A DNA stretch of 64,000 nucleotides, taken from positions 14,582 through 78,581 of the forward strand of contig CAVJDT010000003.1 of NCBI GenBank assembly GCA_963648435.1. The letters run 5' to 3'. Numbering within the stretch: the stretch's first letter is position 1; each line of letters opens with the position of its first letter. This stretch comes from Bacillota bacterium. Lineage in GTDB: Bacteria > Bacillota_I > Bacilli_A > ML615J-28 > CAG-313. Position numbers and translations under genes: made by a program. Positions 1 through 64,000 of this stretch are shown one piece after another. Under the pieces are notes generated by a model. It was not told the origin of the DNA. It was given only the letters and a program-made list of their open reading frames with translations, and did no database searches.

Positions 1-920
1 TTGCTATTTTAGGTAATGGTCAAACCAAATCAACTATAACGGTTGCGCTTAAAGAATTAAAGATCAACCAATATGAAATTTTCGCAAGACACCCAAAAAG
101 TGATGAAAAGTTAATTTTTGCCATCTATGATTATGACCCTGATGTCATTATCAATACCACTAGTTATAATGTTTTTCCAAATCTTGAATTAGAACCGCTC
201 GTTGATATGGATAATCTTCAAAGAGTAAGACTAATCATTGATATTAATTATAATCCTTCTCGTTCAGTTTTAGGCCTTAATCCTAATATTAAATACTATA
301 ATGGTCTTTTTATGCTAGTTGCCCAAGCTGAAGAAACCGAGGCAATAATTGATGCCTTTTATAAACGAAAACGAAATTCTACAACTTATGCACACATCAT
401 TGAAAAGGTCCTTGCAAACCAAAAAAACATCATTCTCGTTGGCATGCCTTATGCGGGGAAAACCACCGTGGGAAAAATACTTGCAAAAATTATCAACCGT
501 CCTCATTATGATACCGATGAAATTTTAACAAAGCAAAATAAAAGCCTACCAGATATTTTAAAAAAGGGAGGCAGTGAAGAAACCTTTCGAATTTATGAAG
601 CAGATTTAATTAAAAAACTTTCAACTTGTACAGGTTCTGTAATTTCAACAGGAGCAGGTGCAATAAATAATTCTAAAAGTATGACATTTCTCTTTCAAAA
701 TGGTATAATAATATATCTAGATCCCCCACTTGAAGTTTTAAAATCACGCATCGATGACACGAGACCTTTAGTTAAAGATGCTAGTGACATTGACAAACTT
801 TATAAAGCAAGAAATGACAACTACATAAAATTCGCAGATGTTATCATAAAAACAAGTGATATCAATGAAATTATTAAAGCAATAAAGGAATGCATTAAAT
901 ATGAAGCTTCTAATTATTAA
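1..920 (+). CDS. bifunctional shikimate 5-dehydrogenase / shikimate kinase (AroE-AroK fusion); 5' end lies outside the window
   Basis: Frame 3 has no stop from nt 3 to 920. The part before the track's Met207 (ILGNGQTKS..DVIINTTSY..LIIDINYNP..GLFMLVAQAEE) looks like the AroE C-terminal NAD-binding half. It runs without a stop into the shikimate-kinase P-loop GMPYAGKTTVG and a DTDE motif. The track ORF 207..920 is only the first in-frame Met. Confidence 0.7.
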   Translation, partial: AILGNGQTKSTITVALKELKINQYEIFARHPKSDEKLIFAIYDYDPDVIINTTSYNVFPNLELEPLVDMDNLQRVRLIIDINYNPSRSVLGLNPNIKYYNGLFMLVAQAEETEAIIDAFYKRKRNSTTYAHIIEKVLANQKNIILVGMPYAGKTTVGKILAKIINRPHYDTDEILTKQNKSLPDILKKGGSEETFRIYEADLIKKLSTCTGSVISTGAGAINNSKSMTFLFQNGIIIYLDPPLEVLKSRIDDTRPLVKDASDIDKLYKARNDNYIKFADVIIKTSDINEIIKAIKECIKYEASNY

Positions 921-1359
921 TGGTCCTAACTTAAATATGTTAGGAATTAGAGAACCCGAAATTTATGGGACTAAAAGTTACTATGAATTAACTCAAGAAC
1001 TAAAATTATATGCAAATGAATTTCACATTCAATTAATTATTAAACAAACTAACTATGAAGGTAAAATTATTGATTTAATCCATCATGCTTACTTTAAAAG
1101 ATTTGATGGAATCATCATCAATCCCGGAGCCTTAACTCATTACTCCTATGCCATTCATGATGCTATTTCAAGTGTAACGATTCCCGTTATTGAAGTGCAT
1201 CTTTCCGATTTAACAACTCGCGAATCATTCCGTCAAAAATCAGTCATTAGTGATGTTTGCATCAAAACAATTATGGGCAAATCCTATGAAGGATATTTTG
1301 AAGCCATTGACTATTTCATGAAAGGAGAACAACCAAATGTCAAATCATCCCTTAATTGA
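901..1359 (+). CDS. aroQ: 3-dehydroquinate dehydratase, type II
   Basis: MKLLIINGPNLNMLGIREPEIYG..IEVHLSD, ~150 aa; overlaps the upstream gene by 20 nt (operon). Confidence 0.9.
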   Translation: MKLLIINGPNLNMLGIREPEIYGTKSYYELTQELKLYANEFHIQLIIKQTNYEGKIIDLIHHAYFKRFDGIIINPGALTHYSYAIHDAISSVTIPVIEVHLSDLTTRESFRQKSVISDVCIKTIMGKSYEGYFEAIDYFMKGEQPNVKSSLN

Positions 1360-2128
1360 TCAATTAGACTCCCATGTTTTAGCATCATTAGGCTTAATGA
1401 AAAATGAAAAATTAGTGATTGCTGGGCCATGTGCTGTAGAAAGTTATGAACAAATGCAAAAAATTGCCAAAGAACTAATTAAAAATAACATTAAATTTTT
1501 AAGGGCTGGAGCTTTCAAGCCTAGAACTTCTGCTTATGATTTTCAAGGTTTAGAACTTGAAGGTCTAAACATTCTTAAAAGAATTAAAAATGAATATAAT
1601 CTAAAAATTGTAAGTGAAATTCCTGCACCAGAATATCTTCAAGCCTTCATTGAGGTAGTTGATATTATTCAAGTGGGTGCCCGTAATATGCAAAACTTTT
1701 ATTTACTTAAGGCTTTAAGTAAAAGTAATAAACCCATTTTATTAAAACGAGGTTTCGCCAACACCTTAGAAGAATGGTTATGTGCAGCTGAATACTTGCT
1801 AATTGGTGGCAATAATCAAGTTATTCTTTGTGAACGAGGAATTAGGACATTTGAAACAAATACGCGAAATACCCTTGATTTAGGAAGTGTCGTTACCATT
1901 AAACAAAATTACCATCTTCCGGTTATTGTTGATCCCTCACATGCTTGTGGTAATAATCAATTAATCCTTCCGCTTGCCCTTGCAAGTTTGGTTGCGGGGG
2001 GGGATGGCTTAATAGTAGAAATTCACCCTAACCCTAAAGCCTCTCTTAGTGATAGCGCCCAAGCCTTATCTTTTGATGAGTTTGATGACCTCGTTAAAGC
2101 AATCAACAAATTAAATAAATTTTTATAG
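1337..2128 (+). CDS. 3-deoxy-7-phosphoheptulonate (DAHP) synthase, class I-beta (KDO8PS-like); no fused chorismate-mutase domain
   Basis: VIAGPCAVES..FLRAGAFKPRTSAYDFQGLELEGL..DPSHA motifs; overlaps aroQ by 23 nt. Confidence 0.85.
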   Translation: MSNHPLIDQLDSHVLASLGLMKNEKLVIAGPCAVESYEQMQKIAKELIKNNIKFLRAGAFKPRTSAYDFQGLELEGLNILKRIKNEYNLKIVSEIPAPEYLQAFIEVVDIIQVGARNMQNFYLLKALSKSNKPILLKRGFANTLEEWLCAAEYLLIGGNNQVILCERGIRTFETNTRNTLDLGSVVTIKQNYHLPVIVDPSHACGNNQLILPLALASLVAGGDGLIVEIHPNPKASLSDSAQALSFDEFDDLVKAINKLNKFL

Positions 2129-2130
2129 TT

Positions 2131-2160
2131 AAAAAGTTAGAGCGATAACTCTAACTTTTT
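2131..2160. terminator. bidirectional rho-independent terminator between the aro operon and the convergent pilus operon
   Basis: AAAAGTTAGAG-cgat-AACTCTAACTTTTTTT: 8-bp stem flanked by an A-run and a T-run. Confidence 0.7.
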
Positions 2161-2724
2161 TTATAAATTAACCGTAACGCTTACCCCATCATTACTAGTA
2201 TATGTAAAACCATTAATCCATAATTTATCATATGCCCCTGTCGCCGCATTCTTAACTCTACAATGAAGTATGACAACTCCTTTTGAAGATTTATAAGTTA
2301 TGTCATTTTCAATAATTTCAGCACATGTCGTAAATTTAACTGGTTGGTATTCGAAAGTACCATTTTCAAAACCTGAAACTGCGTTAAATGCATCTGCGAG
2401 AAACCTTCGGCAGAAAAGATCATAATTAATATCATCATCTTCATGCCCTGAAATGCTTGGAGTAGTAGCCATAACTGGATAAGATAGAAAGAAATAATCA
2501 CCATTATCCGAAATTAAAATTATATCATTTATCTCATTGATACGTTTACATAAACTATATTGAAGCAAGGTTACATCATCTATTTTACTTGCCTGTTTTA
2601 CTTTTTCGCTTAAACCTTTAAAACTTTTAAAACTAATAAGCGAAATAGATGAAATTACCAAAATTACAAGCAAACATTCAATTACACTAAAACCTTTTTC
2701 ATTTTGTCTATTTAACATTTCCAA
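2161..2724 (-). CDS. type IV pilin-like protein (minor pseudopilin); last gene of the pilus operon
   Basis: N-terminus NEKGFSVIECLLVILVISSISLI: class III prepilin signal (G|FxxxE) followed by a hydrophobic helix. Confidence 0.55.
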   Translation of the reverse strand: MEMLNRQNEKGFSVIECLLVILVISSISLISFKSFKGLSEKVKQASKIDDVTLLQYSLCKRINEINDIILISDNGDYFFLSYPVMATTPSISGHEDDDINYDLFCRRFLADAFNAVSGFENGTFEYQPVKFTTCAEIIENDITYKSSKGVVILHCRVKNAATGAYDKLWINGFTYTSNDGVSVTVNL

Positions 2725-3096
2725 CTACTTACTATAAGCATATTTGGCCGATTTACCATTATTGGAATAAGTTATTTCTTTATCATCGATTGTAAGAGTA
2801 GATGTAGCTGGTAATAAATTTCCTGATAATGTTTCAAATGCCTTTTTAACATCCTTTAAACCTTTAATATCCGTATAACTTACAATTGTAGTTCCATCAA
2901 CTTGTGAATTTTCCATAATTGCAACTTCAAATGTTTTTATAATTTCAGTTAATTGTTCTTCAACAACTACTTGTTTACTTTTATCAACATACTTTGTGTA
3001 ATTAGTAACTAATAAAGTTCCAAGTACCCCCATAATTGTAATAACAACTAATAATTCAACTAACGTAAAACCTTTTTCTTTCTTATTTGTAAACAT
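2725..3096 (-). CDS. type IV major pilin / ComGC-like pseudopilin
   Basis: Canonical KGFTLVELLVVITIMGVLG prepilin N-terminus. The start was moved to the internal Met (MFTNKKEKGF) because the track ORF extends into pilB. Confidence 0.75.
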   Translation of the reverse strand: MFTNKKEKGFTLVELLVVITIMGVLGTLLVTNYTKYVDKSKQVVVEEQLTEIIKTFEVAIMENSQVDGTTIVSYTDIKGLKDVKKAFETLSGNLLPATSTLTIDDKEITYSNNGKSAKYAYSK

Positions 3097-3109
3097 TTTA
3101 TATCCCTCC

Positions 3110-4588
3110 CTAAATTTCTTCGATTGAAGTGATTCCCTCAATCACTGCTTTTTTATGTTTTTCACTTAAAAGAATCATTTTATTTTTCTTAGCATATTGT
3201 TCTATTTTCTTTTCACTTGTTTCAGATAAAATCATTTCTTTAATTTTATCATCAACTTCTAAAACTTCACTAAGTAAAAGTCGACCCTTGTATCCAGTAT
3301 TGAAACAATATTGACACCCCCTTTTCTTGTATAATTTTACATCATCGTTTATTTCAAGCTTTTGCCTAATATCGAAAGTTAGTTTTCTTTCTTCCTTACA
3401 TTTTGGACAAAGTACTTCAACTAAACGTTGACATATAACCACCCTTAAAGCACTACTAACTAAATATTTGGGAATCCCCATATCTAATAACCTTGTAATT
3501 GCCCCAATACTTGATGTTGTATGAAGTGTTGAAATTACTAAATGACCACTAAGAGCCGCTCTCATCGCAATTGAGGCGGTTTCTTCGTCTCTAATTTCAC
3601 CAATCATAATAACATTAGGGTCTTGACGTAAAATACTCCGTAATGCACTCGCAAAGGTTAAACCTGCTTGTTGATTAACCTGAATTTGGTTAATACCATC
3701 AATGGTATATTCAACCGGATCTTCAATTGTCACAATATTACTATCTTGCTTGTTTAATTCATTTAAAAAAGTATACATAGTCGTTGTTTTTCCACATCCA
3801 GTTGGACCCGTAACAAGAATCATTCCTGACTTTTCACTTAATAATGATTTAATGATTTTTTCCTCATTATTTGTATAATTTAAATTATTAAAATTAGCAT
3901 ATAATCGCATTTTATCTAAGACTCTAATAACAATTTTTTCACCTAAAACTGTAGGAACTGCACTAACCCGGAGGTCATAATCTTTATCTTTGATTTGATA
4001 TTTTAGTTTACCATCTTGTGGTAACATCTTTTTAGTAATATCAAGAGATGCCATAATCTTGATTCTTGCTAAAACTTCTTCATATAAATCTTTTCTAATT
4101 TTATCCATCTCGGTTAATTTGCCATCAAGTCTAATTCTAATAACTGATTCACCAGCATGAGGTTCAATATGGATGTCACTAGCCCCAAGTACTATGGCTT
4201 TTTCAATCCAAATATTAACCATTTGAACCACCGGGGAAGTATCGATTTCTTGATATTCAATTTTAGGTTCTTCATTTAATACTTTGGGTTCTAATTTTTC
4301 ACTATATTTTGAATAATTATAACGTTCTTTTCCCATTAGTTTTAAAAGTTCATATTTTTTAACCCATTCATCTTTACTTAATAAATAAACATGAAATTCA
4401 CTTGTCGATGTGACAAACAATTCACTACATGTATAATAAGCAAATTCCTCATAAATTAAAGCAATCAACTGAAAACAATCTTCATATATTAAACAACCAT
4501 GTTCATACATCCAATCTAATGATACTTCATTCCAAATTTTATCTAAATTTAAGTGATAATTATAGGGAATTAGTTTTCCATTATTCAT
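3110..4588 (-). CDS. pilB: type IV pilus assembly ATPase (PilB/GspE family) with a ~120-aa N-terminal extension
   Basis: Walker A VTGPTGCGKTT; the Asp and His boxes are present. A C-terminal tetracysteine motif is present (CPKC..CQYC). At 492 aa it is longer than ComGA. Confidence 0.9.
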   Translation of the reverse strand: MNNGKLIPYNYHLNLDKIWNEVSLDWMYEHGCLIYEDCFQLIALIYEEFAYYTCSELFVTSTSEFHVYLLSKDEWVKKYELLKLMGKERYNYSKYSEKLEPKVLNEEPKIEYQEIDTSPVVQMVNIWIEKAIVLGASDIHIEPHAGESVIRIRLDGKLTEMDKIRKDLYEEVLARIKIMASLDITKKMLPQDGKLKYQIKDKDYDLRVSAVPTVLGEKIVIRVLDKMRLYANFNNLNYTNNEEKIIKSLLSEKSGMILVTGPTGCGKTTTMYTFLNELNKQDSNIVTIEDPVEYTIDGINQIQVNQQAGLTFASALRSILRQDPNVIMIGEIRDEETASIAMRAALSGHLVISTLHTTSSIGAITRLLDMGIPKYLVSSALRVVICQRLVEVLCPKCKEERKLTFDIRQKLEINDDVKLYKKRGCQYCFNTGYKGRLLLSEVLEVDDKIKEMILSETSEKKIEQYAKKNKMILLSEKHKKAVIEGITSIEEI

Positions 4589-4589
4589 T

Positions 4590-5816
4590 TTACACCTCCA
4601 TCATTTCATTCATAATTTTAAATAAAGGTAAGAATACTGCGATAACAACTAATGTCACAATTAAAGCCATTAAAACAATAATCGCAGGTTCAATAATTTT
4701 AGTTAATTTTGAGGTTTTATTATCAGCTTCATTATCATAATAATCAGCCGTACTTTTTAAAACATTATCTAAATTATTTGATTCTTCCCCAATTTTAATC
4801 ATTTCAATCATCATAATTGGAAAATATCCAACTATACTTAACGCACTAGATAAATTTTGACCTTGATATACCCTTGTATTTACAATTTCTAGTTTTTTTC
4901 TTAAATATTTATTATCAATTAAACTTATAGTTTTAGATAAGGCCGTAAATAATGGAATTCCACTACCATACATCATGGCAAGTGATCTTGTGAAATTAGA
5001 AGTAATTAACCACTTCTGAATTTTACCATAAATTAAGCTCTTCGTCTTTAAATAATCTATTGTATAATTCCCCTTAGCCCGGCTAATCATTTTAATAATT
5101 AAATATCCAAATAAAATTCCAAGGAGCACAAATATAGCATTTTTTTGAAAAAAACTAGATACTTTAAAAATGATTATTGTTATTTTAGGCATTTCTTTCA
5201 AATTTAAATTAACAAAAATTTCCTTAAATTTTGGTATTATAAAAAAGAACAAAACCCCAATAATTAATATCGTTATTCCAAGTAGTAGACAAGGATAAAT
5301 TAATGCACTTTTTACTTTTTGTTTTAACAAATGGTCTTTATAATAATAATTCTTTAAATACACTAACACATCAATTAATTTATTTGCCTCTTCTCCTGTT
5401 TTAATCATCATAATAAAAAGACTAGGAAAATACTGTTTAAAGGATTCTAAACTTGATGAAAACGACATTCCTGCTTGAAGGTTTCGAATTATTTTTTTGA
5501 TTATATTATTAAGCAAATAATGATGATAATTTTCATTAAAAGCTTTTAGTGCATTAACTAAAGATACTCCGGACTTTAACATAACCACTAAGTTTTCACA
5601 AAAATTAGAAATCACAATGCTTTTAATTTTAGTATTCATTAAATTTGTGTAATTTCTTACCTTCTTGCATCTAATAAGTTTAAGGTTTGAACTTGCTAAA
5701 AAGTCTTTAAGTTCTTCTTTACTACTCGCATATCCACTATTTTTAATTTTTTGATGTTGGGCATTTAAGACAACATAATTATATTTATTATCCATGCTTT
5801 CCTCTCCATTCTTCAA
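4590..5816 (-). CDS. pilC: type IV pilus inner-membrane platform protein (PilC/GspF family)
   Basis: Two GspF repeats and three TM segments; GSGIPLFTAL.. motif; abuts pilB with a 1-nt gap. Confidence 0.85.
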   Translation of the reverse strand: MKNGEESMDNKYNYVVLNAQHQKIKNSGYASSKEELKDFLASSNLKLIRCKKVRNYTNLMNTKIKSIVISNFCENLVVMLKSGVSLVNALKAFNENYHHYLLNNIIKKIIRNLQAGMSFSSSLESFKQYFPSLFIMMIKTGEEANKLIDVLVYLKNYYYKDHLLKQKVKSALIYPCLLLGITILIIGVLFFFIIPKFKEIFVNLNLKEMPKITIIIFKVSSFFQKNAIFVLLGILFGYLIIKMISRAKGNYTIDYLKTKSLIYGKIQKWLITSNFTRSLAMMYGSGIPLFTALSKTISLIDNKYLRKKLEIVNTRVYQGQNLSSALSIVGYFPIMMIEMIKIGEESNNLDNVLKSTADYYDNEADNKTSKLTKIIEPAIIVLMALIVTLVVIAVFLPLFKIMNEMMEV

Positions 5817-6195
5817 TTACAATTTTATCATCAACTACCGAACAATAAATCAGCAAACCATATCCCCGCTTGTACAAGACAGCTTGATTTAAAAGAATAC
5901 TAATACAATATTTATTTGAATTCTTATCAATAAGATTGCACCCGCCTCCAATATACGCATTAGCATTAAAAAAATATTCATGATAGGTACTTCGTTTCGG
6001 CTTTTTATCGTTTAGTTCTTCTAGCAATCTATGGCCAATATTTTCTATTAATGATCGGCAATAACAATCACTAAAATAAGCATTATCTAAATATTGAACA
6101 CTAACATTGCGAATGATTATCGTTGTAAGACTTGCTAGAATAACAATCATTAATAAAAGATTATAATAAGCTAAAAATCCTTTTTCTTTAGACAT
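5788..6195 (-). CDS. pilin-like protein (atypical: no Glu at +5)
   Basis: MSKEKGFLAYYNLLLMIVILASL: KG|F followed by a hydrophobic helix, but position +5 is Tyr. Overlaps neighbours on both sides. Confidence 0.5.
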   Translation of the reverse strand: MSKEKGFLAYYNLLLMIVILASLTTIIIRNVSVQYLDNAYFSDCYCRSLIENIGHRLLEELNDKKPKRSTYHEYFFNANAYIGGGCNLIDKNSNKYCISILLNQAVLYKRGYGLLIYCSVVDDKIVIEEWRGKHG

Positions 6196-6592
6196 AATGC
6201 CACCTCATTAATTCCAAATCTCGAAAATAGCGTAGTGATAAGTTTTTAAGCTTTTCTGGAAATTCAATTTTCAAAAGATATCGATGAATATTTTTTTCAA
6301 TTTCTTCACTATATGTAAGTTTAATTGCATATTCTTTGTTATCATAAGTCAAAATAACCTGATTATCTTGATAATTAAACATTTTCTTAATGTCATCTTC
6401 AAAATTATTCTTAGAATTATAAAATATTTCTGTTATTTTGACATAATTAATTGTCATATACTGTTGAATAGTATATTCCGTAATAGTTTGTTTACCCGCA
6501 AGGGATAAATACGTAATTCCAATAATTAAACTTAAAATTAACAACATCGACCAAGATGCTTCAATAATTGTAAATCCATTTTCCTTTTTCAT
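6188..6592 (-). CDS. type IV pilin-like protein (minor pilin)
   Basis: KENGFTIIEASWSMLLILSLIIG; the start was placed at the internal Met (MKKENGF) directly downstream of the previous stop. Confidence 0.6.
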   Translation of the reverse strand: MKKENGFTIIEASWSMLLILSLIIGITYLSLAGKQTITEYTIQQYMTINYVKITEIFYNSKNNFEDDIKKMFNYQDNQVILTYDNKEYAIKLTYSEEIEKNIHRYLLKIEFPEKLKNLSLRYFRDLELMRWHYV

Positions 6593-6593
6593 C

Positions 6594-7262
6594 TTATACC
6601 ACACTAGCCACACGACTATGGTGTAAACCATCAATCTTTAAAGATTTTTTATCAGAAAGCACCAATATTTTAGAAATAGTATAATCATTTTTATCAAGCA
6701 ATTGCATAATCTTAGTATCTACTTTATCATCATCAATAGTAATTATTTGTTTTAATCCAACTTCATCATAAAGCATTCCCACTAACATTTCATCTAAATA
6801 GATAAAAACTAAGTCATGACATTCATCTTTATATTTTTGTTCAATATATAAAGATAATAACATTCCTTGTTTTAATTTTTGATTAAACATTTTAAAAAAT
6901 TCTTTTACTTCCATATATTGTAATTTATTTAAACACCATATTTTTAAATAATTCCACTTTTTTTGCTTTACTTCTTTTTTAATTGTCACAATTTTGTCAA
7001 CATTGTAATTAAACTTTAATAAAATTTCATTTTTAATATTATTTTTCTTATTACTTTCACTCCTGATATAAGCTTGATTATAGAAGTGAAATAACCAAAT
7101 TATCTTGGTTTTATTTTGATAATAAATTAATAAATTACGCATAACCTCATCATATAATGAAATTAAATCATCATTTTCCAAACAACATTGATTATTTTGA
7201 CTAATTATCCTAACTTCCCACTTTACTCTATTTCTAATAACCACAACATAAACTTCACTCAT
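6594..7262 (-). CDS. hypothetical soluble protein encoded within the pilus operon
   Basis: 222-aa ORF tightly packed between pilin genes (8-nt overlap upstream). No motif I recognise and no TM segment. Confidence 0.4.
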   Translation of the reverse strand: MSEVYVVVIRNRVKWEVRIISQNNQCCLENDDLISLYDEVMRNLLIYYQNKTKIIWLFHFYNQAYIRSESNKKNNIKNEILLKFNYNVDKIVTIKKEVKQKKWNYLKIWCLNKLQYMEVKEFFKMFNQKLKQGMLLSLYIEQKYKDECHDLVFIYLDEMLVGMLYDEVGLKQIITIDDDKVDTKIMQLLDKNDYTISKILVLSDKKSLKIDGLHHSRVASVV

Positions 7263-7677
7263 ATATCCACCTCACAAATAAATTATCTTGACCATTAATC
7301 CCATCAAACATTAATACTAAATAATTATTTTCAATTTTACATGAAAAATTATAAATTAATTTAAATTCATATTCCGCACCAAAGTAATTTTCACAAATTG
7401 CATTATTTTTCACCCACAAAGCTAACTTATCATCAACATATACTTCATATTGTTCATTTCCATATTTAAGAACTTTATTGTCGGTTTTTATATTATCGAC
7501 AGTCATTAATAAATGATAGGCTTTTATCAGTTCATTATAATAAGCCCGATCTTTTTCATATTTACCATCATAAGTATTATAAAGGCTTATAACCTTAATC
7601 ACCATCGTGCTAGCTAAACTAATCATTAAGATTGCTAGTATGACCTCTAAAATAGTGATTCCTTTTTCTTTTTTCAT
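7255..7677 (-). CDS. type IV pilin-like protein; first gene of the pilus operon
   Basis: MKKEKGITILEVILAILMISLAS: prepilin signal G|ITILE. RBS GGTGATG lies 4 nt upstream of the ATG. Confidence 0.6.
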   Translation of the reverse strand: MKKEKGITILEVILAILMISLASTMVIKVISLYNTYDGKYEKDRAYYNELIKAYHLLMTVDNIKTDNKVLKYGNEQYEVYVDDKLALWVKNNAICENYFGAEYEFKLIYNFSCKIENNYLVLMFDGINGQDNLFVRWIYE

Positions 7678-7726
7678 TTAACATCACCAACCTTATATTA
7701 CGTTAATATTTTAATTTTTCCATTTT

Positions 7727-7873
7727 AAAAAACGTATTTCCGTTAGGAAAAAACGTATTTCCGTTAGGAAAAAACGTATTTCCGTTAGGAAAAAACGTAT
7801 TTCCGTTAGGAAAAAACGTATTTCCGTTAGGAAAAAACGTATTTCCGTTAGGAAAAAACGTATTTCCGTTAGG
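7727..7873. repeat. seven perfect tandem copies of a 21-bp unit, AAAAAACGTATTTCCGTTAGG
   Basis: Read directly from the sequence. Each unit contains AACG-N6-CGTT partial dyad symmetry. The array lies between the regulator gene stop and the pilus operon start, about 49 nt from the ATG at 7677. Confidence 0.95.
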
Positions 7874-7882
7874 AAATACGTT
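7853..7882 (-). terminator. rho-independent terminator of the LuxR-type gene, built from the last repeat unit
   Basis: Minus strand reads AACGTATTTCC-taac-GGAAATACGTT followed by TTTTTT (11-bp perfect stem). The 3' arm plus T-tract is the repeat unit itself. Confidence 0.7.
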
Positions 7883-9353
7883 ATTTATTAACATCACCAT
7901 ACTTTAAGATTAATTCAATTTTTGAATTAACCCCTAATTTTCGGTAAATATTTTTATAATGAAAATTAACTGAATCATACTTCATACTAAGTTCCCCCGC
8001 AATCTGCCTTAAAGTAAGACCTTCAATCAAAAAGTCAAATACAATCTTTTCTTTGGGGGTTAAAACCTCATTAGGGTCGATAATTACATCTTTGGTTTTT
8101 ATTTTATCAATGCTTTCAGGGGTACCACTTTTAATCTTTAAAACATTGATATATCCAAGAACATTGATAATAATTAAAATAACACCGATTAATGCATTCA
8201 TAATCATCATTGTAATCGCTATGGCTCTAGTATCAATATTCATTAAATATTTGCATAAAAAGACACTTGAAAAAGTAAAACAAATAGCACATAGTGATAC
8301 ATATAAAAGATTAAACTTTGATGCTTTATCATCTAGGACTTTAGCAATCAACATAAAAATAATGATATAACCTAAAGAACTTGAAAAGCCATATGCCAAA
8401 TCCGCGGCGTAACGCCAAAATGCTAAATTACTATCATAAGCAATATTGAATATTGTTAATTGATGAGCACCAAATAGTGACATAAAGTAAACAATAATAA
8501 GTAAAATTATAGCTTTTTTAGAATATAAGAAAGCAATAACCGTTACTAAACAACAAATTAAAAATCCAATATAATAGGTAGTAGAATAATATGATTTTGT
8601 TGCTTGAATGCCCCGCGTATGAACACTTAATTCAATGGCCCCCACAAAAGCTTGGTTCATGCAAACTACAAATAACATTCCAACTAACAATATCAATGAA
8701 TAATTTGGAACTTTTTCACTTTTATCGATTATTACAAAATAATCACTACAAAAAATAAATAATAAGTAAACAATTAAGGCTAAAAAAGAAGGCATATAAA
8801 TTCTTATAACTACTTCATTGGTAATTGCATTAAAATAAAAAGAATAACTAAAAAATAATAAGATAAGGATTAAACTAAATATTAATCGTTCACTCATTCC
8901 AAATGAATATAAAAATAAATTAACAATTAATCCAAAAATAAGGCCATAACCAAAGCCAAGTAACACTGAGCCTATAGTTAAACTTAAATTATTAAAGGAA
9001 TAATAACTAAATAAAATTCCCACAATTGCTAAGGGAGCAGAAATAAACTTAAAATATCTTAAAACTATTTGTTTAGAAACAACAACCACGATGATAATTG
9101 CAAACATTACCCCTAAAGCAATCCCAAATAATTGATAAATGTTTTCCGTAACATTTACATTTTCATAATCAAATAGTTTCATAAATCTAAAAATAAAATC
9201 AACTACTAGTAGTGATGAAAAGATTGATAAAAATATCGATTTTAAGGAAGGTTTAGTAAAATAAACCTTACTAGATTCCTTTTTACGATTAGCTAAAATT
9301 ACACTTAATTTCGAAAATACTTTCGTTATTTTCTTCTCTTTTTTAGTGTCCAT
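7881..9353 (-). CDS. polytopic membrane protein with a C-terminal LuxR/GerE-type HTH (membrane-embedded one-component regulator)
   Basis: About 12 predicted TM helices over the first ~400 aa. The C-terminus LTPKEKIVFDFLIEGLTLRQIAGELSMKYDSVNFHYKNIYRKLGVNSKIELI matches the LuxR HTH signature. Confidence 0.7.
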   Translation of the reverse strand: MDTKKEKKITKVFSKLSVILANRKKESSKVYFTKPSLKSIFLSIFSSLLVVDFIFRFMKLFDYENVNVTENIYQLFGIALGVMFAIIIVVVVSKQIVLRYFKFISAPLAIVGILFSYYSFNNLSLTIGSVLLGFGYGLIFGLIVNLFLYSFGMSERLIFSLILILLFFSYSFYFNAITNEVVIRIYMPSFLALIVYLLFIFCSDYFVIIDKSEKVPNYSLILLVGMLFVVCMNQAFVGAIELSVHTRGIQATKSYYSTTYYIGFLICCLVTVIAFLYSKKAIILLIIVYFMSLFGAHQLTIFNIAYDSNLAFWRYAADLAYGFSSSLGYIIIFMLIAKVLDDKASKFNLLYVSLCAICFTFSSVFLCKYLMNIDTRAIAITMMIMNALIGVILIIINVLGYINVLKIKSGTPESIDKIKTKDVIIDPNEVLTPKEKIVFDFLIEGLTLRQIAGELSMKYDSVNFHYKNIYRKLGVNSKIELILKYGDVNK

Positions 9354-9509
9354 AATCTCCCTCCAACTTATTTATTATACCATATTTTGACATATTATTA
9401 AAGCAAAACACAACCTAAATACTGAAGGACAAATATTGAACCATAAAATTATACAACTCTTCATTAATATTGCCTATTTACCCACTAATTTGCCTTAAAT
9501 ACGAAAATA

Positions 9510-9818
9510 TTACTCACTTATTAGTGATAACATCCTTTCATATCTACAAAAATATGGTAAACATTTAACTTTCATATTTTGTTCAAGTAAGTAAATATCC
9601 CCAAATAAACTAACGTTTAGTCTATTATTCTTTAAATACTTTTCAAACTCCTCTTTTTCCATCATTCCATAACCCGTTAGTTTTTCACTTACAATTCTTG
9701 AAGTTAATACTTCTGAGATTTGAGCTAAGTAATTAAATTTTGTTACAACTCGGATAATTACTTTTTTTCTTTTCTTAATTAAATCATTTAACTCTTCACA
9801 ATTAATTATTTTATGCAT
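9510..9818 (-). CDS. hypothetical small protein
   Basis: 102-aa ORF with a GGAGGT RBS 5 nt upstream of the ATG; divergent from tmcAL; no motif I can name. Confidence 0.4.
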   Translation of the reverse strand: MHKIINCEELNDLIKKRKKVIIRVVTKFNYLAQISEVLTSRIVSEKLTGYGMMEKEEFEKYLKNNRLNVSLFGDIYLLEQNMKVKCLPYFCRYERMLSLISE

Positions 9819-9855
9819 AATATACCTCCATTTCGTAAATTATAGCATAAATGAA

Positions 9856-9884
9856 TTGCGAAAAAATGCATTTTTTGGTATAAT
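9856..9884 (+). promoter_or_regulatory. sigma-A-type promoter for tmcAL-mrp
   Basis: TTGCGA, 17-nt spacer, then TGgTATAAT (extended -10). AAAGGAGAA RBS before the ATG at 9918. Confidence 0.55.
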
Positions 9885-9917
9885 AACTATAAGTATTTAA
9901 AAAGAAAGGAGAACCTT

Positions 9918-11075
9918 ATGCCAGTAGTTGGTTTAATTTTTGAAGCAAATCCTTTTCATAACGGTCATAAACACCTAATTACAAATGCAAAAAATCTTTT
10001 TCCTGATTCTCCTTTAATTTGCATTACCTCTACTTCCTTTACCATGCGTGGTGAAATTTCTATTATCAATAAATTTGATAAAATTCAAATTTTACAAAAT
10101 GAAAACATTGATATTATTCTTGAACTTCCGGTTAGTTACACCCTCCAAAGTGCCGATTACTTTGCATGGAGCACCGTTTCCATTTTAAACCAAATCGGAG
10201 TAACTGATATTGTAATTGGATGTGAAACTACCGATCTTAAAAAATTTGAAAGATTTTATGAAATAATTAATTCAAATGAATTCTTAAAAACCTTTAAAAA
10301 TAATTCTACTAAAACTAGTCACAAAAAAAATTTTACTGAAGTTTTAACAAAAATGAAAATTGAAGCATCAGAAATTGAGGAATTTAATAAACCCAATTTT
10401 ACTTTAGGCTTTCAGTATTACCGGGTAATTAGAGATCAAAACCTAAGCATTAACCTTCATTTAATTAAAAGAACTAGTGATTATTACCAAAAGGAATGTT
10501 CAAATTCTAACATTGCAAGTGCGTCTTATATTCGAGAATCCTTTCAAAAAAATGAAGATATCGATAAATATTTGCCTTATAAACCTAATTTTATCGACCC
10601 TAGAGCGGCTGAAAATAATTTACTTAAAATAATTACTTTTCAAACTCTCCAATTTCCATTTACTGATCCTTTCAAAAAAATAAATGGTAATAGCGAAGGT
10701 TTAGGCAACTATATCATGAAAAATGGGGACTTCACAAAGACTTATTCTAACCTACTTGATTCCTTAAAAAATAAAAAGTACTCAGTTAATCGCCTTAGAA
10801 GGATCCTAATTTCTCTTCTTATTCAGTTAAAGATGGTTGACCTTTCAAACATAAATTACTTAAGAATCTTAGGTATCAATAAAACAGGCCTTAATTATCT
10901 CAATTCTTTAAATAAAACAACGAAAAAAATGATTTTTTCATCACCTAATGAATTAGCAAAAATTCCTGAAACATTACGTTATGAAATTATCGCCACTAAA
11001 TTATATGGAATCTTAACAAATAATCCTAAGATTTATCTAAGTGAATATAAATTACCAATTAGAAAGAAGGAATAA
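9918..11075 (+). CDS. tmcAL: tRNA(Met) cytidine acetate ligase (YlbM/UPF0348 nucleotidyltransferase)
   Basis: N-terminal GLIFEANPFHNGHKHLI (HxGH nucleotidyltransferase motif characteristic of YlbM/TmcAL). Confidence 0.7.
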   Translation: MPVVGLIFEANPFHNGHKHLITNAKNLFPDSPLICITSTSFTMRGEISIINKFDKIQILQNENIDIILELPVSYTLQSADYFAWSTVSILNQIGVTDIVIGCETTDLKKFERFYEIINSNEFLKTFKNNSTKTSHKKNFTEVLTKMKIEASEIEEFNKPNFTLGFQYYRVIRDQNLSINLHLIKRTSDYYQKECSNSNIASASYIRESFQKNEDIDKYLPYKPNFIDPRAAENNLLKIITFQTLQFPFTDPFKKINGNSEGLGNYIMKNGDFTKTYSNLLDSLKNKKYSVNRLRRILISLLIQLKMVDLSNINYLRILGINKTGLNYLNSLNKTTKKMIFSSPNELAKIPETLRYEIIATKLYGILTNNPKIYLSEYKLPIRKKE

Positions 11076-11076
11076 A

Positions 11077-12090
11077 ATGACAATACATGAACTTAGACAA
11101 TTACTAGATGGAGTTATCGATCCTAGTAATGGTAATACTTTAAAGGAAAATAACGCCATTAAGCACCTTGCTTACAATGATGATAACGACCTTATTACTT
11201 TAATTGTATCAATGCATAATAACGATAAAGTTTACGAAAAAATCCTTAAAAGAGAAATCGCAAAAATAGTTAAAATAACGGCTGGTTATAAAGGACTTCG
11301 CCTTGAAATAGAACAAGAAAAAGGCCTTAACTCATCGGTTAATAAACAAATTACCTATATTGGGGTTATTAGTGGTAAAGGTGGAGTCGGCAAAAGTAGT
11401 GTCGCCGCGAACATCGCTTACCGGATGGTAAAACGCAATTTTAAAGTTGGTGTAATTGACGCGGACATATATGGAGCCAGCCTACCTACCATTTTAGGAT
11501 TTGAACATCAATATCCAAGATACGATGAAAACAAAAAAATAATCCCTATTAAAGCTGGAAACCTAGAGATAATTTCCACTGAATTTTTCACTGAACCATC
11601 CCAACCCGTAATTTGGAGAGGTGGTATGCTTAATAGTATGCTAAATCACTTCTTCTATGATGTTAAATGGGCAGATGACACTGATTTTATCATTATTGAT
11701 TTTCCACCAGGAACTGGTGATATTACCTTAGACATTAAAAACATTGTGCCTGAATGCAAAATGATTCTAGTTACCACCCCTCATCCATCAGCATCCCATG
11801 TCGCGGTAAAAGCCGGACACGCCGCTACTAAATTAGGACATGAAATTTTAGGGGTGATTGAAAATATGTCATATTATGAAAATCCAATCAATCATGAAAA
11901 AGAATACATTTTTGGTGATGGTGGTGGAGAACAAGTTGCAAAAGAACTTAATACCGAACTTATTGCGAAAATTCCTATCGCAAGACCTGCAAATGGTACT
12001 GACCTTTTTGAAATTGATGAAACAAATGGTAAAATATATGATGATATCTTAGATTATATTTTAATTACCCTTCATAAAAATGAAAACTAA
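11077..12090 (+). CDS. mrp: Mrp/ApbC/NBP35-family Fe-S cluster carrier ATPase with N-terminal DUF59
   Basis: GKGGVGKSSVAANIA deviant Walker A. The start was moved to MTIHELRQ because the track start overlaps the tmcAL end. Confidence 0.85.
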   Translation: MTIHELRQLLDGVIDPSNGNTLKENNAIKHLAYNDDNDLITLIVSMHNNDKVYEKILKREIAKIVKITAGYKGLRLEIEQEKGLNSSVNKQITYIGVISGKGGVGKSSVAANIAYRMVKRNFKVGVIDADIYGASLPTILGFEHQYPRYDENKKIIPIKAGNLEIISTEFFTEPSQPVIWRGGMLNSMLNHFFYDVKWADDTDFIIIDFPPGTGDITLDIKNIVPECKMILVTTPHPSASHVAVKAGHAATKLGHEILGVIENMSYYENPINHEKEYIFGDGGGEQVAKELNTELIAKIPIARPANGTDLFEIDETNGKIYDDILDYILITLHKNEN

Positions 12091-12120
12091 AAACCATACC
12101 GATTTAGTATGGTTTTTTCT
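12091..12120. terminator. bidirectional rho-independent terminator
   Basis: AAAAACCATAC-cgatttag-TATGGTTTTTTC directly after the mrp stop. Confidence 0.7.
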
Positions 12121-12127
12121 TATTAAT

Positions 12128-12499
12128 TTATTCTTCATGATGATGACAACAACAATGATGTTCTTCACATTCACATTCATCATCACATTCACATTCGCCA
12201 TCACATTCTTCATCCATTTGGGCTTCATAGTCAGCAACAGCATCTTCAATTAATGACCATTCTTCGTCAGTTTCAATTTCACTTAATTCACCACTGCCAT
12301 CTTCACCTTCTGTGAATGAAGCCGCCATTAATTGAATTTGTTCAGAATCATCATCATTTAGTGCTTCAATGGGATAGAAAACAACATATTTCTTGTTAAA
12401 TTCTTCTGATTCTAATGTAAATAAAATTTGACATAATTTTTCATTGCCTTCAGCATCAATTACCGTTAATTGACCATCAGTTGGTTTGATTTCACTCAT
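12128..12499 (-). CDS. DUF1292 (YrzB-like) protein with an extra Cys/His/acidic C-terminal tail
   Basis: Position downstream of ruvX and the core EGNEKLCQILFTLESEEFNKKYVVFYPIE resemble YrzB. The tail is DEECDGECECDDECECEEHHCCCHHHEE. Confidence 0.6.
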   Translation of the reverse strand: MSEIKPTDGQLTVIDAEGNEKLCQILFTLESEEFNKKYVVFYPIEALNDDDSEQIQLMAASFTEGEDGSGELSEIETDEEWSLIEDAVADYEAQMDEECDGECECDDECECEEHHCCCHHHEE

Positions 12500-12513
12500 T
12501 TTAATATTCTCCT

Positions 12514-12936
12514 TTAATTCATTTTTTTACTGTCTAAATAAGATTGTAAAATTAATGTCGCAGCTAAAGTATCAACTTTCTTTTTGCGTTTAGCCCTACT
12601 CAAATCAGCGGAAATCATTAAGTTATTAACCTCAACTGAAGTAAGCCTTTCATCATATAAGATAACTTCTAAATTAGTGCTTTTTTCTAACATTGCCTTG
12701 AATTCATAAACATATTCAGCTTGTGGCCCAATTGTTCCATTCATATTAATGGGATGTCCAAGCACAATCTTATCTACTTTTTTTTCAGCAATTAACATTA
12801 TAACACATTCTAAACATTTTTGCAAATCTTTCTCTCTAAAACGTATCGTATCATATGATGTAGCTATCGTTTCCGATAAATCACTGAAAGCAACCCCACA
12901 TGTACGATTACCTAAATCAAGTCCCATAATTCTCAT
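12514..12936 (-). CDS. ruvX: Holliday-junction resolvase-like / pre-16S rRNA nuclease YqgF
   Basis: MRIMGLDLGNRTCGVAFSD..ILYDERLTS; the start overlaps the alaS stop. Confidence 0.9.
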   Translation of the reverse strand: MRIMGLDLGNRTCGVAFSDLSETIATSYDTIRFREKDLQKCLECVIMLIAEKKVDKIVLGHPINMNGTIGPQAEYVYEFKAMLEKSTNLEVILYDERLTSVEVNNLMISADLSRAKRKKKVDTLAATLILQSYLDSKKMN

Positions 12937-15638
12937 TATTTGATCATTTCCTTTACTTTTGCAAGGGCTTCATCAATTTTATTTACATCTTTACCCCCTG
13001 CTTGGGCAAAATCGGGTCTACCACCACCATTACCACCAGTTATGATGGCAGCAGTTTTAACTAAATCCCCAGAGCGATTGTTATTGCCTTTTGATTTAGC
13101 AATGAAAACTATTTTTCCATGACTTACACTTGCGATAAACACAACACAATTTGCCATAGTAGCACTAATCTTATCAATAATATCCTTTACAACATCAATT
13201 TCATAGTCTTCAAGTTTTGTAATCACCACATCAATACCATTAATTTGATATTTATTATTAATTAAAGATTCATAATTAGAAGATTTATGTGCTCGATAAA
13301 TATTATCAAATTCCTTATCTAGTTCTTTTATTTCATTTCTAGCCTTAATTAACGCCTCACGATAATTTAAAATATCTTGATAACTACTAGTAAAACGAGG
13401 TAAAATAATCGGACTTGATACAAGAGTAATCTTTTCATCATTAGCTTTAGCCATAATAGCTTTACGCTTTGCTTCTAAATTTTTCAAATCTTCAATTATT
13501 CCACTTAATTTTTCTTGTTCTGATGCTATTATATTATTTTTAGTAGCAGCTTCAATTCTAAAAATACCAGATCCTTTAGATTCAACCCCTAAAATGGCAA
13601 ATTTTTCAATTTCCATGGTATTTTTAACATGCGTACCACCACAAAGTTCCTTACTATAAGCCATTTCCACTAATCTAACCTTAGAACCATACTTTTCACC
13701 AAACACAGCTTGAGCCCCAAGAGCTTTAGCCTTATCAATGGTTGTAATTGTTGTTGTCACAATATTATTTTCTTTAATTGCTTTATTAACAATTTGTTCA
13801 ATTTCCAAAATTTGTTTTGAAGTTAAATTCTCATAATTATTAAAATCAAACCTTAAACCTTCATTTGTTACTTGACTACCTTGTTGAATAACATGTTTAC
13901 CTAAAACCATTCTTAAAGCCTCATTTAATAAATGGGTTGCGGAATGGTTAGAAGCAGTATCTGCTCTAAAGGCTTCGTCTACTTCAAGAAAAACTGCATC
14001 CCCTTCATGAAGAATTGCATCTTTCATATTTACGATATGAGCAGATTGACCATTTGGAAATTTCATTGTATTTAAAATATTGAAAGTTTCATTATTAATT
14101 ATTAAATGTCCTTGGTCACCATTTTGACCACCACTTTCACCATAAAAAGGCGTTTTATCAAATAGTACAATAACTTCACCATTGGCTTCTTTTACTTCAT
14201 GACCATTTTTAAAGATTCCTATTACTTTAGCATCACAATTTAAAGTATCATAGCCAACAAATAATGATTCTTTTTTAAAATTTATATATTCTTCATTTTG
14301 CGTATTCATTGATTGTTCACTATTACGGGCTTTACGAGCTCTTTCTTTTTGTTTTTGAAGTTCATTATTAAAAGCATCAATATCAACCGTAAAACCTTTA
14401 TCTTCGGCAGCTTCCACCGTTAATTCAATCGGAAAGCCGAAAGTGTCATATAGTAAAAAAGCATCACTACCACTAATTATCTTACTTTTAGCATTTTCAA
14501 TAATATCATTAAGTTTCTTTTCGCCTGATTCTAAAGTTTTTAAGAAATTTTCTTCTTCTATTTTAACTAATTTAGTAATAATGGTTTCTTTTTCAACTAA
14601 ATATGAATAAAAACTCTTCATATTTTCAATTACAACTGAAACAATTTTATATAAGAAAGGTTCATTTATACCTAAACGTTTTCCCATTCTAACCGCACGT
14701 CTTAAGATTCTTCTTAATACATAGCCACGACCCTCATTTGATAAAATGGCCCCATCAGCAAGAGCGAAAACAACACTTCTAATATGATCAACAATAACTC
14801 TAAATGCCATCTTTTGAGACTGTGAACATTCACCATATTTAATGCCGGATAACGTCTCAACATATTTAATCATTGGCATAAATAAGTCCGTTTCATAATT
14901 AGTTTCAACTCCCTGAAAAACACAAGCAAATCTTTCAAGTCCACCACCTGTATCAATATTTTTACTAGGTAATTCCGGATAATCCTCACGCTTTAAACCT
15001 GGAGTTGAATTAAATTGACTAAACACAATATTCCAAATTTCAATATAACGATCATTCTCAATATCTTCCGCAAGTAATTTAATACCTAAACCATTAGGGT
15101 CATATTTTTCACCACGGTCAAAGAAAATTTCCGTATCAGGTCCACAAGGTCCTTCTCCTATTTCCCAGAAGTTATCAGCAATCGGAACTAAATGCGCAGG
15201 ATTAACACCTAAACTAACCCATTTATTGTAAGTATCTTTATCATCTGGATAATAAGTAATATAAATTAAATCCCGAGGAATTCCAAACCACTTTTCATCA
15301 AATAATAACTCACTTGCAAATTCCAAAGCTTCATTTCTAAAATAATCACCAATTGAAAAATTACCTAACATTTCAAAAAAGGTATGATGACGAGCTGTTT
15401 TTCCAACATTTTCAATATCATTAGTACGTAATGACTTTTGAGCATTACATAAACGAGGATTTTCAGGCTTCTCACGACCATCAAAATATTTTTTAAGCGG
15501 GGCAACCCCTGCATTAATCCAAAGTAAAGTAGGATCATCAATTGGAATTAGCGATGCACTTGGTACAATTTTATGACCTTTACTGGCAAAAAAATCAAGC
15601 CACATTTGTCTAATTTCATAACTTTTTAAATTTTTCAT
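12936..15638 (-). CDS. alaS: alanine--tRNA ligase
   Basis: 900 aa: class II catalytic core, editing domain (HxxxH..CGGTH) and C-terminal DHHA1 (GGGRPDFAQAGG). Confidence 0.95.
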   Translation of the reverse strand: MKNLKSYEIRQMWLDFFASKGHKIVPSASLIPIDDPTLLWINAGVAPLKKYFDGREKPENPRLCNAQKSLRTNDIENVGKTARHHTFFEMLGNFSIGDYFRNEALEFASELLFDEKWFGIPRDLIYITYYPDDKDTYNKWVSLGVNPAHLVPIADNFWEIGEGPCGPDTEIFFDRGEKYDPNGLGIKLLAEDIENDRYIEIWNIVFSQFNSTPGLKREDYPELPSKNIDTGGGLERFACVFQGVETNYETDLFMPMIKYVETLSGIKYGECSQSQKMAFRVIVDHIRSVVFALADGAILSNEGRGYVLRRILRRAVRMGKRLGINEPFLYKIVSVVIENMKSFYSYLVEKETIITKLVKIEEENFLKTLESGEKKLNDIIENAKSKIISGSDAFLLYDTFGFPIELTVEAAEDKGFTVDIDAFNNELQKQKERARKARNSEQSMNTQNEEYINFKKESLFVGYDTLNCDAKVIGIFKNGHEVKEANGEVIVLFDKTPFYGESGGQNGDQGHLIINNETFNILNTMKFPNGQSAHIVNMKDAILHEGDAVFLEVDEAFRADTASNHSATHLLNEALRMVLGKHVIQQGSQVTNEGLRFDFNNYENLTSKQILEIEQIVNKAIKENNIVTTTITTIDKAKALGAQAVFGEKYGSKVRLVEMAYSKELCGGTHVKNTMEIEKFAILGVESKGSGIFRIEAATKNNIIASEQEKLSGIIEDLKNLEAKRKAIMAKANDEKITLVSSPIILPRFTSSYQDILNYREALIKARNEIKELDKEFDNIYRAHKSSNYESLINNKYQINGIDVVITKLEDYEIDVVKDIIDKISATMANCVVFIASVSHGKIVFIAKSKGNNNRSGDLVKTAAIITGGNGGGRPDFAQAGGKDVNKIDEALAKVKEMIK

Positions 15639-15878
15639 ATTATCTTTTTCCCTTCATTGCTTAAAAAAAGTTCCCATGCCTAAGCATAGGAACGAATAAA
15701 TCGCGGTACCATCCTAATTTGTAGTTACATAACCACACACTTAATTAGTTATAACGTAACTACCGGGAATTGTTAATTCCTCTCAAAAGGAGCTTCAATA
15801 CGAGTAATCTAGTTTTTCACCAACCAACTAGTCTCTAAAATTTACTCTATATTTACTAATCTTTATCATCGATTTGTA
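15639..15878 (-). promoter_or_regulatory. T-box riboswitch leader of alaS
   Basis: Minus strand carries the T-box AATTAGGATGGTACCGCG (~15703-15720) with the UGGU bulge. The terminator is GTTCCtatgcttaggcatGGGAAC plus seven T's (~15664-15694). Stem I has AGAGA motifs, and a GCU triplet sits in GAAGCUCC (~15792). Confidence 0.7.
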
Positions 15879-18800
15879 TTATGCTGCTTGTTCTTCTTTA
15901 GAAACTGCGGCAGCTTTTTCTTTTTCAGCAGCTTTTTGTTTAGCTAGTTTTTCTTTTTCAAGAGCTTTTTGTTTAGCTAACTTTTCTTTTTCTTTTTCAG
16001 CAGCTTTTTGTTTAGCTAGTTTTTCTTTTTCAAGAGCTTTTTGTTTAGCTAACTTTTCTTTTTCTTTTTCAGCAGCTTTTTGTTTAGCTAGTTTTTCTTT
16101 TTCAAGAGCTTTTTGTTTAGCTAACTTTTCTTTTTCTTTTTCAGCAGCTTTTTGTTTAGCTAGTTTTTCTTTTTCAAGAGCTTTTTGTTTAGCTAACTTT
16201 TCTTTTTCTTTTTCAGCAGCTTTTTGTTTTGCAAGTTTTTCTTTTTCAAGAGCTAACGCGGCATCTTTACGAGCTTTTTCTTCAGCTGCGGCTTGTAATT
16301 TAGCTTCTTTTTCAGCTTGAGCTGCTGCCATTTCAGCTTGTTTACGAGCTTTTTCTTCTTCAACTGCTTTTTGTTTTTCAGCTTTAATTGCATCTTTTTC
16401 AGCTTGTTTACGAGCTTTTTCTTCTTCAATTAATCTTTGCTTTTCAGCATCTAATTCTTCATAGTATGCAATTGAATTCTTAATAATGTTCTTAACTAGT
16501 TTTTCATCTAATTCGCCTTTATTAACTAATCTAAACCATTGTTCGCCCTTAGGACTAGTAGCTTTAACAATTGTTCCAGGATATTCAACAATTAGAGGGA
16601 AAGCTTTTTCTTGATTACTACAGAAAGTAATACGATAATCATTATTAGTTGACATAGTAATTAAGAATAATCTCTTACCAAAGAAATATCTACTAATGTT
16701 GCCTTTTGCATTTGGAACAACTTTAATTTCTTTATTAGGAATAGTTGATGCATATTTAACAACTTTTTCATATGAAGGTTTAAATACTTTTTTCTTCTTT
16801 AATTTTTCACGAGCTTCTTTTTCTTTTTCTTTAGCTATTCTTTCAGCTTCTCTTTCAGCTTCAGCTTTTCTAAGTGAATCAAGTTCTTCTAATTCTTTAG
16901 CAACTCTTGCATCTTCTGCTGCTTTTGCTTCTTCTGCCACTTTTGCTTCTTCTGCCGCTTTTGCTTCTTCTGCTAGTCTTGCTTCTTCTGCCGCTTTTGC
17001 AATTTCAGCTTGTCTTGCTTCTTCAGCTAGTCTTGCTTCTTCTGCCGCTTTTGCTTCTTCTTCAAGTCTTGCAAGTTCAGCTTGATGGGCAGCTTCTACT
17101 GCTTTTGCTTCTTCTTCAAGTCTTGCAAGTTCAGCCGCATGATCAGCACGACGTTTTTCCTCAGCTTCTCTTAATGTTGCAAGTTCTTCTTTTTCAGCTT
17201 GACGTTCAGCTTCTACTACTTTTGCCTCTTCTTCAAGTCTTGCTACTTCTGCTTGATGAGTTTCTTCAGTAGTTTTTGCAACTTCTTCAAGTCTTGCTAC
17301 TTCTGCTTGATGAGCTTCTTTTTCAGCCTTTGCAACTTCTTCAAGTCTTGCAATTTCAGCTTGATGAGTTTCTTCAGTAGTTTTTGCAACTTCTTCAAGT
17401 CTTGCTACTTCTGCTTGATGAGCTTCTTTTTCAGCCTTTGCAACTTCTTCAAGTCTTGCAATTTCAGCTTGATGAGTTTCTTCAGTAGTTTTTGCAACTT
17501 CTTCAAGTCTTGCTACTTCTGCTTGATGAGCTTCTTTTTCAGCCTTTGCAACTTCTTCAAGTCTTGCAATTTCAGCTTGATGAGTTTCTTCAGTAGTTTT
17601 TGCAACTTCTTCAAGTCTTGCTACTTCTGCTTGATGATTAGCTTCTGCAGCTTTAGCTTCTTCAAATAGTCTTGTTACTTCTGCTTGATGATTAGCTTCT
17701 GCAGCTTTTGCTTCTTCAGATAGTCTTGCACATTCTGCTTGATGAGCTTCTTTTTCAGCTTTAGCTTCTTCAGATAATCTTGCTACTTCTGCTTGATGAT
17801 TAGCTTCTGCAGCTTTTGCTTCTTCCTCAAGTCTTGCGCATTCTGCTTGATGAACTTCTTTTTCAGTTTTAGCTTCTTCAGATAGTCTTGCAAGTTCAAC
17901 TTCATAAGCTTTTTTAGCTTCACGTAATTTTTCAAGTTCAATGTGTTCTGCAATACGCTCAGCTTCTGCTCTTCTTAAAGCATCAAGTTCAGCACGGTCT
18001 GCACGACGTTCAGCTTCAGAAGTTCTTAAATATTCAAGTTCAGCATGTTCAACGCGATGTTTTTCTTCAGCTTTTCTTAAAGCATCAAGTTCAGCTTTAC
18101 TTTCTGGGCTCATTACTTCAACTACTTTTTCAATTACTTCAGGAACATATTCAGCTTTTTCTTTTGCAAAAGCAATTTTTTCCGCATTCAATGTTGCTTT
18201 TTCATTTTCAAGTGTATTTCTTTCTTCAGTAACTTTATTTTGTTCACTAACATATTCTAATTGCATTTGAGCAAGTAAAACTTGTAAATGAGCTAATTTA
18301 TCTTGTAGTGCAACTACTCTAGCATCTAATACCGGAGGTTTTTCTTGTTCTTCAGCGATACTCTTCTTTAATTCTTCGATTTCTATTTCAAGTGCTGTTT
18401 TCATGCTTTCAATCACCTCAATTTCATGTCTTAAAGTTTCTAATTCATCGTTTTCTAAACCACATAATCCTAATTGGTCTCTTGTATAAGTAAATAATTG
18501 TTCAAGAATATGTTGTTCAGCTTTATCATATTCTTTCTTATGAGCTTCAATAAAATCTTTAATTAAACGTGTTCTTGATTCAACTGAATATTCAGGATTT
18601 AATTTATATAATTTAACCATTGATAATACATGTAAACCAGTAATTAAACCACCAAATACAATTGGAATAATCAAGAAAAATACCGATGAATTAAAGGTTG
18701 TGCTTCCTTTAACTAAAGCAACATATTTATTTCCCATATCATTCATATAGAATAATAATCCTATGAATACGAGTGCAACAACTGTATCAATTAGCATCAT

Positions 18801-19214
18801 TTCATTTTTACTAAATGTTACCACAAACTTATATAATTGATGAGATACAACTACAATACTAACAAATAATAATGAGCAAACCATCACATTAATAATCCAA
18901 TGGGTTGTCGTATAAGGATCAGTTGATCTCACAAGCATCATTAAACCATCAAATAACAACGCAGCCATTGTAGTAAAAATCGGCATATAACAAGCTACTG
19001 TTGTATAACGTAATGATGGACGATAATTACGATATTTAGTTGATAAATTTATTAAAAATAAAACTAATGAAATAATTGGTAAAACTATTGCTTTTAAAAT
19101 TATTTCAACACGAGGTACTCCACTTAATCCCCAAGGAATGCAAATTGCAAAAGCAATAGCAACGGAAATCATACTATTTATAAACATTACTTTCTTTTCT
19201 CTACTATTTAACAT
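15879..19214 (-). CDS. large membrane-anchored coiled-coil repeat protein (N-terminal polytopic domain, two tandem-repeat arrays, central globular domain)
   Basis: Residues 1-300 form ~8 TM helices. Residues ~440-740 are 18-aa ARLEEVAK(T/A)..HQAE(V/I) repeats. Residues ~770-880 are a non-repetitive domain (..ISRYFFGKRLFLITMSTNNDYRITFCSNQ..). Residues ~990-1100 are 24-aa EKEKEKLAKQKALEKEKLAKQKAA repeats. Confidence 0.6.
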   Translation of the reverse strand: MLNSREKKVMFINSMISVAIAFAICIPWGLSGVPRVEIILKAIVLPIISLVLFLINLSTKYRNYRPSLRYTTVACYMPIFTTMAALLFDGLMMLVRSTDPYTTTHWIINVMVCSLLFVSIVVVSHQLYKFVVTFSKNEMMLIDTVVALVFIGLLFYMNDMGNKYVALVKGSTTFNSSVFFLIIPIVFGGLITGLHVLSMVKLYKLNPEYSVESRTRLIKDFIEAHKKEYDKAEQHILEQLFTYTRDQLGLCGLENDELETLRHEIEVIESMKTALEIEIEELKKSIAEEQEKPPVLDARVVALQDKLAHLQVLLAQMQLEYVSEQNKVTEERNTLENEKATLNAEKIAFAKEKAEYVPEVIEKVVEVMSPESKAELDALRKAEEKHRVEHAELEYLRTSEAERRADRAELDALRRAEAERIAEHIELEKLREAKKAYEVELARLSEEAKTEKEVHQAECARLEEEAKAAEANHQAEVARLSEEAKAEKEAHQAECARLSEEAKAAEANHQAEVTRLFEEAKAAEANHQAEVARLEEVAKTTEETHQAEIARLEEVAKAEKEAHQAEVARLEEVAKTTEETHQAEIARLEEVAKAEKEAHQAEVARLEEVAKTTEETHQAEIARLEEVAKAEKEAHQAEVARLEEVAKTTEETHQAEVARLEEEAKVVEAERQAEKEELATLREAEEKRRADHAAELARLEEEAKAVEAAHQAELARLEEEAKAAEEARLAEEARQAEIAKAAEEARLAEEAKAAEEAKVAEEAKAAEDARVAKELEELDSLRKAEAEREAERIAKEKEKEAREKLKKKKVFKPSYEKVVKYASTIPNKEIKVVPNAKGNISRYFFGKRLFLITMSTNNDYRITFCSNQEKAFPLIVEYPGTIVKATSPKGEQWFRLVNKGELDEKLVKNIIKNSIAYYEELDAEKQRLIEEEKARKQAEKDAIKAEKQKAVEEEKARKQAEMAAAQAEKEAKLQAAAEEKARKDAALALEKEKLAKQKAAEKEKEKLAKQKALEKEKLAKQKAAEKEKEKLAKQKALEKEKLAKQKAAEKEKEKLAKQKALEKEKLAKQKAAEKEKEKLAKQKALEKEKLAKQKAAEKEKAAAVSKEEQAA
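15935..16230. repeat. about four tandem copies of a 72-bp intragenic repeat (encodes the C-terminal EKEKLAKQKA array)
   Basis: Unit AGCAGCTTTTTGTTTAGCTAGTTTTTCTTTTTCAAGAGCTTTTTGTTTAGCTAACTTTTCTTTTTCTTTTTC repeats near-perfectly. Confidence 0.85.
16990..17900. repeat. intragenic tandem array of 54/108-bp units (encodes the ARLEE..HQAE coiled-coil repeats)
   Basis: TTCTTCAAGTCTTGC(T/A)A(C/T)TTC(T/A)GCTTGATGAG(C/T)TTCTT..TTTGCAAC repeats ~3.5 times with near-perfect identity between ~17280 and 17640. More degenerate copies flank it. Confidence 0.8.
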
Positions 19215-19235
19215 AATATTTTTCCTTTCTACTAC

Positions 19236-20222
19236 TTATTCTTGAGATGACTCAGTAGATTCAACGTTTTCTTTATTTTCTGCTTCGGATTCTTCTACTT
19301 TTATTTCAATTTTAGCACCACAGTTTGGGCAGAACTCATTTCCTGAAGTTAATTCAGCACCACATTTAGGGCAATGTTCTAAAGTATTTCCTTCTTTTAC
19401 TTCAGGCTTTTTTCCTTTTGGATCAAACTCATCTTCAAAATGTTGTTTGAAATAAATTTCAAAATCATCCATAATGTCATTGTAAGCACGATTATATTCT
19501 CTTTTTACAATACGATCATAATCTCTTTCAAGTGCTTCATCACATACATAAATACTACGATTATCTTTTTTGAAAATTCTTGCAAGTTTTGCGCAAATAA
19601 CAATGAATGAAATTACTGTAATAATGTATAGGAAGAATAGAATTGGATCACCATGTCCAACAAACGCTTCTTCTGCTTTAAATACATCAAGGTAATTTAC
19701 ATCAACTCTCCATGCAACTATAACAAAGCACACTGTTACTGCTAAAATAACACAGTCTAAAATTATAGTTGTAGTAATACTTAACTTAAATAATAAATTG
19801 GAAAAACAATGGAATCCAACAACCACAAAAGCTAAATATAAGATTAGTAATACCATTATTACAGCCCATGGACCAAATCCAAGAGGTTCACAACTATAAG
19901 CTAATGTGTGAATAACAAACACTAAAATAGCAGCCAAGTAAGAAACAATTGGGAAATAGCTCATTACGTTTACTACTTTAGATCTATCTAAACACTCTTG
20001 TAAGTCACGATATTTTTTTACATTTGCGTAAATAGATAATAAAATAATTACAACAGGTATAATTACAAATTTGATTAGCATTTCTGCTTTCATAACAGTT
20101 TCTACATTTTCCATCTTGCACAAAAATGGTAATGTTCTAAATGGAATAAAGACAATAATTCCAATCAACATTGACAAAATTGCACTAATGTACATGTAAA
20201 CTTTTTGACCTTTTGATAACAT
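19236..20222 (-). CDS. polytopic membrane protein with a C-terminal zinc ribbon; paralog of the N-terminal domain of the adjacent 1111-aa protein
   Basis: The N-terminal pattern ML..K..M.IS..I....IP and the KYR after TM2 are shared with 15879..19214. The C-terminus is CPKCGAELTSGNEFCPNCGAKIE followed by an acidic tail. Confidence 0.55.
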   Translation of the reverse strand: MLSKGQKVYMYISAILSMLIGIIVFIPFRTLPFLCKMENVETVMKAEMLIKFVIIPVVIILLSIYANVKKYRDLQECLDRSKVVNVMSYFPIVSYLAAILVFVIHTLAYSCEPLGFGPWAVIMVLLILYLAFVVVGFHCFSNLLFKLSITTTIILDCVILAVTVCFVIVAWRVDVNYLDVFKAEEAFVGHGDPILFFLYIITVISFIVICAKLARIFKKDNRSIYVCDEALERDYDRIVKREYNRAYNDIMDDFEIYFKQHFEDEFDPKGKKPEVKEGNTLEHCPKCGAELTSGNEFCPNCGAKIEIKVEESEAENKENVESTESSQE

Positions 20223-20347
20223 ACATTCACTCCCTTGAAAAAATCAACCGATTTTACTATATTTTTTAGCATTTTATACATCTATTATATCATAAACCAA
20301 AAATATTGTAAAATGATTAATACTTTTTTTTACAATTTTTCTTTATT

Positions 20348-21361
20348 TTAGTTTGATTTTTGCCATTTTATGGTAGCTTGTAAAACTGATAAAATTGGTA
20401 CAGCAAGTAACATGCCAATAACCCCTAACATTTCGCTAAAAAGCATCATAAATAGAATAACAATTATTGGGTGTGTATTAACAGTTTTACTTTCAACCGC
20501 CGGGGTAATAAAATTGCTTTCAATTAGTTGTAGCACTACAACCACAAGGATTACATATAATAATTTACTAGGACTTGACCCAAGTGTGAATAATCCCACG
20601 ATAAAACCACCAATATAGGGTCCAACATAGGGAATCACATTAGTTAAACCAATAATAATGCCCCAAAGAATTGGCAGTTCAATTCCAAGCATCACAAAAC
20701 ATAATGTACTTGCAATTGATAAAATAATTATTACAAAAACAACCCCTTTAAAATACGCATACATCGTTTTATTTAGTTCACGCAATAAAAAAAGTACATT
20801 TTCTTTACCTTTTAAAACTAAATAATCCTTTAATTTCGTAATAATTTTATGATAATCAATTAAAAAATATAACGATAAAACAAATCCAATAATTACTAAA
20901 ATAATATAGGAAAAAGTAGATTGAATAATTTTACCAAAATATTTTAAAACAATAGGAAAATATTCTTTCTTAAAATCAACTTCAACTTGCATTTTTAAAA
21001 TTTTACCACCTAGTTTGTTAACCAAATCTTTCACATTTTGAACATATATAGGAAGATTATTAAGCACTTTATTTCCTTCTTCTACTACGCTTGGAGTAAT
21101 AAAAATAATAATACTAAAAATTAAAATCATGATACCAATTACCAAAACACATGATGTAGCCTTTCGATTACAGCCTTTCATTTCTAATTTATCAACTAAA
21201 GGATTTAATAAAAAAGCAATCGTAAAGCCTAAAATAAACGGTAATAAAAAGTTAATTACAACCTTTAATAATGTTATTAATTCTTGATAAATATTAAAAA
21301 CTACCCATATAATTAGTAACAATAATAAAATTTTAAGTAATTTATTCAGTTTCTTATCCAT
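20348..21361 (-). CDS. AI-2E family transporter (PerM/YhhT, UPF0118)
   Basis: 337 aa, ~8 TM, with the conserved GPYIGGFIVGL region. Confidence 0.75.
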   Translation of the reverse strand: MDKKLNKLLKILLLLLIIWVVFNIYQELITLLKVVINFLLPFILGFTIAFLLNPLVDKLEMKGCNRKATSCVLVIGIMILIFSIIIFITPSVVEEGNKVLNNLPIYVQNVKDLVNKLGGKILKMQVEVDFKKEYFPIVLKYFGKIIQSTFSYIILVIIGFVLSLYFLIDYHKIITKLKDYLVLKGKENVLFLLRELNKTMYAYFKGVVFVIIILSIASTLCFVMLGIELPILWGIIIGLTNVIPYVGPYIGGFIVGLFTLGSSPSKLLYVILVVVVLQLIESNFITPAVESKTVNTHPIIVILFMMLFSEMLGVIGMLLAVPILSVLQATIKWQKSN

Positions 21362-21421
21362 ATTTTTATGCCTTTCATAAGTTAAATCTATTTATATTTT
21401 ATGGAAAAAACTGAAAAATAA

Positions 21422-21449
21422 ACAAAAAAGGCTGAAATTATCAACCTTT
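21422..21449 (-). terminator. rho-independent terminator of gap
   Basis: Minus strand reads AAGGTTGataatttCAGCCTT followed by TTTTGTTTATTTTT. Confidence 0.5.
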
Positions 21450-21462
21450 CTTATTTTTTGAT

Positions 21463-22470
21463 TTATTTAGAAATTAAATATTTTGCGGTACGAACCATTT
21501 GAGCAGTATAACTCATTTCATTATCATACCAAGTGATGATCTTAACTAATTGCTTGCCATCAACGTTCATAATCTTTGTGCACTTAGCATCAAATAAAGT
21601 ACCACAAGTTTGACCAATAACGTCAGATGAAACGATAGGATCTTCAGTATAATAAATAGTTTCGCTTACAGCTTCTTTAACAGCAGCGTTAACTTCTTCA
21701 ACGGTAACAGGACGAGCAGGTTCCCAAACTAGGTCAACAACTGAACCAGTGATTGTAGGAACACGTAGTGCCATACCATCAAGTTTGCCTTTTAATTCAG
21801 GTAAAACTTCACCAACAGCAACAGCAGCACCAGTTGTAGTAGGTACGATGTTCGCTGCAGCAGCTCTAGCACGACGAGATTGAATACCTTTTTTATGAGG
21901 AGCATCAAGAACATTTTGGTCACCAGTATAAGCGTGAACAGTTGTCATGAAGCCTTTAACGATACCAAATTTGTCGTTTAAAACTTTAGCAATTGGAGCT
22001 AAACAGTTAGTTGTGCATGAAGCAGCTGAAATAACTTGTTCATTACCAGTTAATTTAGTGTGGTTAACATTGTAAACAACAGTCATATCAACACCTTTTG
22101 CAGGAGCAGAAATGATAACTTTCTTCGCACCAGCATTGATGTGAGCCATTGATTTTTCTTTACTTACATAAAAACCAGTACATTCGATTACTACATCAAC
22201 ATTTAATTCTTTCCAAGGACATTCATTAGCATCTTTAATAGCATAAACTTCAATTTCATGACCATCAACAATAATTGAATGATCAGTACTACTTACTTCG
22301 TGGTCTTTATAACGACCTTGTGCAGTATCATACTTTAATAAATAAGCAAGGTCTGCAGCACCAGTTAAGTCATTGATTGCTACGATATCAAAGTCTTCTT
22401 GTCCAAACATTTGGCGGAATGCTAGACGTCCAATTCTACCAAATCCATTAATTGCAATTCTTACAGCCAT
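21463..22470 (-). CDS. gap: glyceraldehyde-3-phosphate dehydrogenase (type I)
   Basis: [25 protein letters not shown] active-site Cys. Confidence 0.95.
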
Positions 22471-22555
22471 TTTATAATCCTCCTAAATTTCTGTCGAATT
22501 TTTACCATATTATTTTACCACTTTTTTCATAATATTACAACTATTTTGATATAGA

Positions 22556-23305
22556 TTATTTATCATTTGATTGTTTTAAGTATAACAATAATCTAAATAT
22601 TTCAATAAATAGCCATTCAATATTTAATAATATTCCAAAAGCCGCATACCATTCATATTTTTTATCACAGCCACTTAGAACTATTTGAGTTGCATTATCT
22701 AAACTAATAACAACATATAAGCCAGCTACAATAATCATAATAACAGATATAATAATTCCTAATTCATTAGAAAATAATAATGTGTAAATTGAAGAATTAA
22801 ATATGCCAATAATACTAATTACAAGTGATGAAATCATAATTCCTAGTAAAACCGAGAACATAAAACCCCTAAAGAAATGACCAGCTTTAATTACCCCAGT
22901 TGTATAAAGAATTGTTGCGGCAAGGAATATAGCGATTGTTAAAATTAATGCAAGTCCCGCAAGTTGAAAACCTTCGCCTGGCATTACAAGTTCAACAATT
23001 CCAATAATTGTACCAAGCATTAAACCTTCAAAAATCGAATAGGGTATTGAAAGTATTCTTGTAGATGATGGAACAAAGCAAATTATAAATTGTAAAACAA
23101 AATTAATAATTGCAACTCCAATATAAATGTATAAGGCATAAACACCAAATCTATAAAAATTAGACATCATAAAGACGGTTGAAACAATCATTATGAAAAC
23201 TAACAATAAAGTTTTAAGTCCTATTCCTTTAATACTAGCCGTCGTACTTGATGTATTTTCGGCTTTCATTGCATTTTTAAATGCAAAATTATTTCCAAAT
23301 TTCAT
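22556..23305 (-). CDS. Bax-inhibitor-1/YccA-family membrane protein (probable)
   Basis: 249 aa, 7 TM, C-terminal charged tail KQSNDK. Family assignment rests on topology and length only. Confidence 0.45.
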   Translation of the reverse strand: MKFGNNFAFKNAMKAENTSSTTASIKGIGLKTLLLVFIMIVSTVFMMSNFYRFGVYALYIYIGVAIINFVLQFIICFVPSSTRILSIPYSIFEGLMLGTIIGIVELVMPGEGFQLAGLALILTIAIFLAATILYTTGVIKAGHFFRGFMFSVLLGIMISSLVISIIGIFNSSIYTLLFSNELGIIISVIMIIVAGLYVVISLDNATQIVLSGCDKKYEWYAAFGILLNIEWLFIEIFRLLLYLKQSNDK

Positions 23306-23356
23306 TTTAATATCCTCCTTTATATTTTATCATTATTTATTAAAACAATACCTTTT

Positions 23357-26300
23357 TTATAATAATGTATCATTTTCTGGTAAATTATCCAAAACCCCTA
23401 AAGTTTTTAATCTTGCATATTGCTTTTTATTTACTGATGTCCGATATTCAAAATCAGCTTTTGAAGTAAACTGATGTTTATGGCGAGCTTCAATAATTGA
23501 TTTTGCCACAGCATCACCTAATGAATCAACACTAATAAATGGTAAATATAAAGATTTTTTATCATCCGCAATCACAAAATCCGTAGCTTCTGATTTTTCA
23601 ATATCAATTTGTCGGAAATAATAACCACGAAGTACCATTTCTAAAGCAATATATAATACTCCTAATAAATCACTTTCTTTATTAGTAAGTTCTTCTTTTT
23701 TGGAAAGTTTTGTTTCAAATTCAGTAATTTTATTACGAATAGCATTACGACCATTAGCTAATATTTCTGGATCAAACTCCTTAGCTCGTTTAGAGAAAAA
23801 TGCTGCGTAATAATAAATTGGACGATGAACCTTAAACCAACCAATTCTTAAGGCCATAATAACGTATGCGGTCGCATGGGCTTTTGGGAACATGTATTTT
23901 ATTCGTTTACAACTATAAATATACCAATCTGGAACATTATACTTAATCATTAAAGCCTCTTGTTCTGGTTTTAAGCCTTTTCCTTTTCTTACACCTTCCA
24001 TAATTGTGAAAGCATCATGAGCAGGAAGGTTCTTTTCCAATAAATAAAGCATAATGTCATCACGACATCCTATAACTTCCTTAAATTCAACCTTTGGATA
24101 TAAAGGATTAGATCCCGTTACTAATTCTTCCGCATTACGGTTCCAAACATCGGTTCCATGAGAAAGTCCGGATACTTTAATAATATCTTCATAACTTTTT
24201 GGTTTAATAGTTTCGAGCATTCCTCTAACAAAGTTAGTACCAAATTCCGGAATTCCTTTCGTACCACTTGAGAAACGGTCCATATCATCACCATTTATTT
24301 TTAAAGCCTCTTTTGAACTAAATAATGAAAGCACATCATCATCAACATAAGGAATTCCTTCAACTGTACTAAAAGGAAAGACCTCAGGTTCCGCATGTAC
24401 AAAATCCATTAGTTGTTTAATAACAGTTGGATCATCATGTCCTAGAATATCCATCTTAAGTAAATTACTTTCAAAACTATGATAATCATAATGTGAAGTC
24501 CGCCAATTTTGATTTTCTAATTCAGAACTATCAACTGGTGGATATTGAACAGGGATAATATCAGTATATTCAATATCATCAGGAACAATAACAATACCAC
24601 CTGGATGTTGTCCTGTTGTTTTTTTAGACCCCGCAATAAAATTAGCAATTCGTTCAATTTCCGTTTTTCTAATTTCAATATTCTTGTTTCGGTAATAATC
24701 TCTCGTGTAAGCAAAGGCAGTTTTTTCCATAACCGTTGAGACAGTACCTGCCCTAAAAGCATTATCAATACCAAATGTATCTTGGCAGAATAAATGAGCT
24801 TTAGCTTGATATTCTCCTGAAAAATTCAAGTCAATATCGGGAACTTTATCACCTTTAAATCCCAAAAATGTTTCAAAAGCAATATCAACACCATCTTTAT
24901 TTAATTTTTCACCACAAACTGGACAATATGCATCTTCAAGGTCCATACCTACACCAACTTTTTTGAGTTTAGTATCAAGTTCCGTAGGTACATTCATATG
25001 GTATTTTTCTTTTTCTTCATCACTTAGTTTAAAAGCACTAAATTTACATTTTGGACACACATAATGTGGTTTTAAAGGATTTACTTCGGTAATTCCCATC
25101 ATTGTAGCCACAAAACTACTACCTACTGAACCCCTACTTCCAACAATATAACCAGCTTCATTGGAGTTTTTAACAAGTAAGTGGGAAATAAAATATACGG
25201 AAAAATAACCATGACCAATTATTGCTTCTAATTCTTTTTCTAAACGTTCTTGTACATATAGAGGTAATACTTCTCCATATTTTTTTCTAGTCGTGGCAAA
25301 AGAAATATCATAAACAGCTTCTTTCATTGAAGGAACGCCAATTTTACTCATAAAATCATCACGAGGAACGTATAGTTTGTTTGGAAATAATGGATATTCT
25401 TCAATCATTTCATTAATTTTTTTCGTATTAGTAACGACTAAATCATAGGCCTCATTAGATGGTAAGAAACTAAAATCATCAAGCATTTCCGTAGTACTTC
25501 TAAAATGCATATTTAATGGAGCATACCTTGATAAAGGATGTGGTCCTCCACCATTTGGTCTTGCAACCGATAGATAAATACTTCGGTATTTACTATCTTC
25601 TTTTAATAATTGATGAACATCTCCAGTTGCAACTACAAGCACATTTTTCTCATAACCTGCAGAAATGATTTTTTTAATAATATCTTGAATGATTGGAAGC
25701 CGCTCTTCATCTGACATATTTTCAAATATCCAGTTATAACATTCAGGAGGTTGGACTTCCAAATAGTCATAATAACTTACTTTATCTAATAGTTCTTCAT
25801 ATGACTTTTCATAAGCAGTTTCAAAAATATCACCATTAGCACAACCACTACCTACTAATAAACCTTCACGATACTTTTCAAGAACTGACTTATAAACGCA
25901 AGCATCACGGTTAAAATGCGTCGTATGAGCATCTGATATAATCTTATAAAAGTTTTTAAGTCCTACTTTATTTCGTACTAAAATACATAAATGAGTAGGT
26001 CTTTTCGTTTTCGCAAGTTGTTCAGGTTTAATCAATGAATCAATCATCTTATATTTGGTGATTCCCATATTAAATAAATCAACAAGCATTCGGTTAAACA
26101 CATTAGTTGTGGTTCTTGCATCATGGATTGCACGGTGTTGTTGTTCAATTTCAACTTTCAAGTATTTAGCAATAGTTTCAAGTTTATAGTTTTTTAATCC
26201 TTCAGGATATAAAGTACGAGCTAAATCAAGCGTATCAATACAAGGATAACGAGTAACTTCAATTTTTTGATTACGCATTGTTTGATATAAAAAGCCTGTA

Positions 26301-27859
26301 TCAAAATCTGCATTTTGGGCAACAAGCACACTACCTTTAATAAAGGCTAAAAAGTCTTTAAAGATATTTTCAATCGATGGGGCATTTGCGACCATTTCAT
26401 TAGTAATACTTGTAAGTTCAGTTATAAAACTAGAAATTACGTTTTTAGGTTTAACAAAGCTTGAAAATGAATCAATAATCATTCCATCTTTTACTTTGAC
26501 TGCTCCTATTTCAATTATTTCATTGTAATTAACACTTAATCCCGTTGTTTCAAGGTCAAAAACCACATATGTGGCTTTTTTAAGATCAATATCTTCATCA
26601 TATGGATGAACAATTCTTAAATTAGTATCATCCACAAAATAAGCTTCAACCCCCGCAATCGGTTTAATATCATTCTTTTTACATAATGCAAAAAACTCAG
26701 GTAAAACATGACAATTAGCATGGTCGGTTACACCAAGAGCCTTATGACCAAATCTTTTTGCTTGTTCCACATATTCATCAACATTTAAAATACTGTCAAG
26801 AACTGACATTTTAGTATGGGCATGAAGTTCAACCCGTTTTTCTAAATTACTATCAAAGCGTTGTCTTGAAGCATCCACCCCACACACCGTAATTCGGTCA
26901 CACATAATGACAACATCTTTCGCAAAATCATCCCATTGAATATTACCTTGAAGCACAACCCGTTTATTAGGCTTAATATCTTCTTCAAAAATTTTAGCAT
27001 CACTTTCCCGGTAAAATCTTTTTATGATAATTGAATCTTGAAAATCTGTAATAACTCCTTCAAATAATCTTAAAGTTCTACCATCTTTGGCTTTTAATTC
27101 CCGAATTGAAGCTTTAACCACAATACCAGTAGTTTCAACTTTATTAGTTCCATTGATTTGTCTGAATTCTTCTACCTCCATGCTTGTCATCGGAACTTCA
27201 TGAAGAACAATTGTTAAAACGCGGTTAAAGTTGCTTCGATAAAAGGTTGATTCTTCTTTTCCTTCTGCTACTTCAGCTTTCTTTTGTTGATATAGTTCAA
27301 CACTTTTAGCTTCATTTTGATCTTCCATTCGCACAATTGATTCATGATGTAAATCTCCTTTCGAAACCTCATCAATATCAATTGAACTACTCACCTTAAT
27401 ATGGCCAATTCCATAATTAACAAAAAAGGCTTGAATTAGAGGTAAATGTTCATCAACAACATTTTGGTTATCAATCGTTGGAACTTTAAGAATTAAGTTA
27501 TTTTCTTTAATTTGACAAGGAAATTCCGCAAGTAAAATGGTTGTAGCTTTAATCTTTTTACATACTTCCACTCCTGCCTTAAAGTAAGTAATTAAATCAT
27601 CACTTGTTATAGTTGGATCTAACCATCTAATTGTAAATAATACTTTTGAAACATTGTATTTAGCAATAAATGCATTTTTAATTTTTTCAAACATGTCAGA
27701 AAGTTCATCCCATGGAAGCACTCTTCCTAAAGTTATATAGATACGCCAGGAATTATCGCTTTGCTTTACTTTAACTGATGTAATTTCACCATTTATAATA
27801 TCATCATTAACTTCAACATTTGAAAGTTTTAATGTTTCAAGCCACTTTGCATTACTCAT
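23357..27859 (-). CDS. polC: DNA polymerase III PolC-type (with 3'-5' exonuclease domain)
   Basis: 1500 aa; exonuclease motifs VVFDLETTGL and HRAIHDARTT; PHP domain; Zn-finger CPKC..CPVC. Confidence 0.95.
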   Translation of the reverse strand: MSNAKWLETLKLSNVEVNDDIINGEITSVKVKQSDNSWRIYITLGRVLPWDELSDMFEKIKNAFIAKYNVSKVLFTIRWLDPTITSDDLITYFKAGVEVCKKIKATTILLAEFPCQIKENNLILKVPTIDNQNVVDEHLPLIQAFFVNYGIGHIKVSSSIDIDEVSKGDLHHESIVRMEDQNEAKSVELYQQKKAEVAEGKEESTFYRSNFNRVLTIVLHEVPMTSMEVEEFRQINGTNKVETTGIVVKASIRELKAKDGRTLRLFEGVITDFQDSIIIKRFYRESDAKIFEEDIKPNKRVVLQGNIQWDDFAKDVVIMCDRITVCGVDASRQRFDSNLEKRVELHAHTKMSVLDSILNVDEYVEQAKRFGHKALGVTDHANCHVLPEFFALCKKNDIKPIAGVEAYFVDDTNLRIVHPYDEDIDLKKATYVVFDLETTGLSVNYNEIIEIGAVKVKDGMIIDSFSSFVKPKNVISSFITELTSITNEMVANAPSIENIFKDFLAFIKGSVLVAQNADFDTGFLYQTMRNQKIEVTRYPCIDTLDLARTLYPEGLKNYKLETIAKYLKVEIEQQHRAIHDARTTTNVFNRMLVDLFNMGITKYKMIDSLIKPEQLAKTKRPTHLCILVRNKVGLKNFYKIISDAHTTHFNRDACVYKSVLEKYREGLLVGSGCANGDIFETAYEKSYEELLDKVSYYDYLEVQPPECYNWIFENMSDEERLPIIQDIIKKIISAGYEKNVLVVATGDVHQLLKEDSKYRSIYLSVARPNGGGPHPLSRYAPLNMHFRSTTEMLDDFSFLPSNEAYDLVVTNTKKINEMIEEYPLFPNKLYVPRDDFMSKIGVPSMKEAVYDISFATTRKKYGEVLPLYVQERLEKELEAIIGHGYFSVYFISHLLVKNSNEAGYIVGSRGSVGSSFVATMMGITEVNPLKPHYVCPKCKFSAFKLSDEEKEKYHMNVPTELDTKLKKVGVGMDLEDAYCPVCGEKLNKDGVDIAFETFLGFKGDKVPDIDLNFSGEYQAKAHLFCQDTFGIDNAFRAGTVSTVMEKTAFAYTRDYYRNKNIEIRKTEIERIANFIAGSKKTTGQHPGGIVIVPDDIEYTDIIPVQYPPVDSSELENQNWRTSHYDYHSFESNLLKMDILGHDDPTVIKQLMDFVHAEPEVFPFSTVEGIPYVDDDVLSLFSSKEALKINGDDMDRFSSGTKGIPEFGTNFVRGMLETIKPKSYEDIIKVSGLSHGTDVWNRNAEELVTGSNPLYPKVEFKEVIGCRDDIMLYLLEKNLPAHDAFTIMEGVRKGKGLKPEQEALMIKYNVPDWYIYSCKRIKYMFPKAHATAYVIMALRIGWFKVHRPIYYYAAFFSKRAKEFDPEILANGRNAIRNKITEFETKLSKKEELTNKESDLLGVLYIALEMVLRGYYFRQIDIEKSEATDFVIADDKKSLYLPFISVDSLGDAVAKSIIEARHKHQFTSKADFEYRTSVNKKQYARLKTLGVLDNLPENDTLL

Positions 27860-28328
27860 ATTTTTTCCTTTCTAAGTCATTAACATCAATTATTTCGATA
27901 AATCCTTCTTCAAGCGTTGGTTTAATAATTTTTTCACCATATGAATAGACAACTTCAACTGGTAAATAAAGCTCATTAGCCATTTGATTACGACATTCAA
28001 CCCGGCTTGCACAAATACTAGGTAAAGTATCAAAATAATAAGCGATAACTTCAAATTCTTCAAAATGTTTATTTACTTCATCTCTAAATCGTTTTCTAAC
28101 TTTGGGGGTAATATTGGTCGCATCAAAAATGACATCAATTCCATTTTTTAAGTGTTCTGCGGTTAAACGATAAACTTCTGGCCAAATTAGGGATTCTTCC
28201 CAATCATGGTGCAACATTCTAATAACATCAGTTGAAACTATCATATAGCCTTTTTCTTGATGCAATTGTTTTGCATATGTACTTTTACCACTTCCAGGAA
28301 TTCCTACCATCATATGTACACGTACCAT
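27852..28328 (-). CDS. P-loop NTPase / predicted kinase (AAA_33-like) co-transcribed upstream of polC
   Basis: MMVGIPGSGKSTYAKQL Walker A; small (~150 aa); 8-nt overlap with the polC start; the true start may be Met6. Confidence 0.6.
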   Translation of the reverse strand: MVRVHMMVGIPGSGKSTYAKQLHQEKGYMIVSTDVIRMLHHDWEESLIWPEVYRLTAEHLKNGIDVIFDATNITPKVRKRFRDEVNKHFEEFEVIAYYFDTLPSICASRVECRNQMANELYLPVEVVYSYGEKIIKPTLEEGFIEIIDVNDLERKKYE

Positions 28329-28401
28329 AAATTATCCTCCTTTTTTCTTATTATATATTTTATCAAAATATGTTTTTTTTATCAAACATATCACTATAAT
28401 T

Positions 28402-29955
28402 TTAGAGTAACAAATCTTCAATATTGTATATTCTTGTGGCAAGACGTTCAATAAAATCCTTTTCATGACTTGCAAAAATAACCGTTCCTTGATATTTTTT
28501 AAGATATTCTAGTAGTTCTTCTTTAGCAATTTTATCTAAATGATTAGTAGGTTCATCAAGGATAAGAACATTAGCCTTTTTCATCATAATTTTACATAAT
28601 TTTAACTTTGCTTGTTCACCACCACTTAAAGTTTTTATCGGTTGAAGGGCTAAATTACCTACAAGTCCACATCTTGCAAGTCTTGTTCTAACATCTTTTT
28701 CATCCATTAAAGGATAAAGATTGGAAATTTCTTGCATCGGTGTATACTCTGGATGGATAAAATTATGTTCTTGTTCAAAATAAGCAATTAAAGCATCATC
28801 AACAAACTTAAAACTTCCATCAATGGGTTTTAATTCGCCAACAAGGGTCTTTAATAAAGTTGTTTTACCAATTCCATTAAATCCCGTAATTGCAAGTTTT
28901 TCACCACTTGGTATCGTAAAGTTCATAGCAGGAAGTAAGGATTTATAATAGCCAATTTCCAAATCTTTTACTTCTAATAATTTACGAGAATAAATGGGTT
29001 TATAATTAAATGATAGATTTAAATGGATATCTCCACTTTTAGGTTTTTCCATTACTTCAATTTTTTCAAGTTTTTTCTCTCTACTTTTTGCCATTTTCGC
29101 AGTTGATGCTCTAACTTTATTTTTAGCGATATAATCATTTAATTGTTTAATTTCCCGCTGTTGGGATAGATACTCCCGTTCATAGTTTTCAACTTGCATC
29201 GCTTTTTTTATTTTATAAGTCTCATAATTACCCTTATACCTAGTAATCTTACCAAACTCTAATTCCATAATAACATTTACAACATCATTTAAAAATTCTT
29301 GATTATGAGAAACAATAAAAAAATTCCCTTTATATTCTTTCAAATATTTAACAAGCCATTCCACATGAACAGTATCTAAAAAATTAGTTGGTTCATCTAA
29401 AATCAGTAAATCCGGCTGTTCTAGTAATAACTTTGTTAAAATTACTTTCATTTTTTGACCACCTGATAAATGCTCCATCACCGTATTCATCCCATAATTA
29501 ACCACTCCAAGTCCCGTAGCAATTCTTGCAATTTTGGAATTTAAAGCATAAAAGTCTTTACTTTCTAATTCTTCTCTAATGCGACTTGTATTTCTAACAT
29601 AACGGTCAATTAAAGTATGGTCAGTCATGGTTTTCATTTCATCAAGCATTGCATTCATTACTTGTTCTTCTTGATATAATTCTTTGAATGCTTCCTTTAA
29701 ATATGCTTCAATCGTAAGTTTCTTATTAATATGCATATATTGATCTAAGTAACCTACTTTAATATTTTTTTCATAAGTGATAGTCCCACTATCTGGTAAT
29801 ACCTTTCCACATAGTACTTGAATTAAGGTTGACTTACCAACCCCATTATTACCTATTACCCCAATTTTTTCATTTTCAAGGATTCTAAAACTAGCATTAT
29901 TAAATATTCTTTTTTTATCATATGTTAAATTTAAGTTTTCAACAGTTACTAACAT
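28402..29955 (-). CDS. ABC-F family ATPase (two tandem ABC domains, no TMD)
   Basis: Two Walker A motifs (GNNGVGKST, GFNGIGKTT), two LSGG signatures and an inter-domain linker of ~60 aa. Confidence 0.85.
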   Translation of the reverse strand: MLVTVENLNLTYDKKRIFNNASFRILENEKIGVIGNNGVGKSTLIQVLCGKVLPDSGTITYEKNIKVGYLDQYMHINKKLTIEAYLKEAFKELYQEEQVMNAMLDEMKTMTDHTLIDRYVRNTSRIREELESKDFYALNSKIARIATGLGVVNYGMNTVMEHLSGGQKMKVILTKLLLEQPDLLILDEPTNFLDTVHVEWLVKYLKEYKGNFFIVSHNQEFLNDVVNVIMELEFGKITRYKGNYETYKIKKAMQVENYEREYLSQQREIKQLNDYIAKNKVRASTAKMAKSREKKLEKIEVMEKPKSGDIHLNLSFNYKPIYSRKLLEVKDLEIGYYKSLLPAMNFTIPSGEKLAITGFNGIGKTTLLKTLVGELKPIDGSFKFVDDALIAYFEQEHNFIHPEYTPMQEISNLYPLMDEKDVRTRLARCGLVGNLALQPIKTLSGGEQAKLKLCKIMMKKANVLILDEPTNHLDKIAKEELLEYLKKYQGTVIFASHEKDFIERLATRIYNIEDLLL

Positions 29956-30086
29956 AAGTTTACCTCTAATATTACTACATTATAGTATACCATATTTTGA
30001 CTACTTTTTGCAATAATTTTTCCCTATTAAATAAGAAAAAAACTTAAATAATGCTTATCTTACATTATTCAAGTTTAATTTTAATT

Positions 30087-31313
30087 TTACGCTTTTAAAA
30101 CAATATTAGTTTCTACAACTTTGTTTTCAGAACGGTCATAATAAGTAATTTTAACAGTTGTTCCTACTTCATAATCAGTTAAAGTATTTAACATTGCGGA
30201 AAGAGTAGACATATTTTTTAGTTTGACACCATCAAATGTTAAAAGAATATCATCAGCACTTATCTTGGTACTTGACATTGTTCCACCTTTCGTTACATCA
30301 CGAACATAAATTCCATAAGATGCTTCATTTGCTTCATAAATTGATGTAGGAATGCTCTTTAAACCTAATTGTGAAATAGTAGCTGGAGTTAAATCTTTTA
30401 CATTTGTACCCGTAATACCTAATCTTGGTCTTACAATCTTGATATTTTTTTCAAGATATTCTGTCACAACAAGTTTTACTTCATTTGATGGAATTGCAAA
30501 TCCCATATTATCAACATTATTAGATGAAATTTTTAAAGTATTAATACCTATCAACTTACCATCTAAAGTAAATAGACCACCACCACTGTTTCCAGGATTA
30601 ATTGATGCATCATGTTGAATGTATTTACCATAAAAATCTTGAGTACCATCACCATCAGTATCTGCCGAAATATAACGTAATGGACCACTAACAACTCCAA
30701 AAGTTACCGAACCATAATAATCGAAACCTTCAGGATTTCCCACCGCAATTACAAAGGAACCTTTTTTAATTTCATCACTGTTAGCAAATTCAACAGGTTG
30801 AATGAAAACCGTTGAATCAAAAGTAATACAAGCTAAATCATCTTTATCATCATAAGCTATTACTTTGGCTTCTAATTCTAAATCATAAGCACCAAGATAT
30901 ACATAAACTTTACTTTCGCCTTTTAACTTTCCATCTTCATCAATTACAACATGACGATTAGTAATGGCATAATAAGTATAACCTGTTAGAGCCTCACCAT
31001 CATAGTTTTCAACTTGCTTATAGATAACCCCACTACCTAAGCCATAATTATCTTCAGATGTTTCATTAAAACCTACGGTACTTACTTGTTTTAAAATAAC
31101 CCCAACAACCGCGTTTTCAACTCTATTTACGGCTTCTTCAACGGCGTTTTCCAAATCAGTAATTTTAATATCTTCATAATTAACAACTTTGTTAGTAATT
31201 TCATTGGTTATATTATTGGTAATATTATTAGTTGTTAATCCATTATCACGACATCCAACTAAACAAAATACCATAACAACACATAATACGATTGATAAAA
31301 TTTTTTTCTTCAT
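30087..31313 (-). CDS. htrA: HtrA/DegP-family serine protease lipoprotein with a PDZ domain
   Basis: GNSGGGLF catalytic Ser motif plus a C-terminal PDZ domain. The start was set at MKKKILSIVLCVVMVFCLVGC (lipobox) rather than the overlapping upstream Met. Confidence 0.85.
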   Translation of the reverse strand: MKKKILSIVLCVVMVFCLVGCRDNGLTTNNITNNITNEITNKVVNYEDIKITDLENAVEEAVNRVENAVVGVILKQVSTVGFNETSEDNYGLGSGVIYKQVENYDGEALTGYTYYAITNRHVVIDEDGKLKGESKVYVYLGAYDLELEAKVIAYDDKDDLACITFDSTVFIQPVEFANSDEIKKGSFVIAVGNPEGFDYYGSVTFGVVSGPLRYISADTDGDGTQDFYGKYIQHDASINPGNSGGGLFTLDGKLIGINTLKISSNNVDNMGFAIPSNEVKLVVTEYLEKNIKIVRPRLGITGTNVKDLTPATISQLGLKSIPTSIYEANEASYGIYVRDVTKGGTMSSTKISADDILLTFDGVKLKNMSTLSAMLNTLTDYEVGTTVKITYYDRSENKVVETNIVLKA

Positions 31314-31344
31314 TTTCTTTTTTCCTTTCTTATTATTATAATTT

Positions 31345-32841
31345 TTATTTTTCAATTGGAGCTTCAAACCAAAAAGTACTACCTTTATTTTCAATTGAAG
31401 TTACTCCATATTTAAATTCATGATAATCTAAAATACCTTTAATAATTGATAAACCTAATCCACTTCCTTGCGTTGAACGTTGATGGCCTTTATCTACCCG
31501 GTAATACCGTTGCCATACATACTCTAGTTCTTCTTTTTTAATGCCAATACCATAGTCTTTAACTTCTATTCTAACTATTTTATCCTTAATAACTTGGTTA
31601 ATCTCAATTGTTTTTGAAGTACCACTATAATTAACGGCGTTACTAATAAAATTATAAATTACTTGTTCAATTTTACTGCTATCTGCCACAATATAAACCT
31701 GTTCATCAAAATTAAATATTAATTTAAATGACTCTACTTCTAAAAATTTTTGTTGTCTTGAGACAATAGTTTCAATTAAAGCTGTTAAGTCAAATTTTGT
31801 TTTATTTAAAGGTTCAGTTCGAGCTGAAATTCTTGATAAGACAAGAAGGTCAGAAACTAGATTTTTGAGGCGAGTTGCCTCATCAATGATAATTTGAACA
31901 TTAGCATTTTGATCTTCATTAGGAAAATCCCTAATCATTTCAGCATACCCCGTAATAAGGGTTAAAGGAGTTCTTAAATCATGCGATATATTGGCTAATA
32001 ATTCCCGGTTTAGAGTCTCAGTTTTTTTTAATTCTTCAACCGCATAATTCAAAGTATCATTTAACTCTGATATTTCCTTATATCCTTTGGCGTTAAAGAC
32101 TAAATTTTCATAATCACCTTCACCTAAATAAGATGCGGCAGTGGTAAGTTCAATAATCGGTTTTGATATAACCCTAGACATGAGTAAAGCAATGCAAATG
32201 GATAAGGCTACGACAATTAAAGTAATATAAAGTAACTGCGTTTTTAAAGTATCAATTGCAGGCTGAACTGGAGTAACCCGAGCATACATGACAATCATAT
32301 AATCACTATGGTTATCCGCAAGTTTAACTCTTTCACAATAAATAATTGCATTATTCGCAATAACATCATCTTTATCCGTAATTACTTGTTGAAACTCAGG
32401 CCTTGCATCATCTTTAATGACCACAAACTTAGGTTGACCGACTTTTTCAATCCCTTGATACACTTTATTTAACTGGTCAACACTTAAAATTTTACTATTA
32501 AAATCACTATCTCCATATATTATAGGATATTCAACAATTCCTAAAAGGGGATTTGTAACAACTTGTTTAACTAAATAAACACTTGCTTCAGCATCTTTTA
32601 AAAGATTGTTTATTTTTTTTACTTCTTCGGAATTGTTATTCGCATAGGTAGTAACATTACTACCATCAATGGTTGTATAAATTTCTTGCATCAAGGTTTT
32701 GGTTTGTTTAATTTTAGTAGAACGATAAACTTTATCTAGTAACAAAATTTGAAAGACACAAAAAATTAAAATAACAATCGCTGAGAAAAATAAAATATAG
32801 AGAAATAGTTTCCATTTTAAGCTCATTTTATTTAGTTTCAA
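31345..32841 (-). CDS. sensor histidine kinase (two TM, HAMP-like, HisKA, HATPase_c)
   Basis: H-box LANISHDLRTPLT; N, G1 and G2 boxes present (GSGLGLSI). Confidence 0.9.
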   Translation of the reverse strand: MKLNKMSLKWKLFLYILFFSAIVILIFCVFQILLLDKVYRSTKIKQTKTLMQEIYTTIDGSNVTTYANNNSEEVKKINNLLKDAEASVYLVKQVVTNPLLGIVEYPIIYGDSDFNSKILSVDQLNKVYQGIEKVGQPKFVVIKDDARPEFQQVITDKDDVIANNAIIYCERVKLADNHSDYMIVMYARVTPVQPAIDTLKTQLLYITLIVVALSICIALLMSRVISKPIIELTTAASYLGEGDYENLVFNAKGYKEISELNDTLNYAVEELKKTETLNRELLANISHDLRTPLTLITGYAEMIRDFPNEDQNANVQIIIDEATRLKNLVSDLLVLSRISARTEPLNKTKFDLTALIETIVSRQQKFLEVESFKLIFNFDEQVYIVADSSKIEQVIYNFISNAVNYSGTSKTIEINQVIKDKIVRIEVKDYGIGIKKEELEYVWQRYYRVDKGHQRSTQGSGLGLSIIKGILDYHEFKYGVTSIENKGSTFWFEAPIEK

Positions 32842-33508
32842 AGCGATATCCGACCCTTCTTATGGTTATAATATTATTAGAATACTTTCCAATCTTTTTT
32901 CTGAGTGATTTCATATGTGTATCTAAAGTCCTATCATCACCATAATAGCCATATCCCCAAACTTTTTCTAGTAATTGTTCTCTTGTAACGGCTACATTAG
33001 CATTATTAACAAGATATAACAATAACTCATACTCTTTGTTTGTTAAGTCTATTTTGGCATCATCAACATAAACAATGTGGGCACTAAGATCAATTTTTAA
33101 GGAACCAAATGATAATATTTTAGGTTCTTCTTTTAAAGATTCTTGAGAATGATATCGCATTAATACGGCGTTAATTCGCATCATTAACTCTTTTGGTGAA
33201 AAAGGTTTAGTTACATAATCATCAATACCTAAATCAAAACCATATAACTTATCATATTCTTCCCCCCGAGCTGAAAGCATAATAATGGGAATTTGACTAG
33301 TTTTTCTTATTTCTTTAACCGCCGAATAACCATCTAGTTCTGGCATCATCACATCCATAATAATAATATCAGGTTTTTTTTCGCTTACTTTTGTTAAAGC
33401 CTCTAAGCCATTACATGCCTCACTTACCTCGTAACCTTCAAATTGGGCATATTTTTTCACCAATTCACGGATTTGCATTTCATCATCAACTATTAATATT
33501 TGATACAT
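32828..33508 (-). CDS. OmpR-family response regulator
   Basis: MYQILIVDDE..D52 receiver domain; winged-helix C-terminus ..ITIRRVGYRF. Confidence 0.9.
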   Translation of the reverse strand: MYQILIVDDEMQIRELVKKYAQFEGYEVSEACNGLEALTKVSEKKPDIIIMDVMMPELDGYSAVKEIRKTSQIPIIMLSARGEEYDKLYGFDLGIDDYVTKPFSPKELMMRINAVLMRYHSQESLKEEPKILSFGSLKIDLSAHIVYVDDAKIDLTNKEYELLLYLVNNANVAVTREQLLEKVWGYGYYGDDRTLDTHMKSLRKKIGKYSNNIITIRRVGYRFETK

Positions 33509-33792
33509 AATTCACCCCCTAGTGTGATATTACGATAACATTATACCACATTTTTTCAAAAATTAGGTGAAATTATACTGAATTTACGCTTAAATAGAAC
33601 TAAAAAGTGGAGATTTCTCCACTATATGTAATTTTTTATTAAATACTTGTAACAATTCAATCCCCTTCTTTCATGTTTTTTACCTTTTATACACTTATTA
33701 TATCCTAACTTTTTTATCTTTATACGTTTTATAAATGTAATTCAATAGAAATTTAATTGTTTTTTTAGTATAATAGAATATGCAAATAATTT

Positions 33793-33866
33793 GCCCCTTT
33801 AGTTCAATGGTAGAATATATCAATGGTAATGATAAGATGCTAGTTCAATTCTGGCATGGGGCACCA
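33793..33866 (+). tRNA. tRNA-Thr(GGU) candidate, 74 nt with encoded CCA
   Basis: Cloverleaf folds: acceptor GCCCCTT/ATGGGGC (one T-T mismatch); D-arm GTTC-AATGGTA-GAAT; anticodon arm TATCA-AT GGT AA-TGATA; 4-nt variable loop; T-arm GCTAG-TTCAATT-CTGGC; then ACCA. A TATAAT box lies ~12 nt upstream. Confidence 0.6.
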
Positions 33867-33888
33867 TTTTGAAAATAGGAGGGATATT

Positions 33889-35127
33889 ATGAAACCCTTA
33901 GCATATACAATGCGACCTGAAAGTTATGAACACATTGTCGGTCAAGATCATTTAGTTGGTGAGACAGGCATCCTTACTAAAATGATAAAGACGAAAAGTC
34001 TTTTTTCTTTTATCCTCTATGGTAATCCCGGATGTGGAAAAACAACTATAGCTGAGGCAACTTGTAAAATGAGTGGATTTAAATGGTTTCGTTTTAATGC
34101 ATCTACAGATAATAAAGACACTTTAAGACAAATAATTACGGAATCCCGCTTTTACAGTGATTCAATTATCATCATCGATGAAATCCATCGAATGAAAAAA
34201 GATATCCAAGATTATCTACTACCATATGTGGAAAATGGAACCATTATTATGATTGGTCTTACTACCGTTAATCCCTATCACGCAGTTAACCCCGCTATTA
34301 GATCACGCTCCCACATTTACAAATTAAATGATTTAACTAGTGCTGATTTACGAAAAGTACTAGACCGTGCTTATTCATTAATCGGTGAAGGTTATGAAAT
34401 TGATAGTGATGTTTATGATTATTTAATAAATATGGCCAACCTTGAAATTAGAACTCTAATTAATAGTTTTGAAACACTCATTAAAACATCATCAACTAAA
34501 CATATAACATTAAATGATGCCATTAACACCATCCAAAAAGCAAACGTTAGTATGGATGCAAATGGTGATAGTTACTATGATACTTTAAGTGGCCTTCACA
34601 AATCAATTAGAGGTAGTGATGTCGATGCGGCCCTACACTATTTATCTAGACTAATTGTTGCGGATGACCTTCAAAGTTTATGTAGGCGACTTCTTTGCAT
34701 AGCCTATGAAGATATTGGACTTGCTAACCCTACAATTGGGCCACGCGTTGTTGCGGCATGTCAAGCCGCAAGAGAACTTGGAAATCCTGAAGCAAGACTT
34801 CCACTTTCCGTAATTGTTATTGAAATGGCCTTATCGCCAAAATCTAACAGTGCGATGCTTGCGGTAGATAAAGCTTTACAAGATGTTAATGATGGAAAAA
34901 GTGGCAGTATTCCTCTTCACCTTAAAAATACTTACTCTTTTAATCCGGCCCAAACTCCTTATAAGTATCCCCATGACTACCCTAATGCTTGGGTATATCA
35001 ACAATATTTGCCAGATGTTTTAAAAGATGCAAAATACTATACCCCAAAACCTAGTTCCAAAATTGAAGTTGGACTTATGGAGCGATATAATCAAATTGAA
35101 GAAATGAAAAAGAAATATCAAAAGTGA
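33889..35127 (+). CDS. rarA: recombination factor RarA/MgsA (AAA+ ATPase)
   Basis: ILYGNPGCGKTTIAEA Walker A. The start was moved to MKPLAYTMRP (AGGAGGGA RBS) because the track start lies inside the tRNA. Confidence 0.9.
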   Translation: MKPLAYTMRPESYEHIVGQDHLVGETGILTKMIKTKSLFSFILYGNPGCGKTTIAEATCKMSGFKWFRFNASTDNKDTLRQIITESRFYSDSIIIIDEIHRMKKDIQDYLLPYVENGTIIMIGLTTVNPYHAVNPAIRSRSHIYKLNDLTSADLRKVLDRAYSLIGEGYEIDSDVYDYLINMANLEIRTLINSFETLIKTSSTKHITLNDAINTIQKANVSMDANGDSYYDTLSGLHKSIRGSDVDAALHYLSRLIVADDLQSLCRRLLCIAYEDIGLANPTIGPRVVAACQAARELGNPEARLPLSVIVIEMALSPKSNSAMLAVDKALQDVNDGKSGSIPLHLKNTYSFNPAQTPYKYPHDYPNAWVYQQYLPDVLKDAKYYTPKPSSKIEVGLMERYNQIEEMKKKYQK

Positions 35128-35150
35128 AAGCCAAAACTTTCACTTTTTTA
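35125..35150. terminator. bidirectional rho-independent terminator
   Basis: AGTGAAAG-ccaaaa-CTTTCACTTTTTTAA overlapping the rarA stop. Confidence 0.65.
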
Positions 35151-36813
35151 ATTTATCTAGTTCTTCTTTTGTAAGCATTAATAAACTTATTCGGATTAAT
35201 AAATCCCGATATTTTAAAAATCCTTCAATTTTATTATTAATACTCATCATCATATGGTGATTAACATAACTACATGCACTATTAAAATTATTGCCTAAAA
35301 AAATGCGATAAGCAAAATTTTTCATTAAACTATCTAAATTAATTTCACTAGTAACCCCACCAATAAATTTATATCCAATATTACCACCCGTAATTAATAA
35401 ATATTCTAATATTTGATTATATTCAAAATTATCAATTATTTTTTCAATTCCGTTTATATAAACAATCGTCTTTTTCAATTTTTCAGGACTATGCTTATTG
35501 TATTCATCAATATTATTAGTATTATTATTGTTTAATATTTCTAGTTTTTCATCCATTTTAGCTTTAACTTTTTTCAAAAAATCCAAAGTAGTACTAGACT
35601 CAATTCCTAAATTTTCAAATAAACCTAAATTATTATTTAAATCAAGCAAATAAATTTCATACTCATTAATGTTTTTTTGAAATTTGGGATAAAAAAGCAG
35701 TGATATCAAATAATTACGATATACACTACCATCATTTGATACAATTAATAAATTTTCATCACATCTAACATATTCATTTCGGTCATCTTTTCCAATCACT
35801 ATTTCCAAGTTATCAGATGATGAATGCATTAAAGCTTCTTTCATCCTTAATGAATTACCAACTAAATTATTTACTTCAATTACAATTAAATCATGATTCT
35901 TATCATATCTTATTAAAAAAGGTTCATTCAAGATTTTACAAAGTGATATTTTAAATACTTCATAATTAACTTGTTGATAAGTTTTTATAAAAATAACACT
36001 AATATGATTACAAATAATATAACTTATATCTTGATAAAAAATACTTAAATGACTTAATTCTTTTTTTATATTCATTATGTAGGCTAACATTATTTTATTT
36101 TCTTTAGTAGTATCTATAATCTCATTGCTAAGTTTTCTTAAAGATAGTGGTTTAGTAGCTTTATCTTTAATTATATAATCATCATTAAACTGTTTCAATT
36201 TACTACCTACTTTTCGTGAGTATTTAAAGGCTCTTCCAAAACATTTCTTTAAACCGTTTTTCACCATTTTAAAAAACTCAAATACAGTTTTTTTACAAAT
36301 AAAAACAATGCCAACAAAAATCACCACCACACAAAATATAATAGTACCAACTTTAGAAAACAATAAAAAGAGAAGATAAAAAAGAATACAACCAACTAGA
36401 CCTCCCCCAATCATCATATCATTACGTCCATTTTTGAAATAATCAAAATATAAAAGAATTGTATTTTTAAAACTATTTCCTTCATATTTACTTACAAAAT
36501 TATGCATGGCAAAATGACTTAAAGTAATTATTGCAAGTACAACCATGACAATTCCTAAATATCTAATGTTTTTTATCGTAAAACGATGATGCACAAACAG
36601 AAAATAAATACCTAAAGCACCTAATAATAGTAAAAAAATAAAATACCAATCTCCAAAAAATAAACGAAATGTTAACATTCCATATTTTCCAACAATTCCT
36701 AGTCTTGCAATTGAAATTAAAGAAAATAATAAACAAACAATTCCTGCAACTTCATAAACAAAAATAAATTGTTTGGTCTTTTGTTCATATTCTGATAACT
36801 TTTCTTTTGCCAT
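35140..36813 (-). CDS. FtsK/SpoIIIE-like membrane protein with degenerate Walker A/B (putative pseudo-ATPase)
   Basis: N-terminal ~220 aa have 5-6 TM. The C-terminal domain aligns to the SpoIIIE motor: IVIGKDDRNEYVRCDENLLIVSNDGSVYRN versus IALGKDISGE..PHLLVAGATGSGKS. The Walker B region reads TIVYINGIEKI in place of the hhhhDE motif. The aligned domain is ~330 aa. Confidence 0.5.
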   Translation of the reverse strand: MAKEKLSEYEQKTKQFIFVYEVAGIVCLLFSLISIARLGIVGKYGMLTFRLFFGDWYFIFLLLLGALGIYFLFVHHRFTIKNIRYLGIVMVVLAIITLSHFAMHNFVSKYEGNSFKNTILLYFDYFKNGRNDMMIGGGLVGCILFYLLFLLFSKVGTIIFCVVVIFVGIVFICKKTVFEFFKMVKNGLKKCFGRAFKYSRKVGSKLKQFNDDYIIKDKATKPLSLRKLSNEIIDTTKENKIMLAYIMNIKKELSHLSIFYQDISYIICNHISVIFIKTYQQVNYEVFKISLCKILNEPFLIRYDKNHDLIVIEVNNLVGNSLRMKEALMHSSSDNLEIVIGKDDRNEYVRCDENLLIVSNDGSVYRNYLISLLFYPKFQKNINEYEIYLLDLNNNLGLFENLGIESSTTLDFLKKVKAKMDEKLEILNNNNTNNIDEYNKHSPEKLKKTIVYINGIEKIIDNFEYNQILEYLLITGGNIGYKFIGGVTSEINLDSLMKNFAYRIFLGNNFNSACSYVNHHMMMSINNKIEGFLKYRDLLIRISLLMLTKEELDKLKK

Positions 36814-36910
36814 AATATCACCTACATAATATTAAACACTATTTAAAGTGAAAAATTTGTAAAAAAAAGACAAAGCGAAAAAAAATCCATCAATGATGGA
36901 TTTCAATTTA

Positions 36911-37066
36911 CTACTTTTTATTCTTTTCCTTATGAATAGTAGCTTTTTTACAACGTGGGCAATATTTCTTTTGTTCTAAACGATCTGGAGTGTTTCGTTT
37001 ATTTTTTTGAGTAAGGTAATTTTCTTCGCCACATTCTGTACATTTTAATAAAACATTAATACGCAT
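36911..37066 (-). CDS. rpmG: 50S ribosomal protein L33
   Basis: Hand translation gives [51 protein letters not shown] (51 aa), which has the L33 zinc-ribbon signature. TAGGAGGTAA RBS. Absent from the ORF track because it is under 60 aa. Confidence 0.85.
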
Positions 37067-37197
37067 AATGTTACCTCCTAAATTCCATAATATTATACTA
37101 CATTATGAAAAAAATAGCAAGCAATTAAAAACTTTTTTTACTAACATTCTACATTACTAGAAAAAAGGTCAAGAATAGTTACATAATACGTTAAATT

Positions 37198-37548
37198 TTA
37201 GACTAATACATTGCCATTTTTAATGCCTATTGAAAGGAATAAATAAACAATTCCAACAAATGCCCATACAATTGACATTGTTAAAGCCATTTTACCACAA
37301 ACTTTACTGCGATTTGACCATTTATCTTGCCATAATATGTATAGTACAAATCCTACGGGAGGAAGTACAAAACTGATTAGTTTCCAGATAAAAAGGGGGA
37401 CAGGATCATCAATAATTGTTGTGTTACTTGAAACAACTACTTCACCTTCTTGTTTTTTAACGTGAAATTCAAATCCACATTGTTCGCATTTTTCAGCATC
37501 AATTTTTTGTTCTTTCATACATTTAGGGCATACTTTAGTTTTTTCCAT
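37198..37548 (-). CDS. small membrane protein with an N-terminal zinc ribbon
   Basis: CPKCMKEQKIDAEKCEQCGF followed by two TM helices; function unknown. Confidence 0.5.
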   Translation of the reverse strand: MEKTKVCPKCMKEQKIDAEKCEQCGFEFHVKKQEGEVVVSSNTTIIDDPVPLFIWKLISFVLPPVGFVLYILWQDKWSNRSKVCGKMALTMSIVWAFVGIVYLFLSIGIKNGNVLV

Positions 37549-37619
37549 ATTATTAATCCTTTCTTATTTCACGTATCTATGATTATTTTACCATAAATAA
37601 GTTTTATTGTCAAATACTA

Positions 37620-38192
37620 CTATTTATTTTCATCATTTTTTTCTTGATTTTTTAATAAATCTCTAATTTCTGTTAATAATACAATATCTGCAGGAATTGG
37701 TTCAGGTGCAGCTTCAGGTGCTGGAGCAGGTTCTTCCTCTTCTTTTTTACGTAATCTTTCAGCTGCTTCTTTGGCATGTTTTGCAAGAGAAGAACAAACT
37801 TTTATAATTAAGAATAAAATTATTGCAATTAGTAAAAAGTCAATAATTGCTTGAATTAATGCACCCCATGAAATTACAATATCATTAACTGGAACTTGTA
37901 GTTGATCACCAACATTTGTAGCAAGCCCATTCGCAACATCAGTAGCGGTTGCTTTATCATGGCTTTTTAAAACTGTAATTAAGGAATTGCTTAAATCAGT
38001 ATCGCCAATAACCCAAGCAATAAGTGGTGAAATAATATTAACATTGATTGCGGTCACAATTTTACTGAAAGCTCCACCAATAATAACACCTATTGCAAGA
38101 GCTAAAGCATTACCTTTATTTATAAAAGCAACAAATTCTTTTAATAATCCTTGTCTTTTTTCATTTCTTTCTTTTTTAGTCCTTTTTTCCAT
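37620..38192 (-). CDS. mscL: large-conductance mechanosensitive channel with an extended charged Pro/Ala-rich C-terminal tail
   Basis: LLKEFVAFINKGNALALAIGVIIGGAFSKIV. The start was set at MEKRTKK (AAGGAGG RBS 7 nt upstream); the track start is a TTG further upstream. Confidence 0.85.
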   Translation of the reverse strand: MEKRTKKERNEKRQGLLKEFVAFINKGNALALAIGVIIGGAFSKIVTAINVNIISPLIAWVIGDTDLSNSLITVLKSHDKATATDVANGLATNVGDQLQVPVNDIVISWGALIQAIIDFLLIAIILFLIIKVCSSLAKHAKEAAERLRKKEEEEPAPAPEAAPEPIPADIVLLTEIRDLLKNQEKNDENK

Positions 38193-38193
38193 T

Positions 38194-39375
38194 TTAATTT
38201 CCTCCTTTAGCAATTCTAAATATTTCCATTATATCTGCTTTATTTAATTGTCTAATACCCGGTATTTTAACAGTATCATTTTTCGTTAATCGATTAGCCA
38301 TATTTTCTAATTCTTTCATATCAATGTTTAAATCATATAAAGTAATTGGCATATTAAGCTTTTTAAAGTATGATTCTAAAAATAAGATTCCTTTTAAGGC
38401 AGCAGTTGATGGTTCTACTGACTTATCTATTTCAAACGCGCCATAGGCAAGTTTACTAAATAAAGGGATAAAATCTTTATAAACATATTTTGCCCAAGCT
38501 AAAAATAAGACTGATAAACCAGCACCATGTGCAACATGATCAAAAGTTCCGCTAATTTCATGTTCAAGTTTATGAACTGTAAAATACATTTTACTGCCAA
38601 GTCCTGTTAAACCATTATGCGAAAAACTACTTGCAATCATTAAAGTTGCTCTTGCATCATAATTTTCAGGTTCTTCTATGGCAATTTTGCCAGCACTAAT
38701 AACTGCTTTTAACAGTCCTTCAGCAATTCTAGATGCAAACTCATTATTTCCAACATTGGTTAAATATCTTTCTAGAGTATGCATCATAATATCAACAATT
38801 CCACAACCTGTTTGATAACGAGAAACCGTAAAGGTAAGTTCTGGATTCATAATGCTAAATAGTGGTCTAATAATATCACTATTAAAGCCATTTTTTACTT
38901 TTGTTTCATCATTAGTAATAACACAAGAATTACTTAGTTCACTACCCGCAGCACTTATTGTTAGAATAACTCCTATTGGTAAAGCTTTCGTTGGCTTAAT
39001 TTCATGAGCATTAAGTAACCAAGGATCACAGTTTAAATAATATCCACAAGAAATTGCTTTACTTGAATCAATTACTGATCCCCCTCCAACTGCGAGAATT
39101 AATTCCACTTGATTTTCTCTTGCAAGTCTTATTCCTTCTTTTACTAATGATACTTTAGGATTAGCTTCAACTCCCCCAAGTTCAATTACTTTAATTCCTT
39201 CTTGTTTAAGTGCCTCCATAATACGTCCATAAAGTCCACTTTTTTTGATTGAACCTTTGCCATAATGAAGTAAGATTTTACTATAACCATATTCTTTTAT
39301 GATTTTTCCTACTTCTAATTCACGAAGAGAACCAAAATATATTTTAGTAGGGGAATAAAAATCAAAATTCAACAT
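38194..39375 (-). CDS. iron-containing alcohol dehydrogenase family protein
   Basis: GGGSVIDSSKAI and HxxxH metal-binding motifs (HGLTGL..H); 393 aa. Confidence 0.8.
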   Translation of the reverse strand: MLNFDFYSPTKIYFGSLRELEVGKIIKEYGYSKILLHYGKGSIKKSGLYGRIMEALKQEGIKVIELGGVEANPKVSLVKEGIRLARENQVELILAVGGGSVIDSSKAISCGYYLNCDPWLLNAHEIKPTKALPIGVILTISAAGSELSNSCVITNDETKVKNGFNSDIIRPLFSIMNPELTFTVSRYQTGCGIVDIMMHTLERYLTNVGNNEFASRIAEGLLKAVISAGKIAIEEPENYDARATLMIASSFSHNGLTGLGSKMYFTVHKLEHEISGTFDHVAHGAGLSVLFLAWAKYVYKDFIPLFSKLAYGAFEIDKSVEPSTAALKGILFLESYFKKLNMPITLYDLNIDMKELENMANRLTKNDTVKIPGIRQLNKADIMEIFRIAKGGN

Positions 39376-39387
39376 CTTCCATTCTCC

Positions 39388-39897
39388 TTATTCTATTTCC
39401 TTAATATCAATAATTTTAACATCAAAAGTTGGAAAATCACTAAATCCACCTCCAACATTCATAGTAGGAACACTTGCAATTTTTAAGATAACTTCATTAC
39501 TTGCCTCATCAATAGTACGACCAAATGCGGCATACTCACCATCTAGCCAACTTGCAGTTCCGGCACAAATAAAAAATTGGGAAGTTGCGCTATTTGGATC
39601 AGAGGTTCTTGCCATTGAAATAACCCCTAATTCATGTTTTAAGTCATTTTTAAAGCCATTACTTGCAAATTCACCATTAATAGTAGGTGTATCACCAAGT
39701 TCAAGTAAAGTGTTATTTTCAATTTTGTATCCACCAGTTTGAATCATAAAACCTTTAATGATTCGATGAAAAACCGTATTTTCATAATATCCATTTCTAA
39801 CTAATTTAATGAAATTATCCACGGTTTTAGGGGCAATTTCAGGATATAATTCAAGATTAATTAGGTCTTCAGTGTTTAATTTAATTTGTATTTTCAT
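39388..39897 (-). CDS. ppiB: peptidyl-prolyl cis-trans isomerase, cyclophilin type
   Basis: FHRIIKGFMIQTGG..SMAR. Confidence 0.9.
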   Translation of the reverse strand: MKIQIKLNTEDLINLELYPEIAPKTVDNFIKLVRNGYYENTVFHRIIKGFMIQTGGYKIENNTLLELGDTPTINGEFASNGFKNDLKHELGVISMARTSDPNSATSQFFICAGTASWLDGEYAAFGRTIDEASNEVILKIASVPTMNVGGGFSDFPTFDVKIIDIKEIE

Positions 39898-39960
39898 TTT
39901 GTTACCTCGATATCGGAATAATTATACCACATTTTGTTTATTTTGATTAAATTTTTACTT

Positions 39961-39995
39961 AAAAAAAAGAATTGTGACTAATATTTGCACAATTC
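39961..39995 (-). terminator. rho-independent terminator abutting the recO stop
   Basis: Minus strand reads GAATTGTG-loop-CACAATTC followed by TTTTTTTT. Confidence 0.6.
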
Positions 39996-40730
39996 TTACA
40001 TGATTTCTCTAGTTACTTCTTTAGCTTTACTAATAAAATCTAAATGTTTTTGATAATATAAATCTAAAACATTTAATATTTTAGAAACATCATCTTTAAC
40101 CACTTTTTCAAATGCTTTATCAACTTTATTAAGTTTTACAAAATATAACAACTGAAGGATTTTCGTTTCATCAACATTTAAATCAAAACTATCAGTTGCA
40201 CAGTTTAAACAGTATATCCCCCCATCATAAATACTAAAAACCGCATCTTGAACTTTTTTCCCACATTTTAAGCAAGATTTTAACTCTGGTGAAATTCCAA
40301 TTAAATAAGTTAATTTAGTCTCAAATAAAGCAAGGACAACTTTTTCATCAATATTTCCCTTTAAAAGGTCTAAAATATCAATTACAAATTGATAAAAAGT
40401 ATCAATACTAGTAACTTGTTGTGTAAAAACAATTATCTTTTCTAAAATAGGATAAAAGCATAACATTTTATTAATGTTTTGCTTAATAGGCAAATAACTA
40501 TCTAAAATTGTACCTTCCGTTAAGGTATCTAATCCATCACTAGATGTTGCCAAAAAACTAATTTTTGTTAAGGGTTCTGCAAGTAACCTAGTTCCCCCAC
40601 TAATTTTTTTTGCGCCTCTAATAATATAATTCTTTTTTCCAACTTTGGTTAGGATTTCCGCAAGAACAGCTTGTTCTTTATACTCTACTACCTTCAGTAC
40701 GATACCTTCGGTTTGGATGATTTGCTTCAT
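39996..40730 (-). CDS. recO: DNA repair protein RecO
   Basis: MKQIIQTEGIVLKVVEYKE.. OB-fold N-terminus; C-terminal zinc motif CLKCGKK..CLNCA. Confidence 0.85.
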   Translation of the reverse strand: MKQIIQTEGIVLKVVEYKEQAVLAEILTKVGKKNYIIRGAKKISGGTRLLAEPLTKISFLATSSDGLDTLTEGTILDSYLPIKQNINKMLCFYPILEKIIVFTQQVTSIDTFYQFVIDILDLLKGNIDEKVVLALFETKLTYLIGISPELKSCLKCGKKVQDAVFSIYDGGIYCLNCATDSFDLNVDETKILQLLYFVKLNKVDKAFEKVVKDDVSKILNVLDLYYQKHLDFISKAKEVTREIM

Positions 40731-40836
40731 TTTCTAGTTCTTCTTTCTTTCTAATATAAAATTTGTAGTTTAAATAATCATCAATTTTACCACTTTTTAA
40801 AAACTTATTCCATAGTGACTCTTCAAATTTACTCAT
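40678..40836 (-). CDS. YqzL-like small protein (52 aa) overlapping the recO start
   Basis: Hand translation gives MSKFEESLWNKFLKSGKIDDYLNYKFYIRKKEELENEANHPNRRYRTEGSRV. It has a strong RBS (TTAGGAGGAATACA-ATG). Synteny era-yqzL-recO matches Bacillus. The reading frame continues ~50 nt into recO. Confidence 0.5.
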   Translation of the reverse strand: MSKFEESLWNKFLKSGKIDDYLNYKFYIRKKEELENEANHPNRRYRTEGSRV

Positions 40837-40876
40837 TGTATTCCTCCTAAAATTAGGATGAATCTTTTTTTATTTT

Positions 40877-41785
40877 TTATACATCTTTGGTATATCCAAA
40901 ATTTGAGAGTTGTGATTTATGATTTCGCCAATTTTCTTCAACTTTTACAAATAATTCCAAATAGACTTTACTACCTAATAATTTAGCAATATCCTGTCTT
41001 GCAAGAATCCCAATTTCCTTAATTTTTTGACCTTTTGAACCGATAATAATCTTTTTTTGTGATTGTCTTTCCACCACAATAACCGCATGAATTTCTACAA
41101 GTCCAGGTTTGTTCGGATTTTCCTTAAAACTTTCAATTTCCACCGCAACACTATGAGGAACTTCATCATCTGTTTTTAGAAGAATTTTTTCTCTAATGAT
41201 TTCTGACACAACAAATCTTTCTGGTTGATCTAATAATTGATCTTCAGGATAATACATTGGACCATTTTTTAGATTGTTTTTGATTAATTTAATCAGTTCA
41301 TCAACTTGATAATTGTTAGAAGCACTTATGGCAATTCCTTGAACAAAAGGAAAGATAGTTCGATAAGCTTCCATATTTGTAACTAATTCATTTTGGTCTT
41401 TAATTAAATCAACTTTATTACCAACTAAAATTGTTGGAATTTTTGTTTTTAATAATTCACTAATCATTTTTTGATCATCTTCCGTTATTTTTTTAGTTAC
41501 ATCACACATTAATAATACAACATCCACCCCCGCAAGCGCACTACTTACATATTCATTCATTATTTTACCAAGTTCAGTTTTAGGCTTATGAAATCCAGGA
41601 GTATCAATAAAAATAATTTGGGATTCATTATCCGTATAAATACCTTGAATTTTATTTCTAGTAGTTTGGGATTTAGGTGAAACAATGACAATCTTTTGTT
41701 TTAAAAACTGATTAAGGAGTGTACTTTTACCAACATTGGGACGGCCAATTATCGCCACAAATCCTGATTTAAAATCTTTATTCAT
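40877..41785 (-). CDS. era: GTPase Era
   Basis: AIIGRPNVGKSTLLN G1 motif; DTPG; NKVD; C-terminal KH domain. Confidence 0.95.
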   Translation of the reverse strand: MNKDFKSGFVAIIGRPNVGKSTLLNQFLKQKIVIVSPKSQTTRNKIQGIYTDNESQIIFIDTPGFHKPKTELGKIMNEYVSSALAGVDVVLLMCDVTKKITEDDQKMISELLKTKIPTILVGNKVDLIKDQNELVTNMEAYRTIFPFVQGIAISASNNYQVDELIKLIKNNLKNGPMYYPEDQLLDQPERFVVSEIIREKILLKTDDEVPHSVAVEIESFKENPNKPGLVEIHAVIVVERQSQKKIIIGSKGQKIKEIGILARQDIAKLLGSKVYLELFVKVEENWRNHKSQLSNFGYTKDV

Positions 41786-42182
41786 TTAAGTCACTCTCAC
41801 CAAAAGCAAATGGTAATAATTCTTCAACCGTAAAACTCTTCGTTTTCTTATCTAAATTTATTAATGTTACTATGGCCTCTTTATTCATTAATTCACTAAT
41901 TACTTGGCGACATGCCCCACATGGAAAAATTAAATTATCACTTTTTCCCATAATCACTAATTCTTCGATATCATCTTTGCGATAACCTTTTGCATAGGTT
42001 GCAAAAAGAGCAGTTCTTTCAGCACAGTTACTTAAGCCATATGAAGCATTTTCAACATTTGAGCCAATTACATAATTACCATCTTTTAAAATTACTAATG
42101 CGCCGACTTGAAAATGAGAATACTTTGCATATGCATTATCATATCCAATATGTACTAATCGATATTTTTCTTCAAAATTCAT
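41778..42182 (-). CDS. cdd: cytidine deaminase
   Basis: CAERTAL..PCGACRQ zinc-binding motifs; 134 aa. Confidence 0.9.
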   Translation of the reverse strand: MNFEEKYRLVHIGYDNAYAKYSHFQVGALVILKDGNYVIGSNVENASYGLSNCAERTALFATYAKGYRKDDIEELVIMGKSDNLIFPCGACRQVISELMNKEAIVTLINLDKKTKSFTVEELLPFAFGESDLNE

Positions 42183-42184
42183 CT

Positions 42185-42655
42185 TTATTGTCTCCTTATA
42201 TCTAGTTTATTTAATATTTCATCTTGTAATTCAAACATAACTTTTTCATCTTCTTTAGTTTGGTGATCATACCCTAAACTATGTAATGCGCCATGGATAA
42301 CTAAAAATGCAAATTCTCTAAGTTTGTTGTGACCATAATCAAGAGCTTGCGATGCAACCTTCTCATAACTTATAAAAATATCACCTAATTCTTCAGGAAT
42401 TATTCCAGGTTTTTCATCATCAATGGATGCAAAAGTTATAACATCAGTTGGTCGGTCAATTCCCCGATACTTTAAATTAATTTTATGAATTTCTTCATTA
42501 TCTACGATAATATAACTTATAATATGATTTCCTTTTATATCTAAACATGTTGATACTTCATGAAGAATTTTCCTTATTAATTCTTGAGGTGCACTAACCC
42601 CAAGTTCACTAATTTTACCTTCTAAATTAAATTTAATCATGAGTACCACCCTCAT
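42185..42655 (-). CDS. ybeY: rRNA maturation endoribonuclease YbeY
   Basis: HGALHSLGYDH metal-binding motif. Confidence 0.9.
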   Translation of the reverse strand: MRVVLMIKFNLEGKISELGVSAPQELIRKILHEVSTCLDIKGNHIISYIIVDNEEIHKINLKYRGIDRPTDVITFASIDDEKPGIIPEELGDIFISYEKVASQALDYGHNKLREFAFLVIHGALHSLGYDHQTKEDEKVMFELQDEILNKLDIRRQ

Positions 42656-43613
42656 ATCTAGAAATAATTTTAGATACTAGGGGATGACGCATTACATCAA
42701 AACGATTAAATGAAATAATTGAAACTCCATCTAAATGTTGGAGTAACTCAGTTGCTTCAATTAAACCTGATTTTTCCCGATTTGGTAAATCAATTTGCGT
42801 AACATCACCCGTAATAATCATTTTTGAATTAAAACCTAAACGCGTAACAAACATTTTCATTTGGTTAGTTGTCGTATTTTGGGCTTCATCTAAAATAATA
42901 ACGGCACTATCTAGAGTTCTACCGCGCATATAGGCAAGAGGGGCAATTTCAATGGTTCCTTTTTCAATATACCTTTCGGTTTGTTCTTTACCAATAAAAT
43001 CATATAAGGCATCATAAATAGGAATCAAATAAGGGTCAACCTTTTCTTTTAAATCACCCGGCAAAAAACCAAGTTTTTCTCCCGCTTCAACCACAGGTCT
43101 AGTAATAATAATTCTTCTAATTTGATTTTTCTTAAGTAAGCTTATCGCAAAAGCCACTGCTAAGTAAGTTTTTCCACTACCTGCTGATCCTTTCGCAAAA
43201 ATGATACTATTTTTTTGCATTGCCTCTAAATAAATCATTTGATTTATGGTTTTAGGGTATACTTTTTGGCCTTCCCGAGTATGAACGATAATTTTTTTGT
43301 TAAGGTAAAAATTCTTAATCCCCGCATGAGTTATTTCATAATCTTTACTATCTTTAAAGCACTGAATAATGTATATTAAATCTCTTTCTTGCCAAGTAAT
43401 ATTTTCCTCTATTAATTCACTTAGCATTGTAATTATTTCTTTAAGTAATGGTTCTACTTTTCGATTTGTATCATTTTCTTCCATTAATAGTCGATTATTA
43501 ATATGATCTATTTTAACATTAAGTTCCATTTCTAAAAGATTAATATTCTTATTTAAGGGTCCAATTAATATTTGTTCAGCATGTAAATCATTAAATGTCC
43601 ATAATTCAAACAT
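42633..43613 (-). CDS. phoH: PhoH-like ATPase (YbeZ)
   Basis: GSAGSGKTYLAVAFAI Walker A. The start was set at MFELWTF (GAGGTGAT RBS) rather than the upstream extension in the track. Confidence 0.85.
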   Translation of the reverse strand: MFELWTFNDLHAEQILIGPLNKNINLLEMELNVKIDHINNRLLMEENDTNRKVEPLLKEIITMLSELIEENITWQERDLIYIIQCFKDSKDYEITHAGIKNFYLNKKIIVHTREGQKVYPKTINQMIYLEAMQKNSIIFAKGSAGSGKTYLAVAFAISLLKKNQIRRIIITRPVVEAGEKLGFLPGDLKEKVDPYLIPIYDALYDFIGKEQTERYIEKGTIEIAPLAYMRGRTLDSAVIILDEAQNTTTNQMKMFVTRLGFNSKMIITGDVTQIDLPNREKSGLIEATELLQHLDGVSIISFNRFDVMRHPLVSKIISRYEGGTHD

Positions 43614-43719
43614 TGCCACTTTATCACCTCTACTCTTATTATACCATATTTTTAATTTTTTGAAAGAAAAAAAGAAAGATAAAACAAAAAAAGAAAGATA
43701 AAACAAAAATATGTATTAT

Positions 43720-44397
43720 CTATTCTTTAGATATTCGTTCTAATACTTTAATATGTTCAAAATTATTTAATAATTGAAAACGGTCAAAAGAAAAACGTAA
43801 GAGTTTAGTATGGCATGGAATCTGTAAATTTTTATTTTTTTCATAATATAAATAAATAATTTCACTATCATCATATACATTTTTTAAAGGCTTTGATGAA
43901 TTAATTAAATATACTTTATTATTATCATAAATAACTAAATCAACAAGTTCCTTTGTCTTTTCTTTTTGAATTACTCCTCGTAAAAATATTTCAATATTAC
44001 TATATTCATCTTTAAGCATGTAATAGCAACATACTGCCATCCATAAATTCTTTTTTTCCAAAATTTCTTTGGTTTTAAGGGTGTGAAAATGAACTATTAT
44101 ATATTCACGCTTATAAAGAATTCGTTTTAATAAGTTATTCTTTAAATAAGCTTTTAATATCTCAAATAAGATTTTTACTTGTGATAATTCTAAGTTCAAT
44201 AAATTGATAATCATTGTCGTATCTTTAAAGTATGTTACTTCCTTATTACCAATTATTTTATTAATAAACTCATACCATTTGAAGGGATAAGTAGTCCCTA
44301 ACTCATATGTTTTTTTAATAAATTGTTCTTCAATCATTGAATAATCATAATAATTAATATTAAAAGATTGACTTATTAAATAGTTCATTATCATCAC
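43720..44397 (-). CDS. hypothetical protein
   Basis: 225-aa ORF leading the phoH-ybeY-cdd-era block; no recognisable motif. Confidence 0.4.
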   Translation of the reverse strand: MMIMNYLISQSFNINYYDYSMIEEQFIKKTYELGTTYPFKWYEFINKIIGNKEVTYFKDTTMIINLLNLELSQVKILFEILKAYLKNNLLKRILYKREYIIVHFHTLKTKEILEKKNLWMAVCCYYMLKDEYSNIEIFLRGVIQKEKTKELVDLVIYDNNKVYLINSSKPLKNVYDDSEIIYLYYEKNKNLQIPCHTKLLRFSFDRFQLLNNFEHIKVLERISKE

Positions 44398-44444
44398 CTA
44401 TGTAAGTATATGATAATCACCCTTAAATAATGTCAATCTAATTT

Positions 44445-46130
44445 TTAATTTTTACCTTTAAGGTTGTTAATTTCAATGGGAACAAAAACAATTAAAGGTT
44501 TATGTTTAGTCATTCGAAAGATTAATCTCGTAATCTCATCAGTGATTTTCTTTTCTGCTTCTTCTAAAGAATAATTTCTACGCCATAATGAGTTTTCAAA
44601 AATACTTTTTGAAAGGTCACAAACTTTTTTAGTTAATTCCACATCTTCCATTTTTCCAACAATTCCTTTAGATATTACATTAGTTTTTTTAACGACCTTT
44701 CTTTGTCTAATATCATAATACATTGTTATAATTAAAGCTCCATCAGTTGATAGGGTTTCACGGTCTTTTATTACTTCTTCATTGACATCACCAATTAAAG
44801 AACCATCCACAAAAACATCACCAACTTTGACCTTACTACGCTCAACTGGTTTACCATCTTTAAAGTTTAAAATTTCCCCATTATCCGTTAAAAGAACTTT
44901 ACTGCGTTCATATCCAAAATCAAGAGCCACTAACAATTGTTCATACATATGACGGTACTCACCTTTAATCGGAATAATATATTTTGGTTTCAAAACACTA
45001 TACATTAATTTTAAATCATCACCAGTTGCATGAGATGGTCTTAAGATGGTACGATCATATACTGTTAAATCCATATCATAACGGTATAAAGTGTTAATTG
45101 CATTAGTTGCTAATTTTTCTGTTCCAGAAACAGGTGGACACATAACAATTATATGGTCCTTAGGAGTAAGATGAATATATTTATCTTCACCTAAAACCAT
45201 CTTTATAAGCATTGAATAAGCTTCTTCTCTTTTTCCATGAACAATTACAACTAAATTATCACTATCATTATCATTTGTTTCTGAATAAGGCTTTAAAGTT
45301 ACTAAATTTTGTTCAGGTACCTTTAAATAATTATTAAGGATTGCGGTTTCAACAAATTTAACTCCTTTATAACCGACAAATGCAATTTTACGATTTTCAA
45401 CAATTGATAAATTAATAATCTTTTGTATCCGTATTAAATCAGTTGAATAAGCAGCCACAATGATTCGACCTTTATTATGGGTCAAAATATTATTAAAATT
45501 ATGTTCTAACATCACATCGTTGTTAACTCTTCCAATCGCAGTCGTACCCACACTTTCACTCATAAGTGCTAATACTTTTCCTTTACCAAGATCAGAAATT
45601 TTACTGAAACTTGTAGTATAATGTTCATCGCTTGTAGGAGCAAAATTAAAGTCCGTAGCATAAATAATGGTACCATCTAGAGTGTGAATTGCCACTCCTA
45701 TTGATTCAGGAAGACTATGAGTAGTATTGAAAAACTCTACTTTAGTTCCTTTAAAGTTTAAAACTTTATTTTCATTAATTCGGTATAAGCGAAATTGCTT
45801 AATATCCATTTTATTATCTGTTAATAAAGTTTCAATTAAACTAATCGTAAAGTGGGTACCATACACATTAATAGGTAAATTTCTTAATAAATAAGGAATT
45901 GCCCCAATATTATCTTCATGACCATGTGATACAAATATCCCCGCAATCTTATTTTTTCTTTTCATCAAATAACTAATATCAGGTATCACCGCGTCAACCC
46001 CATACATGTCAATATCTGGATACCTTAATCCCGCATCTAAAATAAAAATGCATTCATCATTTTCTACAATATAAAGATTTTTACCATCTTCACCAAGTCC
46101 GCCTAAAGCCATTATCTTTAAATTTGCCAT
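44445..46130 (-). CDS. rnj: ribonuclease J (metallo-beta-lactamase/beta-CASP)
   Basis: MANLKIMALGGLGE.. and a beta-CASP domain. Motif II reads HGHEDN instead of the usual HGHEDH. Confidence 0.85.
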   Translation of the reverse strand: MANLKIMALGGLGEDGKNLYIVENDECIFILDAGLRYPDIDMYGVDAVIPDISYLMKRKNKIAGIFVSHGHEDNIGAIPYLLRNLPINVYGTHFTISLIETLLTDNKMDIKQFRLYRINENKVLNFKGTKVEFFNTTHSLPESIGVAIHTLDGTIIYATDFNFAPTSDEHYTTSFSKISDLGKGKVLALMSESVGTTAIGRVNNDVMLEHNFNNILTHNKGRIIVAAYSTDLIRIQKIINLSIVENRKIAFVGYKGVKFVETAILNNYLKVPEQNLVTLKPYSETNDNDSDNLVVIVHGKREEAYSMLIKMVLGEDKYIHLTPKDHIIVMCPPVSGTEKLATNAINTLYRYDMDLTVYDRTILRPSHATGDDLKLMYSVLKPKYIIPIKGEYRHMYEQLLVALDFGYERSKVLLTDNGEILNFKDGKPVERSKVKVGDVFVDGSLIGDVNEEVIKDRETLSTDGALIITMYYDIRQRKVVKKTNVISKGIVGKMEDVELTKKVCDLSKSIFENSLWRRNYSLEEAEKKITDEITRLIFRMTKHKPLIVFVPIEINNLKGKN

Positions 46131-46278
46131 TTTGGTTCCTCCTTTCTTTTTATATTTCTATATTTATTACTATAATAGACTAGATGTAATTATACCATTT
46201 TTCCAACTTTTTTTCAATTAAAGCGATTAGGAGGATTTAAGAAAAATATTTGAAAAAGAAAAACCAAGCACCAAAAAT

Positions 46279-47679
46279 CTAGTGTTTAGTTTTTTCTTTA
46301 TGTTTATAAGGAATTCTAAATAGTTGTTTAAACAAATCTTTAACATTAAAGGGAATAAAGGGATAAAGATAAGGCCGATTAAAACTTTTAAGACAGGCAA
46401 GATAGATAATAAGTAAAATGGTTCCACCAATAAAACCAGGTAATTTAAAAAAATATACACATAATAATAAAAATATATTAGCCATCTTATTAGCTAACGA
46501 TAACTCATAACTAGGTGTTATGTAAGACCCTATCGCCGAAATAGCCGCTAAAATAACAATTTGTTCTGTAAATAATCCCACCTTTATCGCAACATCACCA
46601 ATAATTAGGCCTGAAACCAGTCCCATTGATGTAGATAGAGCATTGGGGGTATGAATTGAAGCCATTCTAATTAATTCAATTCCAATTAAAACCGTAATCA
46701 GTTGTAAAAAAAGAATATTATGATTATGATTACTTGGAATGAATAACTGTAAGTTAGGTAAATTATAATCAGTTAAAGCATACCATAAAGGGATACAAAA
46801 GAAAGCCATAACAATTCCCAATATTCTAATTAACCTTAAATACGACCCCGCAACAACTGTTTGTCTAAATTCTTCGGCATGTTGTAAATGATCAAAAACA
46901 CTAACCGGGCCTAAAATAGCACTTGGTGAGGTATCAACAATCAAGCCAAACATTCCTTGATATAAATGAATAGCAAGCGTATCTGGTCTTTCTGTATATT
47001 TTACTAAAGGATAGGGACTATACCGATGATTAACTAATAATTCTTCAAGGGCTTTATCACTCATTGTTAATTCTTTAACTTTTATATTATCAAGTTTTTC
47101 CATAATTGTTTTTAAAATATTAGGTTTAATAACATCTTTTAAATAAACTAAAGCAACCTTAGTTTTACTAATTGTTCCAATTTCCCAAATTTTCATTCCG
47201 AGTTTACCTGTTTTAATTCTTCTTCTAATTAATCCAATATTGGTGGCAAAATTCTCAGTAAATCCGTCTCTACTTCCTCTTACTACTTTTTCACCATCTG
47301 GTTCACTAATTGAGCGAGATGGATATTGTTTAGTTTCACTGATAAACATTAAGTTTTTACTACACGTTACCACTAAATCGCCATTAAACACCGCATCACT
47401 TGCCATATTTAAATCAGTGGTAAATTCCAAATTTAAAGAAGTAAGATTATTAGCTATTACCTCTTTGATATTATTTTGATTAATTTGATCTTTTATTTTT
47501 ATAAAGCTTGTCATTAATCTTGAAATAGCAAGACTATTTGCGAGAAACGAATCATAATAAAAAGTAAAAGTTAAATTATTACCATTAGTTATTGTTCTTT
47601 TAGTAATATCAAAGGTTATATTTAGTCCTAATATTTCATCTAGAGTTTGATTGTTTGGTTCTTTATTCATTTTAGCCAC
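46279..47679 (-). CDS. spoVAF: stage V sporulation protein AF (GerA-family germination protein paralog)
   Basis: GerA-family core GSRDGFTENFATNIGLIRRRI..PYPL and C-terminal TM helices; last gene of the spoVA cluster. Confidence 0.75.
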   Translation of the reverse strand: MAKMNKEPNNQTLDEILGLNITFDITKRTITNGNNLTFTFYYDSFLANSLAISRLMTSFIKIKDQINQNNIKEVIANNLTSLNLEFTTDLNMASDAVFNGDLVVTCSKNLMFISETKQYPSRSISEPDGEKVVRGSRDGFTENFATNIGLIRRRIKTGKLGMKIWEIGTISKTKVALVYLKDVIKPNILKTIMEKLDNIKVKELTMSDKALEELLVNHRYSPYPLVKYTERPDTLAIHLYQGMFGLIVDTSPSAILGPVSVFDHLQHAEEFRQTVVAGSYLRLIRILGIVMAFFCIPLWYALTDYNLPNLQLFIPSNHNHNILFLQLITVLIGIELIRMASIHTPNALSTSMGLVSGLIIGDVAIKVGLFTEQIVILAAISAIGSYITPSYELSLANKMANIFLLLCVYFFKLPGFIGGTILLIIYLACLKSFNRPYLYPFIPFNVKDLFKQLFRIPYKHKEKTKH

Positions 47680-48022
47680 GCGGTTTAAAAATTAAAGCAA
47701 CAATAAATGATGAAAAAATGGCGGTGGAAATACCACTAGATGTTATATCAAAAATACCAGTAAAAAGTCCCATTATGCCGCTTTCTTCAGCTGCTTTTAG
47801 GGCCGCATGCGTTAAGGAATGTCCAAAAGATGAAATGGGGACAAGAGCTCCCCCACCAGCTACTTTAATTAATTTATCATATAGACCAAAACATTCTAAA
47901 AATGAACCAAGCATAACGTATATAACTGTTAAATGAATAGGAAGTAATTTAGCTAAATCCATGATTAACTGAGCAATCATACAAATTAATCCACACACTA
48001 AAAATGCTAGTAAAAACTTCAT
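47672..48022 (-). CDS. spoVAEb: stage V sporulation protein AEb
   Basis: 116 aa, multi-TM; sits between spoVAD and spoVAF as in Bacillus. Confidence 0.75.
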   Translation of the reverse strand: MKFLLAFLVCGLICMIAQLIMDLAKLLPIHLTVIYVMLGSFLECFGLYDKLIKVAGGGALVPISSFGHSLTHAALKAAEESGIMGLFTGIFDITSSGISTAIFSSFIVALIFKPRG

Positions 48023-49030
48023 TTAATCCCACCTTTCTAAACATATTGCATGACTAATGCAAGGAATAGTATCTTTTTGCGCAACCATTACTGGGTTTAA
48101 TAAAGCACCAGTTGCGAGAATTAATACCTTTTTATATGTTCCTTTTTTTAATTCTTCAACAATATAACTGAGTAGATAAGCCGTTATACAGCCACATCCA
48201 CTCCCCCCCGCAAACACTTTTTGCTTTTTAATATTATACAAATTTTTCCCCGCATCTTTATGCTTATCTTTTAATAAAATTCCATTTTCCTTGCAACATT
48301 TAATAAATAATTCACTACCATAAATTGATAAATCACCAGTAACAATAACATCATAATCATCAACAGTTTCATTAAAATTACTTAAATGATCAAAAAGTGT
48401 TTCAGCAGCACTTGGAGCCATTATGCGTCCCATATCTTGAGCATCTTTTTGATTTACATCAATAATCTTACCAATAGTTCCGGATTTTACACAAATACGT
48501 GTAGGTGTACTTCCTAATAAACATATCCCCGCCGCGGTAGTAGTGAAAGTCATAGAAGTAGGCTTTTGTCCCCCATATTCTGTTGGATAACGAAATTGTC
48601 TTTCACTAGTCGCATTATGACTAGAACTTGCAACTAAAACCTTCGCATTTTTGATACTATCAACATAAATACTTCCTAAAATCATATTTTCTGTAATTGT
48701 TGAACATGCGGCAAAAGTCCCCAAAAAAGGAATAAAAGTATTACGCATTGCATAAGTACTAGCCACAATTTGATTATTTAAATCTCCCGAAAACATAACA
48801 TCAATATCATTTGGACATAATTTTTCTTTTTGACAAATTATTTCAAAAGCTTTTTTAACTAGTGCAATTTCAGCTTTTTCCCAAGTTTTTTCATTACAAT
48901 AATTGTTATCATAACTATAATCAAAATAATTACCATAAGGACCATTTTTTTCTTTTGGCCCTGTCACGACTGCGGTATTTTCAACAAAAACACTATCAAA
49001 ACTTAAACTATTTCGACCAACTTTTTTCAT
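48023..49030 (-). CDS. spoVAD: stage V sporulation protein AD (thiolase-like fold, DPA uptake)
   Basis: 335 aa; condensing-enzyme-like fold (..GGSGCGC..), matching SpoVAD length and synteny. Confidence 0.8.
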   Translation of the reverse strand: MKKVGRNSLSFDSVFVENTAVVTGPKEKNGPYGNYFDYSYDNNYCNEKTWEKAEIALVKKAFEIICQKEKLCPNDIDVMFSGDLNNQIVASTYAMRNTFIPFLGTFAACSTITENMILGSIYVDSIKNAKVLVASSSHNATSERQFRYPTEYGGQKPTSMTFTTTAAGICLLGSTPTRICVKSGTIGKIIDVNQKDAQDMGRIMAPSAAETLFDHLSNFNETVDDYDVIVTGDLSIYGSELFIKCCKENGILLKDKHKDAGKNLYNIKKQKVFAGGSGCGCITAYLLSYIVEELKKGTYKKVLILATGALLNPVMVAQKDTIPCISHAICLERWD

Positions 49031-49031
49031 A

Positions 49032-49484
49032 CTATCTAATTAAATAAATAATGGTGGCACTAATAAATGAACTAACAACTCCCGCAACAATTACCGTCCC
49101 TGCTAATTTAAACATATTACTCATAATACCAAGAACGACCCCTTCACTTTTCCCTTCTAAAGCAGCTGAAGTCATTGAATTTGCAAAACCAGTAATTGGA
49201 ATAAAAGTTCCCGCCCCCGCAAGTTGTCCAATTTTATCAAATACCCCAATTCCTGTTAAAATGGAAGTTATAACAACAATACTCATTGACATCAACCCAT
49301 TTGCCATTAATTCTTCAATTTTAAACACCATAACATATAAAGTTATCAGTCCTTCTGCGATAATTCCAATCACTCCTCCGATTAAAAACGCAAATAGCAA
49401 ATTTTTTATAATTGGTCTTTTTACAGGTTTTTCTTTAATAATTGATTGATATTTTTGTAATCTCTTATTTTCCATATTAATCAC
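49032..49484 (-). CDS. spoVAC: stage V sporulation protein AC
   Basis: 150 aa, 4 TM; KNLLFAFLIGGVIGIIAEGL typical of SpoVAC. Confidence 0.8.
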   Translation of the reverse strand: MINMENKRLQKYQSIIKEKPVKRPIIKNLLFAFLIGGVIGIIAEGLITLYVMVFKIEELMANGLMSMSIVVITSILTGIGVFDKIGQLAGAGTFIPITGFANSMTSAALEGKSEGVVLGIMSNMFKLAGTVIVAGVVSSFISATIIYLIR

Positions 49485-49577
49485 TCCTTTTAGATTATTT
49501 TTCCATTTTTATTTGAAAATATACCTAATTTGTGAAAAAAGCCTTTAAAGCAAAATTACCTTAAAGACATATTTTTT

Positions 49578-50903
49578 TTATTTAACAGTTTGAATTTCAC
49601 CAGCTTTAGTTAAAGCAATTTTAGTAATAACTGGTCCAATTAATTCATAAAACAATGTTGCACAAAGGACAACCGCCGTAATGGTCGAAGCCATATTAGC
49701 TAAATAATTATAACCACTTTCATTAACCACTTTTAAGCTTTCCGTTGCAAAACTTCTAAATGTACTTGATGAACTTCGGGCCATACCAATTGCCACCCCT
49801 GCTTGAGGAAGCAAAGTTAAACCTAAATATTTTTTGACAGTTCCTCCAGTATGTGCCATCGTACAACCAAGTCTTGCCCCAAAATATTTACCAAGTGATC
49901 TAGCAAGTAAATAAACAGCACAAATACCAATAACTGTCCAACTTCCCATAACACTAAAATCTAGTTCAGCTCCAGATAAAATAAAGAATAACATAAATAA
50001 AGCCGGAGTCCAACGTTCAATACCATCTAAAATGTTTATAGCATCTCTTTCCATATTACAGAAAATTGCACCAATCATCATACAAGTAAGTAATGATGAT
50101 AGTTCCATATTGAATTTTTCTGCGAATAATTCACAGAGTCCTACTCCTAAAATTACTGATGCAAGCATGCAAATTAAACGATTAGCTCGAGATTTAAAAA
50201 ATTTCATCGCAAAAGTTAAAATAAAACCAAGGGTTGCCCCAATTGCAAGTGACAAAAAAATCTCACAAAGTGGCATTAAAAGAATATTTTTAATACTGAT
50301 GGTCGCACCATCCACCCCCGCATATTGTTTTGCTAGAACTTGAGCTACAGAAAAAGAAATAGAAAATAAGATTAAGCCAATTGCATCATCAAAGGCAACT
50401 ACTGGTAACAAAATATCCGTAACAGGACCTCTTGCTTTATATTGTTTAACAACCATTAAGGTTGCGGCAGGAGCCGTGGCGGTAGCGATAGCACCAAGAG
50501 TTAAAATTAATGGTAAATTAGCTTCTAAATTTCCAACAATTAAACAAGTAATTACTAAAAATACATCAACAGCCACTAAAGCCATACACGATTGCATGAT
50601 TGTAATTGTAATAACCCCTTTACCAATCTTTTTAATACTTGATAGTTTAAATTCACTACCAATCGAAAAAGCAATAAAACCTAAAGCTAAATCAACAATA
50701 ATTCCAAAAGCCGAAACCATTTCTTTATTAATGACTCCATCAAGTTTGGAATTAAATAAACTAAATAAATAAGGTCCTAATAAAATACCAACAATCAAAT
50801 AAGCTGTAACATTAGGTAAATGAACTAACTTTATAAGTCGATTGGAAATAAGTCCTGCAACTAAAGCAATACCTATTCCTAATAATATATACGCTGAGGT
50901 CAT
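49578..50903 (-). CDS. CPA2-family monovalent cation:proton antiporter, membrane domain only (no fused RCK/KTN domain)
   Basis: 441 aa, ~12 TM; N-terminal ILLGIGIALVAGLI..VTAYLIVGILLGPY typical of KefB/NapA-like exchangers. Confidence 0.75.
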   Translation of the reverse strand: MTSAYILLGIGIALVAGLISNRLIKLVHLPNVTAYLIVGILLGPYLFSLFNSKLDGVINKEMVSAFGIIVDLALGFIAFSIGSEFKLSSIKKIGKGVITITIMQSCMALVAVDVFLVITCLIVGNLEANLPLILTLGAIATATAPAATLMVVKQYKARGPVTDILLPVVAFDDAIGLILFSISFSVAQVLAKQYAGVDGATISIKNILLMPLCEIFLSLAIGATLGFILTFAMKFFKSRANRLICMLASVILGVGLCELFAEKFNMELSSLLTCMMIGAIFCNMERDAINILDGIERWTPALFMLFFILSGAELDFSVMGSWTVIGICAVYLLARSLGKYFGARLGCTMAHTGGTVKKYLGLTLLPQAGVAIGMARSSSSTFRSFATESLKVVNESGYNYLANMASTITAVVLCATLFYELIGPVITKIALTKAGEIQTVK

Positions 50904-51235
50904 TATTCGTCAAGTCCTTCCAAATAACTTATCGGTAATGAATACATAAATCCTTTACCTTTAATTCCTCCTACTACTTCTTTGACAAGTTCACTTAATT
51001 TTTTAATTTCTTCATCTTTCTTTACAACCACAAAAATCATTGGACGGGCAACTTCTTTGCCTTCAACAACTTTAGTAAGACCACCAAAATAAGGTTCAGG
51101 TTCTATTGAATCCATTAATGCATGCCTAATACTTCTAGTTGAAAGCACAGTTCCATGATAATTATTGTCAGAAAACTTCTTTAATATTGAAGACACATAA
51201 ACATCTTCTGTTAATACTACAATAAATAATTGCAT
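50903..51235 (-). CDS. PII-like small signalling protein (DarA/PstA- or DUF190-like), translationally coupled to the antiporter
   Basis: 110 aa. The pattern MQLFIVVLTEDVYVSSILKKF..GTVLSTRS..MIFVVVKKDEEI..L matches the PII beta-alpha-beta fold (compare DarA KLIVAVVQDQD..GYRATKL). Its TAA stop overlaps the downstream ATG (TAATG). Confidence 0.45.
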   Translation of the reverse strand: MQLFIVVLTEDVYVSSILKKFSDNNYHGTVLSTRSIRHALMDSIEPEPYFGGLTKVVEGKEVARPMIFVVVKKDEEIKKLSELVKEVVGGIKGKGFMYSLPISYLEGLDE

Positions 51236-51309
51236 ATAATACCTCCATAAATTCTAAACTATTATACCACTTTTGATTTGCAAATGTTCAAAAAAAGCAT
51301 TAGGAAACC

Positions 51310-53784
51310 CTAATACTTTTTTGCTTTTTTAATAATTCGAAGGGTATTTAAGATTGCAAGCAAACATAAACCTACATCTGATAATACTCCAATTAACATA
51401 CCATATGAACCAAGGAGTTGGAAGGTACTTAAAACAAGCACTCCTACTTTAACTAATATAGCCACAATTATATTTTCATAAATAATTCTCATGGTTTTTT
51501 TAGAAATAGCAATAGCATCAATTATCTTACCAATATCATCATTCATAATAACAACATCTGCTGCGGTTTTCGCAATATCACTACCTTTAGCCCCCATTGC
51601 AATTCCAACCGTTGCCATTTTTAAGCTTGGAGTATCATTAATCCCATCACCAACATAAACAATTGATTTATTATTTTTTAATTTTTCACTTAAAACATCA
51701 AGTTTTTCATTTGGTAATAACTTAGCATAAGCTTCATCAACCCCTAATTTCTTTTTAACGCTACTAACAATTTTTTCACTATCGCCACTTAATATCGTAG
51801 TAGTAATATTTTGAGAGCGTAAATATTCAATAGTTTCTTTAGCTCGGGGTTTTAGTTCATCAATGACAACAATACTACCAACAAATTTTCCATCAATCGC
51901 AATATAAACAACCGATCCAGGACATGTTTCTAAAACATAGTCAATATTGTTTTCTTTCATTAAACGTTCATTACCAATTAAAACCTTCTTGTTTTCAAAA
52001 TTTGCAGATAAACCGAACCCCGCAAGTTCTTGAAGATTTGAAACTCTATCTTGATTAATATCCCCATGATATGCCGATACAATGGATTTTGCGATTGGGT
52101 GATTTGAAAATGATTCAATGGTTGCGGTTAACTCTAATAATTCATCATAAGTATAACCATCAAATACATTAATTTCATCAACCACAAAGTTACCCTCAGA
52201 TAATGTTCCAGTTTTATCAAAAACAAATGCTTTTGTTTTGCTTAAATATTCTAAATAATTTCCACCTTTAACTAAAATACCATCACTTGAAGCTCGGCCA
52301 ATCCCACTAAAGAAACCAAGAGGAACTGAAATTACAAGGGCACAAGGACAAGATACAGTTAAGAAAACTAAAACCGTATTAATTGTTTCCGCATTAGAAA
52401 TACCTAAGGCAAATTTCATTACAAGGCCTGTAACAACAGCTGATGCAAGAATAATTGGAGTATAGACTCTTGCAAATTTTGTAATAAACTTTTCAGTTTT
52501 TGATTTTTTATTACTTGCTTCATCAATTAATTTAACCACCTTACTAATTGTGGAATCACTTTCAACAGTTGTAACTCTAATTTTAATTACTTTAGTTAAA
52601 TTAATACAACCTGATAATACTTCATCACCAATATTAATTTCACTAGGCAAAGATTCACCAGTCAAACACTTAGTATCAAGACTGGTACTACCATCAATTA
52701 TAACCCCATCAAGAGGGATTTTTTCTCCAACCTTAACAACAATGATATCACCAATATGAACATCTTTAAGTTCTACTACATCACCATTTTCAAGAGTTGC
52801 CTTATCAACTTTTAATTCCATAAGACCTTGAATTGATTTTGTAGATTTATCAATGGCACGAGATTGAATTTTTTCACCAATACGATATAAAAGAATAACC
52901 ATAATCGCTTCAATTGGTTCTTTGTTAATAAATGCTCCAACTGAGGCGATTAACATTAGAAAGTTTTCATCAAATATTTGTCCATGAATAATATTTTTGA
53001 ATGATTCATATAGTACTTTATATCCAATTAAGAAATAAATAACCCCAAATATAATATACATATAGAAACTTTCATCTTTACCAATAATCCAGTATAATGA
53101 AGATGCCACAAAAAGTGTAACTGATATAATAAATAAGATAAAACTTACTTTAGATTTTTTTGATTTTTCTGTCTTATTCTTTAAAACAATAGCTTCACTT
53201 TCAATTTTTTTAACTTCCTTACATACCGTTTCATATACTTCAACATTATTACGGTGGGTAATAATAATTTTTTTATTAACAAAGTTAACTTTAGCATCAA
53301 TAATATCATTACATTTATTTAAAGCTCTTTCAACTTTTAAGGCACAATTAGGACAGTCAATGTTTTCAAACATATACTCATCAACCGCCATATTTGGTCC
53401 TAGCTCTTTATTTTTAGAATTTATGTGTTCATGGTCATGGTCGTGATCATGTTCACAGCAGTCACAATGCCCATGGTCATGTTCATGATCGTGGTCACAA
53501 TGTTCATGGTCGTGATCACAATGTTCATGCTCATGATGCTTTGCTTTTTTGGAAGTTACAACTTTACCATTTTGATGAAACGGGCATTTACTTAAGTTTA
53601 TAACTGTTGCTAAAATCATCTTAACTTCATCTTCTGTTAAATTTCTACGGCCTTCAATTGATACTTTTTTACGGTCATAATTAATATTTACTTCTTTAAT
53701 ATACTCGATTTTTTGCAAGTTTGTGGCTAATATTTTTGCACAATCCGGGCATTTAAGTTCTTTAACTTTAAATGTATACTGCAT
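51310..53784 (-). CDS. cadA: Cd2+/Zn2+-type heavy-metal P1B-ATPase
   Basis: Two HMA domains (CPDCAKIL, CPNCALKV) and a His/Cys/Asp-rich stretch. Also carries the CPC transmembrane motif, DKTGTLS and GDGINDTPSL. Confidence 0.9.
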   Translation of the reverse strand: MQYTFKVKELKCPDCAKILATNLQKIEYIKEVNINYDRKKVSIEGRRNLTEDEVKMILATVINLSKCPFHQNGKVVTSKKAKHHEHEHCDHDHEHCDHDHEHDHGHCDCCEHDHDHDHEHINSKNKELGPNMAVDEYMFENIDCPNCALKVERALNKCNDIIDAKVNFVNKKIIITHRNNVEVYETVCKEVKKIESEAIVLKNKTEKSKKSKVSFILFIISVTLFVASSLYWIIGKDESFYMYIIFGVIYFLIGYKVLYESFKNIIHGQIFDENFLMLIASVGAFINKEPIEAIMVILLYRIGEKIQSRAIDKSTKSIQGLMELKVDKATLENGDVVELKDVHIGDIIVVKVGEKIPLDGVIIDGSTSLDTKCLTGESLPSEINIGDEVLSGCINLTKVIKIRVTTVESDSTISKVVKLIDEASNKKSKTEKFITKFARVYTPIILASAVVTGLVMKFALGISNAETINTVLVFLTVSCPCALVISVPLGFFSGIGRASSDGILVKGGNYLEYLSKTKAFVFDKTGTLSEGNFVVDEINVFDGYTYDELLELTATIESFSNHPIAKSIVSAYHGDINQDRVSNLQELAGFGLSANFENKKVLIGNERLMKENNIDYVLETCPGSVVYIAIDGKFVGSIVVIDELKPRAKETIEYLRSQNITTTILSGDSEKIVSSVKKKLGVDEAYAKLLPNEKLDVLSEKLKNNKSIVYVGDGINDTPSLKMATVGIAMGAKGSDIAKTAADVVIMNDDIGKIIDAIAISKKTMRIIYENIIVAILVKVGVLVLSTFQLLGSYGMLIGVLSDVGLCLLAILNTLRIIKKAKKY

Positions 53785-53793
53785 AACTTACTC

Positions 53794-54093
53794 CTATAAA
53801 TGTTCTAAATGTTCAATAGTAATTTCTAGTATTTGTAAAACATGTTCATCAACAATTGAATAAAATATCATCTTGCCATCTCTTCTTGTTTTAACAAGTC
53901 GAGCATGACGTAATATTCGTAATTGATATGAAACAGCCGTTTGGCTCATGTCAACATCTTTTGCAATATCTTGTACACATTTTTCCCCTTTTAATAATGA
54001 TGTAATAATTTTTACTCGTGAAAAATCAGATAAATTCTTATAAAACTCTGATAATTCATAAATATCATTTTCATTTAGTGTGTTTTTATTCAT
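53794..54093 (-). CDS. cadC: ArsR/SmtB-family metalloregulator (CadC-like)
   Basis: HTH ..VQDIAKDVDMSQTAVSYQLRILRHARLV; start set at MNKNTLNE; directly upstream of cadA. Confidence 0.8.
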   Translation of the reverse strand: MNKNTLNENDIYELSEFYKNLSDFSRVKIITSLLKGEKCVQDIAKDVDMSQTAVSYQLRILRHARLVKTRRDGKMIFYSIVDEHVLQILEITIEHLEHL

Positions 54094-54166
54094 GTTACAC
54101 CTCACATATGAATATATACACATATATTATACATAATTATATAAATAAATCAACACATATGCTGTA

Positions 54167-54712
54167 TTATTTAGTAATCGCAATTTTTTCACGCATTTCT
54201 TTAAGCATTCTACTAACTTTGCTTTGACTTATGGAAAGTTCCTTTGCTATTTCAACTTGACTATACCTGTTTTCTAAACGAAGTTTTAATAGTTCTTTTT
54301 CCATAGCTGTAAAATTAAACGCATCTAAATTTAAATAATTTCCCTCTATATCATTCATATCTTCTTTTAGTTCTACTTGATAATATTCTTTCGCAACTAA
54401 ACTATCAGTTTGATCAATTGTTTTTTCTTTTGATGAAGTTAAATTTTTATAGTATTTACTAGTTTTAATTAAACTGCGTTTCTCAAGTTCATCTTTGATA
54501 GCCCCAATAATATAGTAAGTAGCATAAGTTGAAAACTTCGCTCCTTTCGTAACATCATACTTTTTCGCCGCGTTAAATAGTCCCATCATTCCAGCTTGTA
54601 CTAAATCATCATAATCAAATGGACTTACCTTAAAACGCCTAGCGATTTTATAAACTAAACGTTGATTAGATTCAACTAAAAACTCATATTGACTAGTATT
54701 CACCTTGTTCAT
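54167..54712 (-). CDS. sigF: compact sporulation-type sigma factor (regions 2 and 4 only) in the sigF position
   Basis: Region 2 (DLVQAGMMGLFNAAKKYD..FSTYATYYIIGAIKDEL) and a region 4 HTH (SQVEIAKELSISQSKVSRM) are present. At 181 aa it is far shorter than the 255-aa B. subtilis SigF. It follows spoIIAA-spoIIAB and dacF. Confidence 0.55.
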   Translation of the reverse strand: MNKVNTSQYEFLVESNQRLVYKIARRFKVSPFDYDDLVQAGMMGLFNAAKKYDVTKGAKFSTYATYYIIGAIKDELEKRSLIKTSKYYKNLTSSKEKTIDQTDSLVAKEYYQVELKEDMNDIEGNYLNLDAFNFTAMEKELLKLRLENRYSQVEIAKELSISQSKVSRMLKEMREKIAITK

Positions 54713-55127
54713 GATATTTTTTTACCATTAATACCTTAGTGCCCTCATTAACACGTGATGTAACATCTAGTTTATCAGTGAATACTTCCATTATTGTAAA
54801 GCCAAGGCCTGCCCTTTCTTCATCTATTTTTGTACTAAATAATGGTTCTTTTGCTTTTTCAATATCTTTTATGCCAATTCCATAGTCAACTACTTCAATA
54901 TAAATATTTTCTAAATCAAAGCGAAGATTTAATTCTACTTTTTTTGAACTATCATTCAAATATCCGTGAACAATCGCATTAGTTACAGCTTCTGATACAA
55001 TTGTTTTAATTTCATTAACTGTGCTAATTGGTAAATTTAATTCAACCAAAAAAGCCGTGGTAATGGTTCTAGCAAGTAAAACATTTTCATTACGTGCTAA
55101 AAAGCTTGTTTTTAATTCATTATACAT
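54693..55127 (-). CDS. spoIIAB: anti-sigma F factor (serine kinase, HATPase_c)
   Basis: ..SEAVTNAIVHGY..GLGF; 145 aa after the start is moved to MYNELKT, which overlaps the spoIIAA stop by 1 nt. Confidence 0.8.
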   Translation of the reverse strand: MYNELKTSFLARNENVLLARTITTAFLVELNLPISTVNEIKTIVSEAVTNAIVHGYLNDSSKKVELNLRFDLENIYIEVVDYGIGIKDIEKAKEPLFSTKIDEERAGLGFTIMEVFTDKLDVTSRVNEGTKVLMVKKYHEQGEY

Positions 55128-55477
55128 TATGCTACCTCCAAATAATTTTCCGCTTCTTGTTCGTTTGAAGCAATTATACAAATTTTTTTAAGGCCTGACA
55201 AAGCCACAATCCTACTTATTATTTCATTCATTGAACAAATTACAATTTTTCCATTTCTTTTTCTAATTTGTGAAAATCGACCAATAATAAACCCAATTCC
55301 ACTACTATCCATAAAAGTTACTTTCTCAAAATTGATAATTAAATGTTTAATCATATATTTATCGATAATTTCACTTACCCGAATCTTTAAATTTTCGGTT
55401 ACTGATTGATCAAGTTCACCATTTAGTCTAATGAATAAGCGATTTTTTCTAATTGCCATTTGCATATTTAATGCCAT
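55127..55477 (-). CDS. spoIIAA: anti-sigma F factor antagonist (STAS domain)
   Basis: 116 aa; phosphorylatable Ser in DSSGIGFIIGR. Confidence 0.8.
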   Translation of the reverse strand: MALNMQMAIRKNRLFIRLNGELDQSVTENLKIRVSEIIDKYMIKHLIINFEKVTFMDSSGIGFIIGRFSQIRKRNGKIVICSMNEIISRIVALSGLKKICIIASNEQEAENYLEVA

Positions 55478-55655
55478 TTTTACACCCCCTTAAATATTGT
55501 ACCAAACAATATACCAAGATTCAATAACAATTATTTAATCTATTATTTTATGACATAATTCGAACCATCATACTTTGTCAAATAACATAAAAAATAAAAA
55601 AACAAACCAACTTTATCAATTAGTTTGTTACATTTAACTTAAAATTAAAATAAAA

Positions 55656-56825
55656 TCAAAAAATTTGTTTAATTATTAACCTTAAGACATTAATAAAGGA
55701 ATTTTTCTTTGGCTTTTTTTCTAGTTCTAATGGTACTTCACCTATTAATTTATCATCAACATATACTTTCAATTTACCAATGTTATATTGATTTAAATTA
55801 TTAATTTTTTCAATATCATATTCAATTTCAATTCTTGGATTATTTAGTTTAGTATTTTTCTTTATAACTTTAACAACACTATTACTTGTAATAATATTAT
55901 AAGTTGAAGGGTCAAGTAATATATTCTTATCCTTTTTTACTTCTGTATTTTTAGGAACAATAACCATTTTCTCATATGTTGCAAACCCATAATTTAAAAG
56001 TGCTAAAGTATCTTCACTACGGTGAGGCACCGTATCAACATTCATCACTACTGAAATTAAACGCATACCGTCTTTTTTCTTGGTACAAGTCAAACAGTAA
56101 CCTGCACTTTCGGTCCATCCAGTCTTTAAACCATCAACTCCTTCGGCATGTTTAATGAGTTTATTGGTATTAACAAGCCAAAAAGGTTTATCAGTATCTT
56201 CTCTTACATAATCTTCATATTTACTAGTATATGGAATAATTTCATCTTCATATTTAATTAATAGATTACGAGCAATCATGGCCATATCATAACTTGAACT
56301 ATAATGATTATTTGTAGGAAGACCGGTAACATTACTAAAATGGGTATTTTTAAGTCCTAATTTTTTTACTTCATCATTCATTTGAGCCACAAAAAACTCT
56401 TCACTTCCACTTATTCCTTCCGAAAGAGATGTTGCGGCATCGTTTGCAGATGCAATAACCATGGCTTTAAATAAGTCTTCAACCTTCATTTTTTCGCCAA
56501 CTTCTAAAAATATCTGGGTACCACCTTTACTTTTGGCATTTTCACTAGTTGATAACATTTGATTTTTTTCAATTCTTTTAGAAGCTATGGCATCTAACAC
56601 TAGTTTCATAGTCATTATTTTAGTCATACTAGCTGGTTCATATCTTTCATGAGCATTATATTCATATAAAACCGTACCTGTTTCTACTTCTACTAAAATA
56701 GCACTTTTGGCATATTTAACAAGTTCTTCATCTGCTTTTATATGTTTTATATTTTTTATAAATAATAAGCCAACAACAACTAATCCAAATATCATATTTT
56801 TAATAATAAATTTTATTTTTCTCAT
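55656..56825 (-). CDS. dacF: D-alanyl-D-alanine carboxypeptidase (S11 family), sporulation-associated
   Basis: Signal peptide; SMTK (SxxK), SAN and KTG boxes. Located immediately upstream of spoIIAA, as Bacillus dacF is. Confidence 0.8.
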   Translation of the reverse strand: MRKIKFIIKNMIFGLVVVGLLFIKNIKHIKADEELVKYAKSAILVEVETGTVLYEYNAHERYEPASMTKIMTMKLVLDAIASKRIEKNQMLSTSENAKSKGGTQIFLEVGEKMKVEDLFKAMVIASANDAATSLSEGISGSEEFFVAQMNDEVKKLGLKNTHFSNVTGLPTNNHYSSSYDMAMIARNLLIKYEDEIIPYTSKYEDYVREDTDKPFWLVNTNKLIKHAEGVDGLKTGWTESAGYCLTCTKKKDGMRLISVVMNVDTVPHRSEDTLALLNYGFATYEKMVIVPKNTEVKKDKNILLDPSTYNIITSNSVVKVIKKNTKLNNPRIEIEYDIEKINNLNQYNIGKLKVYVDDKLIGEVPLELEKKPKKNSFINVLRLIIKQIF

Positions 56826-56917
56826 ATCATTACCTCAACAAATTATATGAGAAATCTTTTAAAATAATGCAAAAAAAACACCAAATTAGGGTTGTTCTAT
56901 AAGGCTTTTACGTGAAA

Positions 56918-56952
56918 AAACCATACCTATGAAGATATGGCTTTTTCTTTAC
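56918..56952. terminator. bidirectional rho-independent terminator
   Basis: AAAAAACCATAcctatgaagaTATGGCTTTTTC, flanked by an A-run and a T-run. Confidence 0.6.
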
Positions 56953-57267
56953 ATCATAAAGCTTTTCTTATATAATAAATTTGCTCAAAAATACCAAAAA
57001 GAAGATTTATGACTAGTTATGATTGTATACCACAACTACTAAAAAATCAAGGGAGATACTTGATAAAAGCATTGAAATATACACTAAAATATCTCCAAAA
57101 GACGAAGAATATGATTGAACTAATTGTGGTTTCACAAACAACCATATTCATAGCTATTACATCAAAAAAAATTAAATATTCTAACTTTTACTTTAACCAT
57201 GTAATTATTTTTTATATCATTATTATGCCATCTTTTATATCAAAAGAGCATAACTTGAAACTATATT

Positions 57268-58194
57268 TTATTTTGTTCCTTTCGGAAATACAAACCTTAT
57301 TGCATTAGGGATACTTTCAATTTCGATTTTATTCATATGGAAAGTTTCACCGTCTAAGCACAAGCAAAGCAAATCATCACTTTCAATTGTAACTTTTGAA
57401 CTTTTTCCATAAGTAATAAACTTTTTAAATTTAGGATTATCAAGATGCTCACCAGCCTTATAGTATTTAATAAGTCTAGCAAATGTTAAAATACTAACTT
57501 TTTTTACGACCACAATATCAAGTAGTCCATCATCACATAAAGCATAAGGTGCACACCTAAAACCACCGCCATAATACTGGCCATTAGCCACAACAATCAA
57601 TAATGCTTTTTTATGAAATAAAATCTCATCATTATCAATTGTTATTTTAACCATATCACCAAGTGGTCTTAAAACATTTCTAATTATCGCATGATTATAG
57701 GATTGTTTAACTGTTTTATATTTATATCTAAAACGAACACAATCATAATTAACCTTAGCATCATAACCAATGTTAGCAACATTTAGTGAGTAACGGTCAT
57801 TAACTTTTAAAACATCTATTGTCTTTTCTTCACCATCTATTAAATTTTCAATATTAAAAAAGTCATGCTCAGGATAACTTTTTAAAAAATCATTACAAGA
57901 ACCAACTGGTACAATGGTCATACGAGAATGAGGATATCCAACGATTCCATTAACTGCTTCAAAACAAGTTCCATCGCCACCACAAATGTAAAAAGTAATA
58001 TCTTCTGGTTTTTCTTTTGTTTCATTTGCAATCGAGCGCCTTTTTATTTCCATAGTCGCATCATTAGGACCCGTAGTTACATAAATTTCGTAAGTATCAT
58101 TTCTTTTTTCAAATATTTTTTCCAGTTTTTCTTCTAAATTTTTAGTGGAATCATGTCTCCCCGCAAAAGGATTTATTATGAAGCAATGTTTCAT
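57268..58194 (-). CDS. diacylglycerol-kinase-catalytic-domain lipid kinase (DagK/YegS family)
   Basis: Begins MKHCFIINPFAGRHD and contains a GGDGT motif. The start was set at this Met (GAGGAG RBS) rather than the track's upstream Met. Confidence 0.8.
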   Translation of the reverse strand: MKHCFIINPFAGRHDSTKNLEEKLEKIFEKRNDTYEIYVTTGPNDATMEIKRRSIANETKEKPEDITFYICGGDGTCFEAVNGIVGYPHSRMTIVPVGSCNDFLKSYPEHDFFNIENLIDGEEKTIDVLKVNDRYSLNVANIGYDAKVNYDCVRFRYKYKTVKQSYNHAIIRNVLRPLGDMVKITIDNDEILFHKKALLIVVANGQYYGGGFRCAPYALCDDGLLDIVVVKKVSILTFARLIKYYKAGEHLDNPKFKKFITYGKSSKVTIESDDLLCLCLDGETFHMNKIEIESIPNAIRFVFPKGTK

Positions 58195-58276
58195 TGATAT
58201 CAACTCCTCGTTATATTGTACCATAAAATGACAAAAAATGCTACAATTAAACAATATTAAGAGGTAAGTTAACTAC

Positions 58277-59230
58277 TTATTTATTTTTTGATTCATATTT
58301 ATAACAAAAATCAATCACTTTATTGACATATGCATCACGATCAGTACGATAACTTTTCGCATGGGCAGCTCCTTTTACAATCATTAATTCCTTTGGCCCA
58401 TCATATGATTCATAATTTTTAAGGGTCATCCAAGTAGGTACATAATTATCGCTATCACCATGAATAAATAAAATAGGTATTTTTGTATGGGTTAAAGCCT
58501 CTATTGTATTTTCCCTTTTGCAATCATATTTGACAATTAGTTTTACATATAGTCTAACAATCGGAATTAAAACAAAACCAGGAATATGAAAATTAGTTTT
58601 ACAAACATGACACATTTGTTCATAACCACTTGTAAAGCCACAATCTTCAATAATTCCTTTTACCGATTCATCAAGTCCATATTTTGGTGCCATCATAACT
58701 GCGTTTGCCCCCATGGATACACCATGAAGGTAAATATCATATTGATGAGGCCATCTTCTATTAACTTCATCAACCCATAATTTAAGATTATGTCCATCTA
58801 AAGCTCCAAATCCAATGTTACTTCCTTCACTTGGGTAATGACCCCTATGGGTAACTACTAATATATCAAAATCATCACGTTCAAAATAAAATCTGGAATA
58901 TAAAACACAATCCCTTAATGCTTGGCCTTGCCAGCCATGACTAAGAATCACAAGTTTAGTATTATTTTGTTTACGTTTATAAAAATAACCAGTTACTTTA
59001 AGTCCATCACATCCTGTTATGCTAAGTGTTTCATGAGGCATACTCCTTAACATATCTCTTACTTCAATGCATTCAGGATCTCTTATTCTTATTTTTTCAT
59101 CATAATCATCAATTTTATCATCAGGGAAACGTTTATAGCAATATCTAAAAACAATGATTGCACCTACAAATAATATTAAAATTAATGCTAAAAGAGCAAT
59201 TCCTACAATTATAAGTATAGTCTTTACCAT
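58277..59230 (-). CDS. alpha/beta-hydrolase family protein with an N-terminal TM anchor
   Basis: GxSxG nucleophile elbow (HGVSMGA); Asp/His downstream (..HGDSD..AAHA). Confidence 0.65.
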   Translation of the reverse strand: MVKTILIIVGIALLALILILFVGAIIVFRYCYKRFPDDKIDDYDEKIRIRDPECIEVRDMLRSMPHETLSITGCDGLKVTGYFYKRKQNNTKLVILSHGWQGQALRDCVLYSRFYFERDDFDILVVTHRGHYPSEGSNIGFGALDGHNLKLWVDEVNRRWPHQYDIYLHGVSMGANAVMMAPKYGLDESVKGIIEDCGFTSGYEQMCHVCKTNFHIPGFVLIPIVRLYVKLIVKYDCKRENTIEALTHTKIPILFIHGDSDNYVPTWMTLKNYESYDGPKELMIVKGAAHAKSYRTDRDAYVNKVIDFCYKYESKNK

Positions 59231-59237
59231 TTTTCAC

Positions 59238-60698
59238 CTATCTAAAATACTTTTCTGTTAATTTTTTGATTTTTTCAATTACTTCAAATGTCAGTAATTC
59301 CTTTTTTACGCGCCATTTCCAGTTACATCCAACGGTTGATGGGGTATTAATTCTTGATGATTCATCTAAACCTAAATAATCTTGAAGAGGAATAATTGCC
59401 GTAGAAGCAATACTACTTAAAGCAGCTTCAACTAAAGCAATTGGAATTTCATCTTCATCTTCTAAATTAAAATAAGTGATAATTTGATCAATTTGGTCAA
59501 TACTTAAGGTTTTAACCCAACCAACAAGGGGAAGGTTATCGTGAGTACCAGTATAAACAACCGTCTTTTCAACATAATTATGTGGTAAATAATTATTGTC
59601 TTTTCTACCATCAAAAGCAAACTCCAAAACTCTCATTCCCGGAAAACCAGTGCGATTAAGCAGGCGATAAACCTCAGGGGTGAGATAACCTAAATCTTCC
59701 ATAATCATCTTAAGGTGTTTGTGTTCTTTAAAAAGTTCAGCGAAAATATCAAAATTTGGGCCTTTTTCCCAGTGTCCGTTTTTCGCAGTTTTATCAGTTG
59801 AAGGAATCGCAAAATAAGCCTCAAATCCTCTAAAATGATCAATCCTTAATACATCAAACATTTTTAAACAATGATTTAAACGCCGCATCCACCATTTATA
59901 ATTATTCTTTTTCATTTCTTGATAATTATAAAGTGGATTACCCCAAAGTTGACCGTCTTTACAAAAACTATCAGGTGGACATCCTGCTACCATTGTTGGT
60001 TTTAAATTTTCATCTAATTGAAATTCCTCAGGATTTTGCCACACATCACTACTATCATAAGCTACATAAATTGGTAAATCACCAATTATTTGAATACCTT
60101 TTTGATGTGCATAATTCTTAAGTTTTTCATAGTTTGTATAAAACATATATTGAATGAATAAATGAAGATTTACATCATCTTTGATGTTATTATTTATTTC
60201 TTCACTTATATTTCCTTTAATTACATCACTTGGCCATTCATTAAAACTTTTTTCATGAAAATATGTTTTTAAGGCCCTAAACTTGGCATAGCCAATTACC
60301 CATTCACTTTCTCTTTCAATGAATTCATCATATTTTTGAGGTGGATTTTTAAAGAATTTTAAGGAAGCTTTTTTATATAAATTCATTCTTGAAACTTTTA
60401 AATTATCATAATTGACAAAATCAATCGTTGTTTGTTGAAACTCTAAATCTTTTTTAGTTATTAATTTTTCTAAGTATAAATATTCCAAATCTAAGTATAA
60501 GCCACTACCAGCAAACGTACTATAGGTTTGATATGGGGAATCTCCATATGTGGTTGGTCCAAGTGGTAATATTTGCCAATAGGTTTGTTTGGCATCACTT
60601 AAAAAATCAATAAACGCATAGGCTTCTTCACCTAATGTGCCAATTCCATATTTTCCTGGTAAACTACTAATTGGTAATAATATTCCTGCAGCTCTCAT
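59238..60698 (-). CDS. malQ: 4-alpha-glucanotransferase (amylomaltase, GH77)
   Basis: AGILLPISSLPGKYGIG N-terminus; RIDHFRGF; catalytic-region motifs. The start was set at MRAAG (AGGAGGA RBS). Confidence 0.85.
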   Translation of the reverse strand: MRAAGILLPISSLPGKYGIGTLGEEAYAFIDFLSDAKQTYWQILPLGPTTYGDSPYQTYSTFAGSGLYLDLEYLYLEKLITKKDLEFQQTTIDFVNYDNLKVSRMNLYKKASLKFFKNPPQKYDEFIERESEWVIGYAKFRALKTYFHEKSFNEWPSDVIKGNISEEINNNIKDDVNLHLFIQYMFYTNYEKLKNYAHQKGIQIIGDLPIYVAYDSSDVWQNPEEFQLDENLKPTMVAGCPPDSFCKDGQLWGNPLYNYQEMKKNNYKWWMRRLNHCLKMFDVLRIDHFRGFEAYFAIPSTDKTAKNGHWEKGPNFDIFAELFKEHKHLKMIMEDLGYLTPEVYRLLNRTGFPGMRVLEFAFDGRKDNNYLPHNYVEKTVVYTGTHDNLPLVGWVKTLSIDQIDQIITYFNLEDEDEIPIALVEAALSSIASTAIIPLQDYLGLDESSRINTPSTVGCNWKWRVKKELLTFEVIEKIKKLTEKYFR

Positions 60699-60708
60699 AA
60701 GTTTCCTC

Positions 60709-61716
60709 CTATAATAATTTAATATTTTTGTGATTAAGCTCATCAATTATTTCTTTGGGCCAAACCGAAACTTGAACTTCACCAATATGAGCTTTTTGTA
60801 ACATAAACATACAAAGTCTAGATTGGCCAATTCCCCCACCAATAGTAAGGGGTAAAACTTTATTAATAATGTTTTGACAATACTCATTTTTTAATTTTTC
60901 CATTTCCTTTTTTTCAGCTAATTGTTTTACTAAACTAGTATCATCTACTCTTATTCCCATTGATGAAAGTTCAAATGCACATTGAATAACCTCATTCCAA
61001 ACAAGAATATCCCCATTTAAATTCCAATCATCATAATCGGCAGCTCTCCCATCATGGGATTTACCATTTGCAAGAGGCCATCCAATTCGATAAAGAAAAA
61101 CGGCTTTATATTCCTTAACAACTTCATCTTCTCTTTCTTTAGTTGTTAAATTAGGATATTTATCAAGAAGTTCGGTTGTACTTATAAACTTAATATCAGA
61201 TGGAAGATTTGTGGTAAGCGTTAAAAACTTATTTTTTACTAAAGTATTAACTTTTTTAATTACCTCATAAATGGTTCTAACCGTTTGAAAAAGATACTCA
61301 AGATTACGGTCACCATCATCAATAATTTTTTCCCAGTCCCACTGGTCAACATAAATGGAATGAATGGCATCAAGATCTTCATCTTTTCTAATTGCATTCA
61401 TATCCGTATAAATACCAAATCCTGGTTTCATATTATATTTTTTTAATGCATTTCGTTTCCACTTTGCAAGAGACTGAACAATTTCAACTTTTTCATTTAT
61501 GGTTTTAACATCAAAATTTACAACTCGCTCATAGCCGTTTAAGTAATCATTTAACCCACTTTGAGCAAGCACAAATAAAGGGGCGGAAACTCTCATTAAA
61601 TTTAAACCTTTAGCAAGTTCTTTTTCAAAAGTATCTTTCACAAATTTAATTGCAATTTCTGTTTCCTTTAAATCAAGTTTAGGGTTATAATTTTCAATTT
61701 TGTCAATGTATTTCAT
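60709..61716 (-). CDS. asnA: aspartate--ammonia ligase (asparagine synthetase A)
   Basis: ..RVSAPLFV..SLAKWKR..; class II aaRS-like fold; start set at MKYIDK. Confidence 0.8.
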   Translation of the reverse strand: MKYIDKIENYNPKLDLKETEIAIKFVKDTFEKELAKGLNLMRVSAPLFVLAQSGLNDYLNGYERVVNFDVKTINEKVEIVQSLAKWKRNALKKYNMKPGFGIYTDMNAIRKDEDLDAIHSIYVDQWDWEKIIDDGDRNLEYLFQTVRTIYEVIKKVNTLVKNKFLTLTTNLPSDIKFISTTELLDKYPNLTTKEREDEVVKEYKAVFLYRIGWPLANGKSHDGRAADYDDWNLNGDILVWNEVIQCAFELSSMGIRVDDTSLVKQLAEKKEMEKLKNEYCQNIINKVLPLTIGGGIGQSRLCMFMLQKAHIGEVQVSVWPKEIIDELNHKNIKLL

Positions 61717-61851
61717 ATAATCACCTTTTTTCATTAACAATTATACAATATTTTCATTTTTTTTACTTATAAATAGCGTTAGAACATCTATCATTATATT
61801 GTTTTTACGAAATAATATTTTTATACAAACATCAAGAAAAAACTCTAAAAG

Positions 61852-63690
61852 TTAGAGTTCTTTTTTAAGATAGTATTTAGTACTAATATGTTGATAATAA
61901 CTTAAAAGCGTTTGGATGGTACTTGAATTTTCCATTTCTACTAATTCATCATAATTACTTACTAAAGTCTTTCCATATTCAGTTAAATTATCATACATTG
62001 TTCTAACATAACCTATGGTAGTTGATGTGATATTAGCCTTTTCAGTAGTTAAATTATAAATATATACTTCTACTTTAGATGCATTATCAATACTTTGTTG
62101 AATCTCATCTTTTGCCCATTTGGCATATAAAATTACTTTTTGACCTGGTTTTACCGATTTAACTGGTTCACCCTCATAATTAGGATTATCATACCAACCA
62201 ATAAACGAATATCCTCTTAGTTTAAGGCTAGTTGGAAGAATTACTTCTCCTTTTAATAAAGTTGGAAGTTCACCATAAACAACTGATGAAGTAAAATTGT
62301 AACAATCTTTCATTCGGTCAGTTTTAACATAGCAAGTATCAACTGTATAATAGAAGAATTTACAAGTATCAACAAGTGCAGCCCAAGCCTCAGCATATAA
62401 ATCCGCTCCATAATTGTCTTTTTTTGCATAGCCTTCATCAATACGCCAATAAGCAAAAAAACGACTTAAAAAATCAATAAAATCACGATGTTTATTATTT
62501 TCAAGACAATATCCAATAAAAGTACTAGCCGACTGATTTTCCATAATACCATTAATATCACGTGTTAAATAGTACTCAGCGAACTCATCACCAATAGCTC
62601 GCATTTGACCTCGCCCCGCATTATAATCACTTGCATAATCTAAAAAGTCTTGACAAGTTTTAATGTTTCTTGTTTCAAGAGTAACACTGCCAAAATTAGC
62701 ATTAATAAAGTAGTAATAATCACTCATAAAAGCAATAAATAATTCTTCACGGGATGTGTAAATACTACTACCTAAAACATAGGTAATTTGATTAGGGCTT
62801 TTTTCAATATCATCAATTGCTTGAAGAGCATTTTCTAGTTTATAATAAAGATTAACATATTTTTTTGCATCGAGTCTTAAATTATCATATGCATCCTTTA
62901 CTTCATAAATATAAGTTTTATCAGAATATGAAACAATACTTGGAATTTTCGCAATCATTACATTCATTGCTTTAGCATCACTATACCTTTGATTTAATAT
63001 GTATGATTCTAATTTTTTCATACTATCTGTTAGTTTGTCATAATTAGTTACATATGGTCTTGAGGCTTTAGCTAATGCATCATATGCGGCTTTCGCATTA
63101 TTGATGTTTTCTTCTTCATTTTCATCAATTGTTTCACCAATTTTATCAATTAAATCAACTACTGTTTGGGCTTCTTTTTTGTATCTTTCTGTTTGTTTTA
63201 AGGAAGAAAGATATAATTCTGCATTTCCAAGATATGAATAGTTAGTTATTAAACTTTTTTCATCAATGTTTAATTCATCATATAGTGTTCTTGCATAAAT
63301 AATTTGTTCTTCATCTTCAAGTGATATTATTTTAATTAGTGCATTGATGGCATCTTTTGTATTTGCTACTTTATCATAATCAATGATAATTTCCCATTTG
63401 GCATATAAAGTAACTTTTTCAGTTTTTGTTGCTTCATAATTAAAATAGGCTTCACCTGAAAAATCTTCTTGTTTAAACCAACCTAGAAATTTGTAATTAT
63501 CACGAGTTGGCATATAAAGTCCTGATATCATCCCTACTTCAATGTTATGTGTCGTTACTTCAATGTTTCCACCATTTGCAACATAGGTAATTTCTACTAC
63601 ACCTTTATTATTAGTTTTCTTACAACTTGTAAATGTTAGCACAAGGCAAATTAGACTCAAAACAAGAGTAAATTGTATTACTTTTTTCAT
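61852..63690 (-). CDS. surface lipoprotein with Listeria-Bacteroides (Flg_new) repeat modules at both ends
   Basis: Lipobox LVLTFTSC. N- and C-terminal ~70-aa modules end in ..F.GW(F/Y)..........V.LYAKW. The central ~400 aa are unassigned. Confidence 0.5.
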   Translation of the reverse strand: MKKVIQFTLVLSLICLVLTFTSCKKTNNKGVVEITYVANGGNIEVTTHNIEVGMISGLYMPTRDNYKFLGWFKQEDFSGEAYFNYEATKTEKVTLYAKWEIIIDYDKVANTKDAINALIKIISLEDEEQIIYARTLYDELNIDEKSLITNYSYLGNAELYLSSLKQTERYKKEAQTVVDLIDKIGETIDENEEENINNAKAAYDALAKASRPYVTNYDKLTDSMKKLESYILNQRYSDAKAMNVMIAKIPSIVSYSDKTYIYEVKDAYDNLRLDAKKYVNLYYKLENALQAIDDIEKSPNQITYVLGSSIYTSREELFIAFMSDYYYFINANFGSVTLETRNIKTCQDFLDYASDYNAGRGQMRAIGDEFAEYYLTRDINGIMENQSASTFIGYCLENNKHRDFIDFLSRFFAYWRIDEGYAKKDNYGADLYAEAWAALVDTCKFFYYTVDTCYVKTDRMKDCYNFTSSVVYGELPTLLKGEVILPTSLKLRGYSFIGWYDNPNYEGEPVKSVKPGQKVILYAKWAKDEIQQSIDNASKVEVYIYNLTTEKANITSTTIGYVRTMYDNLTEYGKTLVSNYDELVEMENSSTIQTLLSYYQHISTKYYLKKEL

Positions 63691-63693
63691 TTA

Positions 63694-64000
63694 TTACTTT
63701 CCTCTTATTACTTTTAATATTATATTATTGGGTTTAACTTCATCACTTGATAATACATAAGCATCTAAAATTAAATCTATGGCTGCTTTAGTACCTTTAC
63801 CATTAGTGTATATTTTAGCAAGGACATCACCTTTTGATACTTTATCACCAATTTTCTTTAAGACTTTTACCCCTACCGCCTCATCAATGACATCTTCTTT
63901 AGTTGCACGACCTGCTCCAAGTAGCATTGCGGCCTCACCAATTTTTAAAGCATCAATTTCTGAAATATAAGCATCAATATCCTCTAAATATTCTAAATTA
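63694..64000 (-). CDS. pdp: pyrimidine-nucleoside (thymidine) phosphorylase, C-terminal part; 5' end outside the window
   Basis: The frame is open to the window end. ..KIGEAAMLLGAGRATKEDVIDEAVGVKV..GDVLAKIY matches the Pdp/DeoA C-terminal domain. Confidence 0.75.
   Translation of the reverse strand, partial: NLEYLEDIDAYISEIDALKIGEAAMLLGAGRATKEDVIDEAVGVKVLKKIGDKVSKGDVLAKIYTNGKGTKAAIDLILDAYVLSSDEVKPNNIILKVIRGK

Follow-up and report, generated by a model that had tools for sequence, protein, structure and literature searches.

Within the type IV filament (T4F) machines, the Com pilus (ComG or 'T4dP', encoded by ComGA-GG in B. subtilis and S. pneumoniae) is regarded in reviews as the minimal one, since beside its peptidase, ATPase and platform it has exactly five pilins and no PilMNOP-type subcomplex, which has raised the question of why the other machines need it (PMC10191384). 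The Com operon is organized comGA-first, and comC, which encodes the prepilin peptidase, counts as a 'loner', as this enzyme is commonly encoded alone (PMC6668835). In type II secretion systems (T2SS), described as restricted to diderms, PulL is the counterpart of a PilM-PilN fusion (PMC10191384), and the N1 domain of the ATPase EpsE is the partner of the cytoplasmic part of GspL (cyto-GspL). We have carried out an analysis of a gene cluster contained in a 64-kb stretch of DNA (the window), whose ORFs indicate a spore-forming Bacillota host. The cluster appears Com-like in composition, and the sequences of its motor and platform resemble those of T4aP and T2SS. We consider it likely that it encodes a streamlined T4F machine of monoderm Bacillota, in which five pilins and a platform are combined with a GspE-like motor and with a free-standing adaptor resembling GspL/PilM.

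The cluster occupies positions 2161-7677 of the minus strand, where eight ORFs, at the positions given in an earlier note on this DNA, are tightly packed into one operon, with junctions that abut or overlap by 8 nt and no predicted internal minus-strand terminators. From 5' to 3' these encode a minor pilin, a soluble 222-aa protein, a second minor pilin, a pilin-like protein without Glu5, PilC, a PilB/GspE-type ATPase, the major pilin and a last minor pilin. The T2SSE and T2SSF domains and the prepilin motifs agree with the earlier assignment to a type IV pilus or pseudopilus, and the eight genes are a conserved assembly operon of this kind in an uncultured gut Bacillota lineage. Indeed, the order is identical in the related loci L002, L003, L081, L082, L083/84, L085/86 and L087, as far as the contigs reach, and it is accompanied by the same neighbours in every relative found, even where the 222-aa protein is only about 27% identical. 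The order is thus non-canonical, as the earlier note had claimed, but an arrangement with PilC before PilB is not unique: among 77 other Bacillota-type loci, 26 have PilC on the upstream side, with pilM, pilN and pilO between it and PilB.

Comparison with the relatives (dS about 0.5-2) yields dN/dS values of 0.04-0.5 across all eight genes, corresponding to purifying selection, from which we conclude that every one of them is real. This makes it very improbable that the cluster is a decaying remnant with a non-functional 222-aa ORF, a disfavoured reading to which the very small size of the 222-aa family, the lack of a nearby peptidase and the splitting of the neighbouring regulator gene into two ORFs in L085 would otherwise lend some weight. 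ORFs are intact at all fetched loci, and the start/stop overlaps, the ribosome binding sites (RBS) and a promoter-like block are conserved. Gene calls in relatives and RBS positions were also the basis for revising four start codons, which are given below with the respective genes.

Five of the ORFs are prepilin-like, four carrying the motif G-(F/I)xxxE and one lacking Glu5. The first minor pilin (7255..7677; 140 aa) has the leader MKKEKG-ITILE with Glu5 present and an N_methyl match at E=0.007; it evolves with a dN/dS of 0.19-0.32 and matches ComGE weakly over nearly its full length (23 bits, where the cut-off is 49; the L003 orthologue has 25 bits). For the second (6188..6592), originally a 148-aa ORF, the most likely start is 6592, with MKKENG-FTIIE and again Glu5, resulting in the 134 aa that are called in the relatives; its N_methyl match is weak, its L003 orthologue weakly matches ComGE and its dN/dS is 0.17. 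The last pilin (2161..2718; NEKG-FSVIE, Glu5 present) most likely starts at 2718, giving 185 aa, and reaches 18 bits with TIGR02532, above the cut-off of 16.3, with weak N-terminal matches to ComGF and ComGD and a dN/dS of 0.19-0.27. The best N_methyl match of the cluster (E=3.1e-9) belongs to the product of 2725..3096, which begins MFTNKKEKG-FTLVELLVV and has its most likely start at 3096 (123 aa); its N-terminal matches to GspG and ComGC, 80% conservation and dN/dS of about 0.2 go along with our designation of it as the putative 'major' pilin. The profile searches that the earlier note had called for thus returned, for the pilin-like ORFs, weak ComGE, ComGD and ComGF matches, and every ComG pilin model in NCBIfam scored below its cut-off.

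GspK and ComGG are pilins without Glu5 that are located at the cap or tip of their filaments. By analogy, the 135-aa Glu5-less protein of the cluster (5788..6195; MSKEKG-FLAYY) is probably a tip or capping subunit. Its EKGF(L/I)AY motif is kept in L002 and L003. Its gene is the fastest evolving one of the cluster (dN/dS 0.34-0.50), and none of its orthologues has a Pfam or NCBIfam family match. One major and four minor pilins, together with a single ATPase, a single platform, a peptidase encoded off the operon, the absence of PilT, PilN, PilO and a secretin, and a monoderm host, are all features of Com systems (PMC10191384, PMC6668835). The cluster could then be a ComG-type competence pseudopilus with a shuffled gene order, its 222-aa protein being an accessory protein or regulator that is specific to the lineage and unrelated to the mechanics of GspL and PilM; we regard this as a possible but doubtful alternative, to which the weak ComGE, ComGD and ComGF matches and the presence of one Glu5-less pilin, as is ComGG, contribute. 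Its order, with pilins and adaptor followed by PilC, PilB and the major pilin, differs from the comGA-first one. In addition, a canonical comG operon may also exist elsewhere in the genome, since Erysipelotrichales have been reported to carry comGA-GG operons (PMC12786226).

The absence of a prepilin peptidase from the window, pointed out earlier, stands as an observation: a scan of its 10 polytopic membrane ORFs found no Peptidase_A24, and a PilD HMM, built on 15 PilD-like ORFs that jackhmmer had collected starting from a PilD sequence verified with Pfam, gave a best E of 0.38 on the six-frame translation of the window. It is nevertheless a normal situation, since comC is a loner gene in Com systems (PMC6668835). 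A Com pilus is needed for DNA uptake and is co-regulated with comE, comF and dprA. No comEA, comEC, comF or other competence genes were seen within the 64-kb window, which, with the missing peptidase, leaves the biological function unanchored.

A distinct scenario results from the analysis of the motor and the platform. The 492-aa extension ATPase (3110..4588) comprises a putative N1E-like region (residues 1-114) and the N2 and C-terminal core (residues 115-492), which corresponds to T2SSE in Pfam (E=2.3e-127), and it contains the tetracysteine zinc motif CPKC...CQYC, kept in the relatives. Among NCBIfam models, GspE (498 bits) ranks above PilB (458 bits, TIGR02538, cut-off 675.65) and ComGA (283 bits, NF041000, cut-off 300), all three scores being below the cut-off. 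These results sustain the earlier proposals that the protein is closer to GspE/PilB than to ComGA and that it bears the tetracysteine motif and an N-terminal extension, the latter having 114 residues instead of the approximately 120 then estimated. This extension has no Pfam match, MshEN included, and no likeness to MshEN-type N-domains in profile-profile comparison; its low-confidence model has the EpsE N1 domain as best match, and the length and register of the ATPase are those of full-length GspE. The platform (4590..5795), most likely starting at 5795 instead of 5816 and thus having 401 aa, contains two T2SSF domains (E=5.8e-55), scores better with GspF (254 bits) than with ComGB (150 bits, NF041012, cut-off 240), GspF being also below its cut-off, and has a dN/dS of 0.04-0.11. 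The ComGA and ComGB cut-offs are missed, the GspE/PilB and GspF/PilC models score higher, and the ATPase has both an additional domain at its N-terminus and a tetracysteine motif; in these respects the cluster differs from Com systems, which argues against the competence reading.

The 222-aa protein (6594..7262) is the component for which no family had been recognised, and at the sequence level this was confirmed: it has no Pfam or NCBIfam match, with PF05134 (T2SSL) and PF11104 (PilM_2) both absent at E<=1, and hhalign of its family against 20 Bacillota PilM sequences gave a probability <1%. Its AF2 model (pLDDT 77.5), built on a 7-sequence alignment, has a beta-beta-beta-alpha-beta region, an inserted beta-alpha-beta-beta and then a beta-beta-beta-alpha domain, and it displays the GspL/PilM/FtsA-type actin-like fold, in which a 1C/SHS2 subdomain is inserted into a pair of RNase-H-like domains of the beta-beta-beta-alpha-beta-alpha-beta-alpha type. 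The top three Foldseek ranks are cyto-GspL structures (E=9e-8 to 8e-7), and two independent fold searches place the model with GspL and PilM, the latter among the top matches, which is a further argument against an accessory protein of a Com pilus, described without MNOP (PMC10191384). The prediction is therefore that the protein shares the fold of GspL/PilM, the cytoplasmic assembly protein, so that a known machine can be recognised in the cluster, although in an unusual variant. No transmembrane segments are predicted, and no Asp/Gly phosphate-loop motif is invariant across the family alignment, which speaks against ATP hydrolysis. The gene has a dN/dS of 0.13-0.14 against the two closest relatives and of 0.33 against L083, and all 7 family loci that span both genes pair it with the same ATPase N-domain; in the other Bacillota loci examined, an MshEN-type PilB goes along with full PilM, PilN and PilO.

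With T4aP PilM (PDB 2YCH, 5EOU; L005, L030) the 222-aa protein shares the actin-like fold, the inserted 1C/SHS2-type subdomain and a gene located in a pilus operon, but its second half is truncated and its length is less by about 100 aa; it has neither conserved nucleotide-binding motifs in its alignment nor a PF11104 match, and the cluster offers it no PilN, whose N-terminus PilM normally binds. The cluster could thus be a reduced adhesive or motility T4aP that lost PilN, PilO and PilT and kept a truncated PilM, an explanation we find rather unlikely. In its favour, the nearest sequences to PilB and PilC, at 43-48% identity, are T4aP proteins from Clostridia and from other phyla, the best fold matches include PilM, and the Oscillospirales loci pilT-pilC-pilM-pilN-pilO-pilB (L030, L052, L059), also from Bacillota, with PilC upstream and a PilB about 43% identical, provide a precedent for a PilC-first order with PilM nearby. 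These loci differ, however, in that they contain pilT, in that complete pilM, pilN and pilO genes separate pilC from pilB, in the MshEN type and the size (about 560 aa) of their PilB, and in their very large minor pilins (500-1300 aa in Clostridial loci, against 134-185 aa here), whereas here the major pilin precursor is short (123 aa) and PilB has no MshEN/GSPII N-terminal domain(s). The window contains no PilN or PilO, neither PilT nor a second T2SSE-family ORF was found in its six-frame translation, no cluster ORF has a PilN or PilO domain match or is a bitopic non-pilin, and only an M-like fold represents the PilM-PilN-PilO subcomplex, in contrast to L005.

Likeness to the GspE-cyto-GspL pair of T2SS (PDB 4PHT, 2BH1, 1YF5) includes the length, register and zinc motif of the ATPase, the EpsE N1 domain as best match of its N-domain model, and cyto-GspL as best match of the 222-aa model, with the same size of about 220-240 aa and the same three-domain layout. 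T2SS pseudopili are also built from one major and four minor pilins, one without Glu5 (GspG-K). This would suit a monoderm secretion pseudopilus, a T2SS-like inner-membrane core exporting folded proteins through the wall, with GspE and GspF giving the best model scores. We judge such a function improbable: the 222-aa protein is not a bitopic GspL, whose transmembrane and periplasmic parts are absent, no GspC, GspM or secretin GspD homologues occur within or adjoining the cluster, the operon has no candidate substrate genes, all NCBIfam T2SS scores are below cut-off, and T2SS are described as diderm-restricted (PMC10191384), the host being a monoderm.

In the streamlined T4F machine that we favour, the one major, three minor Glu5-bearing and one Glu5-less, probable tip cap prepilin-like proteins would be processed by a peptidase encoded elsewhere and polymerised on the PilC platform, driven by a GspE-like hexameric ATPase. 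The 222-aa protein would be a soluble, probably non-catalytic actin-fold member of the cyto-GspL/PilM class which most likely docks on the N1E-like domain of the ATPase, stabilising the motor on the platform, much as cyto-GspL clamps GspE in T2SS, or as PilM does in T4aP, but here without PilN/PilO or the transmembrane part of GspL. This contact is suggested by the models and by the T2SS analogy. Against it, the fold comes from a model based on a 7-sequence alignment, there is no sequence-level link to PilM or GspL, and the protein has no transmembrane segment, PilN or PilO for membrane attachment. That a free cyto-GspL-like protein clamps the N1E-like domain in a Gram-positive T4F machine lacking PilN/PilO and a transmembrane tether is thus proposed only tentatively. 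Most plausibly, the machine would build a short pilus or pseudopilus that does not retract. As to its role, DNA uptake comes first among the guesses, with somewhat less than an even chance, because of the Com-like parts (five pilins, ATPase, platform, loner peptidase and no PilT). If the clamp exists, a GspE-GspL feature attributed to type II secretion would be present in monoderms within a Com-like minimal system, either as an evolutionary intermediate between Com pili and T4aP/T2SS or as an independent minimisation. A naturally minimal monoderm system that retains of this subcomplex only a soluble protein of the GspL/PilM kind, with an ATPase N-domain to match, would single out the docking or stabilising of the motor, separating it from the membrane and periplasmic alignment functions of PilMNOP. 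A small orphan 'hypothetical' family of uncultured gut Bacilli would also gain an annotation; the lineage probably makes a pilus or pseudopilus, which may be the one for DNA uptake, and natural competence is possible.

In the 32-nt gap between the stop codons of an aroF-like gene (2128) and of the last pilin (2161), a 12-13 bp hairpin (2131..2160) flanked by A5 and T7 runs folds with -12.4 kcal/mol (z=-4.9) on one strand and -14.2 kcal/mol (z=-5.9) on the other, corroborating the earlier view that the cluster and the convergent aro operon have a common, bidirectional intrinsic terminator; equivalent hairpins occupy the same position in L002 and L083/L084. At the other end of the operon, a block at 7680..7723 on the minus strand that includes an RBS (ATGGAA-N17-TAATAT, with an invariant CG before the -10, then GTTGGTGAT, 5 nt and the ATG) may act as promoter. 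The pattern occurs once in the window, against 0 expected, and at the same position in L003 (twice), L081, L083-L085, L087 and L090, with a one-base variant, TCGTATTAT, in L002 and L092. Its -10-like element ACGTAATAT, 18 nt before the ATG, loosely resembles the SigX box TACGAATA of late competence genes in streptococci (PMC6001120), a point in favour of a competence pseudopilus.

Directly upstream lies a gene (7881..9353, minus strand) for a protein with 12 predicted transmembrane helices and a C-terminal LuxR/GerE helix-turn-helix (GerE over residues 430-483, E=1.3e-12), which synteny makes a candidate regulator, as it has this position in L002, L003 and L083-L085 and probably in L081 and L087. 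The region after this gene (7727..7882, minus strand) contains a terminator hairpin (7857-7882) with a perfect 11-bp stem and a T run (-13.7 kcal/mol, z=-5.7), together with a tandem array at 7727-7876 (21-nt x 7.1, 100% match by TRF) that amplifies the loop, 3' arm and T-tract of the hairpin; at the place of this array the relatives have a single hairpin.

Eight tightly packed ORFs fill positions 7677-2161 of the minus strand, and their order is exactly the one described in the earlier note: a minor pilin, a 222-aa protein, a second minor pilin, a pilin-like 135-aa protein lacking Glu5, PilC, PilB, the major pilin and a last minor pilin. There are 8-nt overlaps at three of the junctions, PilC and PilB abut, and no internal minus-strand terminator is predicted within the operon; therefore, the eight ORFs are considered one transcription unit. 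The prepilin motif G|(F/I)xxxE is found in four of the ORFs, with no further motif of this type elsewhere in the window, and the 135-aa ORF bears KG|FLAYY, its lack of Glu5 being kept in the relatives. The start codons of four ORFs are probably located further in, resulting in products of 134, 401, 123 and 185 aa. The string 'YNLLL' had suggested a PilN-like protein for the 135-aa ORF, a reading which we have rejected because this string sits within the prepilin TM helix, right after KG|F. At the other end of the operon, the terminator which was thought to be common to the cluster and the convergent aro operon is indeed present: the 32-nt spacer between the stop codons of the aroF-like gene and of the last pilin forms a hairpin of 12-13 bp between an A5 and a T7 run (z=-4.9 and -5.9), and equivalent hairpins occupy the aro/last-pilin junction in relatives.

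The gene order is the same in every relative recovered (loci L002, L003, L081, L082, L083/84, L085/86, L087, L090 and L092), as far as the contigs reach, and it is kept even where the identity of the 222-aa protein has fallen to about 27%, so that the non-canonical order withstands the comparison with close relatives, in none of which comGA comes first. Most of these loci also have in common the upstream 12-TM LuxR-type protein and, except in L085, the convergent aro operon downstream. An origin of the cluster in a mobile element or prophage was considered and rejected, because its GC content equals that of the flanks and the same flanking housekeeping genes occur in most of the relatives whose contigs cover them, the exception being L085, which has another downstream neighbour. 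The dN/dS values, which amount to 0.04-0.11 for PilB and PilC, to 0.13-0.14 for the 222-aa gene against the two closest relatives (0.33 against L083) and to 0.17-0.5 for the pilins, of which the one without Glu5 evolves fastest, evidence that these genes are real and constrained.

A comparison with other pilus loci sets the inverted gene order in context. A canonical Bacilli T4aP locus, that of Alkalibacillus (L005), has the arrangement minor pilins / pilB(MshEN+T2SSE)-pilC-pilA-pilD-pilM-pilN-pilO. Among the 77 other loci, 26 have PilC ahead of PilB, the two being separated in every case by about 2.3 kb that holds pilM, pilN and pilO. The Oscillospirales T4aP loci (L030, L052 and L059; about 4500-17000, plus strand) read pilT-pilC-pilM-pilN-pilO-pilB, followed by very large pilin-like proteins of 500-1300 aa, and an arrangement with PilC first is common among them. 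The placement of PilC before PilB therefore has precedent in Bacillota, and the claim of an inverted order holds in part: the cluster does differ from the comGA-first arrangement and has pilC and pilB side by side in that order (0/77 other loci), but the sequence of the two genes as such is not unique.

PilC comprises two T2SSF domains, and PilB a T2SSE domain over residues 115-492 with Walker A, Walker B and His-box. As previously proposed, the ATPase is more similar to GspE/PilB than to ComGA, with NCBIfam scores of 498 bits for GspE and 458 for PilB against 283 for ComGA; all of these are under the curated cut-offs, which indicates that, at the level of sequence, it is an equivalog of none of the three. 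Likewise, PilC scores 254 bits for GspF and 150 for ComGB, both under the cut-offs. The N-terminal extension and the tetracysteine motif of PilB were also recovered, the former as 114 residues with no Pfam family and the latter as CPKC...CQYC, whose cysteines are kept in relatives. Residues 114-492 of PilB align with 114-493 of full-length V. vulnificus GspE, and therefore the extension holds the place at which GspE has N1, its cyto-GspL-binding domain. A fold comparison of the low-confidence model of the extension also lists PilF GSPII-B, Myxococcus PilB, MshE-N and XpsE-N. The likeness to N1 is suggestive but not proof. Profiles of this domain returned no match among PDB sequences, in Pfam at E<=10 or, using hhalign, among the MshEN-type N-domains of the fetched loci, and a protein search with the domain alone retrieved a single frameshifted fragment. 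Alkalibacillus L005 was rejected as a full-length PilB relative bearing a related N-domain, because its locus is a canonical pilB-pilC-pilA-pilD-pilM-pilN-pilO one with an MshEN domain. The window contains no second T2SSE ATPase (PilT) and no second PilC. The absence of a prepilin peptidase from the window is also borne out, as there is no Peptidase_A24 among the 10 polytopic membrane ORFs scanned and a PilD HMM, built from 15 PilD-like ORFs gathered by jackhmmer from one Pfam-verified PilD seed, yielded noise (best E=0.38) against the six-frame translation; in relatives, the sequence up to about 10 kb from the cluster likewise gave only noise.

The 222-aa protein does lack a recognisable sequence family, as was noted earlier. 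Pfam and NCBIfam searches gave no match, two word-indexed searches of 5.8 billion proteins returned seven clusters, and a full HMM search of 1.84 billion representatives returned five matches, none of them outside its own family; the three of these five that are full-length with a retrievable contig (P0007, P0008 and P0010) are encoded within the same cluster. A metagenome scan also detected no homologue outside the family, and hhalign against 20 Bacillota PilM sequences gave a probability below 1%. No TM segment is predicted. The AlphaFold model, built from a 7-sequence family alignment and of fair confidence (pLDDT 77.5, pTM 0.78), has a beta-beta-beta-alpha-beta layout with an inserted beta-alpha-beta-beta subdomain, then two helices and a second beta-beta-beta-alpha domain. 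In a first fold search this model scored 11.7 with BT_3980, 11.4 and 11.0 with PilM, 10.7 with PulL, about 10 with FtsA, and 7.8 and 6.5 with the cytoplasmic domains of two T4bP assembly proteins. Foldseek independently placed three cyto-GspL structures at the top (E=9e-8 to 8e-7, TM about 0.5), with BT_3980, FtsA and PilM next in rank. By its modelled fold, the protein belongs to the PilM/GspL structural class, as a soluble and highly divergent member. No Asp/Gly phosphate-binding loop is invariant across the family alignment, from which we infer that the protein is probably a non-catalytic scaffold, as in cyto-GspL. Whether this ORF is a known pilus alignment protein, a result that would have weakened the original proposal, thus has a divided answer: by fold it resembles cyto-GspL and PilM, but by sequence it matches nothing.

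A Com pilus is built from a peptidase, an ATPase, a platform and exactly five pilins, and is devoid of MNOP; T4aP arose through acquisition of PilMNO, and PulL is the equivalent of PilM and PilN fused together (PMC10191384). Beside monoderm Com systems, homologues of PilMNOP are lacking or very rare, and comC occurs as a loner gene (PMC6668835). In the present cluster the Com parts list is extended by one M/L-like protein, and the motor and platform resemble those of T4aP/T2SS in sequence. The cluster fails the defining tests of each named family; the way it works is clearly like theirs. Prepilins would be processed by a peptidase encoded elsewhere, and a hexameric GspE-like ATPase would polymerise the 123-aa major pilin on PilC. 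As in the case of GspH-K and ComGD-GG, priming or capping of the filament could fall to the Glu5-less subunit and the three minor pilins with Glu5. The 222-aa protein would hold the motor at the platform by binding the N1-like domain of the ATPase and possibly PilC. What the machine produces is most likely a pilus or pseudopilus that is short and non-retractile. As to its function, DNA uptake is the leading candidate, tentatively and at somewhat less than an even chance; adhesion is the main alternative, and T2SS-like secretion is only distantly conceivable. On evidence that is predictive and from a very small family, the cluster is a lineage-specific, streamlined form of a known machine type whose 222-aa gene falls in a known structural class, and as such it is useful for asking what the PilM/GspL module minimally does.

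The 490-aa protein encoded directly 5' of the operon (7881-9353, minus strand) combines 12 predicted TM helices with a LuxR/GerE HTH at its C-terminus, and might regulate the operon as a membrane-bound one-component system. It has the same location in at least five relatives (L002, L003, L083-L085), probably also in L081 and L087, and corresponds to two ORFs in L085. In all family loci the gene is followed by a terminator hairpin and, 3' of it, by a conserved block, AAAATGGAA-N15-17-(A/T)CGTA(A/T)TAT-N4-GTTGGTGAT-N4-6-ATG, of which L002 and L092 carry a one-base variant. Upstream of the first pilin (7680-7723, minus strand) it takes the form ATGGAA-N17-(CG)TAATAT plus the GTTGGTGAT RBS, and reads as a putative -35/-10 pair with 17-nt spacing followed by an RBS; the window contains a single occurrence of the pattern, against 0 expected by chance. 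In relatives it is found at 1411-1439 (L081), 9540-9568 (L083), 8236-8264 (L085), 1469-1497 (L087) and, the whole hairpin-plus-promoter module being duplicated in L003, at 6841-6869 and 6950-6978. The -10 part and the 18-nt distance to ATG are loosely like the SigX box TACGAATA of streptococcal late competence promoters (PMC6001120), a likeness to be taken as a lead only. The interval that separates the LuxR-type gene from the first pilin also contains a 21-nt tandem repeat in 7.1 perfect copies (7727-7882, minus strand; AAAAAACGTATTTCCGTTAGG on the plus strand), in which part of the terminator hairpin, namely its loop, 3' arm and T-tract, is amplified. The array is present in this genome alone, six relatives' loci (L083, L084, L085, L087, L090 and L092) having only a single hairpin, and a search of JGI metagenome contigs for strain variation gave no exact two-unit match; the array may represent a VNTR or an artefact of assembly.

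The window, of about 25-35% GC, carries SpoVA, GerA and a sigma factor adjoining a SpoIIAB-like anti-sigma kinase, as well as a T-box leader 5' of alaS, and its DNA comes from a spore-forming Bacillota. The sporulation and germination genes, at 46279-49484 and 54167-56825, encode GerA, two SpoVAC/SpoVAEB, the small sigma factor and the adjoining anti-sigma kinase, and a DacF-like carboxypeptidase. By PilB, the nearest species representative in GTDB is 'uncultured Mollicutes bacterium UMGS75' (95% identity), followed by two Bacilli MAGs (69% and 66%), with none further above 48%; given the sporulation genes, the Mollicutes label is evidently a loose taxonomic assignment. Just upstream of the alaS T-box leader (15685-15878) lies a 1111-aa ORF (15879-19214, minus strand) that has no Pfam family and whose N-terminal part comprises about six TM segments. 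Finally, a 612-aa protein with Flg_new (PF09479) repeats (61852-63690, minus strand) is presumably a surface protein, and an identical protein is found on contigs of two other samples.

Follow-up and report, generated by a model that had tools for sequence, protein, structure and literature searches.

Between the gene of a polytopic-membrane LuxR/GerE-type regulator and the first gene of a Com/type IV-like pilus operon lies an array of seven perfect 21-bp units, which derive from the terminator of the regulator gene, vary in number among near-identical genomes and leave a conserved promoter-like motif of the pilus operon intact. The reading that we favour, and which we hold to be about evenly balanced between right and wrong, is that of a young and unstable VNTR that would have arisen by slippage of the LuxR-gene terminator, became wedged in front of an intact promoter and possibly exerts a graded effect on the pilus. 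Positions refer to the window, i.e. the whole 64-kb stretch of DNA that was analyzed.

An array derived from the terminator of the LuxR-type gene

The features of the region, in the direction of transcription, are as follows.

9374..9401, minus strand: promoter-like site of the LuxR-type gene with extended -10 (TTAATA-16-TG-TATAAT; promoter scan 10/12 + TG)
7881..9353, minus strand: gene of the polytopic-membrane LuxR/GerE-type regulator, 490 aa, with a C-terminal HTH domain (PF00196, residues 430-483, E = 1.3e-12)
7857..7882, minus strand: full terminator hairpin AACGTATTTCC-TAAC-GGAAATACGTT, predicted; it starts with the final two bases of the TAA stop codon
7727..7873, minus strand: 21-bp array of seven perfect CCTAACGGAAATACGTTTTTT units (plus-strand unit AAAAAACGTATTTCCGTTAGG)
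7873..7853, minus strand: unit 1 of the array, which belongs to the full terminator (units 2-7 make up the expansion)
7832..7861, minus strand: junction hairpin, one example of six, ACGU-uu-UUUCC-UAAC-GGAAA-u-ACGU followed by U5; recurs every 21 nt to 7727
7695..7726, minus strand: promoter-like motif AAAATGGAA-N14-ACGTAATAT, with -35-like TGGAAA at 7722..7717 and -10-like TAATAT at 7700..7695
Between the array and the pilin gene: promoter-like fragment AAAATGGAA...CGTAATAT
7683..7688, minus strand: GGTGAT, the Shine-Dalgarno sequence of the first pilin gene, which all relatives have at 4-8 nt upstream of the start codon
7255..7677, minus strand: first gene of the pilus operon, minor-pilin-like, 140 aa (N_methyl E = 0.007 and a weak ComGE match, E = 5.5e-5, both below the curated cut-offs)
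2161..7262, minus strand: remaining Com/type IV-like pilus operon (proteins of 222, 148 and 135 aa, T2SSF, T2SSE, pilins)

The gene calls that a preceding sequence-only reading had made around the array are correct, as judged from profile matches, hydrophobic segments and the prepilin-type N-terminus of the 7255..7677 product. The regulator possesses about 11-12 hydrophobic segments and belongs to a small family of 30 proteins; upstream of all orthologs of its gene we found AATATGGTATAAT or a variant that differs by one to two bases. The products of the pilus operon are similar to ComGA, ComGB and ComGC: they include a PilB/ComGA-like T2SSE ATPase (492 aa, E = 2.3e-127), a PilC/ComGB-like T2SSF protein (408 aa, E = 5.8e-55), a major pilin (138 aa, N_methyl E = 3.1e-9) and a pilin-like protein of 187 aa. 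In most relatives the pilus operon lies downstream of the LuxR-type gene, and because this synteny is conserved, the regulator probably acts on the intergenic region in front of the operon. The host is a member of an uncultured gut lineage with a reduced genome, placed among 'Mollicutes' or Bacilli in the records of related metagenome-assembled genomes; to our knowledge, nothing is known about gene regulation in this lineage.

Tandem Repeats Finder reported a sole array, covering 7727..7876 and made up of 7.1 copies of a 21-bp period that match at 100% and are free of indels. The 21-mer has seven exact matches in the 64-kb window and no near-matches (up to three mismatches) beyond the array, and seven matches were reached in none of 100 dinucleotide-preserving shuffles. 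Seven perfect copies between the membrane LuxR-type gene and the first pilin gene, with a period of two helical turns, had been described from the sequence alone, and both statements stand. The extent given for the array needs correction: the repeats are real but confined to 7727..7873, while the 49 bp at 7726..7678 are unique and carry the conserved promoter-like motif. No comparable intergenic array occurs elsewhere in the window or in 158 kb of related loci.

Other origins of the repeat were considered and discarded. A dispersed repeat or MITE was rejected, the unit and the arm having no further copies in the 64 kb, and an Rfam search over the array returned just sub-threshold microRNA-like noise. 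The 12-bp direct repeat TGGTGATGTTAA that flanks the intergenic region was rejected as a target-site duplication because one copy falls on the YGD codons of the LuxR-type gene and the other on the pilin gene's ribosome-binding site (GGTGAT); the 80% relative (relatives are denoted here by LuxR identity) shares only TGGTGAT of it.

Along the minus strand, the stop codon TAA (7883..7881) is followed by the hairpin AACGTATTTCC-TAAC-GGAAATACGTT (7882..7857), by a run of T's and then by six further copies of CCTAACGGAAATACGTTTTTT. The terminator scan describes the hairpin as a stem of 11 pairs with a 4-nt loop and T6 after the stem, overlapping the TAA stop; its predicted fold has -13.4 to -15.3 kcal/mol (z = -6.2). 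A stable stem-loop with a U-tract directly after the stop codon is what characterizes an intrinsic (Rho-independent) terminator, and at the orthologous site the hairpins of four relatives differ in sequence, fold at -12.0 to -13.3 kcal/mol and all lead into a tract of T6-T8. The hairpin at 7857..7882 is the predicted intrinsic terminator of the LuxR-type gene. That the repeat unit consists of the loop, the 3' arm and the T-tract of this terminator had been recognized before, and the comparison agrees: the one-copy state, in a contig of the same species and in all relatives, is the plain terminator.

The description of the units as half-terminators is apt as to their derivation and incomplete as to their structure, since each junction between units regenerates a bulged 9-bp hairpin followed by U5. 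These junction hairpins are weak (-6.7 kcal/mol, z = -1.7; 12 of 200 shuffles fold equally well). Pairing of the terminator's 5' arm with the 3' arm of any later unit is predicted as well, with energies of -11.5 to -9.7 kcal/mol. As single-stranded DNA, the region folds into one hairpin per unit, with -41.4 kcal/mol overall (z = -6.3).

Copy number among close relatives

The comparison of strains that the sequence-only reading had proposed was carried out, and its expectation that the copy number varies holds among near-identical genomes. Contig L001, from another sample and 99.6-99.9% identical to the window, has exactly one copy, i.e. the plain terminator, and contains six 31-mers that are possible only in a one-copy molecule. 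Contig L002, assembled independently and 99.97% identical, holds 31-mers of the unit-unit junction and breaks at this junction, which implies at least two copies. At a flanking identity of 99.6-99.97%, the copy numbers are accordingly one (L001), at least two (L002) and seven (window); the species is represented by three samples, which establish two allelic states with certainty, one copy and more than one. In the eight related lineages in which the site is read through (52-80% LuxR identity), all eight show a single hairpin with a T-tract, of differing sequence. Another lineage (L009) has an unrelated 109-bp duplication at the site of the array.

One copy in L001, at least two in L002 and a single terminator in eight lineages argue that the array is a recent, species-specific and copy-number-polymorphic expansion; by the same comparison, one copy is the apparent ancestral state. 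The array also shares two features with repeat-mediated contingency loci, being composed of perfect, slippage-prone tandem repeats whose copy number differs between close strains (three samples). The close relatives are all metagenome-assembled genomes, and the window may be one too, in which case the count of seven, which comes from a single assembly, hinges on the assembler having resolved a perfect repeat of 147 bp. The species-specific hairpin with its T-tract had no exact match in 241 million metagenome records, which added no alleles, and look-ups of exact proteins, done for the two neighbours of 102 and 222 aa and for the variants in their clusters, yielded no further contig extending to the array.

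Conserved promoter-like motif and predicted DNA curvature downstream of the terminator

The layout AAAATGGAA-N14-WCGTAWTAT-N5-8-GGTGAT-ATG is found across the relatives and is intact in the window at 7726..7683. In eight sequences of 52-100% LuxR identity, AAAATGGAA and CGTA-TAT are invariant and their spacing is fixed. The motif has three matches in 241 million metagenome records, all three at the orthologous site; these loci belong to the 80% and 60% relatives and have one copy each. Within the window the motif is unique at zero mismatches, and the search for a second site, as a regulon test, gave only one match with two mismatches, which is at chance level. Compared with the sigma-70 consensus, the motif scores only 8/12 and is absent from the list of the promoter scan; an alternative sigma factor (sigma-H or ComX-like) was considered as a conceivable reading of it. 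From its conservation, we infer that the AAAATGGAA/CGTAWTAT motif is the promoter of the pilus operon.

The sequence-only reading had placed the array where this promoter should be. The invariant motif is instead intact downstream, within the 49 bp that separate the array from the ATG. A promoter inside the array was likewise rejected: the scan listed none, and the unit contains no acceptable pair of hexamers. The distance from the -35-like hexamer up to the array is 4 bp, and the array is wedged between the full terminator and the conserved motif, occupying about -39 to -185 as counted from the predicted start, which would lie near 7688, about 7 nt past TAATAT. All alleles share one sequence up to about -60, and therefore the array cannot change the -35/-10 spacing or the promoter-proximal UP region.

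Upstream of the -35-like element, T6 tracts follow one another at intervals of 21 bp between about -39 and about -170 and lie in helical phase. A wedge model, the parameters of which were set by hand, predicts about 30 degrees per unit and a ratio of end-to-end distance to contour length of 0.475 for the array, compared to a minimum of 0.631 in the window, so that the array is more curved in the model than all 659 segments of the same length. Arrays of shuffled 21-bp units have a mean ratio of 0.78, i.e. any such period is somewhat curved in this model. The DNA of the array is thus predicted to be strongly curved. Because 21 bp preserve the helical phase, an on/off switch by phasing, as the term 'switch' had implied, is not expected; any effect should be graded.

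Possible origin, function and significance

According to the model that we favour, slippage during replication would have copied anew the last 21 bp of the LuxR-type gene's intrinsic terminator, i.e. loop, 3' arm and T-tract. For the first duplication, a TTT shared by the T-tract (...TTT|AAAA) and the end of the 5' arm (...ATTT|CC) would have sufficed as microhomology, and the later gain and loss of units would have been favoured by the perfect units and by the formation of one hairpin per unit in single-stranded DNA. Seven units would shift the termination site of the LuxR transcript by about 126 bp away from the pilus promoter and would add six weaker modules of hairpin and U-tract in series, the consequence being a tighter insulation with less read-through and less occlusion of the promoter by terminating polymerases. 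On this model, LuxR transcripts would end at the first U-tract (7858..7853), and multi-copy alleles would show additional minor ends at 21-nt intervals. Six T6 tracts would also be added, each of which exactly matches the helical phase of the T6A4 tract next to the promoter, and the curved upstream DNA could alter the binding of RNA polymerase or nucleoid proteins. The effect would be graded, like that of a rheostat rather than on/off, because 21 bp equal two helical turns and the core promoter is untouched. In these ways the array may insulate the pilus promoter or modulate it from upstream, in either case by degrees; the effect on pilus expression could also be nil, because no allele differs between the promoter and about -60.

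A more far-reaching version is doubtful in our judgment. It holds that slippage turned the terminator into a copy-number-tunable module of insulator and curved DNA, by which cells could heritably and reversibly set both the uncoupling of the pilus operon and the activity of its promoter. In this version the competence-type pilus operon would be uncoupled from the constitutively transcribed regulator gene upstream, and the unit of the contingency locus would be a functional terminator fragment that preserves the helical phase.

The strong rival to these readings is a neutral by-product of slippage, a mutational accident at a hotspot of hairpin and T-tract that affects neither LuxR nor pilus and will drift or collapse; we consider it a serious possibility that falls somewhat short of an even chance. 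The terminator and the sequence from the promoter to -60 are unchanged in all alleles, the expansion is limited to one species and missing in all relatives, a one-copy allele coexists within that species, and the unrelated 109-bp duplication of L009 suggests a region prone to duplication rather than a selected design. Against neutrality speak the lack of perfect arrays of 7 x 21 bp in other intergenic regions of the window and in the 158 kb of related loci, and the placement just upstream of the promoter of a surface-structure operon, which is typical of contingency loci (PMC4081817, PMC12721329); neither amounts to proof of function. That the repeat count, or even the entire array, was made by an assembler resolving a short repeat is highly improbable. 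A perfect repeat of 147 bp is hard for short reads, so that seven may be inexact, and the close relatives all stem from metagenomes; but L002 has the junction 31-mers and breaks exactly there, as a real repeat would in a de Bruijn graph, and L001 carries one-copy-specific 31-mers, and therefore at least two real alleles exist.

We regard it as very unlikely that the units form an operator array, in which dimers of the adjacent LuxR-type regulator would occupy seven in-phase sites cooperatively and control the pilus promoter. An AACG-N6-CGTT dyad does occur once per unit (seven in total), all copies face the same side of the helix, and the synteny of regulator and operon is conserved. The dyad, which had been thought to suit a LuxR-type HTH dimer, is nevertheless absent from all eight orthologous intergenic regions tested, despite a recognition-helix segment, MKYDSVNFHYKNIYRKL, that is identical in the examined relatives of 52-80% and nearly identical further out. 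It exists only because the loop in this species happens to read TAAC followed by G, and its arms have just 4 bp. The distance from the hairpin to AAAATGGAA drifts with the lineage (0, 8, 9, 7, about 30 or about 40 bp). In contrast to a lux-box-like operator, the dyad is neither conserved with the regulator nor fixed in position relative to the promoter; the conserved motifs AAAATGGAA and CGTAWTAT lie outside the array. Scarcely credible is a coding repeat or a replication origin of the iteron type. The unit length is a multiple of three and a 65-aa ORF at 7703..7900 (minus strand) with a unit of seven codons, encoding a (PNGNTFF)n peptide, spans the array; yet this ORF lacks a ribosome-binding site, is interrupted by a stop in the 80% relative, would shrink to 23 aa in the one-copy allele and has no true homologs among 5.8 billion proteins, which returned only unrelated repeat proteins. 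With seven direct repeats of 21 bp in helical phase, the array resembles iterons, which have 17-22 bp, but its neighbours are the LuxR-type and pilus genes without an adjacent Rep-type gene, and it is missing in all relatives.

Returning to the terminator-derived VNTR, several known systems share some of its properties. Tandem intrinsic terminators such as rrnB T1-T2, which have distinct and stable sequences, are used as insulators. Like these, the array would place hairpin and U-tract modules in series after one gene and shield a downstream promoter from read-through; unlike these, its modules are identical, weaker, apparently made by slippage and variable in number. In nadA of Neisseria meningitidis, TAAA repeats upstream of the -35 element modulate the output by their copy number and leave the core promoter unaltered. 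The array is likewise a repeat tract upstream of a -35-like element; however, the 4-bp unit of nadA changes the rotational phase and the geometry of NadR and IHF, whereas the unit of the array is phase-neutral and terminator-derived.

Repeats close to promoters can tune them through DNA structure and UP-like contacts, and in sabA of Helicobacter pylori slipped-strand mispairing at a T-tract by the -35 element results in a graded output (PMC4081817). The array is similarly intergenic and just precedes the -35-like element of a surface-structure gene, and T-tracts and local DNA shape would likewise play a part; sabA differs in having a mononucleotide run, the length of which changes how promoter and UP-like elements are aligned axially (PMC4081817). 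The 21-bp unit, in contrast, keeps the rotational phase, so that only distance, curvature and tract number change, with an effect that is putative here. The (ATCTTTC)n repeats upstream of the adhesin genes hmw1A/hmw2A of Haemophilus influenzae form RNA and DNA hairpins that are implicated in expression and instability; with the array they have in common a multi-base intergenic unit upstream of a surface-structure gene, a polymorphic copy number and hairpins, but they are transcribed in the 5'-UTR and processed by RNase III (PMC12721329). Because the conserved promoter lies downstream of the array, only read-through transcripts of the LuxR-type gene would contain it. Mycoplasma hyopneumoniae, for which correlations have suggested a regulatory role of 5' upstream tandem and palindromic repeats, resembles our case in its low-GC, Mollicutes-like genome and in repeats upstream of transcription units with strain-variable copy number; those repeats are heterogeneous, are not described as terminator-derived and have no sequence relation to the array (PMC5179023).

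If the array is neutral, it merely illustrates slippage at a hairpin with a T-tract. In practice it is usable as a strain-typing marker, and two further results of the comparison are of use, a pilus-operon promoter motif that is sharply conserved and the conserved pairing of this operon with a polytopic-membrane LuxR-type regulator. If copy number tunes the operon, the array would clearly exemplify how repeats generate heritable variation in a pilus for DNA uptake or adhesion, and an intrinsic terminator could then seed a contingency locus.

The repeat array and its genomic setting

By its sequence, the array is real and recent: the distal 21 bp of what reads as an intrinsic terminator have been expanded to a copy number that varies between strains, and directly downstream a conserved motif, the putative pilus-operon promoter, is intact. 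Tandem Repeats Finder returned a single array at 7727..7876 with a period of 21, 7.1 copies, 100% matches and no indels. A search of the whole window with the 21-mer AAAAAACGTATTTCCGTTAGG found seven exact matches and no near-matches elsewhere, and seven or more matches occurred in none of 100 shuffles; the seven perfect copies described in the sequence-only reading are thus borne out.

The upstream ORF encodes a protein of 490 aa that combines about 11-12 hydrophobic segments with a GerE/LuxR HTH at its C-terminus. Downstream lies a Com/type IV-like pilus operon, whose products include a T2SSF platform protein, a T2SSE ATPase, a major pilin and several proteins that have prepilin-type N-termini. 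All relevant genes around the array lie on the minus strand. The window has a G+C content of 29.6%, and the nearest representative genome is UMGS75, an uncultured human-gut 'Mollicutes' MAG with 80% LuxR identity.

Features between the LuxR-type gene and the first pilin gene, in the direction of transcription
ORF 7881..9353, minus strand: last codons and TAA stop of the LuxR-type gene
7882..7857, minus strand: hairpin AACGTATTTCC-TAAC-GGAAATACGTT, then T's (hairpin detected by the terminator scan)
Down to 7727, minus strand: six further CCTAACGGAAATACGTTTTTT units
From the array to the first pilin gene, minus strand: 49 bp of unique sequence
7726..7695, minus strand: intact conserved motif
7722..7717, minus strand: -35-like TGGAAA, with a 16-nt spacer to the -10-like hexamer
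7700..7695, minus strand: -10-like TAATAT
7688..7683, minus strand: ribosome-binding site of the first pilin gene
7677, minus strand: ATG of ORF 7255..7677

A putative extended -10 promoter of the LuxR-type gene, AATATGGTATAAT, is located at 9374..9401 (minus strand). Because it is kept upstream of all LuxR orthologues examined, with at most 1-2 base changes, it suggests strong constitutive transcription that runs into the terminator and the array. At 9497..9543 (minus strand) Rfam gives a match to the Streptococcus sRNA SpF19 that stays below threshold (31 bits, E = 0.004; the gathering score is 60). The match covers the start of a 102-aa ORF and adjoining downstream sequence on the side of the LuxR gene, and probably reflects noise.

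Conservation of the terminator and the promoter motif

The LuxR-type family is small (30 proteins); as far out as about 30% identity, most lineages have its gene directly upstream of a pilus operon. A single hairpin with a T-tract follows the stop codon in every relative examined (lineages at 80%, 64%, 60%, 55%, 54% and 52% identity, several represented by two or more samples). Their stems differ in sequence and have similar energies, -12 to -13 kcal/mol; in the window, folding gives -13.4 to -15.3 kcal/mol (z = -6.2). One hairpin plus T-tract would accordingly represent the ancestral state.

Downstream of the terminator, all relatives share a motif with fixed spacing: AAAATGGAA-N14-WCGTAWTAT, 5-8 nt, GGTGAT and the start codon. 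The spacer otherwise drifts, with AAAATGGAA and CGTA-TAT as its sole invariant blocks, and a scan of 241 million metagenome records with the motif gave three matches, all at the orthologous site. From its conservation we infer that this motif is the pilus-operon promoter; it agrees with the sigma-70 consensus at only 8 of 12 positions. Since it is intact downstream of the array, the repeats, contrary to what had been proposed, do not occupy the promoter position and do not replace the promoter; they are inserted between it and the 5' arm of the terminator, at about -39 to -185. In all relatives no more than 5-8 nt separate the -10-like hexamer from the GGTGAT downstream of it (window 7695..7688; orthologous sites in contigs L003-L054), so the pilus mRNA is predicted to start at or beside the Shine-Dalgarno sequence, with an unusually short leader.

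The spacer appears to be duplication-prone in more than one lineage, because a contig of the 54%-identity lineage (L009, 5024..5232) carries a separate tandem duplication there (109 bp, 1.9 copies, 86% match), which takes in the whole module of terminator, promoter and ribosome-binding site. Two contigs of the 64% relative, L004 (4505..4512) and L005 (4505..4513), encode an identical LuxR protein but are distinguished by a 1-nt indel in the T/A run that directly precedes AAAATGGAA, so length also varies on a small scale at this promoter-proximal position. A 12-bp direct repeat, TGGTGATGTTAA, flanks the entire intergenic region (7887..7898 and 7678..7689), one copy coinciding with YGDVN codons in the LuxR gene, the other with the pilin ribosome-binding site. 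It is probably a coincidence, as the 80% relative shares only TGGTGAT, and may be a deletion substrate.

Copy-number variation and the properties of added units

Exact-protein look-ups retrieved two same-species contigs from other read sets. L001 (SRR19415681), with 99.6-99.9% identity to the window over 3.3 kb, has one copy: stop, hairpin, TTTTTT, AAAATGG. Six of its 31-mers reach from a 5'-arm-specific base into unique downstream sequence, which is impossible in a multi-copy molecule. L002 (SRR13434600), 99.97% identical over 2.9 kb, ends at ...ACGTTTTTTCCTAAC, within a second unit; its final six 31-mers are junction-specific, and the contig stops at the point expected of a de Bruijn assembler that meets a genuine repeat. 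Both arguments assume that the contigs were assembled with k = 31, the setting of the Logan resource. The strain comparison proposed earlier thus reveals at least two alleles, with one and with more than one copy, and the seven copies of the window are a third state if its assembly is exact. From the promoter to about -60, the one-copy and seven-copy alleles are identical.

The proposal that the units are half-terminators holds for their origin but not for the "half": because of the self-complementary ACGU and the likeness of the U-tract to the U-rich 5' arm, each junction is predicted to refold into a weak hairpin, ACGU-uu-UUUCC-UAAC-GGAAA-u-ACGU followed by U5 (-6.7 kcal/mol, z = -1.7). Pairing is also possible between the full 5' arm and every later 3' arm (-11.5 to -9.7 kcal/mol). 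In single-stranded DNA, every unit contributes one hairpin to the predicted fold of the region (-41.4 kcal/mol, z = -6.3), a kind of structure that promotes slippage.

A T6 tract recurs every 21 bp, in phase with a promoter-proximal T6A4 tract. The dinucleotide wedge model predicts curvature of about 30 degrees per unit, a rough value given approximate parameters; the end-to-end/contour ratio is 0.475 for the seven-copy array versus a minimum of 0.631 among 659 window segments of the same length, and shuffled-unit arrays are also somewhat curved (mean 0.78). Because 21 bp is two helical turns, a change in copy number would leave the rotational setting of upstream DNA against the promoter unchanged. 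Phasing switches are seen with 1-7-bp repeats, and a switch of this type, as the sequence-only reading might imply, is not expected.

Alternative readings and possible consequences

Each unit contains one AACG-N6-CGTT dyad, which had been thought to suit the LuxR HTH. This operator reading finds little favour: the dyad was not found in any orthologous intergenic region searched, although the 52-80%-identity relatives whose intergenic regions were examined share an identical HTH segment, MKYDSVNFHYKNIYRKL (at most two residue differences in more distant ones), and the dyad arises only because the loop of this species reads TAAC followed by G. Moreover, the hairpin-to-promoter distance varies between lineages (0, 7, 8, 9, ~30 and ~40 bp), which an operator is not expected to tolerate. 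If the regulator binds this spacer at all, the invariant AAAATGGAA block would, speculatively, be the better candidate. A coding role is also improbable: the 65-aa ORF that runs through the repeats, (PNGNTFF)7, lacks a ribosome-binding site, is broken in the 80% relative and yielded no real homologues. Rfam gave nothing above noise at the array, the promoter scan found no acceptable hexamers in the unit, which speaks against a promoter array, a dispersed element has no further copies within the window, and iterons are contradicted by the lack of an adjacent Rep gene and the absence of the array from relatives.

In the window and 158 kb of related loci, all other arrays of period 10 or longer and 2.5 or more copies are imperfect; those that were placed relative to genes, in the window and in the 80% relative's contigs, lie inside the orthologous large repeat protein. 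A 1111-aa ORF (15879..19214, minus strand) has a hydrophobic N-terminal region and long Glu/Ala/Lys-rich, coiled-coil-like repeats, and contains near-perfect coding tandem repeats (4.7 copies of 72 bp at 99% and six of 108 bp at 90%); similar coding repeats occur in the 80% relative, and those of the window are a second candidate for copy-number variation. The gene at 12128..12499 (minus strand) encodes a small acidic protein. Its orthologue carries the annotation DUF1292 in related loci, and its Cys/His/Glu-rich C-terminal tail, CDGECECDDECECEEHHCCCHHHEE, may be metal-binding; an 18-bp coding repeat (12165..12208) falls in the same region.

The array most likely originated by slippage seeded by TTT microhomology, and its perfect, hairpin-forming units would have kept the expansion going. 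Similar systems are the repeat rheostats found next to promoters (PMC4081817) and upstream repeats that form hairpins (PMC12721329), from both of which the array differs in unit length, phase neutrality and terminator origin. That it is a neutral by-product is a less likely but serious alternative. The array belongs to an already known class, the intergenic variable-number repeats adjoining surface-structure operons, and any consequence of copy number would most likely be graded: more serial terminator-like modules and a greater distance between terminating polymerase and promoter may provide insulation, while added in-phase T-tracts may bring upstream curvature and possibly UP-like contacts.

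Follow-up and report, generated by a model that had tools for sequence, protein, structure and literature searches.

The window, a stretch of 64,000 nucleotides from a Bacillota bacterium (contig CAVJDT010000003.1), carries on its minus strand two adjacent genes, here called S and L. The open reading frame check reproduced both exactly as first annotated, with products of 328 and 1111 aa. S lies upstream and forms a bicistronic unit with L, which starts 21 nt past the S stop codon behind the ribosome-binding site AAAGGA; AGGGAG precedes the ATG of S. A promoter-like site upstream of S shows 11 of 12 consensus matches and is the best on the minus strand in the region. The features of the locus are as follows, in window positions:

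15879..19214, minus strand: L gene (L-type paralog), 1111 aa (ORF)
15882..15887, minus strand: conserved, L-type-specific C-terminal Ala-Ala of L, ..SKEEQAA-COOH (ortholog termini)
15882..16439, minus strand: Lys/Ala/Glu-rich helical tail of L with 24-aa EKEKLAKQKA repeats, aa 926-1111, net charge +18 (72-nt unit x4.7 at 99%)
16440..16796, minus strand: YjbR/MmcQ-like 'double-wing' domain of L, aa 807-925, net charge +9 (fold prediction)
16797..18179, minus strand: acidic helical stalk of L with 18-aa HQAEVARLEE repeats, aa 346-806 (repeat finding, charge, periodicity)
18180..18599, minus strand: juxtamembrane helix and canonical heptad coiled-coil segment of L, aa 206-345 (a/d periodicity)
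18600..19214, minus strand: 6-TM membrane module of L, aa 1-205 (BLASTP, hydropathy, family alignment)
19236..20222, minus strand: S gene (S-type paralog), 328 aa, here without the YjbR-like domain (ORF and homolog comparison)
19239..19310, minus strand: acidic C-terminal tail of S, aa 305-328 (charge computation)
19311..19376, minus strand: Cys4 zinc ribbon of S, aa 283-304 (PF13240)
19446..19541, minus strand: conserved juxtamembrane helix of S, aa 228-259, EYNRAYNDIMDDFEIYF (alignment and AF2 helix 228-259)
19587..20222, minus strand: 6-TM membrane module of S, aa 1-212 (hydropathy and AF2 model)
20284..20312, minus strand: promoter-like site upstream of S, TTTACA-17-TATAAT with extended TG (consensus match only)

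The first-pass annotation had described the N-terminal regions of the two products as one shared multi-TM module, and their paralogy is borne out by BLASTP (21% identity over ~260 aa, E=1e-13) and phmmer (1e-10). The motifs it had picked out, namely the Met-Leu start, the proline of an 'IP' in TM1 and the K-Y after TM2, are invariant throughout the family (M1, L2, K7, P27, K70 and Y71). Hydropathy and AF2 modelling predict six TM helices in S and six in L, joined by very short extracellular loops that include no sensor domain; in the model of the S module (pLDDT 83.8) the six helices are long. In both paralogs the TM helices contain invariant charged residues (E47 and K51 in TM2, D156 in TM5), and the conservation of these charges within the membrane suggests that the module may do more than anchor. 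It is also more strongly conserved than the tails, and one subfamily (P0129-P0148) is TM-only.

HMM and structural-similarity searches of Pfam, NCBIfam and PDB returned neither a significant sequence or structure match for the module nor any similarity to a transporter or channel family or fold. As the first reading had supposed, no known family accounts for it, and it constitutes a membrane-protein family that has not been described before. Among 1.84 billion proteins it is represented by only 111 cluster representatives, all apparently from uncultured gut Bacilli/"Mollicutes", and the source databases label the family 'hypothetical protein' throughout. The L module alone, used as homology query, gave a single match.

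Six TM helices place the N- and C-termini on one side of the membrane, and the K+R value is 12.2 on this N/C (cytoplasmic) side versus 3.7 outside. All tails of S and L are thus predicted to be cytoplasmic, since the positive-inside rule, the Cys4 zinc ribbon and the YjbR-like domain agree. The same three observations tell against the surface scaffold that had been entertained initially.

The repeats of L are real at the DNA level, with a 72-nt unit present 4.7 times at 99% identity (15914-16254) and 54/108-nt units present 17.5 and 6 times (16927-17879); in the protein they appear as 18-aa HQAEVARLEE.. and 24-aa EKEKLAKQKA.. units. The length variability foreseen for them is found among the L orthologs: these measure between 609 and 1111 aa, and their HQAE repeats drop in number from 13 to 5, 3, 2 and 0 as the relatives become more distant. 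The spacer ahead of the globular domain comprises about 546 residues and would measure ~80 nm if fully helical, with 186 residues following the domain. The whole linker (aa 261-806) has a net charge of -61. A long charged helical stalk carrying a globular domain was correctly recognized, but its description as a coiled coil is backed by a canonical heptad signature only at aa ~255-345. Hydrophobic enrichment at a/d positions is strong over aa 241-320 (0.52-0.58) and weak in the repeats (0.16-0.26 at aa 440-800 and 926-1111). A coiled coil is unestablished for the long repeats because they contain 40-62% charged residues and 10-17% strong hydrophobics; single alpha-helices are one possibility and a weak Ala-core coiled coil another. 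The 4-3-4-3-4 stripe of H/V/L/A/T in the 18-aa unit is compatible both with an Ala-core coil lacking supercoiling and with a single alpha-helix. The C-terminal tail is only mildly basic (+18 over 186 aa) and could pass for a charged helical stalk as readily as for a DNA-binding tail. The sole NCBIfam match in L, to the EntB cell-wall-binding protein, scored 28 bits against a cut-off of 780 and was discarded as a low-complexity repeat artefact.

YjbR/MmcQ domains are widespread and their structures date from around 20 years ago, yet they lack an established function. The non-repetitive segment of L, ~119 aa long (aa 807-925), is predicted with a confident fold (pLDDT 86.7) and is indeed globular; it is not novel, however, as fold search and family profile matches identify it as a divergent member of the YjbR/MmcQ-like double-wing type. 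The model runs from a helix through a four-stranded sheet, a helix and two strands to a C-terminal helix (double-wing / CyaY-like alpha-beta), and its top structural neighbours are all YjbR-family proteins. Known structures of this family (Pfam PF04237, formerly DUF419) include E. coli YjbR (2fki), D. radiodurans DR2400 (2a1v) and P. syringae PSPTO_3016 (2kfp). The domain of L itself has no match to PF04237 even at E<=10, and 9 of 19 family domains match it at 18.7-23.4 bits over profile positions 14-87 of 88, all below the curated gathering score of 30.1 bits. When the domain alignment was run as a profile against PDB sequences, it reached only E=0.28, to 2a1v, so the assignment required the fold search. 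A word-indexed search with the central domain alone had given two matches; the corresponding idea of an orphan domain was dropped, as the domain is present in about 50 S-type relatives.

Net charge is positive in 83% of 109 family domains. Nucleic-acid binding by a basic face is a prediction for the YjbR/MmcQ family and is putative in the L domain. The family has no DNA-bound structure and no demonstrated physiological role (PMC3424535, PMC7641849), so the ligand of the domain may instead be RNA, a protein or a small molecule. Our literature search found no paper on the S-L architecture and no functional study of YjbR. The first-pass annotation would have given way to a match with a well-characterised family, leaving the repeats as low-complexity spacers; because YjbR/MmcQ is structurally known yet functionally uncharacterised, the match obtained here is not of that kind.

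Outside the membrane module, S retains the juxtamembrane helix, in which E242, Y243, A246 and I250 (S numbering) are invariant across both paralog types. The CPxCG..CPNCG zinc ribbon noted at the outset is confirmed by Pfam Zn_Ribbon_1 (PF13240; 34.3 bits against a cut-off of 25, E=1.8e-8), with the two CxxC knuckles of CPKCG..CPNCG at aa 283-304; only some S-type relatives possess it. The net charge of aa 263-328 is -10. The 63 S-type homologs are mostly proteins of 490-570 aa that include a YjbR-like domain, usually behind an acidic, non-helical linker rich in Pro, Glu and Val, and a length as short as that of S occurs only in its closest clade (P0004-6, 75-87% identity). The small protein is thus a paralog, as proposed, but not a mere truncated copy, since the S-type is the better conserved of the two and mostly has its own YjbR-like domain.

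The pair does co-occur in related genomes: L-type directly follows S-type in 13 of the 13 genomes found, at a fixed housekeeping locus and not in a variable island, and in one lineage the two are fused into a single 12-TM protein, P0093. The ancestral build of both paralogs is a 6-TM module, the conserved juxtamembrane helix, a long acidic linker, a basic YjbR-like domain and a Lys/Ala-rich basic tail. In the clade of the window, S has lost the YjbR-like domain and the stalk of L has been lengthened by recent repeat expansion; the domain appears 'embedded' in L because a once-short C-terminal tail expanded. We regard this architecture and evolutionary history as very probable.

The neighbouring genes are housekeeping genes (polC, alaS, ruvX). 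Functional partners were sought among them, and the neighbourhood of the pair contains no conserved protease, sigma factor or partner regulator; its housekeeping character indicates nothing specific as to function. An AI-2E-family transporter gene lies directly upstream of the pair in most genomes and is missing in the remote lineage.

The C-terminus of L deserves separate mention. Ala-Ala ends 25 of 37 non-redundant L-type sequences, against an expected 7.6%, and none of 40 S-type sequences; the preceding residue is E, K or Q, where ssrA has L. A C-terminal Ala-Ala, conserved in 67 of 71 orthologs, is the ClpXP degron of sigma-AntA (PMC7142297). L orthologs likewise conserve Ala-Ala-COO-, as expected of ssrA-like ClpXP substrates, and by this analogy the L-type end resembles such a degron and is a candidate for one.

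Taken together, S and L very probably descend from an old tandem duplication, and the resulting gene pair is specific to an uncultured animal-gut Bacilli lineage (formerly 'Mollicutes'). Most likely the two membrane modules come together in a single hetero-oligomeric anchor, a proposal whose basis is the adjacency of the genes and the one fusion, and a hetero-complex is on balance probable. Labour has been divided in the clade of the window, with S providing a conserved anchor and zinc ribbon and L presenting the YjbR-like domain on a longer spacer. The acidic stalk, repelled by DNA and membrane alike, would act as an extended spacer, keeping a nucleic-acid-binding head at a defined and evolvable distance from the membrane and thereby tethering or organizing the nucleoid or another nucleic acid, while the abundance of L might be controlled via its C-terminal Ala-Ala as a ClpXP-type degron. 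A paired anchor holding a nucleic-acid-binding head at a set distance is our best overall explanation, function included, and we offer it tentatively. Tethering of DNA or the nucleoid by S-L, taken as a claim of its own, is doubtful. In its most elaborate form, a previously unknown heteromeric tether with a 12-TM (6+6) anchor, YjbR-type DNA-binding heads, repeat-tuned acidic helical 'rulers' and ClpXP control through the Ala-Ala degron, the idea is unlikely.

Several other explanations can be weighed against the paired anchor. The charged helices could form a membrane-attached rod or lattice, with the YjbR-like domain as a protein-protein node, setting distances or cell shape in a lineage related to the wall-reduced 'Mollicutes'. 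We consider such a cytoskeletal or spacer scaffold, which the first-pass annotation had suggested, unlikely, as the repeats are too poor in hydrophobics for stable bundling and the structural neighbours of the domain point to the YjbR family; moreover, S-type linkers are usually non-helical, so that charge and length, and not a rod, are the conserved properties of the linker. The intramembrane charges, the stronger conservation of the module, its TM-only subfamily and the AI-2E-family neighbour speak for a 6-TM module that is itself the functional core (a transporter, channel or intramembrane sensor), the YjbR-like domain and tails serving as regulatory or signalling output, for instance in a one-component regulator that is bound to the membrane and reaches DNA from there. 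However, the module resembles no transporter or channel in Pfam, NCBIfam or PDB, its very short extracellular loops include no sensor domain and the AI-2E gene is not a constant companion, which makes this account rather improbable.

The L-type-specific Ala-Ala could also belong to a membrane-sequestered regulator, in which the YjbR-like head becomes active after cleavage or L is turned over by ClpXP, much as in anti-sigma/RIP circuits. Besides the sigma-AntA precedent (PMC7142297), membrane anti-sigma fragments are removed in a Clp-dependent manner in Bacillus (PMC8767453). Against this, the neighbourhood offers no conserved protease, sigma factor or partner regulator, a switch needs no 80-nm stalk and the same domain occurs in S-type proteins that do not end in Ala-Ala; sequestration is accordingly a distinctly improbable explanation. 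Near-identical tandem repeats whose copy number differs between close relatives are typical of variable surface proteins, and fusions of YjbR with EVE domains occur in contexts of defence (PMC7641849), yet it is very improbable that the repeats belong to a length-variable antigen or adhesin on the surface of a Mollicutes-like organism, or that the pair serves in anti-phage defence. The even TM number and the charge bias (12.2 versus 3.7) place the tail in the cytoplasm and not outside the cell, the zinc ribbon in the tail region and the YjbR-like domain are cytoplasmic modules, and the locus is fixed among housekeeping genes. The defence option was rejected because the PADLOC (PADLOC-DB) defence-protein models matched neither L nor S.

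The paired anchor proposed here has partial parallels among known systems. FtsK/SpoIIIE proteins combine a polytopic N-terminal anchor, a long low-complexity linker and C-terminal DNA-handling domains. S-L similarly joins a multi-pass anchor and a very long, length-variable charged linker to a cytoplasmic putative DNA-binding head, but it consists of paired paralogs, its 6-TM module is different and not homologous, and Pfam detects neither the FtsK_SpoIIIE P-loop motor nor the gamma winged-helix domain in L or S. TolA has a membrane anchor, a long Lys/Ala/Glu-rich helical domain II and a globular domain III. Like TolA, L holds a globular domain at a distance on an anchored, long, charged Ala/Lys/Glu helical stalk; the TolA stalk spans the periplasm from a single TM helix, whereas that of L is predicted to be cytoplasmic on a polytopic anchor, and Pfam, fold and PDB searches revealed no relationship in sequence or fold. 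The L domain also has a distant structural similarity, and nothing closer, to the C-terminal 'double-wing' DNA-binding domain of bacteriophage T4 MotA, a soluble protein that activates transcription together with AsiA and sigma-70, partners that are absent here.

Known YjbR/MmcQ members are small and soluble or fused to EVE, TerB, GNAT or nuclease domains (PMC7641849). In the S-L family, by contrast, a long acidic spacer links the domain to a 6-TM module, and a Lys-rich tail comes after the domain. This obligate fusion to a membrane anchor, in a paralog pair at a locus fixed lineage-wide, gives YjbR/MmcQ a concrete and testable context, in a family confined to abundant uncultured gut Bacilli, the cell biology of which has barely been explored. 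Were the tether real, YjbR/MmcQ domains would gain their first physiological role, and genome-reduced gut Bacilli would have a way of placing or segregating the chromosome with respect to the membrane. In addition, the pair illustrates clearly how, in nature, the loss of a domain from one paralog can be coupled to the lengthening of its partner's stalk by repeats. Finally, regulation of a membrane protein by a C-terminal Ala-Ala degron may be at work in L, which shares the conserved Ala-Ala end with the ssrA tag and sigma-AntA (PMC7142297), but, unlike them, the putative substrate is an integral membrane protein with a helical tail of ~800 aa and has E, K or Q before the Ala-Ala.

Two adjacent minus-strand genes, S and L, encode paralogous membrane proteins, a case of membrane-anchored, stalk-presented, putative nucleic-acid-binding domains. 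The first-pass annotation had placed both ORFs exactly, and the 18-aa and 24-aa repeats that it read in L are present at the DNA level too. The features of the locus are as follows.

19236-20222, minus strand: S, ORF of 328 aa
15879-19214, minus strand: L, ORF of 1111 aa
20312-20284: strong sigma-70-like promoter-like site upstream of S (TTTACA-17-TATAAT with TG, 11/12 matches)
16927-17879: 54/108-nt repeat units, translating as 18-aa HQAEVARLEE.. units
15914-16254: 72-nt repeat unit (x4.7, 99% identity), translating as 24-aa EKEKLAKQKA.. units
15882-15887: conserved Ala-Ala terminus of L, specific to L-type proteins
15685-15878, minus strand: T-box leader (Rfam RF00230, 114 bits vs gathering score 93), starting 1 nt past the L stop codon

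The window has a GC content of about 30%, and the stretch around S and L is a housekeeping one, with the minus-strand order polC, a Bax-inhibitor-like gene, gap, an AI-2E-family transporter gene, S, L and alaS. S has a ribosome-binding site (AGGGAG) downstream of the promoter-like site, the 21-nt S-L spacer contains AAAGGA, and the T-box leader, with its terminator at 15693-15670, precedes and belongs to alaS. Judging from these signals, S and L look like a self-contained bicistronic unit. Read-through transcription from this unit would enter the alaS riboswitch directly.

The shared N-terminal membrane module proposed for the pair was borne out: the two modules are 21% identical over ~260 residues (BLASTP, E=1e-13), and each protein has six hydrophobic helices. 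AF2 modelled the module (pLDDT 83.8) as six long TM helices and a juxtamembrane helix. Among the positions invariant in both paralogs are the charged intrahelical residues E47 and K51 (TM2) and D156 (TM5), and the cytoplasmic-face motifs KY after TM2 and Y-x-P before TM3. The positive-inside rule (K+R 12.2 vs 3.7) predicts an N-in/C-in orientation, which places all tails in the cytoplasm, in agreement with the YjbR-like domain of L and with the zinc ribbon of S. The latter, already noted by eye, is a true Pfam Zn_Ribbon_1 match (34.3 bits vs cut-off 25). An exhaustive HMMER profile search recovered just 111 relatives of the module among 1.84 billion cluster representatives; the family has no earlier description and is apparently confined to uncultured Bacilli of the gut.

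In word-indexed searches, S retrieved 63 relatives (320-570 aa), all of them unnamed proteins, and the central domain or membrane module of L gave next to no matches. Sequence reading and phmmer mapping gave one common order for most S-type relatives, each a single protein: the 6-TM module comes first, then a juxtamembrane helix that is conserved (EYNRAYNDIMDDFExYF), zinc ribbons (none, one or two), an acidic linker (often Pro/Glu/Val-rich), a ~115-aa globular domain and a 30-40-aa Lys/Arg/Ala-rich tail. This globular domain is the one found in the middle of L. It lies C-terminal to the membrane module in every full-length protein of the 111, the remotest included (E~1e-4), which defines an obligate fusion family. 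In distant members both genes have the complete architecture, for instance with 559 and 619 aa in L006 (34% identity); in the window's clade (S identity at least 76%), S is without the globular domain and L measures 872-1111 aa. Linker and tail lengths trade off across lineages (linkers of ~100 aa and tails of 340-400 aa in L015-L017), and two tandem globular domains per protein occur in L010 and L011 (S-type and L-type genes), in L012, and in the homologous proteins P0067 and P0090. Neither the literature nor the source databases yielded an account of this combined architecture or of the conserved-paralog-pair organization.

The first-pass annotation was also right to see a globular domain embedded in L, for which AlphaFold2, run on the family alignment, gave a confident fold (pLDDT 86.7, pTM 0.80). 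Pfam YjbR (PF04237) was matched by 9/19 family domains and DUF5655 by 4/19; the YjbR scores (18.7-23.4 bits) stay under the cut-off of 30.1, yet the matches cover almost the whole profile. The window's own copy had no YjbR match. Taken together, the profile coverage and the model place the domain, as a divergent member, in the YjbR-like 'double-wing' superfamily, which is already known and functionally obscure. DNA binding has been predicted for this fold from its likeness to MotA, with no DNA complex and no physiological role reported (PMC7641849; PMC3424535). Of 109 domains of the family, 83% are net-positive (mean +4; +9 in the window's copy).

The S/L pair is ancient and linked. Co-occurrence in related genomes, raised in the earlier annotation, extends to every one of the 13 species-level genomes that were recovered, which are MAGs of uncultured 'Mollicutes'/'Bacilli' from guts of human, Hadza, chicken, goat, sheep and deer. 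In each, an L-type gene lies no more than about 20 nt downstream of an S-type gene, and the two share one conserved setting, polC-BaxI-(gap)-AI2E-S-L-alaS-ruvX. In one lineage, the exact syntenic slot of the pair holds a single 734-aa, 12-TM gene (P0093; L020 8001-10205) made of two tandem 6-TM modules (23% mutual identity) and one YjbR-like domain; as a Rosetta-stone fusion, it speaks for joint action of the two membrane modules. A remote lineage has a different neighbourhood (ppa-HAD), in which a short TM-only S-like gene directly precedes a long L-like one whose repeats are of the VEK type seen in P0168; the pairing of a short with a long gene thus arose, or was kept, beyond the window's clade too.

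L021 1459-3091 and L022 1228-2707: loci of the remote TM-only subfamily (proteins P0129-P0148, 254-312 aa)

In one relative (L004 7365-8789 / L005 2243-3667), gap and the AI-2E transporter gene are separated by an additional 474-aa gene that matches no Pfam family and that the window lacks. Near the locus of the distant L006 MAG lies a Spo0A_C-domain gene (1-669), indicating that some 'Mollicutes-like' Bacilli, at least, keep this sporulation master-regulator domain.

The stalk had been described as a coiled coil throughout. This holds near the membrane, where the heptad signature is clear (aa ~241-320 only, 0.52-0.58), and is not established for the repeats. In these, 10-17% of the residues are strongly hydrophobic and 40-62% charged, and the 18-residue unit makes five helical turns with H/V/L/A/T together on one face; the repeats could thus be either a single alpha-helix or an unsupercoiled coiled coil with an Ala core. 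At 0.15 nm/residue, a fully helical linker would span ~80 nm and a fully helical tail ~28 nm. The linker is strongly acidic (net charge -61), in contrast to a mildly basic tail (+18), a polarity conserved family-wide, including in non-helical linkers. HQAE repeats number 13 in the window and 5, 3, 2 and 0 in relatives of rising distance, indicating a recent expansion of the stalk. Short-read assemblies break at the repeat arrays; the lengths given for orthologs are therefore lower bounds, and the number of repeats counted in the window could be affected too. Within the L-type C-terminal repeats, the public MAG assembly L004/L009 has a run of N (about 14500-14700), and the L001, L003 and L005 contigs end.

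Of 37 non-redundant L-type sequences, 25 end in Ala-Ala, mostly as E-[EKQ]-A-A, where the composition of the tails would predict 7.6% (binomial P~1e-19, without phylogeny correction). The terminus occurs in the L-type proteins of L002, L006-L008, L010, L011, L014-L017 and many of the homologous proteins. None of 40 S-type sequences does so, most ending in K (E-N-K or E-E-K). A conserved C-terminal Ala-Ala characterizes ssrA-like ClpXP degrons; sigma-AntA has one too, and there it predicted control by ClpXP (PMC7142297). By analogy, the L-type terminus is possibly a ClpXP degron or docking motif.

S and L probably assemble as one hetero-oligomeric anchor, whose YjbR-like head may bind nucleic acid. 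With the acidic stalk as an extended spacer, the complex would keep the nucleoid tethered or organized at a defined distance from the membrane, and ClpXP would control L levels. Alternatively, the YjbR-like domain could be a protein-binding node and the pair a protein scaffold or spacer; the functional core could instead be the 6-TM module, in a transporter or sensor; or L could be a membrane-sequestered regulator under proteolytic control. A surface antigen or defence module is disfavoured, as the predicted cytoplasmic topology, the lack of any PADLOC match for S or L and the fixed housekeeping locus all speak against it. The biology of the system is unexplored and open to experiment, and it could supply YjbR with a function.

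Elsewhere in the window, a 557-aa ORF between mgsA and mscL (35140-36813, minus strand) matches no Pfam family at E<=1e-5. Two ORFs of 187 and 222 aa (2161-2724 and 6594-7262, both minus strand), with no Pfam matches, flank comGA/comGB-like genes (T2SSE, T2SSF; 3110-5816, minus strand) and may encode parts of a competence apparatus or type IV pseudopilus. In the relative L006, the corresponding region contains N_methyl prepilin-like genes.

Follow-up and report, generated by a model that had tools for sequence, protein, structure and literature searches.

Near-perfect in-frame repeats that encode charged helical modules, and that change protein size by recombination, are well known from the streptococcal M protein, the alpha C protein and the mycoplasma Vlp and Vsa proteins, all of which are exported proteins with a wall or lipid anchor. 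Repeats of a comparable kind also occur in TolA, a protein with a single transmembrane helix whose spacer is periplasmic. The copy number of the repeat tract of Escherichia coli tolA varies among strains, contraction of the tract is RecA-dependent and a wide range of repeat numbers is tolerated (PMC3477136). For the Borg elements, near-perfect in-frame repeats have been described that are recent, arose independently in related genomes and add low-complexity segments to proteins (PMC9879509). A further point of reference is the MmcQ/YjbR family (PF04237; for example, E. coli YjbR, 2fki, and Deinococcus radiodurans DR2400, 2a1v), whose members are small, soluble proteins with a CyaY-like fold and a double-wing motif; DNA binding is a structure-based prediction for this family (PMC7641849).

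We analysed a 64,000-nucleotide stretch of DNA from a Bacillota bacterium (GCA_963648435.1, CAVJDT010000003.1:14582-78581; 'the window'), in which one gene carries two repeat arrays. Its product resembles TolA in being membrane-anchored and in having a long helical spacer, which is Ala/Lys/Glu-rich in TolA, built from in-frame tandem repeats (PMC3477136), but it differs from TolA in its six transmembrane helices, its predicted cytoplasmic spacer and its much longer repeat units (54–108 bp). No TolA model appeared in the Pfam or NCBIfam output for the protein, and there is no sequence relationship between the two. With the M, alpha C, Vlp and Vsa proteins it shares near-perfect in-frame tandem repeats, charged helical modules and, probably, recombination-driven size variation among strains; in contrast to them, it is predicted to be cytoplasmic, and neither a signal peptide nor an LPxTG motif was found in it. 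Whereas the Borg repeats are spread genome-wide over archaeal extrachromosomal elements, here two arrays lie in one bacterial chromosomal gene. And unlike the free-standing YjbR proteins, the related domain of the array protein is a module that ends a 600-residue rod on a polytopic anchor and is followed by a repeat tail. The repeats themselves are another example of a well-known phenomenon, comparable to the tolA tract; the protein family that carries them is undescribed. Our preferred reading, to which we assign a probability of about 0.6, is that the arrays are recent, real, in-frame variable-number tandem repeats that encode two low-complexity helical segments of one membrane-anchored protein.

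Repeat arrays and the architecture of the encoded protein

An initial annotation of this DNA had noted about four copies of a 72-bp unit at 15935-16230 and about 3.5 copies of a 108-bp unit around 17280-17640, with more diverged copies nearby and the reading frame kept throughout. All of this was borne out, and the arrays reach slightly past the positions first given. The 72-bp copies lie inside a perfectly periodic tract (15914-16229), and the 108-bp copies correspond to a core of 3.58 units (17251-17637), each unit consisting of two 54-bp halves, VARLEEVAKTTEETHQAE and IARLEEVAKAEKEAHQAE. This core sits within a larger 54-bp array, and diverged 54-, 66- and 51-bp units flank the arrays (Table 1). 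When the units were listed on the coding strand, three 72-bp units proved base-for-base identical; of the 108-bp units, three are fully identical in DNA and three and a half differ by one base only; within the arrays, the units show no differences at synonymous sites. Across the 64-kb window, 832 positions start an exact recurring 30-mer, and 711 of them belong to the array gene. The arrays are far beyond what chance would produce.

Table 1. Positions of the repeat arrays, protein segments and neighbouring features, counted from the first base of the window
Feature	Position	Strand	Basis or remark
Array-bearing gene	15879-19214	-	ORF list and translation; complete, intact, 1111 aa
C-terminal EEQAA	15882-15896	-	
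72-bp array (24 aa = 11+13), 4.7 copies, 99% matches	15914-16254	-	Tandem Repeats Finder
Perfectly periodic 72-bp tract, 316 nt, 4.39 units	15914-16229	-	244-nt exact self-match
66-bp repeat, 1.9 copies, EKQRLIEEEKARKQAEKDAIKA-type unit	16331-16456	-	Tandem Repeats Finder
Globular domain, aa 806-922, YjbR/'double-wing' (CyaY-like) fold	16449-16799	-	
54-bp (18-aa) array, ~17.5 units, 76% matches	16927-17879	-	Tandem Repeats Finder and unit-by-unit listing
108-bp array, 6.0 copies, 90% matches	17221-17866	-	Tandem Repeats Finder
Perfectly periodic 108-bp core, 387 nt, 3.58 units	17251-17637	-	279-nt exact self-match at offset 108
Five diverged 54-bp units	17625-17894; more units down to ~16927	-	Unit listing
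Diverged 51-bp repeat, 2.9 copies, ELDALRKAE... units	17947-18095	-	Tandem Repeats Finder
Conserved juxtamembrane helix (NPEY ... EYDKAE..IL) and non-repetitive helical segment	18135-18599	-	Orthologue alignment, anchor positions
N-terminal membrane domain, aa 1-205, six transmembrane helices, hydrophobic	18600-19214	-	Predicted N-in/C-in
Upstream paralogue, 328 aa, same six-helix anchor, then C-terminal Cys4 zinc ribbon	19236-20222	-	BLASTP, Pfam Zn_Ribbon_1
Promoter-like site ahead of paralogue	20284-20312	-	

The unit lengths of 51, 54, 66, 72 and 108 bp are all divisible by three, and the open reading frame stays open over its whole length. Changes in copy number therefore never shift the frame, and phase variation was rejected on this ground. 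Open reading frames also cross the arrays on the + strand, 15874-16320 and 17199-17669 among them. We did not accept these as genes, since they read through the repeats in antisense and the identified relatives match the product of the - strand.

From the N to the C terminus, the array protein consists of a six-helix membrane anchor, an acidic helical spacer, a YjbR-like domain and a basic Lys/Glu/Ala tail. An AlphaFold2 model of the anchor, built with 23 family sequences, reached a pLDDT of 90.9 and contains the six transmembrane helices as well as a seventh, juxtamembrane helix; a search of the PDB returned no specific structural neighbour of this domain. The non-repetitive helical segment that follows is closed by a conserved EYVPEV motif (aa 355-360). 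The acidic rod as a whole (aa 206-805, about 600 residues) is Ala/Glu-rich and has a net charge of about -66; it includes the product of the 54/108-bp array, in which residues 441-674 carry a net charge of -32. The 72-bp array, made of EKEKLAKQKAAEKEKEKLAKQKAL units, encodes the basic tail (aa 923-1111, about 182-190 residues), which is Lys/Glu/Ala-rich and has a net charge of +17 to +18 (+18 for the array-encoded residues 990-1100). The basicity of the tail is mild and its Glu content high, a point against the reading that we prefer. The protein ends in a conserved -E-x-A-A motif, which 14 of 18 members of its subfamily share. Neither the whole protein nor its parts gave a match above threshold in Pfam, NCBIfam or PADLOC.

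Proline and glycine are absent from residues 371-805, a run of 435 residues, and from the tail. A long helical rod is likely on this basis, and the arrays likely encode such a Pro/Gly-free α-helical rod. The initial annotation had gone further and called the structure a coiled coil, a description that the residue pattern does not bear out. A 3.5-residue hydrophobic periodicity was found in neither array (Fourier power at 3.5 of 0.02-0.05), and the peaks at 3.6 and 3.0 residues in the 18-aa array are harmonics of 18 that follow from the length of the unit. As judged from the sequence, 'helical rod' is the safe wording, and a canonical heptad coiled coil is not indicated.

Length variation among relatives and the fragility of the assemblies

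Orthologous loci were gathered via the adjacent alaS gene and by a scan of species-representative genomes. All of them come from human-gut metagenome-assembled genomes (MAGs) that NCBI labels as Bacilli or Mollicutes, and in the related MAGs the orthologue is syntenic, lying upstream of alaS. The sister species UMGS75 is represented by seven independent contigs with intact alleles of 901, 902, 918, 965, 985, 998 and 1014 residues. Across the four UMGS75 assemblies that were compared, alaS is 99.7-100% identical (87.5% to that of the window) and the non-repeat parts of the array gene are 99.9-100% identical; the length changes are confined to the arrays. In six UMGS75 alleles, the segment from EYVPEV to KELEELD measures 208, 226, 244, 280, 280 and 298 residues and thus follows the rule 208+18n (n = 0, 1, 2, 4, 4 and 5). 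The corresponding segment of 418 residues in the window conforms to n = 12 if a 6-residue indel is allowed. The C-terminal segment of the same six alleles varies from 159 to 218 residues in combinations of 11, 13, 22 and 24 residues, and the 66-bp repeat is present in 1-3 copies among relatives, as counted by motif. The orthologues of close relatives differ by whole repeat units only.

These comparisons modify an earlier proposal that the rod varies among strains in steps of 24 or 36 residues. Variation by whole units is present in UMGS75, in short-read assemblies, but the central array moves in steps of 18 residues and the tail in steps of 11, 13, 22 and 24. Further from the window, alleles of 872 and 876 residues occur in a third species, and in two Hadza-derived species the coiled region is different and the globular domain is present as a tandem pair. 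The more distant relative L002 has a tail of about 45 residues beyond the globular domain, compared with 182 in the window. L001, a strain near-identical to that of the window by its alaS (99.96% identity), carries other unit variants in its 72-bp array. For the window's own species, the search found no second intact allele, the sole other contig breaking inside the 72-bp array, and a metagenome scan with the globular domain returned no contig of that species. Word-indexed protein searches, run with a 32-sequence profile and with the N-terminal and globular domains, yielded a few fragments at contig ends and no names.

The degree of identity within the arrays bears on their age. Between the window and the sister species, the non-repeat DNA of the gene is 90-93% identical, whereas the array units are 99-100% identical among themselves. 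Duplication or homogenisation of the units therefore probably postdates the separation of the two species.

Every allele used for comparison was assembled from short-read metagenomes, and the arrays had been flagged as a likely site of assembly trouble. This warning was well founded: in the three closest species, 10 of 20 contigs either break off within an array or are interrupted there by a gap of 100 N (L001, L006, L007, L010, L011-L013, L022, L023 and L026), and L020, an eleventh, stops about 100 nt away from one. Allele length also tracks the assembler, MEGAHIT (k 119-141) giving the shortest alleles at 901-918 residues and SPAdes the longest at 985-1014. Exact internal repeats are at most 102 nt long in every intact allele, below the assembler k-mer wherever k is known. 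Collapse or survivor bias may therefore mimic part of the variation. The window's perfect tracts measure 316 and 387 nt, too long for k-mers of up to 141 or for 150-nt reads, so its copy numbers lie beyond short-read graphs and call for long-read confirmation. An exact look-up in a collection of 15 billion proteins did not find the 1111-residue protein. These observations could be taken to mean that the arrays exist but that their copy numbers and length differences reflect collapse or expansion by the assembler, with one fixed length per species. We consider this unlikely because the alleles also differ by unit-specific substitutions (EEAKVTEEAHQ in L004 versus EEAKVTEETHQ in L018, and the KHKAAE units of L001), because three independent assemblies (L008, L009 and L024) share an identical central array and differ in their tails, and because the same contig alleles were found again in 2-4 samples. 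The differences between species are moreover large and consistent, as the tail lengths of L002 and the window illustrate. Length variation among strains is thus supported by the alleles compared, in short-read data in which assembler effects are not separable from it.

When 1.84 billion representative proteins were searched with a profile, the family grew to 85 clusters at 50% identity. In the usual plan, the first ~200 residues form about six membrane helices; an acidic spacer then leads to the YjbR-like domain, and a Lys/Glu/Ala tail that is basic or neutral follows. Across most representatives the spacer spans 48-300 residues and the tail 0-298, and the 607-residue spacer of the window is by far the longest among the membrane-anchored ones. 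Many members have their own, unrelated tandem repeats in the spacer or tail. Members of a cluster with perfect repeats (P0041) range from 694 to 764 residues, and those of a cluster with degenerate repeats (P0034) have 812 residues in all 15 listed members. The sources and libraries checked contained no curated model or function-bearing name for the family. The only name found for its members, 'plectin, putative', was rejected as a compositional mislabel.

Membrane topology, head domain and neighbouring genes

To place the rod relative to the membrane, we counted charged residues in the loops of the anchor, taking the helix boundaries from its model. Loops on the side of the N terminus contain on average 12.0 Lys and Arg residues compared with 3.3 on the opposite side, a bias seen in 23 of 23 family sequences. 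Six helices together with this positive-inside bias (N-in) would place the rod, the head and the tail in the cytoplasm. The most conserved loop motifs in the orthologue alignment (KYRNYRP, FSKNEMMLID and NPEY) lie on the predicted cytoplasmic face. In the relative P0028, a zinc ribbon and a YjbR-like domain occur on one chain with no membrane helix between them; the presence of a Cys4 zinc ribbon in both P0028 and the upstream paralogue, on the same side as the YjbR-like domain, agrees with a cytoplasmic location.

The initial annotation had spoken of a stalk. Long charged helical proteins with perfect in-frame repeats are typical of size-variable surface proteins, NCBI labels the organism as Mollicutes/Bacilli, and an NCBIfam model of the cell-wall-binding protein EntB gave a compositional match (E 7e-7, far below its cut-off). 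One could accordingly imagine a surface-exposed, size-variable stalk or adhesin of a wall-less cell that serves antigenic or size variation. The loop charges speak against such an arrangement, since they predict that everything C-terminal of the anchor is cytoplasmic, and so do the missing export and sorting signals, the position of the zinc ribbon and of the conserved loops, and the fold of the head, which is shared with small soluble YjbR proteins that have no membrane anchor. A surface stalk is therefore improbable, and we favour a cytoplasmic rod.

The predicted structure of the globular domain (pLDDT 78, pTM 0.72) shows a CyaY-like α/β 'double-wing' fold. The 32-sequence family profile matches 2a1v (E 0.031) and 2fki (E 0.13) over the full length of each. 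At the level of PF04237 scores the relationship is fainter: the window's own domain gave no YjbR match in Pfam even at E 10, sub-threshold matches were found in 14 of 32 relatives (best E 1.2e-4), and only the distant relative P0099 passes the gathering threshold, with 30.4 bits against 30.1. The domain carries a net charge of +10 in the window; the family mean is +5, and the charge is positive in 83% of 82 family domains.

The gene immediately upstream encodes a paralogue of the anchor (Table 1), with a BLASTP E value of 1e-14 over 288 residues against the array protein. The two genes are 21 nt apart with no terminator found between them, and they are probably co-transcribed. On the downstream side, the T-box leader of alaS begins one base past the stop codon of the array gene. 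No promoter-like site was found between the array and this leader, and alaS may be read through from the array gene. Such read-through would be compatible with a role of repeat number as an on/off switch for the array gene or for the alaS operon that follows it. We regard a switch of this kind as extremely improbable: the 54-, 66-, 72- and 108-bp units preserve the frame, the open reading frame is intact in all intact sister-species alleles (nine counted) and alaS is under the control of its own T-box.

A model for array turnover and its biological meaning

If the arrays are real variable-number tandem repeats, their units would have arisen by recent duplication and homogenisation, and replication slippage or unequal homologous recombination would make the arrays grow and shrink. 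From what is known of repeat dynamics, for example in tolA, both processes would be favoured by the 244-279-nt tracts of homology. With each event the protein would gain or lose whole modules in frame, corresponding to about 2.7 nm for 18 residues and about 3.6 nm for 24 residues if fully helical, with steps of 11 or 13 residues in addition. We infer that these changes are tolerated because the rod and the tail act as spacer and charge modules and not as folded domains.

The function that we consider most likely for such a protein, though speculative, is that of a membrane tether that would keep a putative nucleic-acid- or polyanion-binding head, together with a basic tail, nearer to or further from the membrane according to the length of the rod. 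A more ambitious version, which we offer tentatively and think quite unlikely, is that the gene and its paralogue represent an undescribed family of adjustable cytoplasmic tethers in uncultured gut Bacilli/Mollicutes, in which a DNA-binding double-wing head and the basic tail could reach up to ~90 nm from the membrane and the acidic rod, its length reset by recombination between the repeats, could act as a nucleoid- or RNA-to-membrane ruler. In this version the conserved -E-x-A-A terminus might serve as a proteolytic tag.

For genomics, the locus is a point of breakage or collapse in these gut MAGs when they are assembled from short reads, and the length of the gene in the window is not reliable short of long reads. 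The same property makes the locus usable as a high-resolution strain marker for the lineage. If the predicted topology is correct, large, recently expanded and length-variable repeats can be borne by a cytoplasmic spacer as well as by surface antigens.

Domain architecture of the repeat-gene family

Both genes from the Hadza-derived relatives (contigs L016 and L017) encode two YjbR-like domains in tandem, and their coiled region is rich in Glu, Lys, Leu and Gln and carries 14-aa repeats of its own. A short motif, EYVPEV(I/V)E, is kept in all species compared, including these relatives, and lies after the first helical segment, before the variable region. At the other end of the protein, 14 of the 18 members of the subfamily named after the KYRNYRP loop of the anchor (family proteins P0021–P0104) terminate in -E-x-A-A-COOH (EEQAA, EEKAA, EEEAA and similar), independently of tail length. 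This terminus appears similar in sequence to ssrA-type degrons, the Ala-Ala C-terminal proteolysis tags.

The upstream gene, whose product is paralogous to the six-helix anchor, has a terminal Cys4 zinc ribbon in place of the rod and the YjbR-like domain. Elsewhere in the family, for example in P0020, P0024 and P0028, a paralogue-type anchor is fused to a YjbR-like domain. Relatives P0092 and P0099 from outside the window are soluble and carry DUF2357 at the N-terminus, followed by two to three copies of the YjbR-like domain; P0099 is the only relative to pass the Pfam YjbR threshold.

Features in and around the repeat gene, the 21-bp array and the relatives' contigs
Feature	Position	Strand	Remarks
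First gene, comG/type-II-secretion-like pilus operon	7255-7677	-	
21-bp tandem repeat	7727-7876		perfect, ~7 copies, unit AAAAAACGTATTTCCGTTAGG
GerE/LuxR-type gene	7881-9353	-	
T-box leader of alaS	15685-15878	-	Rfam RF00230, 114 bits
-E-x-A-A C-terminus of repeat-gene protein	15882-15896	-	
Antisense ORFs across repeat arrays	15874-16320, 16696-17085, 16907-17272, 17199-17669, 17941-18270	+	
Six-helix anchor paralogue, 328 aa	19236-20222	-	22% identical to the anchor across 288 aa (E 1e-14)
Strong promoter-like site	20284-20312	-	upstream of paralogue
Hadza-derived relative gene	L016 5649-8546		
Hadza-derived relative gene	L017 5691-8546		

Opposite-strand ORFs and the 21-bp array

Five opposite-strand ORFs (109–156 aa) overlap the arrays. 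They are unsupported as genes and represent mechanical read-throughs of the repeat.

The 21-bp repeat occupies the gap between the stop codon of the GerE/LuxR-type gene and the first gene of the comG-like pilus operon. This gap spans 203 nt in the window, whereas in the sister species it spans 69 nt and contains only one terminator-like hairpin. From this comparison, the array is a terminator hairpin that has been multiplied in tandem in the window.

Transcription of alaS

The alaS T-box leader begins one base past the repeat gene's stop codon. Between the 72-bp array and this leader there is no promoter-like site, and the sole strong one precedes the anchor paralogue. Therefore, alaS may be transcribed by read-through from the repeat gene and the upstream paralogue, gated by the T-box.
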